64,000 nucleotides of DNA, taken from assembly GCA_002269645.1 (NCBI GenBank), contig NIVC01003110.1, positions 1 to 64,000 of the forward strand, given 5' to 3'. This stretch comes from Macrostomum lignano (Eukaryota). Shown here piece after piece: positions 1-64,000 of the stretch. Within the stretch, counting starts at the first letter, position 1. The number at the start of each line of letters is the position of its first letter. The translations under genes were made by a program, and so were the position numbers. The notes beneath the pieces were generated by a model that worked only from the letters and a program-made list of their open reading frames with translations, was not told the DNA's origin and made no database searches.

Positions 1-158
1 GATCAAATGAAAAGATCAATCAATTGAAAATCAAAGTTTTTTATTTGAATTTTTTAAATTAAATTAATTTTAATTTTAAGAATAACACAAAATCTTTTTT
101 TAAAGTGCAGCTGCAATAATAATATATGTAGCTACTAAAAAAGTCAGTCAGTCAGTCA

Positions 159-525
159 CATACATGCACAACAGTTGGCCAAGTTGGCTGATTTGGCTGA
201 CCAATTTGGCGGCCAAACAAGGAAGTTGCAAAGTGCCCACCCAAAAAATACCAAAGTAGTAGTACTATGTAGCTGACGAGGCATTTTGACTTAATAAGAC
301 ATAGTCATAGTTATGTCTTATTAGTCATAGTCATAGTCTATAACTATAGTCATAGTAAAGTCATAGTTACTCCTACCGTTTACCTATAGTAGCGTTAATT
401 TTGCTTTACACTACTTATGCTAGGGTTTTTTATATGTTAGTTGCATTTTTGGCCAAAAACTATGTCGCATTTTTGTTAAAACTAAGTTGCATGGATGACC
501 AAATTTTGAAGGTTGCGCATGTATG
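159..525. mobile_element. MITE-like element with 14-bp terminal inverted repeats (TIRs), sitting in a (GTCA)4 microsatellite
   Basis: CATACATGCACAAC at 159-172 is the reverse complement of GTTGCGCATGTATG at 512-525 with 1 mismatch. GTCAGTCAGTCAGTCA flanks both sides (143-158, 526-541). A (TAGTCA)n tract lies inside at about 297-370. Confidence 0.55.
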
Positions 526-620
526 GTCAGTCAGTCAGTCATTAATTAATTAAAAAACTTAAAAGTTTAAGACACAAAAATTTCTATTTGCTAAAAAAAA
601 TTCAAATTAAAAAAAAACTA

Positions 621-687
621 CAACCACTTAGGATTCAAACCTGCTATATGCAATCACAAGACAATCATCTTATCCACTAAGCCACCA
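621..687 (-). mobile_element. Decayed tRNA-derived SINE head
   Basis: The minus strand reads TGGCTTAGTGG (A-box-like) followed at tRNA-like spacing by GGTTTGAATCC, a B-box GGTTCGAATCC with CG>TG. Confidence 0.45.
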
Positions 688-2384
688 TTTGATTATGAGA
701 GAGCCTTATAGAACACACATTTTATATCAATGATTATAGCTGTGCCTATAAGCATAAATATTATAGACTAGACATGGCTGCTATGCTTAAGTACTCTATA
801 TTTAAAAACATGCAATTAAAATTTACTAGGCAGGCCTATTGAACTATTAATGAATATCAATAAAAATAGCTAGCCAATTGATTTGCCAAAGGCAAATTAT
901 TTAGCCAAAAGTTTTTGTCTTAACTTTTGATTTGATAATAATAGTTATATAATTGTCTAATAGGCCTATTCTTTTAAATGATCATCATTGCTTAATATAT
1001 CAATTTCAATAGACAATCACCATTGAAATTTGACTCTATTTTATAAAAGTATTTTTGATATCCTAATAATTTAGTTCTATTCTAATAGAATAACCTATAA
1101 TATTTATATCATTTAAATAGTCAATCTATATATTATTTGTTTTAAAAGGCAATCATTTCTATGAAACTTTTAGAAAAAAATGATCATGTTCCAAAACTGC
1201 TAAAAACAATTAAAAATAAAATGCTTCAACCTCTTCTATTCTAATAGATATAATTAGATATTGCATCAAGTATATATTAAATATTCCACAAAAATATTTA
1301 TTATACTTTCAATTAATAGTCATTTGTATAGAGTCTATAGAGTCTATACTATAGACTAGTAATATTGAAATGATTAGGCCTATCTTCAAAATTCAGGGGA
1401 TACATATTACATTCTACTTTTTAACCTATAGTTTTTTGTATTAGCCTATGTTTATATGTAGAATTAAAGCTGAGATCTTATTCAATAGAGCCAGTTCATT
1501 TGAGACATCTGTGCAAGTGGTTTAAAGCTCAATGTGACCCTATTTCTCTAAATATATGGAGTCCAGATGCGAAATATACAAAGTTATTATATTTTTAAAA
1601 TATGATCATTTTAGGACAATTTTAATATTTGAATTGATTTTATCCAAAACTGATATAACATATAAGCCACAAGGGAAAGTGCTAATTTATAAAAGAGCTA
1701 ATACTAGAAACCATTTGTAATGTTATTTAAGAGCTTCTACTTTATTTATTTAAAACTGTTATTAAGGTGATAGTCAATTTACTTGGTAATTATTATCTGA
1801 AAGATTGCCAATTATCCTAGGCCTATTTATCTCATGATCATTGGAATGTTCTATATAATGGTCCCATATATGCAAAATCAATATGGCTAGAGTTTTGCTA
1901 GTGTCATAGTAATAATTGTTAGGTAAAGGTGATATAAGACCTAATAGAGATAGATTATATAGTATTATAGTTAAGCCAAAATTTGTTTTCACATAGTTGC
2001 AACCAAAACTATTTATATAGAGCTCCATTGTAGATACAGATATTGCTATTGAAAGTTATAGATATATAGGTTCTTAGACAAAACATATATGGTTATGAAA
2101 TCAATACTTCTAAAATTTAGGAATTACTCTAATCTCTAATACTCCATCTCTAATTGTTGACTGATTTTTAGGCTTTCTATTACCTTTTTGCATATCCTCT
2201 TTATGTCAATTCATAGAGATGTATTGATCCATGTTAATTTGGCTGCAATATGTCATATGGGTAAATTAAGCTAAAGAACTTATCTTTGATTCCCTTGTCT
2301 GCCATCAGGTTATTCCTAATTGTGCTTTGTAATCTGGCACTACAATGGCAATATTCCAATTTATGAACCAACAAACCAATTGGG

Positions 2385-5300
2385 ATGGCTCCTACAAGCA
2401 TTGAAGTTATCAAAAGCGTATTTTCAGCTTCTATTCACGTCCTGGCAACCAAGTCGGGCAGTCACGTGACTCTTCAATCGTTAGCCGAAGCCTACGAGAG
2501 AACTATGGGTCATCCGGTGCCGTTTCGTGAACACGGTTTTAGCAGCGTTGAAGAGCTAATCAGAGTTGCACTGCAGGCACTCTGACGATGTACAGAGTGG
2601 GCGCCAACATGTGCGCTAAAAGCACCCAGCCGCCCAACCATGCTTCCAAACGCATTATCGAGAAAATTAACACAGAAATAAAAGCTGTCGCGGCGGTAAA
2701 AGTCGCTTTAGCTTTCAAAAAAGTCGGCCAATCGGAATCCCAGCTGTCCGCAACAGGTGCGAAATCGTATAGCCAAATTAGTTGAAGAATTCTTTGCTAA
2801 AAACGGCGAAGGCTGCAGTTTAGGTCACTTTGGCGGGCTTTATTTTCAACGTTACGGTTTTGTACTGCGTCTAGACCAGTTTGCCTGCAATTCTATGCTA
2901 TCATTTATGCGATTCCTGCAATCTTGCGGCGTCATTGACATCATTGAGACGCCTAATGGCGACCACAGGCTGATGCCGGCTAAATCTGGCCTGTACGTCA
3001 CCGACCCGAACTCCGATAAACTGGTCAATATGGTGGCCAACTGGCCTGACGGCCCGGCGCCACTGGATCAGCTATCCGAGGCCTATTGCTCCCAGTACGG
3101 CTTCGAGCCCTGTCGGCAGCTGGGATTTCTCAGCTTCGACGCGATGGTAAAGGCGGAGAAGCGACTGCGACTGGTGCCTCGATTAGGCGCCTGTCCGCTG
3201 GTACAGTTGGCCGACAGCCTGCGACCAGCACCGCCTGCTAGGTGAGTCATATTTAATTATCTGCGGATTTTTTCATCAGAAATCCGAGTGCCATTTTTGC
3301 ATCCTGACTCCCGAAGCATTTCAATGGCAATGTCATCAATTACAGCTATTTAGGAGTCCGTTTAATGTATTTAACCTTATTTATTTACTTAACTAAACCC
3401 ATAGGCTAGGGGTTGTGGCCTAGTGGTCAGAGCGTCGGACTCACGCAGGAAAGGTCGGGGTTCGATTCTCAACTCACTTGAAACAATTTGTGTCCTTGAG
3501 CAAGACACTTAACTCTGCATTGCTTCAGTTCACCCTGAATTAGCTGGGGCTGAGCTGTCTGTTGCAAAACTGCCCAGTAGGGCAGGTGTAATTAATTATT
3601 ATTGTTGTTATTACGAATTTTTATTATGAATCAACCTAGATAGATTTTATGTTTTTATGTTTTACTTAGGGAAAACTCGTGTGTAAAATCTACGTTTTAG
3701 ATTTAGGTTATAGGGTTTAGGTTAGGTTAGTAGCGTTATGGTTAAGGATATGAGTTTACGTTAGGTTCATGTCAGGCTCGACAGTCAAATTGACGGCAGT
3801 CGATGCGTTATGCTTTTCAGCAACGAATTGCCGGCTAACTGTATCAAGCAGCAGCCACTGCAGCAACTGCCGAAGACGAGCAGCTACCGCAGCTTCCTCA
3901 AGAGCTGCATCAACCTTTGCAGAATCTACAGTTGTATTCACCGCCTCTGCCGCCTTTGTCCTCGTCTTCATCGTCTGGCGGCGGCGGCGACGTCTCGTCC
4001 GTTGGTCTGAAGTCCATGACCAATACATGCATTAGCGAATTGGATCGGAGCGACACCTGGTCTACGTACGGCGACGGGGACAGTGGTAGTAACGGAATTC
4101 CGGCCGACTGTGTACCCATTGGCTGCCAGCTGCAGCCGCTGCCTGTAGCGGAATATGCCGATCCGAATACTGGCACTGTCAGGGTAAGTTGGACTTGCTT
4201 TTACTCTATATCGTACAAATCCACCAGACTCTTCAGAATACACCAAACTCTTCAGAATCCACCAAACTCATAAGAATCTACCAGACTCTTCAGAATCCAC
4301 CAAACTCATCAGAATCCACCAGACTCTTCAGAATCCACCAAACTCATCAGAATCCACCAGACTCTTCAGAATCCACTAGCCTCTTCAGAATCCACCAAAC
4401 TCATCAGAATCCACCAGACTCTTCAGAATCCACTAGCCTCTTCAGAATCCACCAAACTCATCAGAATCCACCAGACTCTTCAGAATCCACTAGCCTCTTC
4501 AGAATCCACTAGCCTCTTCAGAATCCACCAGACTCATCAGAGCCCACCAGACTCATCAGAATCTACCAGACTCTTCAGAATCCACTAGCCTCTTCAGAAT
4601 CCACTAGCCTCTTCAGGATCACCAGACTCATCAGAGCCCACCAGACTTATCAGAATCTACCAGACTCTTCAGAATCGACCAGCCTCATCAGAATCCACCA
4701 GACTCATCAGAGTCCACTAGACTCATTAGAATCTACCAGACTCATCAGAGTCCACCAGACTCATCAGAGTCCACCAGCCTCATCAGAATCCACCAGACTC
4801 ATCAGAGTCCACCAGACTCATCAGAGTCCACCAGCCTCATCAGAATCCACCAGACTCATCAGAGTCCACCAGACTCATTAGAATCTACCAGACTCCAGAG
4901 TCGCTGTCTAACCGCCCTACTAGGTGTCTAAATAGCCCTGTACATGTAGGTGCATGGCTGCAAGTACAATAGCTACTATATTACAGTATTACACTACCTT
5001 CACAGGTGAGCGTGAAGGCCACTTGCCCAGACGACCTGCTGCTCTCTGTGCATAGCAGCCGGCTAGACGAACAGCGCCGACGCCTCCAAGCCGACATGAA
5101 AGCTTGCGCTGATTGGCAGCCGATCTCGCGTCGTCACGCAGCCACAGGCGGTCTGCTGTGCGCTGCCAGACTGGGCGGCGCCAATGGCCGACTAATCCGC
5201 GTCCAAGCGCTCGGATTTGACGGCGCTCCCCGGGCCGGCCGGGTTCGAGTCCGGCCGTTAGACGAGCCGCCTAGCGGCTCAGAAATTGTCAGCCTAACGG

Positions 5301-5592
5301 ATCTGTATTATTTGAAGCGGCAATTTGCCGACGCCTGCAGTCAGTTGACGGCGTTGGCCTATCTGGACTGTTTGAAGCCGACGGATGCGAACGGCCAGTG
5401 GAGCGAGGCGGCTAGCAATTTTTTCTGCGATTTGATGACGAACAGCTCAGAGCCGAAGGCGGTGCAAATTGTGCGCAATTTGCTGGACGAGGTAAACAAA
5501 CTATTGCAAGCAATGTGCAGACACGCATTAAGACATACACGCTTTGTTAATAGGTTCATAGGCATTCCTAGTACGAGACATTTGGACTGCTG

Positions 5593-5684
<92 letters not shown>

Positions 5685-5784
5685 GCTACTAATACTACTA
5701 CTACTACTATTACCACTTCTACTACTACTACTACTACTACTTATACTATTACCACTACTTCTACTACTACTACTACTTCTTCTT

Positions 5785-5880
<96 letters not shown>

Positions 5881-6322
5881 TTACCACTTCTACTACTACT
5901 ACTACTTATACTATTACCACTACTTCTACTACTACTACTACTTCTTCTTCTACTACTACTACTACTACTACTACTAGCTAGTATTAAGGATGCATTTTAT
6001 TTTTGTCCGGTATTGTAGTATATATTTTACAACCCTAACCCTAATAATAATAATTTCAGCCGCCGTACAACTGCTCTGTAGTCTTTGTTCGGCCCAACGT
6101 GTCCATCGAGATGATTAAGTATGGCTATGCATTGGAGCCGAGCATTTTGGTGAGTTAACAAAAAAAATCCTAGGCACTTCTTGAATGCATTTAATAATTC
6201 ATACACTACTACTCACCAAATCCACCAGATTTACGGCTTCTGTAAAACAAGTCATACATTTCTGGCCTTGATTTTTCATTTCATTTCAGACTTACCCAAC
6301 GCAGCGACTTACCGACTTCTAA
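2385..6322 (+). CDS. TDRD5/Tejas-like LOTUS (OST-HTH) x3 + extended Tudor protein. Exons: 2385-3241, about 3821-4183, 5006-5491, 6060-6149, 6290-6322. Three 1-nt frameshifts
   Basis: Three LOTUS-like motifs: LQSLAEAYERTMGHPVPFREHGFSSVEELI, LGHFGGLYFQRYGFVLRLDQFACNSMLSFM and LDQLSEAYCSQYGFEPCRQLGFLSFDAMV. Tudor-SN-like region in 5006-6149 (LYYLKRQFADACSQ...LDCLKP...WSEAASNFF; NVSIEMIKYGYA). GT-AG splice sites with compatible phases; AATAAA at 6353. Frameshifts near 2575, 2748 and 3870. The exon 2 acceptor is uncertain (3821 or about 3776). Confidence 0.75.
3409..3590 (+). mobile_element. tRNA-derived SINE with CORE-like segment, in intron 1 of the Tudor gene
   Basis: A box TGGCCTAGTGG at 3416-3426 and B box GGTTCGATTC at 3459-3468. 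These are followed by GTGTCCTTGAGCAAGACACTTAAC, which resembles the CORE-SINE central motif. The 3' end is approximate. Confidence 0.7.
4219..4897. repeat. About 19-bp minisatellite (CAGAATCCACCAGACTCTT/CAT), Tudor gene intron 2
   Basis: Tandem units visible directly; starts about 35 nt after the 4184 donor. Confidence 0.95.
5590..5975. repeat. (TAC)n microsatellite, Tudor gene intron 3
   Basis: Visible directly, with an internal duplicated variant block. Confidence 0.97.
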
Positions 6323-6822
6323 ATTCTAATCAATTGAATTTGCAAACGCGTTAATAAACTTCCTGCTTGTCAACTTAAAAAACTGCATTTTTGCTAAATA
6401 AATTTCTATCGTTCTCCTTATCATGTGTACTAATACGCTCAAGTCACCTATTTTTCATTTATACACTTTAAGATGGTGTGTGTGTGTGTGTGTGTGAGAG
6501 AGAGTTCGGCGCTAGTTCTATAACAGTTGGCGTTGGGAAAGATCCTAAAATATATCCAATAATTTTTCACGGGGTTTTTTAATCGAATTTTGTTGTTTAA
6601 TTGATTTTCGCTGGGTAAAAATCTATTTATACTACTGTTATCGTATTATTGTAGTAGCATAGCAAACATCTGAAAATTCAAATTTTAAGTATATTAGCAA
6701 CTAATCGGTATTCATTTCCCCTCACCAGCTTGATTTTGCGAGCGCGCGGCTTCTGTAAAACAATAAGAAATCTAATAAAATACAAAAATTTCTGTAACAA
6801 ATAACTGACTAAACCATTAGCC

Positions 6823-9800
6823 ATGGCCGATGACGATTCTTCACTAGCTCCGTTCGAAGACGACGCCGCTGCCAACGCCGGCGGCGGCATCGGCTCCGAC
6901 GACGAGGACGCCAATCTGGCCGCTCCGGAGGTGCGCGGCGGAGTCGGCGAAGATGGCGAAGAGGACAATGGCGAGGAACTGTTTGGCGACGATATGATGA
7001 ACGACTATAGGCCTATTCCCGAGCTAGATAGGTAATTCTTTGAATTAAGTATATAAACTCTACAATTCAATTTGAATTCTTTAGGCTTCCTTTAATATCC
7101 CAGGGCATTTCAACCTAAATGCATGGCCTGTTAGATCTCAATGCATAGCCTCAATTCGATCTCAATGCATAGCCTCAGCCTCAGTTAGATCTCAACCATA
7201 GCCTCAGTTAGATCTCAATTCATAGCCTCAATTCGATCTCAATGCATAGCCTCAGCCTCAATTAGATCTCAATCCATAGCCTCAGTTAGATCTCAATCCA
7301 TAGCCTCAGTTAGATCTCAATCCATAGCCTCAATTAGATCTCAATGCATAGCCTCAATTAGATCTCAATGCATAGCCTCAATTAGATCTCAATCCATAGC
7401 CTCAATTACATCTCAACCCATAGCCTTAGTTAGATCTCAATCCATAGCCTCAATTAGATCTCAATGCATAGCCTCAATTAGATCTCAATCCATAGCCTCA
7501 ATTACATCTCAACCCATAGCCTTAGTTAGATCTCAATCCATAGCCTCAATTAGATCTCAATGCATAGCCTCAATTAGATCTCAATCCATAGCCTCAATTA
7601 CATCTCAACCCATAGCCTTAGTTAGATCTCAATCCATAGCCTCAATTAGATCTCAACCCATAGCCTCAGTTAGATCTCAATTCATAGCCTCAGTTAGATC
7701 TCAATCCATAGCCTCAGTTAGATCTCAACCCATAGCCTCAGTTACATCTCAACCCATAGCCTCAGTTAGATCTCAACCCATAGCCTCAGTTACATCTCAA
7801 CCCATAGCCTCAGTTAGATCTCAATCCATAGCCTCAATTACATCTCAACCCATAGCCTCAATTAGATCTCAATGCATAGCCTCAATTAGATCTCAATCCA
7901 TAGCCTCAGTTAGATCTCAATCCATAGCCTCAGTTAGATCTCAATCCATAGCCTCAATTAGATCTCAATGCATAGCCTCAATTAGATCTCAACCCATAGC
8001 CTCAGTTACATCTCAACCCATAGCCTCCGTTAGATCTCAATCCATAGCCTCAATTCGATCTCAATGCATAGCCTCAGCCTCAGTTAGATCTCAACCCATA
8101 GCCTCAATTAGATCTCAACCCATAGCCTCAGTTACATCTCAACCATAGCCTCAGTTAGATCTCAATTCATAGCCTCAATTCGATCTCAATGCATAGCCTC
8201 AGCCTCAATTAGATCTCAATCCATAGCCTCAGTTAGATCTCAATCCATAGCCTCAGTTAGATCTCAATCCATAGCCTCAATTAGATCTCAATGCATAGCC
8301 TCAATTAGATCTCAATCCATAGCCTCAATTACATCTCAACCCATAGCCTTAGTTAGATCTCAATCCATAGCCTCAATTAGATCTCAATGCATAGCCTCAA
8401 TTAGATCTCAATCCATAGCCTCAATTACATCTCAACCCATAGCCTTAGTTAGATCTCAATCCATAGCCTCAATTAGATCTCAATCCATAGCCTCAATTAG
8501 ATCTCAACCCATAGCCTCAGTTACATCTCAACCCATAGCCTCAGTTAGATCTCAATCCATAGCCTCAATTCGATCTCAATGCATAGCCTCAGCCTCAGTT
8601 AGATCTCAACCCATAGCCTCAATTAGATCTCAATCCATAGCCTCAATTAGATCTCAATGCATAGCCTCAATTAGATCTCAATCCATAGCCTCAGTTTGAT
8701 CTCAATCCATAGCCTCAGTTAGATCTCAATCCATAGCCTCAATTAGATCTCAATGCATAGCCTCAATTAGATCTCAATCCATAGCCTCAATTACATCTCA
8801 ACCCATAGCCTTAGTTAGATCTCAATCCATAGCCTCAATTAGATCTCAATGCATAGCCTCAATTAGATCTCAATCGATAGCCTCAATTACATCTCAACCC
8901 ATAGCCTTAGTTAGATCTCAATCCATAGCCTCAATTAGATCTCAATCCATAGCCTCAATTAGATCTCAACCCATAGCCTCAGTTACATCTCAACCCATAG
9001 CCTCAGTTAGATCTCAATCCATAGCCTCAATTAGATCTCAATGCATAGCCTCAGCCTCAGTTAGATCTCAACCCATAGCCTCAGTTAGATCTCAATTCAT
9101 AGCCTCAGTTAGATCTCAATCCATAGCCTCAGTTAGATCTCAACCCATAGCCTCAGTTACATCTCAACCCATAGCCTCAGTTAGATCTCAATTCATAGCC
9201 TCAGTTAGATCTCAATCCATAGCCTCAGTTAGATCTCAACCCATAGCCTCAGTTACATCTCAGCCTCAGTTAGATCTCAACCATAGCCTCAGTTACATCT
9301 CAACCCATAGCCTCAGTTAGATCTCAATCCATAGCCTCAATTACATCTCAACCCATAGCCTTAGTTAGATCTCAATCCATAGCCTCAGTTACATCTCAAC
9401 CCATAGCCTCAGTTAGATCTCAATCCATAGCCTCAATTAGATCTCAATCCATAGCCTCAATTAGATCTCAATCCATAGCCTCAATTAGATCTCAACCCAT
9501 AGCCTCAGTTACATCTCAACCCATAGCCTCCGTTAGATCTCAATCCATAGCCTCAATTCGATCTCAATGCATAGCCTCAGCCTCAGTTAGATCTCAACCC
9601 ATAGCCTCAATTAGATCTCAACCCATAGCCTCAGTTACATCTCAACCCATAGCCTCAGTTAGATCTCAATCCATAGCCTCAATTAGATCTCAATGCATAG
9701 CCTCAATTAGATCTCAATCCATAGCCTCAGTTAGATCTCAATCCATAGCCTCAGTTAGATCTCAATCCATAGCCTCAATTAGATCTCAATGCATAGCCTC

Positions 9801-12800
9801 AATTAGATCTCAATCCATAGCCTCAATTACATCTCAACCCATAGCCTTAGTTAGATCTCAATCCATAGCCTCAATTAGATCTCAATGCATAGCCTCAATT
9901 AGATCTCAATCCATAGCCTCAATTACATCTCAACCCATAGCCTTAGTTAGATCTCAATCCATAGCCTCAATTAGATCTCAATCCATAGCCTCAATTAGAT
10001 CTCAACCCATAGCCTCAGTTAGATCTCAATCCATAGCCTCAGTTAGATCTCAATCCATAGCCTCAATTAGATCTCAATGCATAGCCTCAGCCTCAGTTAG
10101 ATCTCAACCCATAGCCTCAGTTAGATCTCAATCCATAGCCTCAATTAGATCTCAATGCATAGCCTCAATTAGATCTCAATCCATAGCCTCAGTTAGATCT
10201 CAATCCATAGCCTCAGTTAGATCTCAATCCATAGCCTCAATTAGATCTCAATGCATAGCCTCAATTAGATCTCAACCCATAGCCTCAGTTACATCTCAAC
10301 CCATAGCCTCAGTTAGATCTCAATCCATAGCCTCAATTCGATCTCAATGCATAGCCTCAGCCTCAGTTAGATCTCAACCATAGCCTCAATTAGATCTCAA
10401 TTCATAGCCTCAGTTACATCTCAACCATAGCCTCAGTTAGATCTCAATCCATAGCCTCAATTAGATCTCAATCCATAGCCTCAATTAGATCTCAATCCAT
10501 AGCCTCAGTTAGATCTCAATCCATAGCCTCAGTTAGATCTCAATCCATAGCCTCAATTAGATCTCAATGCATAGCCTCAATTAGATCTCAATCCATAGCC
10601 TCAATTACATCTCAACCCATAGCCTTAGTTAGATCTCAATCCATAGCCTCAATTAGATCTCAATGCACAGCCTCAATTAGATCTCAATCCATAGCCTCAA
10701 TTACATCTCAACCCATAGCCTTAGTTAGATCTCAATCCATAGCCTCAATTAGATCTCAATCCATAGCCTCAATTAGATCTCAACCCATAGCCTCAGTTAC
10801 ATCTCAACCCATAGCCTCAGTTAGATCTCAATCCATAGCCTCAATTCGATCTCAATGCATAGCCTCAGCCTCAGTTAGATCTCAACCCATAGCCTCAGTT
10901 AGATCTCAATTCATAGCCTCAGTTAGATCTCAATCCATAGCCTCAGTTAGATCTCAACCCATAGCCTCAGTTACATCTCAACCCAAAGCCTCAGTTAGAT
11001 CTCAATTCATAGCCTCAGTTAGATCTCAATCCATAGCCTCAGTTAGATCTCAACCATAGCCTCAGTTACATCTCAACCCATAGCCTCAGTTAGATCTCAA
11101 CCCATAGCCTCAGTTACATCTCAACCCATAGCCTCAGTTAGATCTCAATCCATAGCCTCAATTACATCTCAACCCATAGCCTTAGTTAGATCTCAATTCA
11201 TAGCCTCAGTTACATCTCAACCCATAGCCTCAGTTAGATCTCAATCCATAGCCTCAATTAGATCTCAATCCATAGCCTCAATTAGATCTCAATCCATAGC
11301 CTCAATTAGATCTCAACCCATAGCCTCAGTTACATCTCAACCCATAGCCTCCGTTAGATCTCAATCCATAGCCTCAATTCGATCTCAATGCATAGCCTCA
11401 GCCTCAGTTAGATCTCAACCCATAGCCTCAATTAGATCTCAACCATAGCCTCAGTTACATCTCAACCCATAGCCTCAGTTAGATCTCAATTCATAGCCTC
11501 AATTCGATCTCAATGCATAGCCTCAGCCTCAATTAGATCTCAATCCATAGCCTCAGTTAGATCTCAATCCATAGCCTCAGTTAGATCTCAATCCATAGCC
11601 TCAATTAGATCTCAATGCATAGCCTCAATTAGATCTCAATCCATAGCCTCAATTACATCTCAACCCATAGCCTTAGTTAGATCTCAATCCATAGCCTCAA
11701 TTAGATCTCAATGCATAGCCTCAATTAGATCTCAATCCATAGCCTCAATTACATCTCAACCCATAGCCTTAGTTAGATCTCAATCCATAGCCTCAATTAG
11801 ATCTCAATCCATAGCCTCAATTAGATCTCAACCCATAGCCTCAGTTACATCTCAACCCATAGCCTCAGTTAGATCTCAATCCATAGCCTCAATTCGATCT
11901 CAATGCATAGCCTCAGCCTCAGTTAGATCTCAACCCATAGCCTCAATTAGATCTCAATCCATAGCCTCAATTAGATCTCAATGCATAGCCTCAATTAGAT
12001 CTCAATCCATAGCCTCAGTTAGATCTCAATCCATAGCCTCAGTTAGATCTCAATCCATAGCCTCAATTAGATCTCAATGCATAGCCTCAATTAGATCTCA
12101 ACCCATAGCCTCAGTTACATCTCAACCCATAGCCTCCGTTAGATCTCAATCCATAGCCTCAATTCGATCTCAATGCATAGCCTCAGCCTCAGTTAGATCT
12201 CAACCCATAGCCTCAATTAGATCTCAATTCATAGCCTCAGTTACATCTCAACCCATAGCCTCAGTTAGATCTCAATCCATAGCCTCAATTAGATCTCAAT
12301 CCATAGCCTCAATTAGATCTCAATCCATAGCCTCAATTAGATCTCAACCCATAGCCTCAGTTACATCTCAACCCATAGCCTCAGTTAGATCTCAATCCAT
12401 AGCCTCAATTCGATCTCAATGCATAGCCTCAGCCTCAGTTAGATCTCAACCCATAGCCTCAATTAGATCTCAACCATAGCCTCAGTTACATCTCAACCCA
12501 TAGCCTCAGTTAGATCTCAACCCATAGCCTCAGTTAGATCTCAACCCATAGCCTCAGTTAGATCTCAATCCATAGCCTCAATTACATCTCAACCCATAGC
12601 CTTAGTTAGATCTCAACCCATAGCCTCAGTTAGATCTCAACCCATAGCCTCAGTTAGATCTCAACCCATAGCCTCAGTTAGATCTCAACCCATAGCCTCA
12701 GTTAGATCTCAACCCATAGCCTCAGTTAGATCTCAATCCATAGCCTCAGTTAGATCTCAATCCATAGCCTCAATTAGATCTCAATCCATAGCCTCAATTA

Positions 12801-15800
12801 GATCTCAATCCATAGCCTCAATTAGATCTCAATCCATAGCCTCAATTAGATCTCAATCCATAGCCTCAGTTAGATCTCAACCCATAGCCTCAGTTAGATC
12901 TCAACCCATAGCCTCAGTTAGATCTCAACCCATAGCCTCAGTTAGATCTCAATCCATAGCCTCAGTTAGATCTCAATCCATAGCCTCAGTTAGATCTCAA
13001 TCCATAGCCTCAATTACATCTCAACCCATAGCCTTAGTTAGATCTCAACCCATAGCCTCAGTTAGATCTCAACCCATAGCCTCAGTTAGATCTCAACCCA
13101 TAGCCTCAGTTAGATCTTAACCCATAGCCTCAGTTAGATCTCAACCCATAGCCTCAGTTAGATCTCAATCCATAGCCTCAGTTAGATCTCAATCCATAGC
13201 CTCAATTAGATCTCAATCCATAGCCTCAATTAGATCTCAATCCATAGCCTCAATTAGATCTCAATCCATAGCCTCAATTAGATCTCAATCCATAGCCTCA
13301 GTTAGATCTTAATCCATAGCCTTAATTAGATCTCAATTCGTCTATTAGATCTCAATCCATAGCCTGTGAGATCTCAATTCATCTATTAGATCTCAATCCA
13401 TAGCCTGTGAGATCTCAATTCATCTATGAGGTCTCAATCCATATCCTATTAGATTTTAATTCATCTGTTAGATCTTAATTCATAGTCTGTGAGATCTCAA
13501 TCCATATATTAGATCTCAATTCATAGCCTCTATTAAAATCTTTTTTGCTCATTATTAGTATATAGGAAGTAATGAGTCGCTCTAATTAACCAATCCCAGG
13601 TACCTCCCAGAAGGCATTGACGATTCCGAATCGCACGACCCCATGACAGCCGAGGAGCGCCTGGCCGCCGAGCGCTCACTTCGTAGGCGCGATCGCGAAG
13701 CCGAAGAAGGCGCCTCGAGGCCGCCCGATATGCGTCGCCGTCTATTCGACTTCTCCGCCTCGGAGCTCGGCGCCTACGATGAAGATGGCGACGAGGACGA
13801 ATCGGAGTCTGGCGCGGCCGCCGCTGCCAGGCGTCGGCGACGCCGTTTAGCCGAGCGCGCCGCCCAAGGCGAAGAGGCCGCAGCAGCGGCCGCAGCTGCT
13901 GCCTTCCTAATGGACGACGAAGGCGAAGGCATGGACGCGTTGGAGAATCTGGAGAACACGCGCGGCATGTCCATTGCTGAGTGGGTCAAGCAGCCGCAGG
14001 CTAGGCATGAGGTAAAGTGGAGACACTGTCTGCTATTGGCTAATAGCGTGTCTAATGCATGTCTGCTATTGGCTAATAGCGTGTCTAATGCATGTCTGCT
14101 ATTGGCTAATAGCGTGTCTAATGCATGTCTGCTATTGGCTAATAGCGTGTCTAATGCATGTCTGCTATTGGCTAATAGCGTGTCTAATGCATGTCTGCTA
14201 TTGGCTAATAGCGTGTCTAATGCATGTCTGCTATTGGCTAATAGCGTGTCTAATGCATGTCTGCTATTGGCTCATAGCGTGTCTAATGCATGTCTGCTAT
14301 TGGCTAATAGCGTGTCTAATGCATGTTTGCTATTGGCTAATAGCGTGTCTAATGCATGTCTGCTATTGGCTCATAGCGTGTCTAATGCATGTCTGCTATT
14401 GGCTAATAGCGTGTCTAATGCATGTCTGCTATTGGCTAATAGCGTGTCTAATGCATGTCTGCTATTGGCTAATAGCGTGTCTAATGCATGTCTGCTGTTG
14501 GCTAATAGCGTGTCTAATGCATGTCTGCTATTGGCTAATAGCGTGTCTAATGCATGTCTGCTATTGGCTAATAGCGTGTCTAATGCATGTCTGCTATTGG
14601 CTAATAGCGTGTCTAATGCATGTCTGCTATTGGCTAATAGCGTGTCTAATGCATGTCTGCTATTGGCTCATAGCGTGTCTAATGCATGTCTGCTATTGGC
14701 TAATAGCGTGTCTAATGCATGTTTGCTATTGGCTAATAGCGTGTCTAATGCATGTCTGCTATTGGCTAATAGCGTGTCTAATGCATGTCTGCTATTGGCT
14801 AATAGCGTGTCTAATGCATGTCTGCTATTGGCTCATAGCGTGTCTAATGCATGCCTCTATTGGTTAATAGCAGCCTACTCTCTTATAACCTGTTCAATAT
14901 AATTATTTTAAACAGGTGAAAAACCGGTTCATGAACTTTCTACGCTCGACAACCGACTCGGCCGGTCAGAATGTGTACCAGCAGCGCATCATAGCCATGT
15001 GCCAGGCCAACAAAGCCAGTCTAGTAGTTGATTACGTAGATCTGGCCGCCAGGGAGCACGTGCTAGCCTATTTCCTGCCGGAGGCGCCAATCGAGATGCT
15101 TCAAATTCTAGACGAAGCTGCCATGGCTGTTGTACGCGGCGCCGTGGCTAATTACGATCGAATTCAACCAATTATTCGGGTTCGAGTGTCCGGCCTGCCG
15201 CTGTTGGAGCAGCTACGCCAGCTGCGGCATTCTCATCTCAACCAGCTGGTCCGCACCAGAGGCGTTGTCACCTCCTGTTCGTCCGTGCTGCCTCAGCTGA
15301 GCTTGGCTAAGTACAACTGTACCAAATGCGGCTCCGTTATTGGCCCGTTCCTGCAGAGTCAGGCTGCCGGGGCGACCGAGAATCGGCCGGTTAGCTGTCC
15401 GGAATGCCAGACTGGCGGCCCGTTCGAGCTCAACTCGGAGCAGACTGTCTATAAGAATTATCAGCGCGTTAGCCTGCAGGTTCGGGTGTATGGCTGCTTT
15501 GGGGAGGCTATGGAGGCAAACTAAGAAACAAGAGTTAAATTTGATAGCGATATGGATTATAACGCGGATGGATAAGAAAATGAAGAGTATAGAGGAGGAT
15601 AGAGAGCGAAGAGGATAGTGGAGAGCGGACCGAATAGAAGAGAGCGAAAAGGGTAGTAGAGAGCGGAGAGGATATTAGAGAGCGGAGAGGATAGTAGAAA
15701 GCGGAGAAAATAATAGAGAGCGGAGAGGATAGTAGAAAGCGGAGAAAATAATAGAGAGCGGAGAGGGTATTAGAGAGTGGAGAGGATAGTAGAGAGGGGA

Positions 15801-16880
15801 GAGGACAGTAGAGAGCGGAGAGGATAGTAGAGAGCGGAGAGGATAGTAGAGAGCGGAGAGGATAGTAGAGAGCGGAGAGGATAGTAGAGAGCGGAGAGGA
15901 CAGTAGAGAGCGGAGAGGATAGTAGAGAGCGGAGAGGATAGTAGAGAGGGGAGAGGACAGTAGAGAGCGGAGAGGATAGTAGAGAGCGGAGAAAATAGTA
16001 GAGAGGGGAGAGGACAGTAGAGAGCGGAGAGGATAGTAGAGAGCGGAGAAAATAGTAGAGAGGGGAGAGGACAGTAGAGAGCGGAGAGGAAGCCCGTCAA
16101 AAAGATACAGAGCGTAGAATTAAGGTGGCAGTAGAGTGGAAATGAAATCAGTGAAGGAGAAGTTGCAGAAAGGTGGCAGGAGCCACTTCTATATTTAAAT
16201 TAGACGTAATTTTATTGAAAGCACATTGAGTCTATCATGATTTTTCTTTATTACTTTATTAAACTACTTAGTAAACGAGTAGTCAGTAGTCTAATTTGCT
16301 CATTAGCGGATCCAATAAAATTCCTTCGCCGTTTACAGGAGAGCCCGGGCTCTGTGCCGCCAGGCCGGCTGCCGCGCGCCAAAGACGTGATCCTGCTAGA
16401 GGACCTCGTGGACAGTTGCAAGCCCGGCGATGAAGTTGAACTGACCGCGATCTACACGCATAGCTATGAGTCTTCGCTGAACTCTGCCCATGGATTCCCC
16501 GTGTTCTCCACTGTGCTCCACGCGAATCACGTGCTTAAGAAGGAGGACAAGATGGCCGCGGAAGCTCTCACTGAAGAGGACATCCGTACTATTAACCGCT
16601 TGGCTAAGGTGAATTAACTGGAGTTGAAATTGCAGCTTTTGTTTATACCTTCGCCTACTGCCCACTTAGGATTGCCAATCAAGCGAAGTTCTTTGTCTTG
16701 AAGTTGGCCAATTCTTTTTTTTAAGGTTGTTTATTTGTGCTAAATGTTCCTAAACTCTGCGAAGTTCTTGTGAACTTGAAAATACTCGTTCCCTTAGGAC
16801 AACCCCAAGGTGCGGTCTAATATCTATCTATCTATCTACCTATCTATCTTTCTATCATCTATCTATCCATCTATCTATTC

Positions 16881-16977
<97 letters not shown>

Positions 16978-17019
16978 CCTATCTATCTTTCTATCATCTA
17001 TCTATCCATCTATCTATTC

Positions 17020-17052
<33 letters not shown>

Positions 17053-17105
17053 GATATCTATCTATCTATCTACCTATCTATCTTTCTATCATCTATCTAT
17101 CCATA

Positions 17106-17149
<44 letters not shown>

Positions 17150-17150
17150 C

Positions 17151-17183
<33 letters not shown>

Positions 17184-17237
17184 CCTATCTATCTTTCTAT
17201 CATCTATCTATCCATCTATCTATTCATCTATCTATTC

Positions 17238-17335
<98 letters not shown>

Positions 17336-17337
17336 TC

Positions 17338-17411
<74 letters not shown>

Positions 17412-17416
17412 ATCTA

Positions 17417-17503
<87 letters not shown>

Positions 17504-17508
17504 ATCTA

Positions 17509-17573
<65 letters not shown>

Positions 17574-20342
17574 GTTCGATTTCAGGATGGCCGCATCGGC
17601 GACCGTATCGTGAACTCGATCGCGCCGAGCATCTACGGCCACGAGGACATCAAGCGGGCCATTGCCTTGTGCCTGTTCGGCGGCGAAGCGAAAAACCCTG
17701 GCGGCAAGCACCGGCTTCGCGGCGATATTAACCTGCTGGTAAGTAAGGTCGATGGAGAGAGGGACATTTTTGTATTGATTTAGAAATTTTGAGCCCCAAT
17801 AAATAATCTTCTAAAGAATCTTGAATATGTTTTCGAAAGCTATATTCCCATCCATATTCGAGATCTAACGATTGCATTCCTGTATTTAAAAATCCATCCC
17901 TAAACAATTTATTTCCTCGAATCTAGGAATCCTATTGACAATAATAACGAATCCCATCTTTTAGACTAAGAATCCCTTCCCTTAGACTAAAGAATCCCAT
18001 CCCAGACTACGAAGTTCTGAATCTCATTCTCTAAACTGGGTATGCCATGTTAGGATATACGCCTCAAATTTTTTTATTACTCGTACTTTAATAAACATTA
18101 ATCCACAGGTGTGCGGCGACCCCGGCACGGCCAAATCGCAATTCCTTAAATACTGCGAAGGCATCGCTCCCAGGTGCGTGTACGCCACCGGCCAGGGGGC
18201 CAGCTCGGTCGGCCTGACCGCCTACGTGCACAAGCACCCGGTCACTAAGGAATGGTGCCTGGAAGGCGGCGCTTTAGTCCTAGCTGATAAAGGCGTCTGC
18301 CTTATTGACGAGTTCGACAAGATGAGCGACTCGGATCGGACTAGCATTCACGAGGCCATGGAGCAGCAGAGCATCTCAATTAGCAAGGCCGGCATCGTCA
18401 CCTCGCTGCAGGCCCGCTGTACAGTCATCGCCGCCGCTAACCCGATCGGCGGTCGCTACGATCCGTCGATGACCTTCGCCGAGAATGTCGACCTGACCGA
18501 GCCGATTTTGTCGCGTTTCGATGTACTTTGCGTTGTTAGGGATCAGGTTGATCCGGTGCAAGATGAAAAGTTGGCTAGGTAATGTTAATGCAGTTTTGTG
18601 GGATTTATGAGCTTCAGAAATTATCCTAATCTTTGCTGTAGTAACTTCTAAACTCAGATTTAGAATCTCTTGTCACAGATTTGATATGCTTTTCTTCGGA
18701 ATCTCTAATCCTAAAGGTAAGAGGCCGAGCTTCAAAATCGCTAATCTCAGAAGTGAGATTCTTAGCTTTCAGAATCTCAAATCTCAGAATTGGAATGCTT
18801 AGCTTCAGAATCTCTAATCTCAAAAAATTGGGATCCTGAGCTTCAGAATCTCGGAATTGGAATGCTTAGCTTCAGAATCTCTAATCTCATAATTAGGATG
18901 CTTAGCTTCAGAATCTCTAATCTCAGAATTAGGATGCTTAGCTTCAGAATCTCTAATCTCAGAATTAGGATGCTTAGCTTCAGAATCTCTAATCTCAGAA
19001 TTAGGATGCTTAGCTTCAGAATCTCTAATCTCAAAAAATTGGGATCCTGAGCTTCAGAATCTCGGAATTGGAATGCTTAGCTTCAGAATCTCTAATCTCA
19101 GAATTAGGATGCTTAGCTTCAGAATCTCTAATCTCAGAATTAGGATGCTTAGCTTCAGAATCTCTAATCTCAGAATTAGGATGCTTAGCTTCAGAATCTC
19201 TAATCTCATAATTAGGATGCTTAGCTTCAGAATCTGTAACCTCAGAGTTAGGATGCTTAGCTTCAGAATCTCTAATCTCAGAATTAGGATGCTTAGCTTC
19301 AGAATCTCTAATCTCAGAATTAGGATGCTTAGCTTCAGAATCTCTAATCTCATAATTAGGATGCTTAGCTTCAGAATCTGTAACCTCAGAGTTAGGATGC
19401 TTAGCTTCAGAATCTCGGGAGTTATAGCATACCTGTAGAATGCTAAGGCTTGAAAATGGAGACCATAATGACTAGCCTATGGTTGTCAGTGCTTAGACTT
19501 ATCAAAATAAGGCTCATTAGTAAGCCAGCAGCCTTTGGCAACTCCCCCCTCCTGTCTCGGTGTCCCGCAGATTCGTGGTTGGCAGCCACATGCGCCATCA
19601 TCCCTGCCTGTCCGAGGCCGAGCGTCAGCAGCTGGCCGACAGTCTGGCCGCCGATCGAAATTCTTCTATCGCCGATTCAAGCCTGGAGCCGCTGCCACAG
19701 GACCTGTTGAAAAAGTACATCACGTACGCTAGAGAGAGAATCCACCCGCAGCTGAACCAGATGGACCAGGAGAAAGTGTCCAAAGTGTACGTCCACCTGC
19801 GCAAAGAGTCCATGGCAACCGGCTCTATTCCCATCACTGTGCGCCACATCGAGTCGGTCATTCGCCTGGCTGAGGCCCACGCCAAGATGCATCTGCGAAA
19901 GTATGTCGACGATTCCGACGTTAATATGGCTGTACGAGTGATGCTGGAATCCTTCATCAGCACGCAGAAGCACTCGGTGATGAAGACAATGGAGCGCAGC
20001 TTCCGTCGTTATCTGGTGTACCAGCGGGACAGCGGCGACCTTCTAGTGTTCCTGCTGCGCCAGCTCATCCACAAGCACGCCGCCTACAGCCGGACTAGCC
20101 GGCGGGCCCGTCCTGGCCAACGCGCCGCCGGCGCCGCCGCCGACAGCGACGACGACGCTACGCCAGACGATGACGACGCCGAGGGCCCGCTGACTGTGCG
20201 CATCGCCGAGAAGGAGCTGGCCGACTTGGCCAGGCCGTTGGGCATCACCGATCTGGATGGATTCTTCCGTTCCGAGATTATGACCGCTAATCGGTTCCGC
20301 TACGATGCCGACAGGCGGGAGATTGTCTGCCAGGTCTACTGA
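6823..20342 (+). CDS. MCM2: DNA replication licensing factor MCM2. Exons: 6823-7031, 13600-14011, 14916-15479, 16339-16608, 17586-17738, 18109-18578, 19571-20342 (2850 nt, 949 aa)
   Basis: Acidic N-terminal histone-binding region ([29 protein letters not shown]), zinc finger CTKC...[30 protein letters not shown], Walker A GDPGTAKS, Walker B IDEFDKM, arginine finger SRFD and PITVRHIES. All splice phases join into one open frame. Confidence 0.98.
7130..13525. repeat. 24-bp satellite (CATAGCCTCAATTAGATCTCAATC), about 6.4 kb, filling MCM2 intron 1
   Basis: 24-nt period measured (7323 to 7347). Variant units recur, and the 3' edge is degenerate. Confidence 0.98.
14026..14855. repeat. 33-bp minisatellite (CATGTCTGCTATTGGCTAATAGCGTGTCTAATG), MCM2 intron 2
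   Basis: About 25 near-identical units, starting about 14 nt after the donor at 14012. Confidence 0.97.
15590..16095. repeat. 19-bp purine-rich minisatellite (GATAGTAGAGAGCGGAGAG), MCM2 intron 3
   Basis: Tandem units visible directly. Confidence 0.92.
16821..17572. repeat. (TATC)n microsatellite, MCM2 intron 4
   Basis: Visible directly; ends about 13 nt before the acceptor at 17585. Confidence 0.97.
18760..19415. repeat. 36-bp minisatellite (ATGCTTAGCTTCAGAATCTCTAATCTCAGAATTAGG), MCM2 intron 6
   Basis: Tandem units. The block AAAAAATTGGGATCCTGAGC occurs at about 18823 and 19033, indicating a larger duplication. Confidence 0.93.
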
Positions 20343-20449
20343 GGCCGACTGATCATTGCTCGGTACGGTAGCAGCCTCTTGAATTTGGACTTTGTAGTAA
20401 TTCAACAAATTCCAGTCCTAAGCCTAAGGGTATAGCTGCTCTTATCACT

Positions 20450-20975
20450 GGGATAATCCCCCTAGCTAATATGCTAATCTCCCTAGCTAATATTATAATC
20501 GCTCGAGCTAATATACTAATCCCCCTAGCTAATATACTAATCCCCCTAGCTAATATGCTAATCCCCCTAGCCAATATGCTAATCTCCCTAGCTAATATGC
20601 TAATCTCTCTATCTTAAATGCTAATCGCCCTAGCTAATATGATACTTGCCCTAGCTAATATGCTAATCGCCCTAGCTAATATGCTAATTGCTTTAGCTAA
20701 TATGATAATTGCCCTAGCTAATATGCTAATCGCCCTAGCTAATATGCTAATTGCCCTAGCTAATATGCTAATTGCCCTAGCTAATATGATAATTGCCCTA
20801 GCTAATATGATAATTGCCCTAGCTAATATGATAATTGCCCTAGCTAATATGCTAATCGCCCTAGCTAATATGCTAATTGCCCTAGCTAATATGCTAATCG
20901 CCCTAGCTAATATGCTAATTGCCCTAGCTAATATGCTAATTGCCCTAGCTAATATGCTAATTGCCCTAGCTTAAA
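20450..20975. repeat. 21-bp minisatellite (CCCTAGCTAATATGCTAATTG) in a probable MCM2 3'UTR intron
   Basis: Tandem units lie between a donor-like CG|GTACGG at 20363 and an acceptor TTTTTTCAG ending at 21035. Confidence 0.93.
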
Positions 20976-21130
20976 TGATAATCGGCCTGTTAAAAGTCAT
21001 TCTGTTATTTTACTTGATAATGTCTATTTTTTCAGACAGTGACGCTCAGAGGAATCGAGAGGATCGACTGGTCCCTAGTTTGTGCTATTCTGCTAACTGC
21101 ACTTAACTCATAGTATTGGCTTACTTACAT

Positions 21131-21136
21131 AATAAA
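21131..21136 (+). terminator. Candidate MCM2 polyadenylation signal
   Basis: AATAAA about 95 nt after the putative 3'UTR acceptor. Confidence 0.5.
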
Positions 21137-21696
21137 GATAATAATAATGACAATAATTTTATAAATCCAATGGCAATTCAATTCGAATTCGTGCTATTTT
21201 TTTATCTTCTATTACCCTACAAAATACACAGGTGCAATTTTTAGGTACCCTACATGTACCAAATAATCGCATTTTATTAAGTTATTATATAACCAGCTTT
21301 TATTCCTAATCTCGTACCGCTTAGTGAGACGTTTAAACTGTTTTTTACGCTCGGTGCTACTCTTTTAACAGCCCAGTACTCCAATTCGAGTTAATACTCG
21401 TGTTGTTGTGTGGCAAACAATTCTACAAATTATTATTGTGTTCAGCCGCGACGACACGGAAGCATTTTTCATCTCCGCTGGGGGGTCGATTTTTAATGTT
21501 CTAATTGACTGATCTATTTTCTAAACCTTATCAGCTATTAAACCTTATTTTTTCTATTTTTTAAATAAATGCCAATTGCACTGAGGGCCACTCTTCGTAA
21601 TGGCTTCAACCTGCAGCATTGCTCAGCTCGCTGTGTGCTGCTGGGTTGACAGTTTAATTAAATTTAAAGCCTTTTTTCAACGCATCTTCGTTCTTT

Positions 21697-21697
21697 G

Positions 21698-21748
<51 letters not shown>

Positions 21749-21824
21749 GCTGCTACTACTACTACTACTACTGCTACTACTGCTACTACTACTACTACTG
21801 CTACTACAACTACTGCTACTACTG

Positions 21825-21914
<90 letters not shown>

Positions 21915-22008
21915 TAGCCTAGCTAATGTCTGTCTGTCTTTCTATCTGTCTGTCCATCTGTCTGTCTGTCTTTCTATCTGTCTGTCTATCTGTCTGTCTA
22001 TCTGTCTG
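21697..22008. repeat. (ACT)n followed by (TCTG)n microsatellites
   Basis: Visible directly. Confidence 0.95.
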
Positions 22009-22278
22009 TACTACTACTACAACGCCTACGCAGTAGGAGCCGCAAATCCGGGATTAGAATGAATCGTATACAATGATCTGTTGTTTGGTTCCTGATTGGC
22101 TCTTGCAGGTGGGGTATTTCGCTTCCACTGTAAACTATGCATTGCTATTATTAAGTATATATACTATGCGGTATATTTTCTAAGAACATAGTCAAGCTTT
22201 CGACTCTGAATTACCAAGCAACAATTAGGACAATTTGCCAAGTGAAATTTGTTAAACCTGCGAGCAAAGCTAGCACGA

Positions 22279-22496
22279 ATGCAGCACCAAAGAGCACTGC
22301 TAGCAGTAGTTGTCATGGTAACGTATTTCTCAGCGGCATTACCAGGTAATTTAGAAATGATCTTTCTTTATATTATTCTGCATCCAATTACATTCTAATT
22401 AAGGTATTAACATTACCTGTGATAGCTACATGTAACTGGTAAAATCTTTATCGTGCGCTCGTATTATCGAACTCAGCTGTTTTTTGTCCGTCTGTC

Positions 22497-22545
<49 letters not shown>

Positions 22546-23026
22546 GTCTGTCTGTCTGTCTGTCTCTGTCTGCCTGTCTGTCTGCCTGTCTGTCTGTCTG
22601 TCTCTGCCTGTCTGTCTGTCTGTCTCTGTCTGTCTGTCTGTCTGTCTCTGTCTGCCTGTCTGTCTGCCTGTCTGTCTGTCTGTCTCTGTCTGTCTGTCTG
22701 CCTGTCTGTCTGCCTGTCTGTCTGCCTGTCTGTCTGCCTGCCTGTCTGTCTGTCTGTCTGTCTCTGTCTGCCTGTCTGTCTGCCTGTCTGTCTGTCTGTC
22801 TCTGTCTGTCTGTCTGCCTGTCTGTCTGTCTGTCTGCCTGTCTGTCTGCCTGTCTGTCTGTCTGTCTGCCTGTCTGTCTGCCTGTCTGTCTGTCTGTCTC
22901 TGTCTGTCTGTCTGCCTGTCTGTCTGTCTGCCTGTCTGTCTGTCTGTCTGTCTGCCTGTCTGTCTGCCTGTCTGTCTGCCTGTCTGTCTGCCTGTCTGTC
23001 TGCCTGTCTGTCTGTCTCTGTCTGCC

Positions 23027-23065
<39 letters not shown>

Positions 23066-23132
23066 GTCTGCCTGTCTGTCTGCCTGTCTGTCTGTCTGTC
23101 TCTGTCTGCCTGTCTGTCTGTCTCTGTCTGCC

Positions 23133-23175
<43 letters not shown>

Positions 23176-23324
23176 GTCTGCCTGTCTGTCTGTCTCTGTC
23201 TGCCTGTCTGTCTATCTGTCTGTCTGTCTTAGTGTCTTAGTGTCTGTCTGTCTGTCTGTCTGCCTGTCTGTCTTAGTGTCTTAGTGTCTTAGTGTCTGTC
23301 TGTCTTAGTGTCTGTCTGTCTTAG

Positions 23325-23381
<57 letters not shown>

Positions 23382-24025
23382 GCCTGTCTGCCTGCCTGCC
23401 TTTCTGTCTGTCTTAGTGTCTGTCTGTCTGTCAATATAGGCAATACTCTTACAATCCATTGTCACCTCCTCCAGCCTGCCCAGTGTGGAGCTCTGCCGGC
23501 TACCTGGAGGCCGCGCAGTCGCCAATCAACGTAATGCAGGTGATGAGTCAGTACTCCGCCAACTGCCGTCAGCTGAGCCCGCCATCTCCGTCAGCCCCGG
23601 GCTTTCAGCAGCTCCTGGTCATTCAATTCGGCGTTCGGGCCGCTTCCACAGCCGTTGTCGGCTTCTTTCACGGCAGCAGCGGCGTCAGCGCGTTTAAATT
23701 CGCCTACGAATTGCAGCTGGGCATCGATGGGAACAGCCAGTCCAAGCTGCAGCGACTGCGGATGCCGATGGCCACCCTGTGGAGCAGCTCGAAACCCGGC
23801 TTCCAGCTGACTGCCACCAGTTACACCTACTTTCAGCTGACTGTTAACCTGGCAACCGCCGGCTTCCTGCTGCAGCGACTGGACGGCGCCAATGGGAGCT
23901 CGTTGGCCGAAGCGGAATTCGCTGACAGCAGCGGACTGGCTGGAACTCAGTACCTGGGCGTCAGGAATTTTGAGGCCGCGGCCGACTGGAAGCTCTGGTA
24001 TAGCGTTGAAGGCAAGTTCTGGTAG
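22279..24025 (+). CDS. Secreted protein with a farnesoic acid O-methyltransferase-like (Methyltransf_FA) domain. Exons: 22279-22345, 23475-24025 (205 aa)
   Basis: Signal-peptide-like exon MQHQRALLAVVVMVTYFSAALP with a phase-1 GT-AG join. The pattern FGVRA..AVVGF...YELQLG..GNSQS.L.R...PG..L....Y.YF...YLGV.....W resembles the FAMeT domain as I recall it; no HMM was run. Confidence 0.7.
22488..23432. repeat. (TCTG)n microsatellite in the intron of the FAMeT-like gene
   Basis: Visible directly. Confidence 0.97.
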
Positions 24026-24435
24026 CCTGTCTGTTTATTGCACTGTACGAGTAAGTCTGGTAGGCTGTCTGTTTATTGCACTGTGAGTCTGGTAGCCTTG
24101 TCTGTTTATTGCACTGTGAGTCTGATAGCCTGTCTGTTTATTGCACTGTGAGTCTGGTAGCCTTGTCTGTTTATTGCACTTTGAGTCTGGTAGCCTTGTC
24201 TGTTTATTGCACAGTGAGTCTGGTAGCCTTGTCTGTTTATTGCACTGTGAGTCTGGTAGCCTTGTCTGTTTATTGCACTGTGAGTCTGGTAGCCTTGTCT
24301 GTTTATTGCACTTTGAGTCTGGTAGCCTTGTCTGTTTATTGCACAGTGAGTCTGGTAGCCTTGTCTGTTTATTGCACAGTGAGTCTGGTAGCCTTGTCTG
24401 TTTATTGCACTGTGAGTCTGGTAGCCTGTTGGTCT
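24020..24435. repeat. 33-bp minisatellite (GTCTGGTAGCCTTGTCTGTTTATTGCACTGTGA) starting at the FAMeT-like stop codon
   Basis: The first degenerate unit overlaps TGG TAG of the CDS. A GTAAGT donor is at 24051. Confidence 0.93.
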
Positions 24436-25097
24436 GTGAGTCTGTTTGCCAATCTAATAATACAAGATAGCTATCTAACTACTCAAGAAGGTAAGGACTC
24501 AAAAGGTAAATTTATTTTCTGAAAATCTTGATTGTTATCTTGTGCATGTGAATTTTTTCCGTTTTCTAAGACACTGTTTAACTAATTTTTGACAGTTAAA
24601 CGTAAATATATGCCGAAATAATTACAAATGTTTTGTCAGCGACAAGACTAAGAGGCTTATGAAATTTCAAGCTTGTAAAAGCGAAACCTTTGATGCCTTA
24701 GAACTTATGAGCGGCGTTTACTTGGCACTTCCAATTCCTTTCTTTCTCCATCATTATTTAAAAAAATTGTTGTGTCTAGGTATCTTGCAGATGCCAAGCT
24801 TGCACCGCTAGATCAGAAATTTTCAGTGACGGTACATGTTTCGTGGAAAAGAAATTGCTTAATACTAAGGGGATTAAATACGTATTCGAAAAAACCATGC
24901 ATTTTTGCAAAGCAAAAAACCTGATGATTGACTGAATTCTGATTCTGATAAATATCGCATCACAACTGGCTTTCATCATCAGTTGATTGGCTGGATTTTG
25001 ACTTTGACTTGAATTGCGTCACTATAAAACACTGGCAGCATAAGCACAAGACTGCATTGCAACTCAGACTTGACTTAGATTGCGTTAAAAAAATTGC

Positions 25098-25618
25098 CAT
25101 GTCAACCATAAAGAAACGTCATGTCAACCATAAAGAAACGTCATGTCAACCATAAAGAAACGTCATGTCAACCATAAAGAAACGTCATGTCAACCATACA
25201 GAAACGTCATGTCAACCATAAAGAAACGTCATGTCAACCATAAAGAAACGTCATGTCAACCATAAAGAAACGTCATGTCAACCATAAAGAAACGTCATGT
25301 CAACCATACAGAAACGTCATGTCAACCATAAAGAAACGTCATGTCAACCATAAAGAAACGTCATGTCAACCATAAAGAAATGTCATGTCAACCATAAAGA
25401 AACGTCATGTCAACCATAAAGAAACGTCATATCAACCATAAAGAAACGTCATGTCAACCATAAAGAAACGTCATGTCAACCATAAAGAAACGTCATGTCA
25501 ACCATAAAGAAACGTCATGTCAACCATAAAGAAATGTCATGTCAACCATAAAGAAACGTCATGTCAACCATAAAGAAACGTCATGTCAACCATAAAGAAA
25601 TGTCATGTCAACCATAAA
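25098..25618. repeat. 22-bp minisatellite (CATGTCAACCATAAAGAAACGT)
   Basis: 22-nt period measured (25101 to 25123). Confidence 0.96.
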
Positions 25619-25999
25619 AAGCCTCATTGTCAATCTGTCATCTGTCGTACGGCTCCAAAATGTGCAATTAAAATTTTTATACCAATGACAAAAAAGGAAC
25701 AAATTCTGTATGCATTTGGTGTCAATGCAAATGTCTCACATTGTTTTTTGCCGACTAAGCCAGGTGATAAAACTGTCACTTCCTCGGGTCAGGCATCACT
25801 GCATTTGATAGTCTCTGCTGCAGCAATTCAGAGCGATCGGGCTTAGTATATCGAGTTAGCTAAAGCAGAGTTCATACGAGAAAGGTATCAGGTATATTTG
25901 TTGGGGGACGGTAAGTGTACCGTCTCAGTGCCTGCATTGCTATTTTTAAACATATCTGCTTTTCTACGAGGCTCCTGTTCTGAAGAATGCATTCTAAAC

Positions 26000-27248
26000 T
26001 ATTTGCTGCATTAGCTCGTATTCCTTCCAGCACTGTATCTGTGTAGCAGTTTGCTGCATTAGCTCGTATTCCTACCAGCACTGTATCTGTGTAGCAGTTT
26101 GCTGCATTAGCTCGTATTCCTACCAGCACTGTATCTGTGTAGCAGTTTGCTGCATTAGCTCGTATTCCTACCAGCACTGTATCTGTGTAGCAGTTTGCTG
26201 CATTAGCTCGTATTCCTTCCAGCACTGTATCTGTGTAGCAGTTTGCTGCATTAGCTCGTATTCCTTCCAGCACTGTATCTGTGTAGCAGTTTGCTGCATT
26301 AGCTCGTATTCCTACCAGCACTGTATCTGTGTAGCAGTTTGCTGCATTAGCTCGTATTCCTACCAGCACTGTATCTGTGTAGCAGTTTGCTGCATTAGCT
26401 CGTATTCCTACCAGCACTGTATCTGTGTAGCAGTTTGCTGCATTAGCTCGTATTCCTACCAGCACTGTATCTGTGTAGCAGTTTGCTGCATTAGCTCGTA
26501 TTCCTACCAGCACTGTATCTGTGTAGCAGTTTGCTGCATTAGCTCGTATTCCTACCAGCACTGTATCTGTGTAGCAGTTTGCTGCATTAGCTCGTATTCC
26601 TACCAGCACTGTATCTGTGTAGCAGTTTGCTGCATTAGCTCGTATTCCTACCAGCACTGTATCTGTGTAGCAGTTTGCTGCATTAGCTCGTATTCCTACC
26701 AGCACTGTATCTGTGTAGCAGTTTGCTGCATTAGCTCGTATTCCTACCAGCACTGTATCTGTGTAGCAGTTTGCTGCATTAGCTCGTATTCCTACCAGCA
26801 CTGTATCTGTGTAGCAGTTTGCTGCATTAGCTCGTATTCCTACCAGCACTGTATCTGTGTAGCAGTTTGCTGCATTAGCTCGTATTCCTACCAGCACTGT
26901 ATCTGTGTAGCAGTTTGCTGCATTAGCTCGTATTCCTACCAGCACTGTATCTGTGTAGCAGTTTGCTGCATTAGCTCGTATTCCTACCAGCACTGTATCT
27001 GTGTAGCAGTTTGCTGCATTAGCTCGTATTCCTACCAGCACTGTATCTGTGTAGCAGTTTGCTGCATTAGCTCGTATTCCTACCAGCACTGTATCTGTGT
27101 AGCAGTTTGCTGCATTAGCTCGTATTCCTACCAGCACTGTATCTGTGTAGCAGTTTGCTGCATTAGCTCGTATTCCTACCAGCACTGTATCTGTGTAGCA
27201 GTTTGCTGCATTAGCTCGTATTCCTTCCAGCACTGTATCTGTGTAGCA
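26000..27248. repeat. 48-bp near-perfect minisatellite (TTTGCTGCATTAGCTCGTATTCCTACCAGCACTGTATCTGTGTAGCAG), about 26 units
   Basis: Units differ essentially only at CCTAC/CCTTC. Confidence 0.97.
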
Positions 27249-27574
27249 ACGAACCGACCCAGTTGAAACTCCGACGACTTTGCTTTTAATGCTCCAACGC
27301 GCTTGATAACCTCTTCCTGCTGGCTGTAGCACAACTTCTATTAAGTAACTGATGAAAATAAATGATAGAATTTCTATTGTGTGAGGGAAGCGCTTGAGCG
27401 TTAACGATTAAGGTATGGATCGACTGACCCAGCGACCCTTATCCTTCGCTGGGATTTTTCAATAAATACTTGTTGGGCCTTGGAGCATGGGAAGGAGTAA
27501 TTGGTACCAAAAATCCTGGTTGCAACATATCAACTATTGGTAGAAGCTAAAACCCAGTATGCAACATAACGATG

Positions 27575-28130
27575 CGTCATGTCAAGCCTAAAAGAAGCGC
27601 CCTGTCAAACATAAAAGAAGCCTCATGTCAAACATAGAAGAAGCGCCCTGTCAAACATAAAAGAAGCCTCATGTCAAACATAGAAGAAGCGCCATGTCAA
27701 ACATAAAAGAAGCACCCTGTCAAACATAAAAGAAGCGCCATTTCAAACAAAAGAAGCGCCACGTCAAACATAAAAGAAGCGCTATGTCAAACATAAAAGA
27801 AGCGCCCTGTCAAACATAAAAGAAGCGCCATGTCAAACATAAAAGAAGCGCCCTGTCAAACATAAAAGAAGCGCCATGTCAAACATAAAAGAAGCGCCAT
27901 GTCAAACATAAAAGAAGCGCCCTGTCAAACATAAAAGAAGCGCCACGTCTAAAATAAGAGAATCGCCATGTCATAAAGGAAGCCATGAAATGACCAAAAA
28001 AGAAGCCATGAAATGACCAAAAAAGAAGCCATGAAATGACCAAAAAAGAAGCCATGAAATGACCAAAAAAGAAGCCATGAAATGACCAAAAAAGAAGCCA
28101 TGAAATGATCAAAAAAGAAGCGTCATGTCA
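27575..28130. repeat. Two adjacent 23-bp minisatellites (CATGTCAAACATAAAAGAAGCGC; CATGAAATGACCAAAAAAGAAGC)
   Basis: Visible directly; the units are related to the 22-bp array at 25.1 kb. Confidence 0.9.
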
Positions 28131-28884
28131 ACCGTAAAAGATTCAAGGGAAATTGCCAAGAGGCCAAGGCTCGTAGGAGATATAGGGTATTGATGAAATT
28201 CTGACTCTCAACAGGGTTAGAGCAGGATTTAACCATAAAAGTATAGCCCTGTCAACCATAAACGGCTCATGGGACAATTGCTTAGATGTCAAGGCTTATG
28301 GGGCGTAATGGCTAAAATGCTGTGCACACGGGGTGAGTTGCTTAGATGTAGGACTCATGGGGGGATCGCTGAAATGATGCGATTCATGGGGAGAATTGTT
28401 GAAGTGTCAAGGTTCATGGAAAGGGGGAATTTCTGTGGCATTGCTGTGGCATTAACAAACTTTAAGAAATTAACAATAGCAACTGCAAAAAACTAAAACC
28501 TACATGTAGTTTATTTAAAAAAATTCTTTCTCTTTTGCCTCCCCAACGAGTGCTTCAATCGCTTTTATGGCATAATTCCGTATTTTTAATTATTGCTTTC
28601 CAGTCTCCGATACGGGGCAGTTTTAACATCGAATGTGTTTTTGCATTTCGTTGCAAAACATTTCTGAACTTTGTCTGAACTTCAGAGTTCTCAACTTCCT
28701 TTTTGGCACTCAAGTTTGCGACACCAGAACGGTTTTGACTTGACAAGGTTTTTTAAATAATAAAAAACTCTCGTTGATTTTAAAACCGTCTCCTTTGTTA
28801 GACAGACGACAATATGTTTTATTCCGTTTATTGTTGATTAATTGACAATTTCGCTCTGGGTCTAGAACTTCACAGAGAAACAGT

Positions 28885-29490
28885 TCCCTTCATTGAGAGA
28901 CTGTTAGTTCCCTTCATTGAGAGACTGTCAGTTGCCTTCATTGAGAGACTGTGTCAGTTCCCTTCATTGATAGACTGTGTCAGTTCCCTTCATTGATAGA
29001 CTGTGTCAGTTCCCTTCATTGAGAGACTGTGTCAGTTCATTTCATTGAGAGACTGTGTCAGTTCCCTTCATTGAGAGACTGTGTCAGTTCCCTTCATTGA
29101 GAGACTGTGTCAGTTGCCTTCATTGAGAGACTGTGTCAGTTGCCTTCATTGAGAGACTGTGTCAGTTCCCTTCATTGAGAGACTGTGTCAGTTCCCTTCA
29201 TTGAGAGACTGTGTCAGTTGCCTTCATTGAGAGACTGTGTCAGTTCCTTTCATTGAGAGACTGTGTCAGTTCCCTTCATTGAGAGACTGTGTCAGTTGCC
29301 TTCATTGAGAGACTGTCAGTTCCCTTCATTGAGAGACTGTCAGTTCCCTTCATTGAGAGACTGTGTCAGTTGTCTTCATTGAGAGACTGTGTCAGTTCCC
29401 TTCATTGAGAGACTGTGTCAGTTGCCTTCATTGAGAGACTGTGTCAGTTCCCTTCATTGAGAGACTGTGTCAGTTGCATTAAGAGACTGA
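28885..29490. repeat. 26-bp minisatellite (CAGTTCCCTTCATTGAGAGACTGTGT)
   Basis: 26-nt period measured (28981 to 29007); 24-nt variants also occur. Confidence 0.95.
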
Positions 29491-29864
29491 AACGATGTCT
29501 TGGTTGAGAAGAAACGTGGCTGAATTTCAAAAAAATTTGTTTGCAATCTTACCTTCCTGAAAGACTGCACCCTACACTGTGTAAGAAGGATGAAGCAGTC
29601 TCTGAAATTTCTTCAGCAAAAAGTAAAGTTTCTGACAGCGGAAGACGAACCGGACGCTGACAAAAAGTGTTGTCGCTTTTTACCTATAAAAAGCCTAAAT
29701 TAAAGAAGCTTTTGTTTAGATCGTCACCGGAAAGCAGCAAAACTTTTCTACTCATTTGTGATCGATTTAAATTTTTACTTTATGCCTTTCCTGTGATACT
29801 TTTCCTGTGTGTGCTTTCAGTATCCTGCCATTCCCATACCGCTGAAAGTGCTAGGAGAGCTGAG

Positions 29865-30365
29865 GAAGACAGGCAATCAAAACGGGTCAGAGAGGAGACA
29901 GGCAATCGAAACGGGTCAGAGGGGGAGACAGGCAATCGAAACGGGTCAGAGAGGAGACAGGCAATCAAAACGGGTCAGAGAGGCAGACAGGCAATCAGAA
30001 CGGGTCAGAGAGGCAGACAGGCAATTAAAACGGGTCAGAGGGGAAGACAGGCAATCGAAACGGGTCAGAGGGGGAGACAGGCAATCGAAACGGGTCAGAG
30101 AGGAGACAGGCAATCAAAACGGGTCAGAGAGGCAGACAGGCAATCAGAACGGGTCAGAGAGGCAGACAGGCAATTAAAACGGGTCAGAGAGGGAGACAGG
30201 CAATTAAAACGGGTCAGAGAGGGAGACAGGCAATTAAAACGGGTCAGAGAGGGAGACAGGCAATTAAAACGGGTCAGAGAGGGAGACAGGCAATTAAAAC
30301 GGGTCAGAGAGGCAGACAGGCAATTAAAACGGGTCAGAGAGGCAGACAGGCAATCAAAACGGGTT
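29865..30365. repeat. 30-bp minisatellite (GGGTCAGAGAGGGAGACAGGCAATTAAAAC)
   Basis: Visible directly. Confidence 0.95.
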
Positions 30366-30527
30366 CAGACAGCTTACATCATTATGGTTACCGGCAATTA
30401 AGAAATTCTGACAGTAGTACTTAATTATTTTGACAAGCATAATCAATTTATTGGCTCAGTGGATAAAAATTGTCAGCACTGCAGAATCAAGTTCATCATT
30501 AGTCAGTGCAGTCAGGACCAGCCCCTA

Positions 30528-31530
30528 CTAGTTGGACCTGCAGGGCCCACCCGGCCTAGCGGTGTACTCGTACCGCAATCCTCGCTCCTCGATGACATTC
30601 TTGCCCAGTCGGATGCGGCCTTCCAGCTTGCGTTTTTGCCTCTTTAGGATGCCATTCTCGGTTTTCTTCACTTGGAACTGGCTGTCTTGGATAACCTTGT
30701 AGTGCGCGGTGTCGGACAGGATCTCTACCCAGCCGCGCTGCCAGGTGGACTTGCTGCGCTTCAGCTTGGTCGAGCGGACCAGGTGCCAGCTGCCCGACCA
30801 GTACACCTCGTTGAAAGTCAGGGACACTTTAATGTCGCCAACTCTGGACGGGTCAAGGACTTTGACGCTCTGATTGGAGAGCCACCACCAGTTTTGTTTG
30901 CATTCGATCGCAGAGGCGGAGCTGACCAGGCACAGGTGAAGGCAGGCGACCAGAAGCACCAGTACGAGGTTGGTTTTAGCCTACGGATTGTCAAAATGCA
31001 GGCGTAGGCTTAGTACTATTTCAGTAGTATCAATAGGGTTTCATCTTATAATAGTAATCTAAGCACGCAAAGAATGGGTATCAATGATATTTTACCATAG
31101 ACTATTTTGCCTAAGCTACAGATTGAGAGTGAGGGGAAGAGAAGGTGGAGGCGAAGCTACCATAGACTATTTATGTTGTTTATACATTTTTGGCAGTTAA
31201 AAGATTTAACCAAAGAGTTTCATAATACGACAGCTAATTATGGAACTCCTTGCTTTAACTGACCGCAATTTACGGGCTGTTTAATTGGGTTTTGGCCATA
31301 GACAGCTCGTTGTGTGAACTGCATTTCATGATTTCTCTACCGCTCAATTTCAATAGCTCACCGTCCAAAAATCTACTCGTAATATGCCTTTAAAGACATA
31401 CCTCTTGTTTTATTTACAAAATTAGAAAGTTCAGAAGTTGATATCATTACTAATATTGTGAATTTAGGTTATTCTTAATTCAATTCAGGAACGATTTCTT
31501 AGTTCAAGTTGAATAAAATCAACTTACCAT
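30528..31530 (-). CDS. Unassigned small secreted protein, paralog A. Exons: 31530-31528 (ATG only) and 30980-30528 (151 aa)
   Basis: ATG|GTAAGT at 31528 and acceptor CCGTAG|GCT at 30980. Hydrophobic leader AKTNLVLVLLVACLHLCLVSSASA. Clearly similar to the ORFs at 34042 and 35516. Minus-strand AATAAA at 30447-30452. Confidence 0.85.
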
Positions 31531-32054
31531 GATGCTGGATAGATTTCAAAGTTGAGAGAAATGCAGTACAGAGCACAAGACAACTGGTTTGATACAGTAG
31601 TTATCTATCCTGCCTGACACAACTTGTTATATACTAAGTTCGGTCGGCTTTGTCACCACGTGCCAATTATCGTTGCGTCATGGTGCTGCTTTCAAATTGT
31701 CGTTACAGACACCTGCGGAAGTTAATTGGAGTACCCCATGACCTTCTGGTAAATTCGTTGGATTGCGCAACAGTACATTTAGTTTGTTCGGAACAACATC
31801 AACAGCAACAATTCGGTTGGTTCTGTTACCTACTCTGTTATCTTGTTTAGAATATAGCCGCTTTGAAGTTGAAGATGTGCTCCCGTTAAAGCAGCCGAGC
31901 TGTTTGTCGAAATGTATCCCACTTTGCCTGTACGCCTTGTCTATGTCTATAGTGCTTTTTCTAGCGGAGATTCTCACTAAGTAACCTCTGCTGCCATAGG
32001 CAATAAAATTAACGCCTTGAGCCAGAGTGAGGTTGATTGAACACTTTCTTCTAC

Positions 32055-32189
32055 CATAGACAAAACGTGTCCCGCGAATACAGGGAGCGGAGAATACTCA
32101 TAATCTCCGCGAATCTAGTCAATATTCTCCGCTCCTTGCATTCGTGGGATACATTTCAATAACCAACTGAAACGAGGAGAATGTCTATG
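32055..32189. mobile_element. Small palindromic MITE-like element
   Basis: Ends are CATAGAC (32055) and GTCTATG (32189). Internal 33-bp inverted arms at 32064-32096 and 32123-32155 have 5 mismatches, all transitions. No TSD seen. Confidence 0.45.
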
Positions 32190-33078
32190 CAGAATCTCCA
32201 AGGCCTACATAAGATACATTAAATTTCTCGAATTGCACATTTTAACAGCCTAACATCTATTAGTACATTACATGTTAGTATAGCATTAACCAGATTTATT
32301 AACCAGTATTAACCACAGAATACACCAGAATGCTCAATCGACCCCTCTGCATAAAAAACCCGTGGCAAAAAATATATTCATGACATGCTACTCCTGGGGT
32401 GAAGCGATTTGTGAGCAGAGCTGAAGTGCATTTCTATAGACGTGTCCAAATGTTAGTTTAGATACTTCTGTAGTAATGACATCGATCGTGCATATCATTG
32501 AGTTGCCAACAAGGACAAAAAACTCCTTGCTCTAAAACGCCGGCTCGCCGAGTTCAATCACCACTATTTCGTCTATACGGCTTAAACATTGCCTTCCCAT
32601 ACTCTCATATATTCCTTCAACTCATTACTTTTTGGATCGATCTTGTCTTCAATCATTTGCTATTTCCCATCGGCTGCCACCGCGATACTGTTGCGTTCCA
32701 TACGAGTACTGTTGCATCGCCACTTAGATAAGCGAGCTGATTGGGCATTCTGGGTGTATCTTGTGGGATTAACTTAATGTAATAACTAGGATTAATACAT
32801 TTAGCTAATTAAATAATTATTTACCATATTCCGAATGGATGGCTATGAACTATAAACTTTTACTTACGCTTTAAGTTGAACATTAGTTACCTCTCTATGG
32901 CTCAAGTAGACTTATATAATAAAATACTCTGTATACACGTAGCAGCAAACTACGCGAAAAGTTCATAAAATTCTGCACTTTTGTTTAATTCTCTCGTTCA
33001 AGTTTTTTCAACTGGAACGATCATATCGATTATCAACACCACAGCTTGTCTTTGTGCTCGGATACTCGAAGCCTCTGC

Positions 33079-34536
33079 ATGGTAAGCAGCTTGGTTGTTG
33101 ACTGCGTCTCACGAATGCCAGGGAGATGGGGATACACTTGTGCTAACAGGGTGTCAGGAGATGGGAATGCACCTGTGCTAACAGGGTGTCAGGAGATGGG
33201 AATGCATCTGTGCTAACAGGGTGTCAGGAGATGAGAATGCATCTGTGCTAACAGGGTGTCAGGAGATGGGAATGCACCTGTGCTAACAGGGTGTCAGGAG
33301 ATGGGGATACACTTGTGCTAACAGGGTGTCAGGAGATGGAGATACACTTGTGCTAACAGGGTGTCAGGAGATGGGAATGCACCTGTGCTAACAGGGTGTC
33401 AGGAGATGGGGATACACTTGTGCTAACAGGGTGTCAGGAGATGGAGATACACTTGTGCTAACAGGGTGTCAGGAGATGGGAATGCATCTGTGCTAACAGG
33501 GTGTCAGGAGATGGGAATGCATCTGTGCTAACAGGGTGTCAGGAGATGAGAATGCATCTGTGCTAACAGGGTGTCAGGAGATGGGAATGCACCTGTGCTA
33601 ACAGGGTGTCAGGAGATGGGAATGCATCTGTGCTAACAGGGTGTCAGGAGATGGGAATGCACCTGTGCTAACAGGGTGTCAGGAGATGGGAATGCATCTG
33701 TGCTAACAGGGTGTCAGGAGATGAGAATGCATCGCTAACAGGTGTCAGGAGATGGGAATGCATCTGTGCTAACAGGGTGTCAGGAGATGAGAATGCATCG
33801 CTAACAGGGTGTCAGGAGATGAGAATGCATCGCTAACAGGTGTCAGGAGATGGGAATGCATCTGTGCTAACTTCAGAATGGAAGAAGAAGAATTTCAGAA
33901 TGGAAGAGACCCCGATGCGATGTCTCCACGTTTCTAGTCGACGTCTTTTAAGTTGACCCCCCCCCCAAAATGCTCAAAAAACGCGCTGACACCTCCCCAT
34001 AAAAGTGCATAAATAAACATTCGATACTCGATTGCCGCCAGCGACGCCTGGCCTGCAGCATCGGGTCCATCTGCAGCCTGCACTTGGTCATCAGCTGGGC
34101 AGTCTTGGCCAATGCCGGCGACAACAGTCCGAAACAGTTGGCCGCGGTGACCATCTGCGACGGTCGACGGCTGTGGAAGCTGGCCAACCAGCGCGTCTCG
34201 GTGCTCAACCCCTGGTGGGGTGGCGTCAGTGCGGCTGTGGCATTCAAGGAGGTTTTCAGGCTCGGCTCAACGGATATGATTCGCTGGCGTCGACTGGACG
34301 GCAGCCGCAGCTGTGAACGATTCGGGCATATTGACATTCTGGTTGACAGCACGGAGTACCGGGTGGTGGATGGCAGCGAGTTTCACGTTGAATACGATGA
34401 TCTCGGCAGCCAGGGCAACATGGCAGGCCATCTGAGGCTTGGCAAAAATATCTTCTCATTGGGGCCGCTTGAGTACGAGTACACGGCTGTGCTGGACTCC
34501 TGGTGCAAGAACTTTACAAGCCTGTCGCCCTGGTAA
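33079..34536 (+). CDS. Unassigned small secreted protein, paralog B. Exons: 33079-33081 (ATG only) and 34042-34536 (165 aa)
   Basis: ATG|GTAAGC at 33081 and acceptor GCCGCCAG|CGA in phase 0. Hydrophobic leader and shared family motifs (FKEV..GS.DMIR, RLGKN, YEYT, terminal Cys). AATAAA at 34664. Confidence 0.85.
33120..33870. repeat. 35-bp minisatellite (GTGCTAACAGGGTGTCAGGAGATGGGAATGCATCT), paralog B intron
   Basis: 35-nt period measured (33140 to 33175). Confidence 0.96.
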
Positions 34537-35146
34537 GGCGATGAAGATCGCTTGTAATAATTCTATTGCTATAACCGACTTATCACGAATTCATAAGCGA
34601 TACTTTAAGCTTCACGGGCACAATTTGCAAACTTTTGAATAAGTGTATTGATGAGTATTTCAAAATAAACAGTAAACCGCCTATTATTCATCCATTGTTG
34701 TTGCCGTTGCTTTTGGGCCTTTAATTCATTGTTACAATTGGTTTGAGAGTCCCTTTACTTTAGTAGTCCTTGTCAATTATTTACCATGGATAGCACGCCC
34801 TCAATGCCTAATAATAATAAAAATGTCGAAACTCGACTCATTGACTTTAGGGATCCATTTTATCATTCTGATAAACATTTTCTTACAGTCATTAGTTGCT
34901 AAGAATGATAAAATTGATTCATAAAACCAATGAGTCGATTTGTGCTATTCCTTATGATTTTAGTCAAAAGTTTTTTTAGACTTTTTAGACTCAAAAAAAC
35001 TAAAAATTTTATAATTTTTAGACAAAAATCTGTATGAATATCAATAGAGCCATAAGAAAGGCAAAACATATCAAAGGTTGAACACAAGGCCTCCATTCTA
35101 TCAAAAGTAACAATTTTGTTACGAAAAAAATTTCCTTTCTTCGTAA

Positions 35147-35418
35147 TGCGTTTTTCTCGGTGAAATCTGCCTCCTAAAGTTTTCCAAGAAACGTAGTTTT
35201 CCGTCCTACTTGAGTGCGTTTTTCTCGGTGAAATCTGCCTCCTAAAGTTTTCCAAGAAACGTAGTTTTCCGTCCTACTTGAGTGCGTTTTTCTCGGTGAA
35301 ATCTGCCTCCTAAAGTTTTCCAAGAAACGTAGTTTTCCGTCCTACTTGAGTGCGTTTTTCTCGGTGAAATCTGCCTCCTAAAGTTTTCCAAGAAACGTAG
35401 TTTTCCGTCCTACTTGAG
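35147..35418. repeat. 68-bp unit x4, apparently perfect
   Basis: Units start at 35147, 35215, 35283 and 35351. Confidence 0.95.
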
Positions 35419-35515
35419 CAGTCCTTGGTCGCGACAACTAAGACTACAGAACGCCGCATATTATTTATTAGGCAAGTTGTATTCTCTGTCCGCCCCATTA
35501 CACTTTCTCGGGCAG

Positions 35516-36013
35516 GAAACCAAGTCTCTGGGACGAATCCGGCCATGGCTCTGTGCGACCAGCTGCATTGTTTGCTGCGTGTCAATGTGCATCGGAGGCA
35601 GCTTGAACGACGGCTTGAGCGATTCTAGCGTAATAAGAAGCTGCAACCGCAGCAGCAGGTTGAATGTCGTGCATCAACGCCTCTGGATAAAAGAAGAATC
35701 ATGGAACGAATATCATCTTAGAATATGCTTTAATGAAATATTCTACTCAGGTTCCTGGGACATGATCCGCAGGAACTGCATTAAAAATTCTCATTATCAC
35801 GTACACGGCGGCTGGGTCAAAGCCTTCTCTAGCAGCCAAGAGTTCTACGTGCTAGGTGGCAGTGAGATCATCTTTAATATGGTCACCGGCTTCAAGGTGG
35901 ATGATAATTACAGCGAAATGTTCGAGGCCAAACTAGGCCTGACAATAGTTCAAAGAGATTTCTTTCGCTACGAGTTGATTCTTTTAGATGCGGGGTTTTG
36001 CCGGCCCGGCTGA
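35516..36013 (+). CDS. Unassigned small secreted protein, paralog C. Coding exon 35516-36013; start exon not found
   Basis: Acceptor CTTTCTCGGGCAG|GAA in phase 0, followed by a Cys-rich hydrophobic leader. Motifs FNEIFYSGSWDMIR, GWV, GSE, KLG, RYEL and a terminal Cys are shared with A and B. Confidence 0.75.
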   Translation, partial: ETKSLGRIRPWLCATSCIVCCVSMCIGGSLNDGLSDSSVIRSCNRSSRLNVVHQRLWIKEESWNEYHLRICFNEIFYSGSWDMIRRNCIKNSHYHVHGGWVKAFSSSQEFYVLGGSEIIFNMVTGFKVDDNYSEMFEAKLGLTIVQRDFFRYELILLDAGFCRPG

Positions 36014-36387
36014 TGCACGGCTTCAGTTTCTGACTTTAAATTGGTTGTTTAACTGGACTATAGCTTAAAAATTACACTTGCAAAAAATTACAACATTCGA
36101 TGCTTGCAATATTGATTTGGAGTGCACGCTCACTAGCTTGTACGAGTAGTATCAAAATAATAGCCGCTCCCTACCAAGTATTGCAATTGACGTAGATTTC
36201 TGGCTTTTATTATCAAAGAGTAACTGCCCAATCAGACTATTGAAGGACAAACTGTGACATCCGAATACGAATAGAATACGCGTAGGCCACGTCAACCTGT
36301 CCGATTAGCGTCCAAGTTTCGGCGCTATAAAGCAGCTAGCTGTAAAGACCGCCTCGATCGCCGCCTATAGAACAACAATTAGGTATA

Positions 36388-39300
36388 AACAACAACAGAA
36401 CAACAGAATACGCAGTTAGCGTCACATGGCGCGCTTCAAGGCCAGGTCGCGAATGAACGCCACGCCGCCGGCCGAATCCGGGGAGCCGGCGTCAGCCAGC
36501 AGGCAGTCGACGAAACGCCGAGTGCGCGCCTGCCCCCGCCGGTAGGGTGCCTGCAGCGTTAGCAGCAGCACCTCCTGCACCGGCTCTGGGCAGTACGACT
36601 CGGCGCGGATGATGTGGCCTGCCAGCTGGAGTCGCCGACGGCGCAACAGGTCGCTTGGACGGACCAGGCCGGCGCGGCGATACAAAGCCGCGTTGGTCAC
36701 TCGCTCGTAGCCGATCTTGAAGGCGGCGCGCAGCAGGCCAGCGTGCGCCGCGTCAACTTGCTGCTCGAGCGACTCCGTCAGCGTCCATGTCTCGGCGTTG
36801 TACAGCAGGACGGTCTCGATCACCGCCTGGAACAACGCCGCCCTCTGGAGGCAAGCCCGCGGCGATGCCGCAGATCCTCGCGGACGCCGGGAACCAGACC
36901 GCCGAGGTAGACGAACTGCTGACAACGCGGAAGCTCTGTCGCCTGTCCATCAGCGCCTCGGCATAAAATTACAGCCTCGATGTCGTCCGGCACGCAGAGC
37001 ACGACGGTTTTCTGCGTGTTGACCACCAGGCTGACACTCGCCGCAACAGCAACTAGCTTGTCCAGTTGTCGCTGGGCGCCCTTGACAGTTGAGGACAGCA
37101 GGGCGAGGTCGTCGGCGTAGCCAAGCACGCTGAGTTGCCTCTCCAGTTGACGTCGACCCACGCGTCGCCGCAACAGAAAGCCGTCGTCGTTGGTAGAAAG
37201 AGCGGTCTGCAGCACCCAGTCAAGCACCAGAACGAACAGGAACGGCGCAAGCGTATCTCCCTGAAGCACCCCGGAGGATGTCTCAAAGAAGTCCGATAGG
37301 CCGTCCGGTGTTGCAACAGCAGCTTTCGTCTCACGGTACATTGCCATGATGGCGGAAATTAGCTGCTCTGGCACGTTGCACGCACGGAGCACCTTTGGGA
37401 GCACAGACCTGACGACCGAGTCGAATGCCTTCTTGAAATCTATGAAGATAACAATCAGGATCGACTGGCGTATCCGTGCTTTCTCGATGACTCACCGAAG
37501 AGCCAGGATCTGCGTTACTGTGCCGCGATGGGGCCGGAACCCGTTCTGCTCAGGACGCAGGTACGGATCCAACACAGGCTGAAACCGCGATAACAGCATC
37601 CGGTTGAACAGCTTCGCAGCGCAGGACTGAAGGCAGATACCTCGATGCTCCTCAAGCCTCGTGGTGCCCGGCTTCTTAGGAACTGCGACGATGTGCGCCG
37701 TGGTCCATTCGTTGGGTGCCTCCACACCGAAGAGCACGCGATTCATCACTCTGGCGACCTCACTGGCCACACAGTGGATGCGCAGCGCCTCGATTGGCAC
37801 CTCGTCCGGACCCAGCGCTTTCCCGCCCGGTGACTGTTGGGCGAGCCTCACAACGTCGGCTGTGCTGACTGGTGCTAGGCTGAAGCTCTCCTCTGCCGGC
37901 AACGGCATCTCCGGTGACAGCGTCAGACTGTCTGGCAGCGGCGGTGGCGGCGCGTTGACAATGGCAGCGAATAACTCACGCAGCTCGTTCCTGCGCTCGT
38001 CCGCAGAGTCGTCTGCCAGGTTTAGAGGAATGCACCGAGCATTGATAGCCAACCAGGCCACACGGCCTCTGGCATCGGGCCCAGCGGCAGAGACGGCCCG
38101 TATGGCGTAATCAACAGCAGCCTGCTGGCGCTGCAGATAGACAGCCGCCAAGGCCTCCTCTGCCTCGCGTGTTGGTCGCCTGCTCAAACAGAGTCTCTCT
38201 AGCTCTTCCCTCGCTAGCCGAATCGCGGGGTCGTCTTGCCATACCGGCTGCTCCTTCTGGGCCGGTCGCATCAGCGGGACTGCTTGTTCCGCGGCGGCTC
38301 GAACTGCAGCGCACACCGCGTAATCGGCACCTCCACGCTTGCCGCCGAGCGCAGTGATGAAAGCGCTAGCAAAGCGGCTGTGCGTGTTGGCGTCCCTGAG
38401 CGCGCGGTAGTGGCCGCTTTGGCGAACGGTAAAGCGGATCGCGAAGAAGAAGGTCGCAGACGAGGAGTCGATGATCGGACCGCAGAGCCAGCGGCATGAT
38501 GGCGCGGCAATTGACGACGCGGCGGCGCTCGTGGAAGCGTACCAGCACATGATCGAGCTGTGCCTGCCTCCGTGTTGCGTTCCGGCCGCGCGCATTCCTC
38601 CGCCTCCGCTTGCAGCCCACGAGGGTCGCGAGCCTGCGGGGGAGCTTGCGGAAGCAGTTGTTGGCCAACACCATGTCCTGCCTCTCTAGGAAGCCTCCAG
38701 CGCTCCGGTGTTGCCGTTCTCACGAGGTGTGACGTACAGTGACCACTCGGACCTACACAAAACCGCGTTTAGGTCTCCGAGGATTATCACTGTGTCACGC
38801 TGCGCTGTTGCCTCACCTGTACCGAGAGCTGCTCAAAGAATTCTTGAGCCTCGTCAGGTCGGGTGGCAGGAGACGCGTACGCGCAGAACAGACGAGCGTT
38901 CCGGCCGCGAAGCCGAACGTCGACCCGGAGCAGCCGAGGGGACAGAGAGACGCAGCGACAGCTCTGCTGCAGCCTCGGTCCGACCAGCGCTCCAACTCCT
39001 CCACGGCCTCGTTGGTCCGCCGATGTGTAGTAGAGGGTCCATCCGGCGCCCAGATCCTCACAGTGAAGCCCCGGATCAGCCTTGATAGACACCTGCAGTG
39101 CGATGACGTCACAGCTTAGGTCGTGCGCTAGTTTTGCCAGAACCCCTCTCCGCCAGGCGGCCTTGAGCGTGCCGCAGTTCAGCGTCCCGACCCGAAGCGT
39201 GCCCTGTGGTACGGCTGGGGCTCGATGTACATGTAGATTAGCCTCTCAGTCCCTGGCGCCACCCAGAAGATCCGTATGGGCCAGCGCAGCAGCTCGGCGG

Positions 39301-39626
39301 ACAGCACCACGTCGCCGACCGCGCCGATTTCGCTCACGGCGACGCTCAACACCCCGACGCTCGCTCCGCTGCCCTCGATTGGTCCTGCCGCTTTTGGCCG
39401 CCGCAGCAGTTAAGCGCGGCTCACCGCCCTGACCACTTGGAGGTAGCGGCATTTACTTTGCACCAAGGTGCAAATAATTAGGTATAGCTGGCCTCGGACT
39501 GCGCAAGGATCTGTCCTCACAGAAGGTTGGGTAATCTCAGGCATACCCAATGCAGAACACCGCAAGTCCTCGATCACGGACGTCAGGAATCAGACCACCG
39601 AGCAGACGAACTGCTGACAGCAAGCC
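36388..39626 (-). mobile_element. RTE-clade non-LTR retrotransposon, near full length, with frameshifts and stops
   Basis: APE endonuclease (VGTLNCGTL, DVIALQ, GGVGALV, LDHVLV, SDHRLLV) and RT (GPDEVP, PKKPG, EQNGFR, FIDFKKAFDSV, GVLQGDTLAP, YADDLALL). No RNase H. TTG/TTCTG-rich 3' tail at about 36388-36410. The 5' end is either about 39626 or 39475. Confidence 0.92.
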
Positions 39627-40519
39627 AAAGTCAATAAAAATCCAATATGAATGGATATAGTTTATTTATTCTAGCTACACAAAGAGAACTAATCATATCC
39701 GCATGCAAAAAAGAGACGTCGCTTATACCGAGCGATCTCAAGTTCCTAAAACGTAACCTGATGTGCGTATACTGTATTTTGGTCCAAAGTTAATTTAAAC
39801 TCTGTAAATGTGTGCCTTTGTTTGATATCCTGCATGTGCGTACTAACATGTATATGCATACATGTACCGTAAACTTTCTAGTATTAAAAGCGTCGCGTTT
39901 TTATGAAGCTTTCAGTATAGGATCTCCCGTATGATTGTTTAGGCATGCAAAGGGTGCCAAATTCCAGTTTTGCCTGTCTCTCCGTCGGGTTTCTTAGTCA
40001 GAAATTTTAGTGTGTCGTCTATGGCCCAACCTATCGTTATTCTATGGGCTTTTAACCTTATAGATGCAAGGACAACTTAATCACTTAGGATGGGAGTCCC
40101 ACACGATTCATCATAGAAAAGTATGAGGCTCGCTCGTTTAAAAGCATTGTAGGCCCCATTGTAGGCCAAGCCTACTTGAATTGAGATGGCAATTTAATAC
40201 AAGATGTAATATATTATGCAGCTTCTATTGTTGCCAGACTTCCGTCCTGATTAATTAAGTTGTCCTTGTTTAGATGCCCATTTTCTAACTTAGCATATGC
40301 AGAGTATATAATTTTGCTGTCTATATAGCTTAAACATGCGAAATGTTTTGCAAACAGTAATCATCGCGTGATTCGATTCGTGTGATTAGGACAGCAAAAC
40401 TCAGATAGAGCGTGGATGTCTATATTTGGCGAGATAGCGCGGGATAAAGTGGAGGGAGCCACACGTACTGTACCTATACATGTACATGTACTTATTTGGA
40501 GAGACACGTCATCCATGGC

Positions 40520-41072
40520 ATTTCTTCGCATCTAAATAAGGATCATCAGCCTCCATTCAACTGCAGTCAACCCTCAGGAAGTGGAGATGCAAATTCTCGC
40601 TGCACTTCTGGACTGGACAGCTAGCTGCCTCTTGACCGTTTGAAGGCACTGTGGGCCAGTTGACAGGGTTTAGGAAAGGCGAGTATACATTGTAATAAGG
40701 AGGCAAATGCTAATGCAACCAACGACTAGTTGGGCACCTACCACTATATGCATAGCTGAAATTCTCACGAGAACCATCCAGCAAAACGACGCACGACTGA
40801 TTCTCTTCCATGCATATTTGCAGCAACCTGCCATGCTCACACAGCGCATGTACGTGCTCACAAATTCCTGGACTCTTTGCGTGTTAATAGTAGCATCGAG
40901 ACTATAGCCTGTATAGTGAGAGGTTCATCGAAGGCGAATGCGGCTAATGATAAGATTCAGTGATGGACTTACCTGGGTGTGCATCTCACTCAAGCTCCGC
41001 GCAGCTGCATGACTCCTTTACTGCGCCGAGTCTAGATGCAGTCTCATCCAGATGGACCAAAGTGAGTCGCAT
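40520..41072 (-). other. Possible spliced minus-strand gene fragment (3 exons) of unknown identity
   Basis: CAG|GTAAGT at 40973, acceptor at 40868, internal donor GTG|GTAGGT and a downstream CCCACAG acceptor. The phase-1 joins give a Cys/His-rich frame that contains in-frame TGA codons. Confidence 0.25.
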
Positions 41073-41274
41073 CTGGCCAATTTACCGTCCAAATTAGCTA
41101 ACTCAACTCTTTTGCTTGACGTCAAGAGAATTTCGAGCTTCAGCTAGAACGCCAGCGTCTCTAGACAGAAGTTTCGTAGAGAAAATTTGTCTAAGCGTTC
41201 GAGAAACTTGTCGAGATTTCAATGTTTTTAATTACTCCGGAAAATCTGCCGGAATTGCGAGTTTCTCCCATTTT

Positions 41275-41534
41275 GGGCCTTTTCATATTGCTTGTTTTGG
41301 TTCCAGAACCAGAACCAATTTGTGAAGTATAACTTTTTGTCTCCATAACTAGAGGGAGATACGTGCTATAAAGTTTTTATTATTGAATGACAATCGCCAA
41401 GAAGAAAGTGAAAAATTGTGCTAAGTTAGGTTGTTAAGGCAGTCAAATATTAACAGAGTTTAATAGTTATACTGCTGTTTTTCTTGGAATTCCGAACCGA
41501 TTCTGGTTCTGGAATTGGTAATATGAAAAGGCCC
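41275..41534. mobile_element. MITE with 15-bp TIRs (PIF/Harbinger-like)
   Basis: GGGCCTTTTCATATT at 41275 and its exact reverse complement ending at 41534. An inner inverted TTCCAGAACCAGAA is also present. TTT flanks both ends, a possible 3-bp TSD. Confidence 0.7.
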
Positions 41535-41797
41535 TTTGACAGAGGCTGTCGTAGGGTTCGCATTTAACTTTACGAGCAAGCTAGTGCTCCTTCATGGTCA
41601 GTCAATGATGTCTTGCTCATCTCCTTGATAGTGCGTACCGTTTTCCATACTGAATACATTGTTCCCAAATATTGTACACAGATGTTCTCTTGACATCCAA
41701 CATTCTAGAAATCTCCTCCAAAAATAAAGAAAAGCAAAAATAATTCATAGATAAAGAAAAAACTTAAAAAATATTTATGTGGCCTTCATTTATTATT

Positions 41798-41997
41798 CAT
41801 GGCATGGGTGCTGGGAGCTTGTGGCACCGGGGCACGTGCCCCCCCCCCCCCCCCCTAGAAAATGAGTCCACGTGGTAATTTTTTGTGTTTTTTTCTGATT
41901 TTAGGTCCTAATTAGCAGCTTATAAAGGTAGGCCTACCTGTGCCCCCCTTGCCCTATGCCCAGTGCCCCCTTCAAATATTAGGCTCCGCCACCCCTG
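41798..41997. mobile_element. hAT-like MITE
   Basis: 8-bp direct repeat TTATTATT at 41790-41797 and 41998-42005, with CA...TG ends and imperfect TIRs. The TSD is low-complexity. Confidence 0.5.
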
Positions 41998-43643
41998 TTA
42001 TTATTAGGTCAAGTCAGGATAATAGCCATAAGCCCTAGCCATGAGCATAACAAACAATGTTATATTTTTTTATAAAAATGGCTTTTTTTAGAAAATTTGG
42101 CACCCAAAAATATAGATAGGTTGTATCATGCGCTTTCAAAAATACTACATCTTTTTACAAAAAAACCCTAGACGCTCTTTCAAATACCTTAATAATTTTA
42201 TAAATATCGTAACTGGTAACTCGCATCATAACTCGTGTAAAAATTTAACCTTTTGAACAAATACTAAATACATCGGATTATACTGGCAAAACAGGCTCCT
42301 TAAGCCTGAGCCAAATTTAGGCCTACTACTACTACTTTAGGCCCTACTAAAGGCTTTTTAAGTAAGTAAGTTTAGTAAGTTTTAGCAGAAGTAAGTTATA
42401 AAATAAGTGAGTTTTGGCATAAAAAGTAATTGTAAAATGCAAGTCTAATATAATATAATAATGAATAGTTTTTTAGCTGAATTTAGGCAATATCTTCAGG
42501 CTTTGATGCACTATACACTTAACTTTGCAGAAACTTTGCAGCCCCAAAAATGGCATTCAATTAAATTTTCTATGATGATTAATAATTAGGCCTATTCTCA
42601 TTTGGCCGTTGTTATTTGTTTGGTGACCAGATAAATAGCATTTTTGCTATTTGTCCAGTTAAATTGCTAACACATGTATCTATTTGTTTCGTGATTAGGC
42701 CTAATATTCTAGATTTTTAAGACCTTTTCTTGTATACCAAATAATATTTTCTTGTATAGTAGTGTAAGCAAAGCAATGTATTCAATTTGGCATAATTTGG
42801 TATATAAGACACACACTAGTATAACAACATAATAATCAAGATATGATTAAGAAATCTTTGAAGTCTATGAATATTTATTCTTGTAGTTTTTATAAAATAG
42901 ATATTTAAGCATTATCTAGTAACTAGACAAATAGGTCTAACCACATCACTATTGGTCCAGTTACCAAACAAATAACAATTGCCTTCTTATTTTGTTCTTG
43001 ATTTGTTTTGTGTTTATAAATTTTTTGTTCAATCCAACCAACCAACCAATCAATCTAACCAATCCAACCAACTGAAAAACAAGACAATTTAAAGACAATT
43101 AAAATTATTGCTTAACAATTCCTTGCAAGTTTTCTAATAAGGACCACTAGCAGTAGGCCTATATTTATTATAATGCTATACTTATGATTTGTAGGAAATT
43201 TTTGGAGGGTATTTCTTAATTTCAATGTTTGTACCAGACAAATGCATATATTCTAGCAATGTTTTATGACTGTTTACTCTTCTCCTTTGAGGCTATACTT
43301 ATATTTTTCAATTGTAAAAGGCACTAATCAAATTATTTAATGTCTTATGCATTTGTCTATCTATCAAATTGTAGCCATTTATTATACTGGTAGCTATCCT
43401 AACCTTTTTCTTAATTGTTAACTGGTATTTCAAAGGCTGCTAGAAGATTATCTTTGATTCTAAATGAGTCAGCAGTATAAAAGTATGCTTATACTACTAT
43501 AAGTGCTGTAGTACAAGCATCTGTAGAGCTACAAGAATGACCCACTTGACTTGACTTGACTTAGCTGCAGGGCTGTCCCGGAGGGGACACAGCGGGAAGG
43601 CGCGGGCGCCCATTCCGCTAGTCCCTGAACGGCCGACGCGTCG

Positions 43644-44204
43644 CTATGGACGGAGGGTTGGCGCCGCCCAGGGAGGTCCCCCAGTGTCGCCAGCAGCTAT
43701 GGTGCTCTCTGGAAAGGAGAGTTCAGCCCTGCGGGTGGCCCGAAGGTAGCGCATGAGCTGATTAAAGTTTTCGGGTTTGCACGCTTCAGTAATAGATGTG
43801 TGTGGCCCGAGGTAAGTGAGTCTGGCCCACGTGAAGGCGGGACAGATGCTGACAAAATGCTCAGCGGTTTCGTCACCTGAGTTGCAGAAACTACAGGTGG
43901 CGTTGGTGGCGTTGCCCTGCAGGTACTGGTGCCTGGAGAAGCAGCCGTGACCAGAGAGGGTCATGGTGGCAGCCCGGATGTCTCTGCGCGAGAGGCGCAA
44001 GAGGAGCTTCCGGAGCTGGTGAGAGGGCTGAGGGACAGCGCCTCTGGATTGCCTGCAGTTCGTGCGGTTCGCCCAAGTCGAGCGGTGCTGAGTCCTGATC
44101 CACGCTTTGATGCGCGAGTCGATGACACAGCCAGGAATCGGGACAAGAGGTTCGGGGCCGAGAGAGGAGCCGGAGGCACCAACTTTTGCAAGGGTGTCAG
44201 CCAA
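43644..44204 (-). pseudogene. C-terminal part of LINE ORF2 (end of RNase H plus CCHC zinc knuckle)
   Basis: LADTLAKVGA, GPEP, SGHGCFSRH and C-x2-C...H-x4-C. Confidence 0.9.
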
Positions 44205-44383
44205 AGGTGCCTAAGGTGTTGACCGTGCCGATGGGCTGGAAGGCCGGGGAGTAGTCCGGTCGCAAGCGGTCCCCCTCCTGGTGTCGGGCCAGCCTTGAGG
44301 GTGCTATTGGCCTACTGCCCGGTCAGGTGGAGCGGCCGGGTGGGTACCGCGCCCCTTTGAGGGTAGCCCACCAACCTTTTATC

Positions 44384-45904
44384 ATGGCCTTCGAGCCGAC
44401 TATGGATAAACAAGCTATTTCTAGGGACGGGGACCCTTCTAAACCCCAACCTCAGTCCGAAGGACCGGCCGGCCCTGCTGGCAGATCCCAACCGACTGAT
44501 TCAACTGTGGCAAAGGAAGGACCGGCTGGCTCTGCTGGCAGATCCGACCAGAGCTACCAAACTCAAAATACCCTAAGACCTGCCAGCTCCGCTGGTGGAT
44601 CTAAGGGAACCGCGAGCTCTGAGCCTAAAGGACCGGCCAAATCTGGCAGATCCGATGAAGCTCAGCGGGCTCGGCTTGAGCGCAAACGCGCTAAACAACG
44701 CGCCAAAAGGCAGGCCAAGAAGGGAGCTGCGGGGGCCAAAGCGGCGGCGTCCACCATGGATGCTGAAGCGACTGGAGTCCCAAGGCAACCAGGCGGGCCG
44801 GCCGGTGGAAGCTCCAGTAGTTCAGCGGCGGCGCTCCCTGGAGCTGCTGCCGCGGCTGCTGAGGCCGAAACCACGGCGCAACAAATGGCCACTGCCAACA
44901 AGGAGGTTCCTTCGGGAGCTACCTTTGCGGCGAAGGCCAAGGCTAAAATCCCGGGAGTGATCATCCAAGGTCGCGACCAGGACTGGACCACTGATCAGCT
45001 TCAAAAAGTGTGGAGTGCTGTTGACTCCTATCTGATTGAGCTGACTGTCGAGGAGGGAATCTCCATCGGCGTTGAGCGGATGGTGCTGCGAAGCACATTC
45101 GTTCTTATTGCTCCTAGCAGCAAGGAGGACGCTCGGCGGCTGCTCCAGCGGCTACCGACGGTCTCCTTGGATGCTGACCTTGGTGGAGCTCTTTTTCTTC
45201 GCGAGGGCCAGCATCCAAAGACGATACCCTATGTGGTTTTCGTCCCTGCTAAGAGCACCGCAGCTGGACCAGACGTTATTCGCCGGGTCCTACTGCGTCT
45301 GAACCCTGACCTCCCTGCTAGTGGACTGGTGTATCACCGCAAAGTCCGCAGGGGGGAGACGGGCAACTCAATTGTCCTCGGCCTTTCCAGCACTTGGGCG
45401 AGTCGGTACCCTAATGGATCCTCTTTCCAGCTGGGTGCCCTCAAGCTCAAGATGCGCCGAGGAAAGTCTGCCAAAGGGAAGGCTACTGCCAACCCCGGCA
45501 TCTCCGGCAAGAGCGGGGCGCAGTCTAAGGCCCAAGGAAAGGCGCAAGCCGATCCCAAAGCCAAAGCTGCATCTCGCCCCTCTGCTAGCAGCAGTTCGGC
45601 GACCGCGGTAACGGCTCCGGCCGAGCCCCGGGAACCAAACCTGCCAGTCGGAGAAGGAGTTGAGGACGAGGCCGGGTCTTCGGAATCCAAGCTCTCCTCG
45701 GCCACCTTGGTGGGGTCTGAAGGTAAAGATGCAGGTGAGGAAGCTTCCTCCATCCTGTCATCGGAGCCTGAGGACTCTGCTGGGGGGCCGGTGGGGGTGA
45801 GGAGGCCATGGACGTCGACCAACTCCCATCTCCCAGTCAAGCCCCAGCGGCCTGGGACGAGGACGATCTGTTGTCCAAGTCTCCTTGATGGCCCTGGGCT
45901 CTAG
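44384..45904 (+). CDS. LINE ORF1 (gag-like nucleic-acid-binding protein), within the inverted segment
   Basis: Long Lys/Arg/Ala-rich ORF directly upstream of the APE ORF, starting from the first ATG at 44384. No CCHC knuckle seen. Confidence 0.75.
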   Translation: MAFEPTMDKQAISRDGDPSKPQPQSEGPAGPAGRSQPTDSTVAKEGPAGSAGRSDQSYQTQNTLRPASSAGGSKGTASSEPKGPAKSGRSDEAQRARLERKRAKQRAKRQAKKGAAGAKAAASTMDAEATGVPRQPGGPAGGSSSSSAAALPGAAAAAAEAETTAQQMATANKEVPSGATFAAKAKAKIPGVIIQGRDQDWTTDQLQKVWSAVDSYLIELTVEEGISIGVERMVLRSTFVLIAPSSKEDARRLLQRLPTVSLDADLGGALFLREGQHPKTIPYVVFVPAKSTAAGPDVIRRVLLRLNPDLPASGLVYHRKVRRGETGNSIVLGLSSTWASRYPNGSSFQLGALKLKMRRGKSAKGKATANPGISGKSGAQSKAQGKAQADPKAKAASRPSASSSSATAVTAPAEPREPNLPVGEGVEDEAGSSESKLSSATLVGSEGKDAGEEASSILSSEPEDSAGGPVGVRRPWTSTNSHLPVKPQRPGTRTICCPSLLDGPGL

Positions 45905-45927
45905 CCAGATATTGCATTTAATACAGT

Positions 45928-48743
45928 ATGACTAAGCTCCACGCTGCCAAAGGAGCGACATTCTGTCTGCAAATAAATTTACAGCATTGCGTATCTGCGT
46001 CAGTAAATCTGATAAAGATTGCTGAGCTGTACAGGCCAGGCCTCATCCTGATCCAGGAACCCTGGATGCGCAACGGTAAGTTGCCCAACATTCCCTCTGG
46101 CTACTCTGATTTTTATGTGTGTGGCCCGGGGAACAGCCGCCCTAGAGCGGCTATCCTCGCTGCTAGCCATCTCCAGGCTTGGCTGAGGACTGATCTCTCT
46201 GATGGAGACCTTTGCGTCATCCAATCTAATCATTTCTCTCCGCGTACGTGTCTTGTTGCCTCAGTTTATATCCCAGGCGACAGAGACCCTGCTCCCGAGA
46301 GTTTACTGCGCCTTGCGCAGTACTGCGAGTCCCAGAACGCTGAGCTGTGCTTAGGGGGCGACCTCAACGCGCACCACAAGCACTGGGGCAGCAAAGATAC
46401 CAACACTAGAGGAGAGGAGCTTCTGGCCCTCATCTCTAACACAAACCTCATGCTCTGCAACCGCGGCAGCACTCCTACCTTTAATAATGGCAGATGGACC
46501 GAGGTCCTCGACGCCACACTCGTTACCCCAAGACTCTTTGACAGAGTCAAGGAGTGGAGAGTCTGGTCTGAGGAGCCCTCCCTGTCTGACCACTGCTTTA
46601 TCGCCTTTAATATCGCGGACACTAAAACCCAGTCTCCGATCACTTGGAGACGCAATATCCGCAACACTGATTGGGCCGCCTACAAGGCTGCCCTTGATCT
46701 GCACCTGCAGGAACTCACGGACTTACGTCTGATTGAGACCTGCGAGGATGTGGATCATATGGCTGAGACGCTGACAGGTTGCATTATTGCAGCCTACGAA
46801 GCGGCTTGTCCTGCTCGCGCCTACAGAGGCAAGACCTTGGCGCCGTGGTGGAACCCGGAGCTGGGGAAACTCAGGCGGAAGGCCAAAAGCCTTCATCGCC
46901 GTGCCATGAAGACCGGAAACCCGGAGGACATGGAGCTTTTCCGGCAAGCCTCCCGCAATTTCGTGAAGCAGCCAAGATACCCTCGTTCCTGAGACTCACC
47001 CGCAATCTTATGCGGGCCTCTATCCAGCTGGGATACGTTCCCAAAAGCTGGACTGAAGCTCGAGTAGTCTTTATTCCCAAACCTGGGAAGGGTGACTACC
47101 AAAGCGTCAAGGCCTTCCGGCCAATTAGCTTAACGTCAGCAATGCTTAAGCTCACTGAGAGGCTTATTCTCTGGCGGCTGCTCTCCTGCGAGCTGACAGC
47201 GATGCCCCTCAGCAATAATCAGCACGCCTTCCGTACCGGGAGGTCGACTGACAGCGCCCTGCATGCGATTGTCGAAAAGATTGAACGGGCGGTACTGGGT
47301 GACGGTTACGCCCTGGCTCTCTTTCTTGACATTGTTGGCGCCTTCGACAACGTTATCTTTGAAGCGTTTCAGAGGGCCCTTCAAAATCGCAAAGCTCATG
47401 CTACCCTCATACGGTGGATCATGTACATGATCTCCAACCGTACGGTCACTGCCCAACTTCTTGGCAAACTGCCTCCACCAGAGTCTGTAAGGGTGGACCC
47501 CAAGGCGGAGTCCTCACCCCGACGCTCTGGAACCTGGTCATGGACGCTCTTCTGAGTGACTCCCGACCTGACCCCGTCTTCAAAGTCGGGTATGCTGATG
47601 ACGTCACGGCCATTGTGGCAGGACCGTCTCCCAGCACGCTCAGGGATCTGATGCAGAGCTTTATCCGCAAAGCAGAATCCTGGGCCAATGACAATGGTTT
47701 GGAACTCTCTGAGCCCAAAACCGTTGCCATTATGTTTACCAGCAGACTACGCTGGAACATACGTCCTCTGCAGCTCTACGGCAGAGATATTGCCTTCGCG
47801 CACCAGACCAGATGTCTCGGGGTCACACTTGACCACCGGCTCAAGTGGTCCTTCCACGTGAAAGCAAAAGCTAAGCGTGCCTCAGCCATCCTGGCCCAGC
47901 TCCGACGAGCACTTGGCACTTCTTGGGGTCTATCCCCAAAGCGGCTTTGGTGGATCTATACTTCCGTAGTTAGACCTGCCATTACGTACGCCTCTGTTGT
48001 CTGGGTTAGCGCTACCCAGGTCAAAAGCCATGCAGACCTGCTCAACACGATCCAAGGCAGAGCGTGTAGGCTCATCTGCAACGCCACCAGGTCCACGCCC
48101 TTTGCTGGCATGGGGGCCTTTCTTAATCTTCCGCCTCTTGACCTCTTCATCAGGGGTGAGGCGGCTAGAACGACGCGGCGTCTAATTGATGCCGGCGTCA
48201 AATTCATTTACATGAGAGCACCTGCTAAGCGGAACCTTGTCCCGCATAGCGATCTGTGCCTCAACTTTCTCAACGAGTGTCAGGCCAATCGCGTCTTCAC
48301 CGATGGCATTGCCTCAACGCTCAACCTGAGACAGCGCTACTCCGTAGCTATCGACTCGCGCGATAACATCAATGACCATTGGAACCCTGGTGAGCTTCAT
48401 TGCTACACCGACGGTTCTAAGCAGTCAGCCAACACCGGCTTTGGTGTTGGAATCTTTCTGAACGGGAGGGTCATCGCTACCCACGCTCAATACACTGGGG
48501 TCAACTCCAGTGTTTTCCAAAATGAAGTTCTGGCCATCAGCTCCTGCACTGCAGAGCTTCTCGCCACTGGCGTTACTGGTAAGAACATCATTTTCCATTC
48601 GGACAGCCAAGCTGCCTTGCACGCCATCAGTGGCTGCAGCACCAACTCTGCTACAGTCCTTGACTGTATCAAACTCCTCAATGTGTTGGGTTCCGCCAAC
48701 AAAATTACCCTTAAGTGGGTTCCGGGGCATGTGGGGATCCGAG
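45928..48743 (+). pseudogene. LINE ORF2 (APE-RT-RNase H) with an internal deletion near 46965 and a frameshift near 47470
   Basis: APE motifs QINLQH, LIQEPW, GGDLNAHH and SDH. RT motifs FIPKPGK, RPISL, QHAFR, FLDIVGAFDNV, PQGGVLTP and YADD. RNase H motifs YTDGSK, QNEVLAI, HSDSQAAL and WVPGH. The linker containing the usual SPGxDG motif is missing. Confidence 0.92.
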
Positions 48744-49745
48744 GAATGACCCACATAAACTAAGTTAGCTGAAATATTCTACATACCTACATTCTACATA
48801 TTGACATACCTATTGACCAAAAATTATCTCTATATATACTTCTAAACAGTCAGAATCAACATTAGAAAATTGGCCTCCAAATCTTTTTTTTGCAAATCAC
48901 AAATGTAGCATCTTGATATATTGCAAATCATTATTTTCTAAAAGTTTTTATTAATTTATTCAAATTTTGAATGCAAAAAATAACTATTTTATTTAGTTTA
49001 ACAATAACCACATGTTTAACTCTAGACCAACACACGTTTATTAACAAAGAAATGTTTAAGCACTTTGTAATTGGTAGTTCTTTAAAATTAGAAAGGACCA
49101 GTGATGGAAGTACCAGAAGTTATTTTAAAAAAAAAGCACTGGTACTGGAACAAGTACTAGAAGTAACTTTCCTTGAAACCAAAAGGTACTTAACTGAAGG
49201 TTATTTTTTCATGGTAACTTGCCCAATACTTTCTATTATAAGAGGAAAGGGGAATTAAAAGAATCGGTTAAAATAGTAAAAATTACCAAAAAAAATCAAT
49301 AGATAAGAGAACTTGAAAAGCTAAATTCATTTATTTCTATGACAATTTTGATAATAATTATCAATGACTATAACTATTTAAAATGATCAATTTTCCTTAA
49401 TTAAGATAAAAAAAAGTTAACATTTTTTATTTATAGGGATTTTTAATTTTTTATTTACTTCATTAAAAATATAAAAATATTTACAAAATTAAAAAAAATA
49501 TTATAATAAATACAATAAATGTTAGGGCCTACACAGGCCAAATATAATATATTAATTAATAGCTCCTAATTGTTTTTGATATATAAGATTTATTTATAAG
49601 AAAATAAGCCAATTATTTATGATCTAATTGGCTTATTTTAGACATCTCATTTGGAATTGAAGCTCTTCTATATTATTTCTATATATTAGGCCCAATAGTA
49701 ATGATTGAATCTGTCATTATAGATTCCTAGACCCTTTGCCTACAA

Positions 49746-49915
49746 TCTCTACATATAAAAATCAAAACTCTGTGTGTCTGTGTGTGTGTCTGTGGACAAA
49801 TTACTTCGCTATAGACTCCCAAACCGCTCAACCAAATTACACCAAATTTTGCACCCACCCTAAATTCACTACGGAAAGTGTCATAGGCTACCTTAAAATT
49901 TCCTAAATTTGAGTC
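49746..49915 (+). mobile_element. 5' end of a non-autonomous Helitron-like element
   Basis: A|TCTCTACATATAAAA start, a short TG/TCTG tract and AAACCGCTCAACCAAATT...CCAAATTTTG, which resemble Helitron-derived repeats. No 3' CTRR or hairpin identified. Confidence 0.45.
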
Positions 49916-49924
49916 TTCCCACCT

Positions 49925-51295
<1,371 letters not shown>

Positions 51296-51633
51296 AAAGG
51301 ATCCAAGGGACGTAGGGAGAGTCAGGGAGAGACCAGAGTTTAACAATATATGTTTTAGAGTCAGACAGACATTGCCTGACATTCTGCGCAGTACCCCAGC
51401 CAACAATGTCTCAAACCCTAATTTTACACGAATGTGCTCCATTTTATGTCTACCTCTTCTATCCTACTAACTATTAACAAGTTTTTGTTTGTGTATGGCC
51501 TTAGATTTCAGAATACATGCAAAAGTAGTTCCGGGTATTGGAATTCCCCGGGTTCAAAATCCGCGGGTTTCAACAGCTTGTAGCTTATAAAGAAAATATT
51601 TAACTATAATATGTTGCAGATAAAGCTGACTCA

Positions 51634-52883
51634 ATGGCATCAGTTGTTCACTCTGATGAAGCAGTTTCTATTGAACAAAACACTTCTAATGTAAATTCTG
51701 GCAAACAATCCAAGCTGCCTAGTGACAGTCGCATTGAACTGGGTGACATCACTCAGCACAATATTAGGCAGTTGAGAATTATCAACCAGGTAGGTTAAAT
51801 GCTTTGAATGCTACCAAGTGCTTGGATAATCATTCAGATTGCAGAGCGCCTGAATAATCAGATTGTCAAGTGCTCGGATAAAATCATTAAAATTGCCAAG
51901 TGCCTGGATAATCATTAAGATTGCCGAGTGCCTAGATAATCATTAAGATTGCCGTGTGCCTGGATAATCATTAAAATTGCTGAGTGCCTAAATAATCATT
52001 AAGATTGCCGAGTGCCTAGATAATCATTAATATTGCCGAGTGCCTGGATAATCATTAATATTGCCGAGTGCCTAGATAATCATTAATATTGCTGAGTGCC
52101 TGGATAATCATTAATATTGCCGAGTGCCTGGATAATCATTAATATTGCCGAGTGCCTAGATAATCATTAAAATTGCTAAGTGCCTAGATAATCATTAATA
52201 TTGCCGTGTGCCTGGATAATCATTAAAATTGCCGAGTTCCTAAATAATCATTAAAATTGCTGTGTGCCTAGATAATCATTAAAATTGCTGAGTGCCTAGA
52301 TAATCATTAATATTGCCAAGTGCCTGGATAATCATTAAAATTGCCGTGTGCCTGGATAATCATTAAAATTGTCGAGTGCATGGATAATTATTAATATTTT
52401 CGAGTGCTTTAGCTAATTATCAGCAGAATCCTGTTACCATGGTAATGAGAAACTTGAGCAAATTCCAACACTCAAACCCAGGTTGTGTTCCCAGTTTCCT
52501 ACACCGACAAATTCTACGACGACATTTTGGAGAACGGCGAACTGGGCCGACTGGCCTACTTCAACGATATCGTTGTCGGCGCAGTCTGCTGCCGCATCCA
52601 ATCGGAGGCTGGGCAGCGCCGGCTGTACATCATGACGCTGGGCTGCCTGGCGCCCTACCGGGAGCTGGGCGTCGGCACTAAATTATTAGAATACGTGTTC
52701 GAAATCTGTTCGCGAGATAAAAATATTGACAATATATTTTTGCACGTGCAGACTAGCAACGAAGGCGCTCTGGCGTTCTATAAGAAATTCGGCTTTGAAA
52801 TTGTCGATACGGCGTATAACTATTATAAGCGAATTGTGCCACCGGACGCCTACGTGCTGCAGAAGAATCTAGTGCGCAGTTGA
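51634..52883 (+). CDS. NAA50: N-alpha-acetyltransferase 50 (NatE catalytic subunit). Exons: 51634-51789, 52482-52883 (185 aa)
   Basis: RIELGDITQHNIRQLRIINQ|VVFPVSYTDKFY, LAYFNDIVVGAVCCR, LYIMTLGCLAPYRELGVGT, LHVQTSNEGALAFYKKFGF and YYKRIVPPDAYVL. Confidence 0.97.
51830..52400. repeat. 28-bp minisatellite (GTGCCTGGATAATCATTAATATTGCCGA), NAA50 intron
   Basis: 28-nt period measured (52021 to 52049). Confidence 0.94.
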
Positions 52884-53154
52884 AGCCTTCGTTGATTTAC
52901 GTCTCTGTTAGTTAATTATATATGGACTACTATTAAATTAGACCATTTATATTGTAACTGCGCTTAATCTGCTTTTTATAAACCTTTGTCATCCAGTTAT
53001 TTTGAATGGTCCTTTTAAGTACAATATATTAACCTAATTAATAATACTTAAGCCTTTATAATACATCGGCTTTTATTATAGTACGAGTTTTGGTTACATT
53101 TTGACTTGAAATTTGCTTCCTTCTGGGGGTTTTCGATTCTTTAGAGGGTATTTA

Positions 53155-54965
53155 GGATGATAGGGGAATTCCCCATTTATCCGAATAGGTAGCTGTTATC
53201 TTTGATGATAGGGGGATTCCCCATTTATCCGAATAGGTAGCTGTTATCTTTGATGATAGGGGAATTCCCCATTTATCCGAATAGGTAGCTGTTATCTTTG
53301 ATGATAGGGGAATTCCCCATTTATCCGAATAGGTAGCTGTTATCTTTGATGATAGGGGAATTCCCCATTTATCCGAATAGGTAGCTGTTATCTTTGATGA
53401 TAGGAAAATTCCCCATTTATCCGAATAGGTAGCTGTTATCTTTGATGATAGGGGAATTCCCCATTTATCCGAATAGGTAGCTGTTATCTTTGATGATAGG
53501 GGAATTCCCCATTTATCCGAATAGGTAGCTGTTATCTTTGATGATAGGGGAATTCCCCATTTATCCGAATAGGTAGCTGTTATCTTTGATGATAGGAAAA
53601 TTCCCCATTTATCCGAATAGGTAGCTGTTATCTTTGATGATAGGAAAATTCCCCATTTATCCGAATAGGTAGCTGTTATCTTTGATGATAGGAAAATTCC
53701 CCATTTATCCGAATAGGTAGCTGTTATCTTTGATGATAGGAAAATTCCCCATTTATCCGAATAGGTAGCTGTTATCTTTGATGATAGGGGAATTCCCCAT
53801 TTATCCGAATAGGTAGCTGTTATCTTTGATGATAGGGGAATTCCCCATTTATCCGAATAGGTAGCTGTTATCTTTGATGATAGGGGAATTCCCCATTTAT
53901 CCGAATAGGTAGCTGTTATCTTTGATGATAGGAAAATTCCCCATTTATCCGAATAGGTAGCTGTTATCTTTGATGATAGGGGAATTCCCCATTTATCCGA
54001 ATAGGTAGCTGTTATCTTTGATGATAGGGGAATTCCCCATTTATCCGAATAGGTAGCTGTTATCTTTGATGATAGGAAAATTCCCCATTTATCCGAATAG
54101 GTAGCTGTTATCTTTGATGATAGGGGAATTCCCCATTTATCCGAATAGGTAGCTGTTATCTTTGATGATAGGGGAATTCCCCATTTATCCGAATAGGTAG
54201 CTGTTATCTTTGATGATAGGAAAATTCCCCATTTATCCGAATAGGTCGCTGTTATCTTTGATGATAGGAAAATTCCCCATTTATCCGAATAGGTAGCTGT
54301 TATCTTTGATGATAGGGGAATTCCCCATTTATCCGAATAGGTAGCTGTTATCTTTGATGATAGGGGAATTCCCCATTTATCCGAATAGGTAGCTGTTATC
54401 TTTGATGATAGGGGAATTCCCCATTTATCCGAATAGGTAGCTGTTATCTTTGATGATAGGAAAATTCCCCATTTATCCGAATAGGTAGCTGTTATCTTTG
54501 ATGATAGGGGAATTCCCCATTTATCCGAATAGGTAGCTGTTATCTTTGATGATAGGGGAATTCCCCATTTATCCGAATAGGTAGCTGTTATCTTTGATGA
54601 TAGGAAAATTCCCCATTTATCCGAATAGGTAGCTGTTATCTTTGATGATAGGGGAATTCCCCATTTGTCCGAATAGGTAGCTGTTATCTTTGATGATAGG
54701 AAAATTCCCCATTTATCCGAATAGGTAGCTGTTATCTTTGATGATAGGGGAATTCCCCATTTGTCCGAATAGGTAGCTGTTATCTTTGATGATAGGAAAA
54801 TTCCCCATTTATCCGAATAGGTAGCTGTTATCTTTGATGATAGGAAAATTCCCCATTTATCCGAATAGGTAGCTGTTATCTTTGATGATAGGGGAATTCC
54901 CCATTTGTCCGAATAGGTAGCTGTTATCTTTGATGATAGGGGAATTCCCCATTTGTCCGAATAGG
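53155..54965. repeat. 48-bp minisatellite (GATGATAGGGGAATTCCCCATTTATCCGAATAGGTAGCTGTTATCTTT), about 38 units, between NAA50 and INTS2
   Basis: Near-perfect units, with two variants: GGGGAATTCCCC and GGAAAATTCCCC. Confidence 0.97.
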
Positions 54966-55069
54966 TATTTCCAACTGTTTGATAAGGGAAGTGCACTCTG
55001 ATGTAAAACCATCTACAGAATGTAAAAAAGGCATTCGGCTCTTTTCTTTTGTTACAGCGGGCAATTATT

Positions 55070-58000
55070 ATGCAGCCATCTTTGAATGGTTGCGAAGCGA
55101 ACCGGCAACCGCACAGTGCTGGCAGTTATTACAATAGCAATTTCAACTCGGCTAGCGGCGGCGACGAAGACTGCAACTTTGCCAAACTCTATCGAGCTGT
55201 TCGGTGCGGCCGTCTAGTTGCCAGTTGGTCCGAATCTGAGCTGCTGGCCTTGGCGCCGCTGCTATCCTGGCATCGGGACCGGCTAAATCTGGCCGAACTA
55301 TTGGCAGCCTGCCAACCGGAAGCGAATAGCTTACATTTCGGTCACGTGCTTGACTATGCCAATTCCTTGCATTATAGCGTAGAATTTGATGCCATCGGGC
55401 ACGACGCTAAGGTGGACCTGGAGCGGCGGGTTGTCGATAAGTGCGGCCTGATTGGCGATTTCGTCTCCGTGGTCTGGCCGTCAGCCGCGTCCAGTGGCGA
55501 GTTCGAATCCTGCGACCGGCCGGACCAGCAGGCCAGGATGTTGCTTCGGTGAGGCGATTCGCGTTGTTATTTTACATGCTCATTGATTTTTTGACAATTT
55601 TTGTTAGTGTTTTATCCTTCAAAACTATAAAATATTCTTTTTCGAAGTTGTCTTGATTATATTTGAATAATGAACCCTTGCTATCCTTGCCATTGATTAT
55701 CCTTGCCAATCATCATTGATTATCCTTGCCAATCTCCTTTGATTATCCTTGCCAATCTCCTTTGATTATCCTTGCCAATCATCATTGATTATCCTTGCCA
55801 TTGATTATCCTTGCCAATCTCCTTTGATTATCCTTACCAATCATCATTGATTATCCTTACCAATCATCATTGATTATCCTTGCCAATCTCCTTTGATTAT
55901 CCTTGCCAATCTCCATTGATTATCCTTACCAATCATCATTGATTATCCTTGCCAATCTCCTTTGATTATCCTTGCCAATCTCCATTGATTATCCTTGCCA
56001 ATCATCATTGATTATCCTTGCCAATCTCCTTTGATTATCCTTGCCAATCTCCTTTGATTATCCTTGTCAATCTCCATTGATTATCCTTGCCAATCATTGA
56101 TTATCCTTACCAATCATCATTGATTATCCTTGCCAATCTCCTTTGATTATCCTTGCCAATCTCCATTGATTATCCTTGCCAATCATCATTGATTATCCTT
56201 GCCAATCTCCTTTGATTATCCTTGCCAATCTCCTTTGATTATCCTTGTCAATCTCCATTGATTATCCTTGCCAATCATTGATTATCCTTACCAATCATCA
56301 TTGATTATCCTTACCAATCATCATTGATTATCCTTTCCAATCTCCATTGATTATCCTTGCCAATCTCCTTTGATTATCCTTGCCAATCATCATTGATTAT
56401 CCTTGCCAATCTCCTTTGATTATCCTTGCCAATCTCCTTTGATTATCCTTGTCAATCTCCATTGATTATCCTTGCCAATCATTGATTATCCTTACCAATC
56501 ATCATTGATTATCCTTGCCAATCTCCTTTGATTATCCTTGCCAATCTCCTTTGATTATCCTTGCCAATCTCCTTTGATTATCCTTGCCAATCTCCATTGA
56601 TTATCCTTGCCAATCATTGATTATCCTTGCCAATCTCCTTTGATTATCCTTGCCAATCTCCTTTGATTATCCTTGCCAATCTCCATTGATTATCCTTGCC
56701 AATCATTGATTATCCTTACCAATCATCATTGATTATCCTTGCCAATCATTGATTATCCTTACCAATCATCATTGATTATCCTTGCCAATCATCATTGATT
56801 ATCCTTGCCAATCTCCTTTGATTATCCTTGCCAATCTCCATTGATTATCCTTGCCAATCATCATTGATTATCCTTGCCAATCTCCTTTGATTATCCTTGC
56901 CAATCTCCATTGATTATCCTGACTAATCATGCCTAAATCGGCCCTAATTTTATAATTTTCTTAGGAGAATGGGCATACACTAAATGTACTCAGTTTTTCA
57001 GTTCAGCTTCCAAATTCAATTCCTTCAAAAACACTACAGAGACATCCTAGTGGCCGTTCGCACCACGGAAGCTCGCGGCTTCGACGCCTTCAACTCTGCC
57101 GTCGCCGTTGCTACGTCGCCAGCCGACGACAACAGCTCAGACAGCAATGACAGCCCGGCGGCCACCGAGCTGGCCGACTCCGAGCTGCTGTTCCACCACT
57201 GCCTGGCCACCCTAGTCGCTGTCAATCATCGCCTGCCGGACCTCCTGCCGCCCCGCCGCCTTCTGCCCGGCCTTCTACGCTTGCGCCGAGGCCGTCGCCT
57301 ACTTCAACACTTGGCTGCTCTGCAGCCGGCCGCCTGGCGCAGCCTCGTCCGTCAGCTGCTGGCCTGCGGTCCCGGCCGGCCAATCCGTTGGGCCCTCAGC
57401 CTGGCCGAGTTGGATCCCGGCCAGTCCGCTTGGCTAGCCGAGATGTGCGCCTCAGAGCGGCGCTATCCGGACCTGCTGGCCGGCCTGCTGACCCAGGCTA
57501 CTCCGCCAGCCGCTAGGCCAGCCGCTCTGCGTCGCTTATTGATGCACGAGTCACCAGACACGCGGGCCTGGTTTCTAGCGGCCGTCACAGCCGCCGCGTC
57601 TGGCGGACGGCAGCAGCAGCAGCAGCAGCAGCAACAGTCTCCAACATCGCCTGGTCCGGCATTCCTAGCCGCTTGTCGACCAGATCTACTGGCCGAGTTG
57701 CGCTCGGTTGCATCGGCTAGTGCTATCGCCTCCTCGCCTGCGGCTGTCATCCTAGCCAGTCAGCTAGTGAAGCTTTACGCTGTACTGCACTGCCACGCGC
57801 CAACTCAACCGGCTTTGACCGAATCGGAGCTGGCCGCCCTCGCCGAACTGTTGACATCGGCTGGGCCGGATGCAACTGGCGGATTAACGGCTGTGTGCGT
57901 AGCCTTTGCTCTGATAGCTTATACAGCGTTTAACGATACCCAACAGGCCAGACTGTTGGCCTGGCTACGCCGGCTGGTTCGGGAGCCCGGCCGGCCCGAC

Positions 58001-61000
58001 TGTCGGTACAAGGTCTGTTGTAGCTTATTGGCTTAAATAATCGAACTGTGCCATTCATTCTTGTTAGTCACGTGACTGCATGAAGTGCATGAAGTTTTCT
58101 TACAGAACTATAGGACCATTCAAACAGTAGGAAGAAAATCAAGCATTTTTCGGCCCGTCGAACTGCCTGAAGAGAAAAGAGGCGATAGAGGAGATTTAAG
58201 GAGGGATGAGATGAGAGATGGGATGTGAGAAGATGGGGGGGAGAGGATAGAGCAGAAATAACAGAGACGAGAGGAGATAAAAGAGGAAGAGGGAAGAAAA
58301 AGGAGGAGAGGAAAGAGTGCTCAAAGTAACGCAGATGAGGAGGGAAGAAGTGAAAGAGGAAATAATAGGGGGGAGAGAAGAGAAGAGGAGAGAAAAAGGA
58401 CAGGGAAGAGAGGAAAGAATAGAGATAAGACCTGAGATAAGACACAAACCTTGAGCGGGCCCGATTGCTATTGAGATTTTCAAAAGACAAAAAAGCGATT
58501 GTTTTTTTTTCTAATTGTTATGTTTAGTAAAGAAATGCTCCATTGATTTTTTTATTTGTAAAAAAGACAAGAAATAGGATATTGATATACTTTTATAATG
58601 CATATTAGCTCAAGCCCAACCCCCCCCCAAAATGTTTTACTAAGAAACGAGGGGCCAAGAGCCCCAGATGAATGTGTCATTGAAGTTAATCGGCTACCTA
58701 TTTGTTATAAACCAAACATTTTATCCTTATAAACCAAACAGGAGGTGCTGCTCCTCTGCGCCAGCCATCTGCACTCCAGACAGCAGGGCCAGGCCTGCGA
58801 ATTTCTAGACGGCCTACTGGGCCTTCGTCAGGCTGCCAAACGAGCCGCACAGCAGCAGCAGCCGCATCTGCCCTCTACTCATCAACAGCTTCAACAGCAG
58901 CAGCAGCATCATCTTGTACAGCTGGCGCCGTCTCTCGTGAAAGTGTTCCTTACTGACCTGCTGCCCGAGCCGGCCGCCGCAGCGCACGCTGTTCGAGTTG
59001 AAGTGACGCCCGGCCTGACGTCAACAACTGAAGGTCATCTGCCTGCGCATTGCGTGCTACAGCTGCTGCAGATGCGTTCGTTTGCTAAGTATAAGGTAAA
59101 TTTTTGCTCTGTGTTCATGGTATTAAACTTATAGGCCTTTTAAACTAGGGAATAAAATCTGATGTGTGAGATTTTTAATGGCGACCTTAGTTTGGTGAGA
59201 TTTCGATTGAGAGTGCTTAGTTTGTTGAGATTTCGATTGAGAGTGCTTAGTTTGGTGGGATCTGTATTGAGAGTGCTTATTTTGGTGAGATATCGATTGA
59301 GAGCTTAGTTTGGTGAGATATCGATTGAGTGCTTAGTTTGGTGAGATATCGATTGAGTGCTTAGTTTGGTGAGATATCGATTGAGTGCTTAGTTTGGTGA
59401 GATTTTGGAGTGCTTATTTATCGACTTCAAAGACTTCGCTTCGTTGCATTCCTAGGCTGACGTCACTGGCTGGGTGCTGCGCCAGATCAAAGAGTGCCGC
59501 GCTCCGCTCAACACGGTCATGCCAACCCTAATCGAGGCGTTCGCCAAATCTCTCGTACAACCGCACGACAAATGGAGCGCCCCAGCCTACGAGGTCATCA
59601 GGCAGACCGATATTCTAGCATTCTACACGCCCTCCGCCTGCGGTCCGGCAGCCGCCTGCGCGCCCCTTCGTTGCTTTGATAACGAAGGCGAGAACGAGCT
59701 CGAAATGTCTACTATTGAACGAGATTTAACCCCGCAACTATTGATGCTGTACTATGTACTGTGCTACGTTGATTGCCTGTTCGATTCTAGGCTAGAAATC
59801 TCTCGGTCAGGCCGATCTGTGCATCGCTACGATAGCAATCTGCTGTCGCGAATTCCTGTCGGTTATCTGGTCAGGCATTGCCAGCGAAGGCCCGAACACT
59901 ATAGGGTGCTCTATCCGCTGCTGGTGCGGCTGCTTGTTCTGCGTATGCCGCATCTGCTGCTAACTGAACTGCCTATTCAGGTAATGCGCTGAGTAATACT
60001 GAATATACCCCTAGTCCTTTGGTAGCACCGTTACCCCTTCCCGTCATTCGGTGACTGCCCCCATCCGGTCATTCGGTGACTGCCCCCATCCGGTCATTCG
60101 GTGACTGCCCCCATCCGGTCATTCGGTGACTGCCCCCATCCGGTCATTCGGTGACTGCCCCCATCCGGTCATTCGGTGACTGCCCCCATCCGGTCATTCG
60201 GTGACTGCCCCCATCCGGTCATTCGGTGACTGCCCCCATCCGGTCATTCGGTGACTGCCCCCATCCGGTCATTCGGTGACTGCCCCCATCCGGTCATTCG
60301 GTGACTGCCCCCATCCGGTCATTCGGTGACTGCCCCCATCCGGTCATTCGGTGACTGCCCCCATCCGGTCATTCGGTGACTGCCCCCATCTTGTCATTCG
60401 GTGACTGCCCCCATCTTGTCATTCGGTGACTGCCCCCATCCGGTCATTCGGTGACTGCCCCCATCCGGTCATTCGGTGACTGCCCCCATCCGGTCATTCG
60501 GTGACTGCCCCCATCCGGTCATTCGGTGACTGCCCCCTTTCAGTCATTCGGTGACTGCCCCCTTCCGGTCATTCGGTGACTGACCCCTTTCAGTCATACG
60601 GTGACTGCCCCCATCCGGTCATTCGGTGACTGCCCCCATCCGGTCATTCGGTGACTGCCCCCATCTTGTCATTCGGTGACTGCCCCCATCCGGTCATTCG
60701 GTGACTGCCCCTTCCGGTCATTCGGTACTATACTGATATTGGTATTGCAGTCTAAGCACAATATATTGATATAGAATATCTATTCACTGCCCGCAGGACG
60801 AGCTGGCCCTGTCTCAGGACAGCTGCCCGGACGACCTTCGCCCAGTCCAGCTGCTGCCGCCGCCTGGCTCGCCGCCGCCTCGTCCAACAGATTTTGTCGG
60901 CTGCAGCGCCGCCGAGCTGGCCTCCGGTGGACACGCCCTGGCCGGGATTATGACCCGGCTAAACTGGCTAGCCAATCGCAAGGCCGACTGTCTGATACCC

Positions 61001-61201
61001 TACGCTGATTGGCTGGTCCGGCTGCTTAAGGCTTCAACCGGATTGGACGGGCCGGCTAGTCAGCTGGTGCAGGAGCGGCTAAAACCGCTGTGGCTGCGGC
61101 TCTACCAGCTGATGCCGCGTCGGCTGGCTTTGGCTACGCTGTCAGCCCTGCGTGGCGTGTCCCTCAGCGAGGAGACCATCGAGAAAGATCCTGTTGAACA
61201 G
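55070..61201 (+). CDS. INTS2: Integrator complex subunit 2. Exons: 55070-55548, 57007-58012, 58742-59095, 59456-59980, 60797-61201; 3' end unresolved
   Basis: Motifs recalled from INTS2: SESELLALAPLL, SVEFDAIGHDA..E, EFE.....RMLL, LPDLLP, EVLLLCASHLHS...LLGL, HLPAHCVLQLL..RSFAKYK, WVLRQI, TPQLLMLYYVL, YDSNLLSRIP, W..LYQLMPRRL and DP. Splice phases are consistent. Confidence 0.88.
55680..56925. repeat. 23-bp minisatellite (TTGATTATCCTTGCCAATCTCCT and variants), INTS2 intron 1
   Basis: Visible directly; 20-nt and 23-nt variants recur in blocks. Confidence 0.96.
58150..58430. repeat. Polypurine low-complexity tract, INTS2 intron 2
   Basis: Strong GA skew. Confidence 0.75.
59180..59415. repeat. 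About 28-31-bp minisatellite (AGTTTGGTGAGATATCGATTGAGTGCTT), INTS2 intron 3
   Basis: About 8 variable units. Confidence 0.85.
60045..60725. repeat. 25-bp minisatellite (GTCATTCGGTGACTGCCCCCATCCG), INTS2 intron 4
   Basis: 25-nt period measured (60068 to 60093). Confidence 0.96.
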
Positions 61202-61732
61202 GTAGGACTGAAAGGTTGCTGAGTCAGTCACATGTGTATAAAAATGAATAAATATTCTCAGGTGGATTAGATGAATCCTGGCGCAACCATTTCGGCGACA
61301 TCGTCATACAACCAGCGCTGAGGCAATTCTGCCCATTCCGCTGACTCCTGAGCACATGCAAGCGCGCCAATGCTGTACGCAGGCACGCACTCATGACTTT
61401 CTAATCGCAAGGCATGTACACTCTCTGTGCCTTGGGGGTTGGCCATCATGGCTGTGAATCGCACGAACAACCCCAGGCTAATTTTCGTGCACACAGGCCC
61501 CAAATGAATGTGGCCGCGCACGGAATCGAACCAATGATCAAACGTGTTTACGGCTGAGGTCTCAGCCCCCGATGCGTCATCAGTCATCTAAGGCTTACAG
61601 AACGTCAGCTTGATTGGCTTTATTGTCGTCTATCCCGTTGAAAACTTTAACGTGACCAAAATCGCTAGAGTCATTGCAAATACCTCACTAGTGACTCTTG
61701 GGGCAACTCTGCGAATTTTTACGACTCAAACA

Positions 61733-62040
61733 CCCGCCTGGCTGTCGTAATCCGGTTTTCATCCGGAGCGACGTCCGGAATTTCATCCGGTACGTAATAC
61801 AAATGTCCTATTTAAAAACCGGATGAGAGCCGGATGAAAAGTTTACAAACCGGATGAAAACGTGCATATTTGACCTTTCATCCGGGTGTTCAACCAACAT
61901 TAGTCCGGAAATTCATCCGGGAAGCTATCCGGAAAGCCGCGGAGAACAGACATGTATGCACGCCTCCACCAGATGAGAAACCGGACGAAGTTCCGGATGA
62001 ATGCCGGATCAAATGTATGCACATGTCTACCGGATGGTAA
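61733..62040. mobile_element. Putative DNA-transposon terminus with subterminal CCGGATGA repeats in both orientations
   Basis: About a dozen CCGGATGA(A)/TTCATCCGG motifs follow a CCCGCCTGGC start. The partner terminus is not in the window. Confidence 0.5.
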
Positions 62041-62924
62041 AGCAGATGACATGTTAAATAACTAAGTAAGGTTGACAACAAGACGAAATCTTTTGAAAAC
62101 GTAAGAAAACAAATTGCTGGAAACACCTCAAAGAAAGCAAGGTATATTGCACTTGCACAGAGGGTGGCCAACCTCTAATTCACTGTGCTGGATAGAGTAG
62201 TGGAAGCTGAATATATTGAAACCGAAGATAATTGTTAAAGTTGCGTGTCGCTAAAAATGCAAATACACAAGACATGCTTGAGTCAAAAATAGAATGGCAA
62301 AACCTCACATTGGGTGGACAAATCAGGAGAAATGGAGAATCAGACGACACACTGTCTTTTGGGCGGCTACAAATTAGTACCAGGCAGAAAAACTAGAAAT
62401 TTCACAGAAGAAAAACTTCCAGCTACACGAAGAAACAGGCGCAGACAAAAACTCACTTATAAAATTGGGGACAACAGAAAAAATAGCGACATATACATTT
62501 TTCCATACTGGGAGTGAAACAGAAAGTGTCAACAGAAAACCAGAAACGCAGACCCGAGGGCGATATTACCTATCTGCAGAACAGTGATTACTGTACACGT
62601 TAGTAACGTTAAGTAACGTTACTGTTCTAAAACACCCACCATGATGTACAGATTGCAGGCGATGGGTACATCGTGCACTTTACATACTGCAGAATTTTTG
62701 AGGAATTTTTGTCCTCATGATATGCTACTGTCTAATCGAGCACATGCTCTTAAGACCCCTAGGCGCTACATATTTGATTCGTGACCAATAGTAAGTTGCA
62801 GTCGCAGAAGCAGTAGTGTCATGAGCATATTGGCGCCACGCCGCGGCCACTGGCAATGGCACACGGCTCCCTCTTACATCCTATAGTCTGCGACAAAACG
62901 ACTGGCCCACGACTATATAGCCTA

Positions 62925-64000
62925 CTATCCCATCAGGGAAAGTAGCATATCTTCCGCATTGTGCACATCGCCGGCCGGACGCTGACTTGTGGGCCCAACC
63001 TCTGCGAAGACAGTTCTGGCCAGGTCAAAGATCGCGCTAGCGGGGGCATTGTCCGAGTCAGCGGCGACTTCTTCCGCCTCACTCGTCGGTCCGATTATGC
63101 GCACAATCGTACCCACGTCTTCGTGTCTGCCTGTCCCCCGTTTAGCCGAGCTGCCTGGCCCTGATTGGGCAGAGCCGCCTCGCCGTGGCTTGGCAGTCTT
63201 TGTACCAGGCCGACCGTTTAGTGTGTCACGGGTGCGCTTTGGCATCCCCAGTCTTTCCCGTGCAGTTTCACCGCAGCGCGTAAACGCGCGCTGCAGCTCT
63301 GCAGAAGTGTACTGCACGGAAGCATTGGCAAGCCACTGCTTGGCGGCGGCCAGCTTTCCGGGATTTGCCGGCACTGAGATGTAGCCGCAAGCCTTGCGAC
63401 CTGACAGGCTACTGTTCGCCAGCTCGGTGTCAGTAAAAAATGGCCCTGAAAAGGGCCCTGATCGTCGCCAGTCGGGCCGATCGGCGCGCTAAAAGAAGCT
63501 CAGTCTCGTCGCGCTCATCGAGATCGAGGCCTTCTATTATCGCCTTTTGCAGGTCGGCTAGACGGCTGTCCAGTTCGGATCGGAGCTGCACCGACGTTTT
63601 TAGATACGGTTGCTTGTCGGACAGTGACACTGTGCCACCTGACAGCAGACTAGCCGACGATGGACCCGCCTTGTTACAGGTGAGCAGTAACTGGCGAGTC
63701 TGGGACGCCGACAGCTCGCAATTAGCATCAAAGGCGCCACCTCCGGGGTCCGCCAGCGCGTCATCGCCAGCGTCAGAAGCCGTGCTGTCCGACTCCACTG
63801 GACCTGGCTGGCAGCCAGAAGCTGGGATCGCTGCTGCGTCTGCAGAGTGTGGCACCATGCACTGTGAGGCCCGAACGATTAGCGCGTTAGCAGTCTTTAC
63901 ATTCCGTTCCAGGTTGGTGAACTTCGAACGTTCCTGATCCAATTGTCGCAAGAGCTTTGCTTCCATCTTCTGTGCCACGACTGCCTTCTGCTGCAGAACT
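62925..64000 (-). CDS. BEN-domain protein, open to the window edge, with one +1 frameshift in the A6 run at 63435-63440
   Basis: Removing one base joins ORFs 63430-63978 and 62925-63374 into TIRALFRAIFTDTELANSSLSGRKACGYISVPANPGKLAAAKQWL...AELQRAFTRCGETARER, a BEN-like pattern. A coiled-coil-like segment lies upstream. Confidence 0.7.

What the first reader, a model, noticed from the sequence alone, without database searches (positions are those of the whole stretch)
43535..48754. Near-full-length RNase H LINE with a 4.5-kb 5' inversion: twin-priming signature outside L1
Seen: an 11-bp TSD (GAATGACCCAC) encloses, in element orientation, the inverted 5'UTR-ORF1-APE-RT-RNase H segment, then the sense 3' piece, then the (AAGTC)n tail. 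ORF2 breaks at GHVGIRG and resumes at LADTLAK, with only about the conserved N-E codons missing. The TSD begins GAATGA, matching the expected G-AAT-GA of that G-N-E motif. Established: twin priming of mammalian L1 gives exactly this geometry with a short microhomology at the internal priming site. Inference: a LOA/I-group element used twin priming, and the second cDNA ran to about the 5' end of the RNA. Inversions this long are unusual.
Basis: partly seen in the sequence, partly recalled or inferred. Interest (0 to 1): 0.78.

Follow-up and report, generated by a model that had tools for sequence, protein, structure and literature searches.

The report
Flatworm LINE copy with inverted 5' part
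A dead copy of a jumping gene (an RNase H-bearing LINE, most likely in the flatworm Macrostomum lignano) was inserted with its first 4.5 kb flipped. The layout is what the "twin priming" accident known from human L1 produces, so this is a rare but not unprecedented example of that accident outside L1.

Summary
An exact 11-bp duplication (GAATGACCCAC, 43535-43545 and 48744-48754) brackets a 5,198-bp GC-rich LINE in AT-rich DNA. The 3' 659 bp lie on the minus strand: ORF2 C-terminus, 3'UTR and (AAGTC)n tail. The 5' 4,539 bp lie on the plus strand: 5'UTR, ORF1, APE, RT and most of RNase H.

Against a colinear relative (P0002/L001), the two pieces abut in element coordinates, with only Asn-Glu missing. 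In each half, the strand continuous with the duplicated target is the antisense (cDNA) strand. That is the specific prediction of twin priming.

Nearest relatives are Macrostomum lignano gene models, locally about 98% identical.

- **Microhomology claim:** In register, at most 3 nt (GAA) can match.
- **Missing evidence:** no same-family DNA could be fetched, so the microhomology and the claim that the cDNA reached the 5' end remain untested.
- **Copy state:** it carries a roughly 350-bp internal deletion and a frameshift in RT.
- **Precedent:** one 5'-inverted insert of the I-group LINE Nimb-2_DR has been reported (PMC4245944).

Verdict: a twin-priming-type insertion, a new member of a known kind, of moderate interest.

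The parts
43535..43545 (+). Left copy of the 11-bp target-site duplication GAATGACCCAC. Its 3' end is the inferred primer for the tail-primed cDNA. The last 2 nt (AC) are in phase with the tail repeat, giving a 2-nt microhomology at the 3' junction.
43546..43562 (-). 3' tail (AAGTC)3AA of the element, read on the minus strand.
   Evidence: TRF: period 5, 100% match. The same CCCTGCAGCTAAGTCAAG... 3' end is seen in relative L001.
43563..43646 (-). 3'UTR plus the ORF2 stop codon (43644-43646). It contains blocks conserved with L001: TAGCGGAATGGGCG and CCCTGCAGCTAAGTC.
43647..44204 (-). ORF2 C-terminal 186 aa in sense orientation. It starts L-ADTLAK (the end of the RNase H motif) and includes CSFCNSGDETAEHFVSIC, a C-x2-C-x8-H-x4-C motif. 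Together with the tail and 3'UTR this forms the 659-bp sense segment, which is cDNA no. 1.
   Evidence: 55% identity to P0002 residues 405-586.
44204..44205 (.). Inversion junction, where the 3' ends of the two inferred cDNAs meet. An imperfect 9-bp tandem GCCAAAGGT/GCCTAAGGT (44200-44218) straddles it.
44205..44386 (+). 5'UTR of the inverted segment (182 nt). An in-frame stop lies at 44252-44254. Whether 44205 is the true 5' end of the element is unknown.
44387..45904 (+). ORF1 (505 aa, intact, no Pfam family).
45928..46992 (+). ORF2 N-terminal part containing the APE endonuclease. It ends at a stop created by the frame change at an internal deletion.
   Evidence: Exo_endo_phos_2 E 1.9e-21, Exo_endo_phos E 9.1e-15.
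46958..46975 (+). Approximate site of an internal deletion of about 117 aa (about 350 bp) in the APE-RT linker, with a frame change.
   Evidence: P0005 residues about 32-148 and P0001 residues 140-236 have no counterpart in the window.
47073..47827 (+). Reverse transcriptase domain, split between two frames by a frameshift near 47445-47490.
   Evidence: RVT_1 profile 1-109 in one frame and 108-204 in another.
48395..48743 (+). RNase H domain, truncated at Pfam profile position 125 of 141. It ends ...KWVPGHVGIRG, with the last G codon completed by the TSD. This is the RNA-3'-most end of the inverted 4,539-bp segment, which is cDNA no. 2.
48744..48754 (+). Right copy of the TSD. Its minus-strand complement ...GGGTCATTC-3' is the inferred primer for the internal (second) reverse transcription.

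Best explanation
This is a single retrotransposition event of an APE/RT/RNase H LINE with an (AAGTC)n tail, probably in Macrostomum lignano. It was resolved by twin priming.

**Inferred steps**
1. The element's endonuclease made nicks staggered by 11 bp at ...CTACAA|GAATGACCCAC|ATAAAC.... This left two 11-nt 3' overhangs.
2. The plus-strand end ...CCCAC-3' annealed to the RNA tail, with a 2-nt AC/GU overlap. It primed cDNA no. 1 through the 3'UTR and the last 186 codons of ORF2.
3. Before cDNA no. 1 went further, the minus-strand end ...TCATTC-3' annealed inside the same RNA at the Gly-Asn codons of the RNase H GNE motif, using 1-3 nt in register. It primed cDNA no. 2, which ran 4.5 kb towards, and perhaps to, the RNA 5' end.
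4. cDNA no. 1 stopped at the Leu codon, 5-8 nt short of the second priming site, presumably blocked by the second primer or RT complex.
5. The two cDNA 3' ends were joined at 44204/44205 and second strands were filled in.

**Result**
The layout is TSD, inverted 5' part, sense 3' part, tail, TSD, with only Asn-Glu lost.

**Shown versus inferred**
The layout, the TSD, the breakpoints and the strand polarity are shown by the sequence. The order of events, the use of one RNA molecule and the microhomologies are inferred.

The copy is dead: ORF2 is split by the inversion, there is a roughly 350-bp deletion, and RT has a frameshift. It has no evident function.
For: - **Single exact 11-bp TSD** at the composite's two ends, coinciding with the GC-content boundaries.
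- **Normal family 3' end.** The sense 3' segment ends in the family's normal tail, shared with relative L001.
- **No own 3' end.** The plus-strand segment has no 3'UTR or tail of its own. It stops in RNase H where the minus-strand segment resumes, with only residues 403-404 (N, E) of the colinear relative P0002 missing.
- **Opposite strands.** BLASTN of colinear L001 maps its 5' part to the plus strand and its 3' part to the minus strand.
- **Canonical order exists.** One M. lignano gene model, P0001, carries both parts colinearly, so the uninverted arrangement exists in that genome.
- **Polarity.** In both halves, the strand that continues 5' to 3' from the TSD is antisense to the element, as a target-primed cDNA must be (direct reading).
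- **No recombination substrate.** There are no inverted repeats at 44205 or 48743 that could mediate a recombinational inversion.
- **TSD length fits.** 5'-inverted L1 inserts carry 10-20-bp TSDs. A 5-bp TSD LINE gave no inversions, and an I-group LINE with about 12-bp TSDs gave one (PMC4245944).
- **Microhomology is compatible.** About 70% of inverted L1s show 2-5-bp microhomology at the 5' junction (PMC2912911). The possible in-register GAA fits that range.
Against: - This is a single locus.
- No reads, no empty-site allele and no second copy of the family were available. Assembly correctness, the microhomology at both junctions and the position of the true 5' end are therefore untested.
- The attractive 6-nt complementarity (GAATGA) is one base out of register with the copy's own reading frame.
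- A post-insertion inversion would produce the same gross layout.
Confidence: 0.8

Rival explanations
1. An ordinary full-length (or nearly full-length) insertion happened first. Later, a DNA-level inversion of its 5' 4.5 kb arose by breakage and rejoining or by replication-based rearrangement.
For: It gives the same order of parts. The small 6-8-nt loss at one breakpoint is typical of end joining.
Against: One breakpoint would have to fall exactly at the element/TSD boundary, leaving all 11 bp of the TSD and no flank inside the inversion. That is roughly a 1-in-thousands coincidence for a 5-kb element. No inverted repeats sit at the two breakpoints.
Confidence: 0.07
2. It is an assembly artefact. 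A normal colinear insertion was mis-oriented internally by the assembler or by a chimeric long read.
For: The window is extremely repeat-rich, with 25 or more satellite arrays. The family is young and multicopy in M. lignano, with about 98% local identity to P0001. Both conditions make assemblies prone to error.
Against: The artefact would need breakpoints exactly at the TSD boundary and within two codons of each other in element coordinates, with a clean 6-8-nt loss. No other copy of the family lies within the 64 kb to confuse the assembler. There are no Ns or low-complexity sequence at the junctions.
Confidence: 0.07
3. Two independent insertions lie side by side: a 5'-truncated 659-bp copy on the minus strand and a second copy on the plus strand.
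For: 5'-truncated LINE copies are common (general knowledge). The region contains other retroelement debris at 36.8-38.6 kb.
Against: The plus-strand piece lacks any 3'UTR or tail, so it is not a product of tail-primed reverse transcription. The two pieces are complementary in element coordinates to within two codons; for two independent events I estimate the chance of that at about 0.004. Only one TSD pair exists and it encloses both pieces.
Confidence: 0.02
4. The event was twin-primed but used two different RNA molecules, or the endonuclease-independent end of a pre-existing break captured a second RNA.
For: The geometry is the same as for twin priming. The roughly 350-bp internal deletion lies only in the inverted part, which could mean a different, defective template RNA.
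Against: The near-perfect abutment of the two segments (two codons lost) is most simply explained by one RNA on which the first RT was stopped by the second primer. With two RNAs, overlaps or larger gaps would be just as likely.
Confidence: 0.04

Closest known systems
5'-inverted L1 insertions of human and chimpanzee made by twin priming (Ostertag & Kazazian 2001; survey in Kojima 2010, PMC2912911)
   Same: - One TSD pair of 10 bp or more.
- A sense 3' piece with its tail, and an inverted 5' piece whose 3'-most position abuts the 5' TSD.
- A small loss at the inversion point.
- A possible short microhomology at the internal priming site.
   Different: - The element is not L1. It carries an RNase H domain after RT and an (AAGTC)n tail instead of poly(A), and its host is a flatworm.
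- The inverted part is 4.5 kb and includes the whole ORF1 and 5'UTR. From my own recollection, not checked here, most inverted L1s are also 5'-truncated.
- The frequency of such events in this family is unknown, against about 30% of recent L1 insertions.
Zebrafish Nimb-2_DR (Nimb clade, I group): one 5'-inverted insert among de novo events in chicken DT40 cells (Yamaguchi et al. 2014, PMC4245944)
   Same: - An I-group LINE with ORF1/ORF2 and TSDs of 10-15 bp; here the TSD is 11 bp.
- A 5' inversion outside L1.
- It fits that paper's argument that 3' overhangs of 10 nt or more are needed for the second priming.
   Different: - That event came from an engineered element in a heterologous cell line. 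This one is a natural genomic copy in an invertebrate.
- The relationship of the present family to Nimb, as against LOA or I, was not resolved here.
LOA / I-type non-LTR retrotransposons of insects
   Same: - Domain order APE, RT, RNase H, then a C-terminal Cys/His motif.
- A separate ORF1.
- A short tandem-repeat tail rather than poly(A).
- The nearest named database hit is 'loa-3'.
   Different: - Only about 30-37% amino-acid identity to insect relatives.
- ORF1 has no recognisable Pfam domain or zinc knuckles.
- No phylogeny against reference clades was made.

Membership tests
Twin-priming (5'-inverted) LINE insertion | A single pair of target-site duplications encloses both segments | tested here: met
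   There is an exact 11-bp GAATGACCCAC at 43535-43545 and at 48744-48754 only, and neither segment has a TSD of its own.
Twin-priming (5'-inverted) LINE insertion | The 3' segment is in sense orientation and ends in the element's normal tail against one TSD | tested here: met
   Minus strand 44204 to 43546 ends ...CCCTGCAGCTAAGTCAAGTCAAGTCAA next to the TSD. Relative L001 has the same 3' end.
Twin-priming (5'-inverted) LINE insertion | The 5' segment is inverted, its RNA-3'-most base abuts the other TSD, and the strand continuous with that TSD is the cDNA strand | tested here: met
   The plus strand reads sense from the 5'UTR (44205) to RNase H (48743) and abuts the TSD at 48744. The minus strand therefore runs from the TSD complement into antisense sequence.
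Twin-priming (5'-inverted) LINE insertion | The two segments are adjacent in element coordinates, with only a small deletion or duplication at the inversion point | tested here: met
   Only N403-E404 of the colinear relative P0002 are missing, a loss of 6-8 nt.
Twin-priming (5'-inverted) LINE insertion | Microhomology between the target 3' overhang and the RNA at the internal priming site | tested here: inconclusive
In register, the overlap is G (1 nt), or GAA (3 nt) if the Gly codon is GGA. Codon usage gives GGG+AAT a prior of about 8% and GGA about 25%. A family consensus was not obtainable.
Twin-priming (5'-inverted) LINE insertion | Microhomology or clean joining of the two cDNA ends at the inversion junction | not testable with these tools
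   This needs the family's 5'-terminal consensus. The only relevant observation is an imperfect 9-bp tandem, GCCAAAGGT/GCCTAAGGT, across 44204/44205.
Twin-priming (5'-inverted) LINE insertion | An empty site with one copy of the TSD sequence | not testable with these tools
   There is no paralogous or allelic empty site in the window, and no eukaryotic genome collection was available.
I-group (RNase H-bearing, LOA/Nimb/I-like) APE-type non-LTR retrotransposon | An N-terminal apurinic-like endonuclease and a reverse transcriptase in ORF2 | tested here: met
   Exo_endo_phos_2 E 1.9e-21. RVT_1 E 6.7e-13 and 1.2e-11.
I-group (RNase H-bearing, LOA/Nimb/I-like) APE-type non-LTR retrotransposon | An RNase H domain downstream of RT | tested here: met
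   PF00075 E 3.8e-5 at 24.3 bits, just under the 25.8-bit cutoff because the inversion cuts the domain at profile position 125 of 141. Intact relatives carry PF00075. The GNE-x-AD motif is completed by the minus-strand piece.
I-group (RNase H-bearing, LOA/Nimb/I-like) APE-type non-LTR retrotransposon | Placement within a named clade (LOA, Nimb, I, ...) by RT phylogeny | not tested
   No reference clade sequences were at hand. The only named relative is 'putative loa-3 dper', at 32% identity and E 4e-52.
L1 clade | A poly(A) 3' tail, and ORF2 without a post-RT RNase H (animal L1) | tested here: not met
   The tail is (AAGTC)n. An RNase H domain is present. The best relatives are LOA-like and not L1.

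The most novel reading that the evidence does not exclude
Twin priming may be a regular outcome for this flatworm LINE family, and more generally for I-group LINEs whose endonuclease leaves 3' overhangs of 10 nt or more. If so, 5' inversion would be a general property of target-primed reverse transcription, set by overhang length. It would not be a peculiarity of L1 in mammalian cells. It would also be compatible with an element-encoded RNase H, and it would allow second cDNAs of more than 4 kb that reach the RNA 5' end.
Probability: 0.25. Interest if true: 0.55.

Novelty: new member of a known kind. Interest (0 to 1): 0.4.

Why it matters
5' inversions are treated in the literature as essentially an L1-in-human-cells phenomenon. 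Yamaguchi et al. 2014 concluded that they depend on both the LINE species and the host, and found one exception.

This copy is a clean natural example in an invertebrate. The element carries RNase H and has a microsatellite tail, the TSD is 11 bp, and the breakpoints are almost perfectly abutting. It supports the idea that the length of the target 3' overhang, rather than L1-specific or mammalian factors, permits the second priming event.

The family appears young and multicopy, so it offers a place where the frequency of such events could be counted. On its own, this is one dead insertion with no functional consequence that I can see.

Tried and rejected
- **Other copies in the window.** BLASTN found only the self-hit. 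TBLASTN found only a distant RT at 37339-37716.
- **Empty-site paralogue.** I joined the two flanks and searched the window. There was no second site.
- **Same-family DNA from public collections.** None was found.
  - The M. lignano gene model P0001 is not on record in the contig index.
  - A protein search with the 186-aa C-terminal piece found nothing.
  - A metagenome scan by protein found nothing.
  - A metagenome scan by a conserved 3'UTR pattern found nothing, not even L001.
  - The Logan contig L002 is only about 64% identical in DNA.
  - As a result, no local consensus for the Gly-Asn-Glu codons or for the 5' terminus could be made.
- **Inverted repeats at the inversion borders** as a recombination substrate: none found.
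- **Empirical null for the TSD** from random window 30-mers. I rejected it because the window's satellite arrays inflate it.
- **Literature search** for twin priming in non-L1 LINEs. Only the single Nimb-2_DR event turned up, and all other hits concern L1, Alu or SVA. The original twin-priming paper is not held in the library.
- **Promoter motifs.** I considered reading Inr/DPE-like motifs to locate the true 5' end, and rejected this as too speculative for a flatworm element.

Full report
**What is in the sequence**

Window 43535-48754 is a GC-rich block (55-62% GC) set in AT-rich DNA (28-30% GC). It is bounded by the exact 11-mer GAATGACCCAC at 43535-43545 and 48744-48754. These are the only two exact copies in the 64 kb; the one other near match has a mismatch and lies at 19853. 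The repeat cannot be extended at either end. About 0.03 exact copies of a given 11-mer are expected in the window. Even allowing +/-15 bp of slack at both element ends, a chance match is about 2e-4. A sampling null I ran from the window itself is inflated by the window's many satellites, and I do not rely on it.

**Anatomy**

Immediately right of the left repeat, the plus strand reads TTGACTTGACTTGACTT. On the minus strand this is the tail AAGTCAAGTCAAGTCAA (TRF: period 5, 3.8 copies, 100% match).

Continuing on the minus strand:
- an 84-nt 3'UTR with the stop codon;
- a 186-codon open frame (43647-44204) that begins L-ADTLAK and contains CSFCNSGDETAEHFVSIC.

From 44205 the plus strand carries:
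- a 182-nt leader with an in-frame stop;
- an intact 505-aa ORF1 (44387-45904, no Pfam match);
- ORF2 with an APE endonuclease (Exo_endo_phos_2, E 1.9e-21);
- a reverse transcriptase split over two frames (RVT_1 profile 1-109 and 108-204);
- an RNase H domain that matches Pfam positions 4-125 of 141 and stops at ...KWVPGHVGIRG, at base 48743.

The insert is 5,198 bp: 659 bp in sense orientation on the minus strand and 4,539 bp inverted.

**Relatives and the canonical arrangement**

A protein search with the RT-RNase H piece found gene models of the flatworm Macrostomum lignano as best hits. These are P0001 and P0003, whose long local stretches differ from the window at about 2% of residues. 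Next came a JGI contig protein, P0002 (59% identity), and then many insect 'uncharacterized' proteins at 30-37%, one of them named 'loa-3'. The window is therefore very probably M. lignano or a close relative, and the family is young there.

P0002 and its contig L001 are colinear...KWIPGHSGHPG-NE-LADSLAKAG.... BLASTP places the window's plus-strand piece up to P0002 residue 402 (Gly). It places the minus-strand piece from residue 405 (Leu), with the alignment continuing over P0002 residues 405-586, near its C-terminus. Exactly Asn-Glu is missing, a loss of 6-8 nt depending on how the Gly codon is assigned.

At DNA level, L001 157-1723 aligns to the window's plus strand and L001 2066-2533 to its minus strand. 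L001 ends with the same CCCTGCAGCTAAGTCAA... tail and shares a 3'UTR block, TAGCGGAATGGGCG. The tail is therefore the family's genuine 3' end. P0001 joins RNase H and C-terminal sequence in one gene model, so uninverted copies exist in M. lignano.

**Does the geometry fit twin priming?**

Twin priming makes a specific prediction beyond 'one part is inverted'. Each half must be a cDNA extended from a target 3' end.

With an 11-bp stagger, both broken ends carry 11-nt 3' overhangs:
- The left end is plus strand ...GAATGACCCAC-3'. Continuing 5' to 3' on that strand gives the antisense of the tail, the 3'UTR and the ORF2 C-terminus.
- The right end is minus strand ...GTGGGTCATTC-3'. Continuing on that strand gives the antisense of RNase H, RT, APE, ORF1 and the 5'UTR.

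Both halves therefore have the required polarity, and their 3' ends meet at 44204/44205 (direct reading).

Other features also fit:
- The RNA-3'-most base of the inverted segment abuts the TSD, as in inverted L1s.
- The last two bases of the left TSD (AC) are in phase with the tail repeat. This is a 2-nt overlap of the kind expected when a primer anneals to a microsatellite tail.
- The first cDNA stops at the Leu codon, 5-8 nt from where the second primer would sit. This is most simply explained if both primers used one RNA and the first RT was halted by the second primer complex. That last point is inference.

**The microhomology claim**

The copy reads ...ATC CGA G|GA ATG ACC.... For that pairing, the element-derived part would have to end ...CGAGG, but it ends ...CGAG, so the match is one base out of register.

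In register, the overlap between the TSD and the expected GGN AAY is G, or GAA if the Gly codon is GGA. That is 1 or 3 nt. Codon usage in the element's own ORFs:

| Amino acid | Codon counts |
|---|---|
| Gly | GGA 30, GGC 41, GGG 27, GGT 24 |
| Asn | AAC 42, AAT 22 |

This gives GGG+AAT a prior of about 8% and GGA about 25%. The 59%-identical relative uses GGT AAC GAG. One to three nucleotides is within the range reported for the 5' junction of inverted L1s, where about 70% have 2-5 bp (PMC2912911). The point can only be settled with the family's own consensus, which I could not obtain.

**Other qualifications**

- The copy is not simply 'near-full-length'. Relative to P0005 and P0001, about 117 residues (about 350 bp) of the APE-RT linker are missing near 46958-46975, with a frame change. 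RT has a further frameshift near 47445-47490. I cannot tell whether these were in the template RNA or arose later.
- Whether 44205 is the element's true 5' end is unknown. What is shown is a complete ORF1 plus 182 nt of leader.
- An imperfect 9-bp tandem, GCCAAAGGT/GCCTAAGGT, straddles the inversion junction. It might reflect junction microhomology. I leave it unexplained.

**Rivals**

- **Post-insertion inversion.** It would give the same order of parts. It requires one breakpoint to fall exactly at the element/TSD boundary, and there are no inverted repeats at the two breakpoints.
- **Misassembly.** This is conceivable in such repeat-rich DNA. It would need the same coincidences, and no second copy lies in the window.
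- **Two independent insertions.** This is excluded for practical purposes. The plus-strand piece has no 3' end of its own, the two pieces abut within two codons, and one TSD pair encloses both.
- **Two-RNA twin priming.** This cannot be excluded, but it does not predict the near-perfect abutment.

I put twin priming at about 0.8.

**Comparison with what is known**

Twin priming was proposed for L1. About 30% of human- and chimpanzee-specific L1 insertions are 5'-inverted, typically with 10-17-bp TSDs and short microhomologies (PMC2912911).

In the one systematic cross-LINE experiment I found (PMC4245944):
- Nimb-2_DR is an I-group LINE with 10-15-bp TSDs;
- an L2 element with 5-bp TSDs gave none;
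- the authors argued that a longer 3' overhang is needed for the second priming.

The present copy has an 11-bp TSD and fits that argument. Full-text searches for 'twin priming' or 'twin-priming' with non-LTR terms returned otherwise only L1, Alu and SVA work. A natural example in an invertebrate RNase H LINE therefore seems unreported in the library searched, but the mechanism is known and has one precedent in the same LINE group.

The element-encoded RNase H is no obstacle in principle. It acts on the RNA already copied, while the second primer anneals to RNA not yet copied (inference).

**Verdict**

The structure is real and well above chance. It is best explained as a single twin-primed retrotransposition event. 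It is a new member of a known kind and of moderate interest.

Noticed in passing
window 4218-35418 and 50477-60726: The window is crowded with 25 or more long tandem arrays. Minisatellites have periods of 19-68 bp: for example 7131-13406 (24-bp unit, 259 copies), 53156-54967 (48-bp unit, 38 copies) and 26002-27248 (48-bp unit, 26 copies, 99% match). Long microsatellites include (CTA)128 at 5593-5976, (TATC)189 at 16821-17573, (TGTC)245 at 22485-23432 and (AG)415 at 50477-51269. Each array has a different unit.
   Followed up: no
window 36823-38595 (minus strand): A second, unrelated reverse-transcriptase-bearing element lies in a 57-64% GC block. It hits RVT_1 at E 7.5e-13 and is only about 30% identical to the studied RT.
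   Followed up: partly
window 19560-20339 (+) and 56984-58033 (+): Two long open frames have host-gene domains. One carries an MCM AAA-lid plus an MCM2-like winged helix (E 6e-33 and 7e-15). The other carries Integrator subunit 2 (E 2e-14). They are either large exons or retrocopies. The LINE lies between them in AT-rich DNA.
   Followed up: no
window 46958-46975 and 47445-47490: The studied copy has an internal deletion of about 350 bp in the APE-RT linker and a frameshift inside RT. Both lie in the inverted segment.
   Followed up: partly
window 44200-44218: An imperfect 9-bp tandem, GCCAAAGGT/GCCTAAGGT, straddles the inversion junction at 44204/44205. It may be a trace of how the two cDNA ends were joined.
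   Followed up: no
L001 2405-2533 versus window 43527-43660 (minus strand): The 3'UTRs of two elements that are only 59% identical in protein share the blocks TAGCGGAATGGGCG and CCCTGCAGCTAAGTC just before the tail. This suggests a conserved 3' recognition signal for the reverse transcriptase.
   Followed up: partly
window 44387-45904: ORF1 (505 aa) is intact but matches no Pfam family and has no zinc knuckles. Its N-terminal third is low-complexity, with repeated GPAG(P/S)AGRS units at 44459-44552.
   Followed up: no
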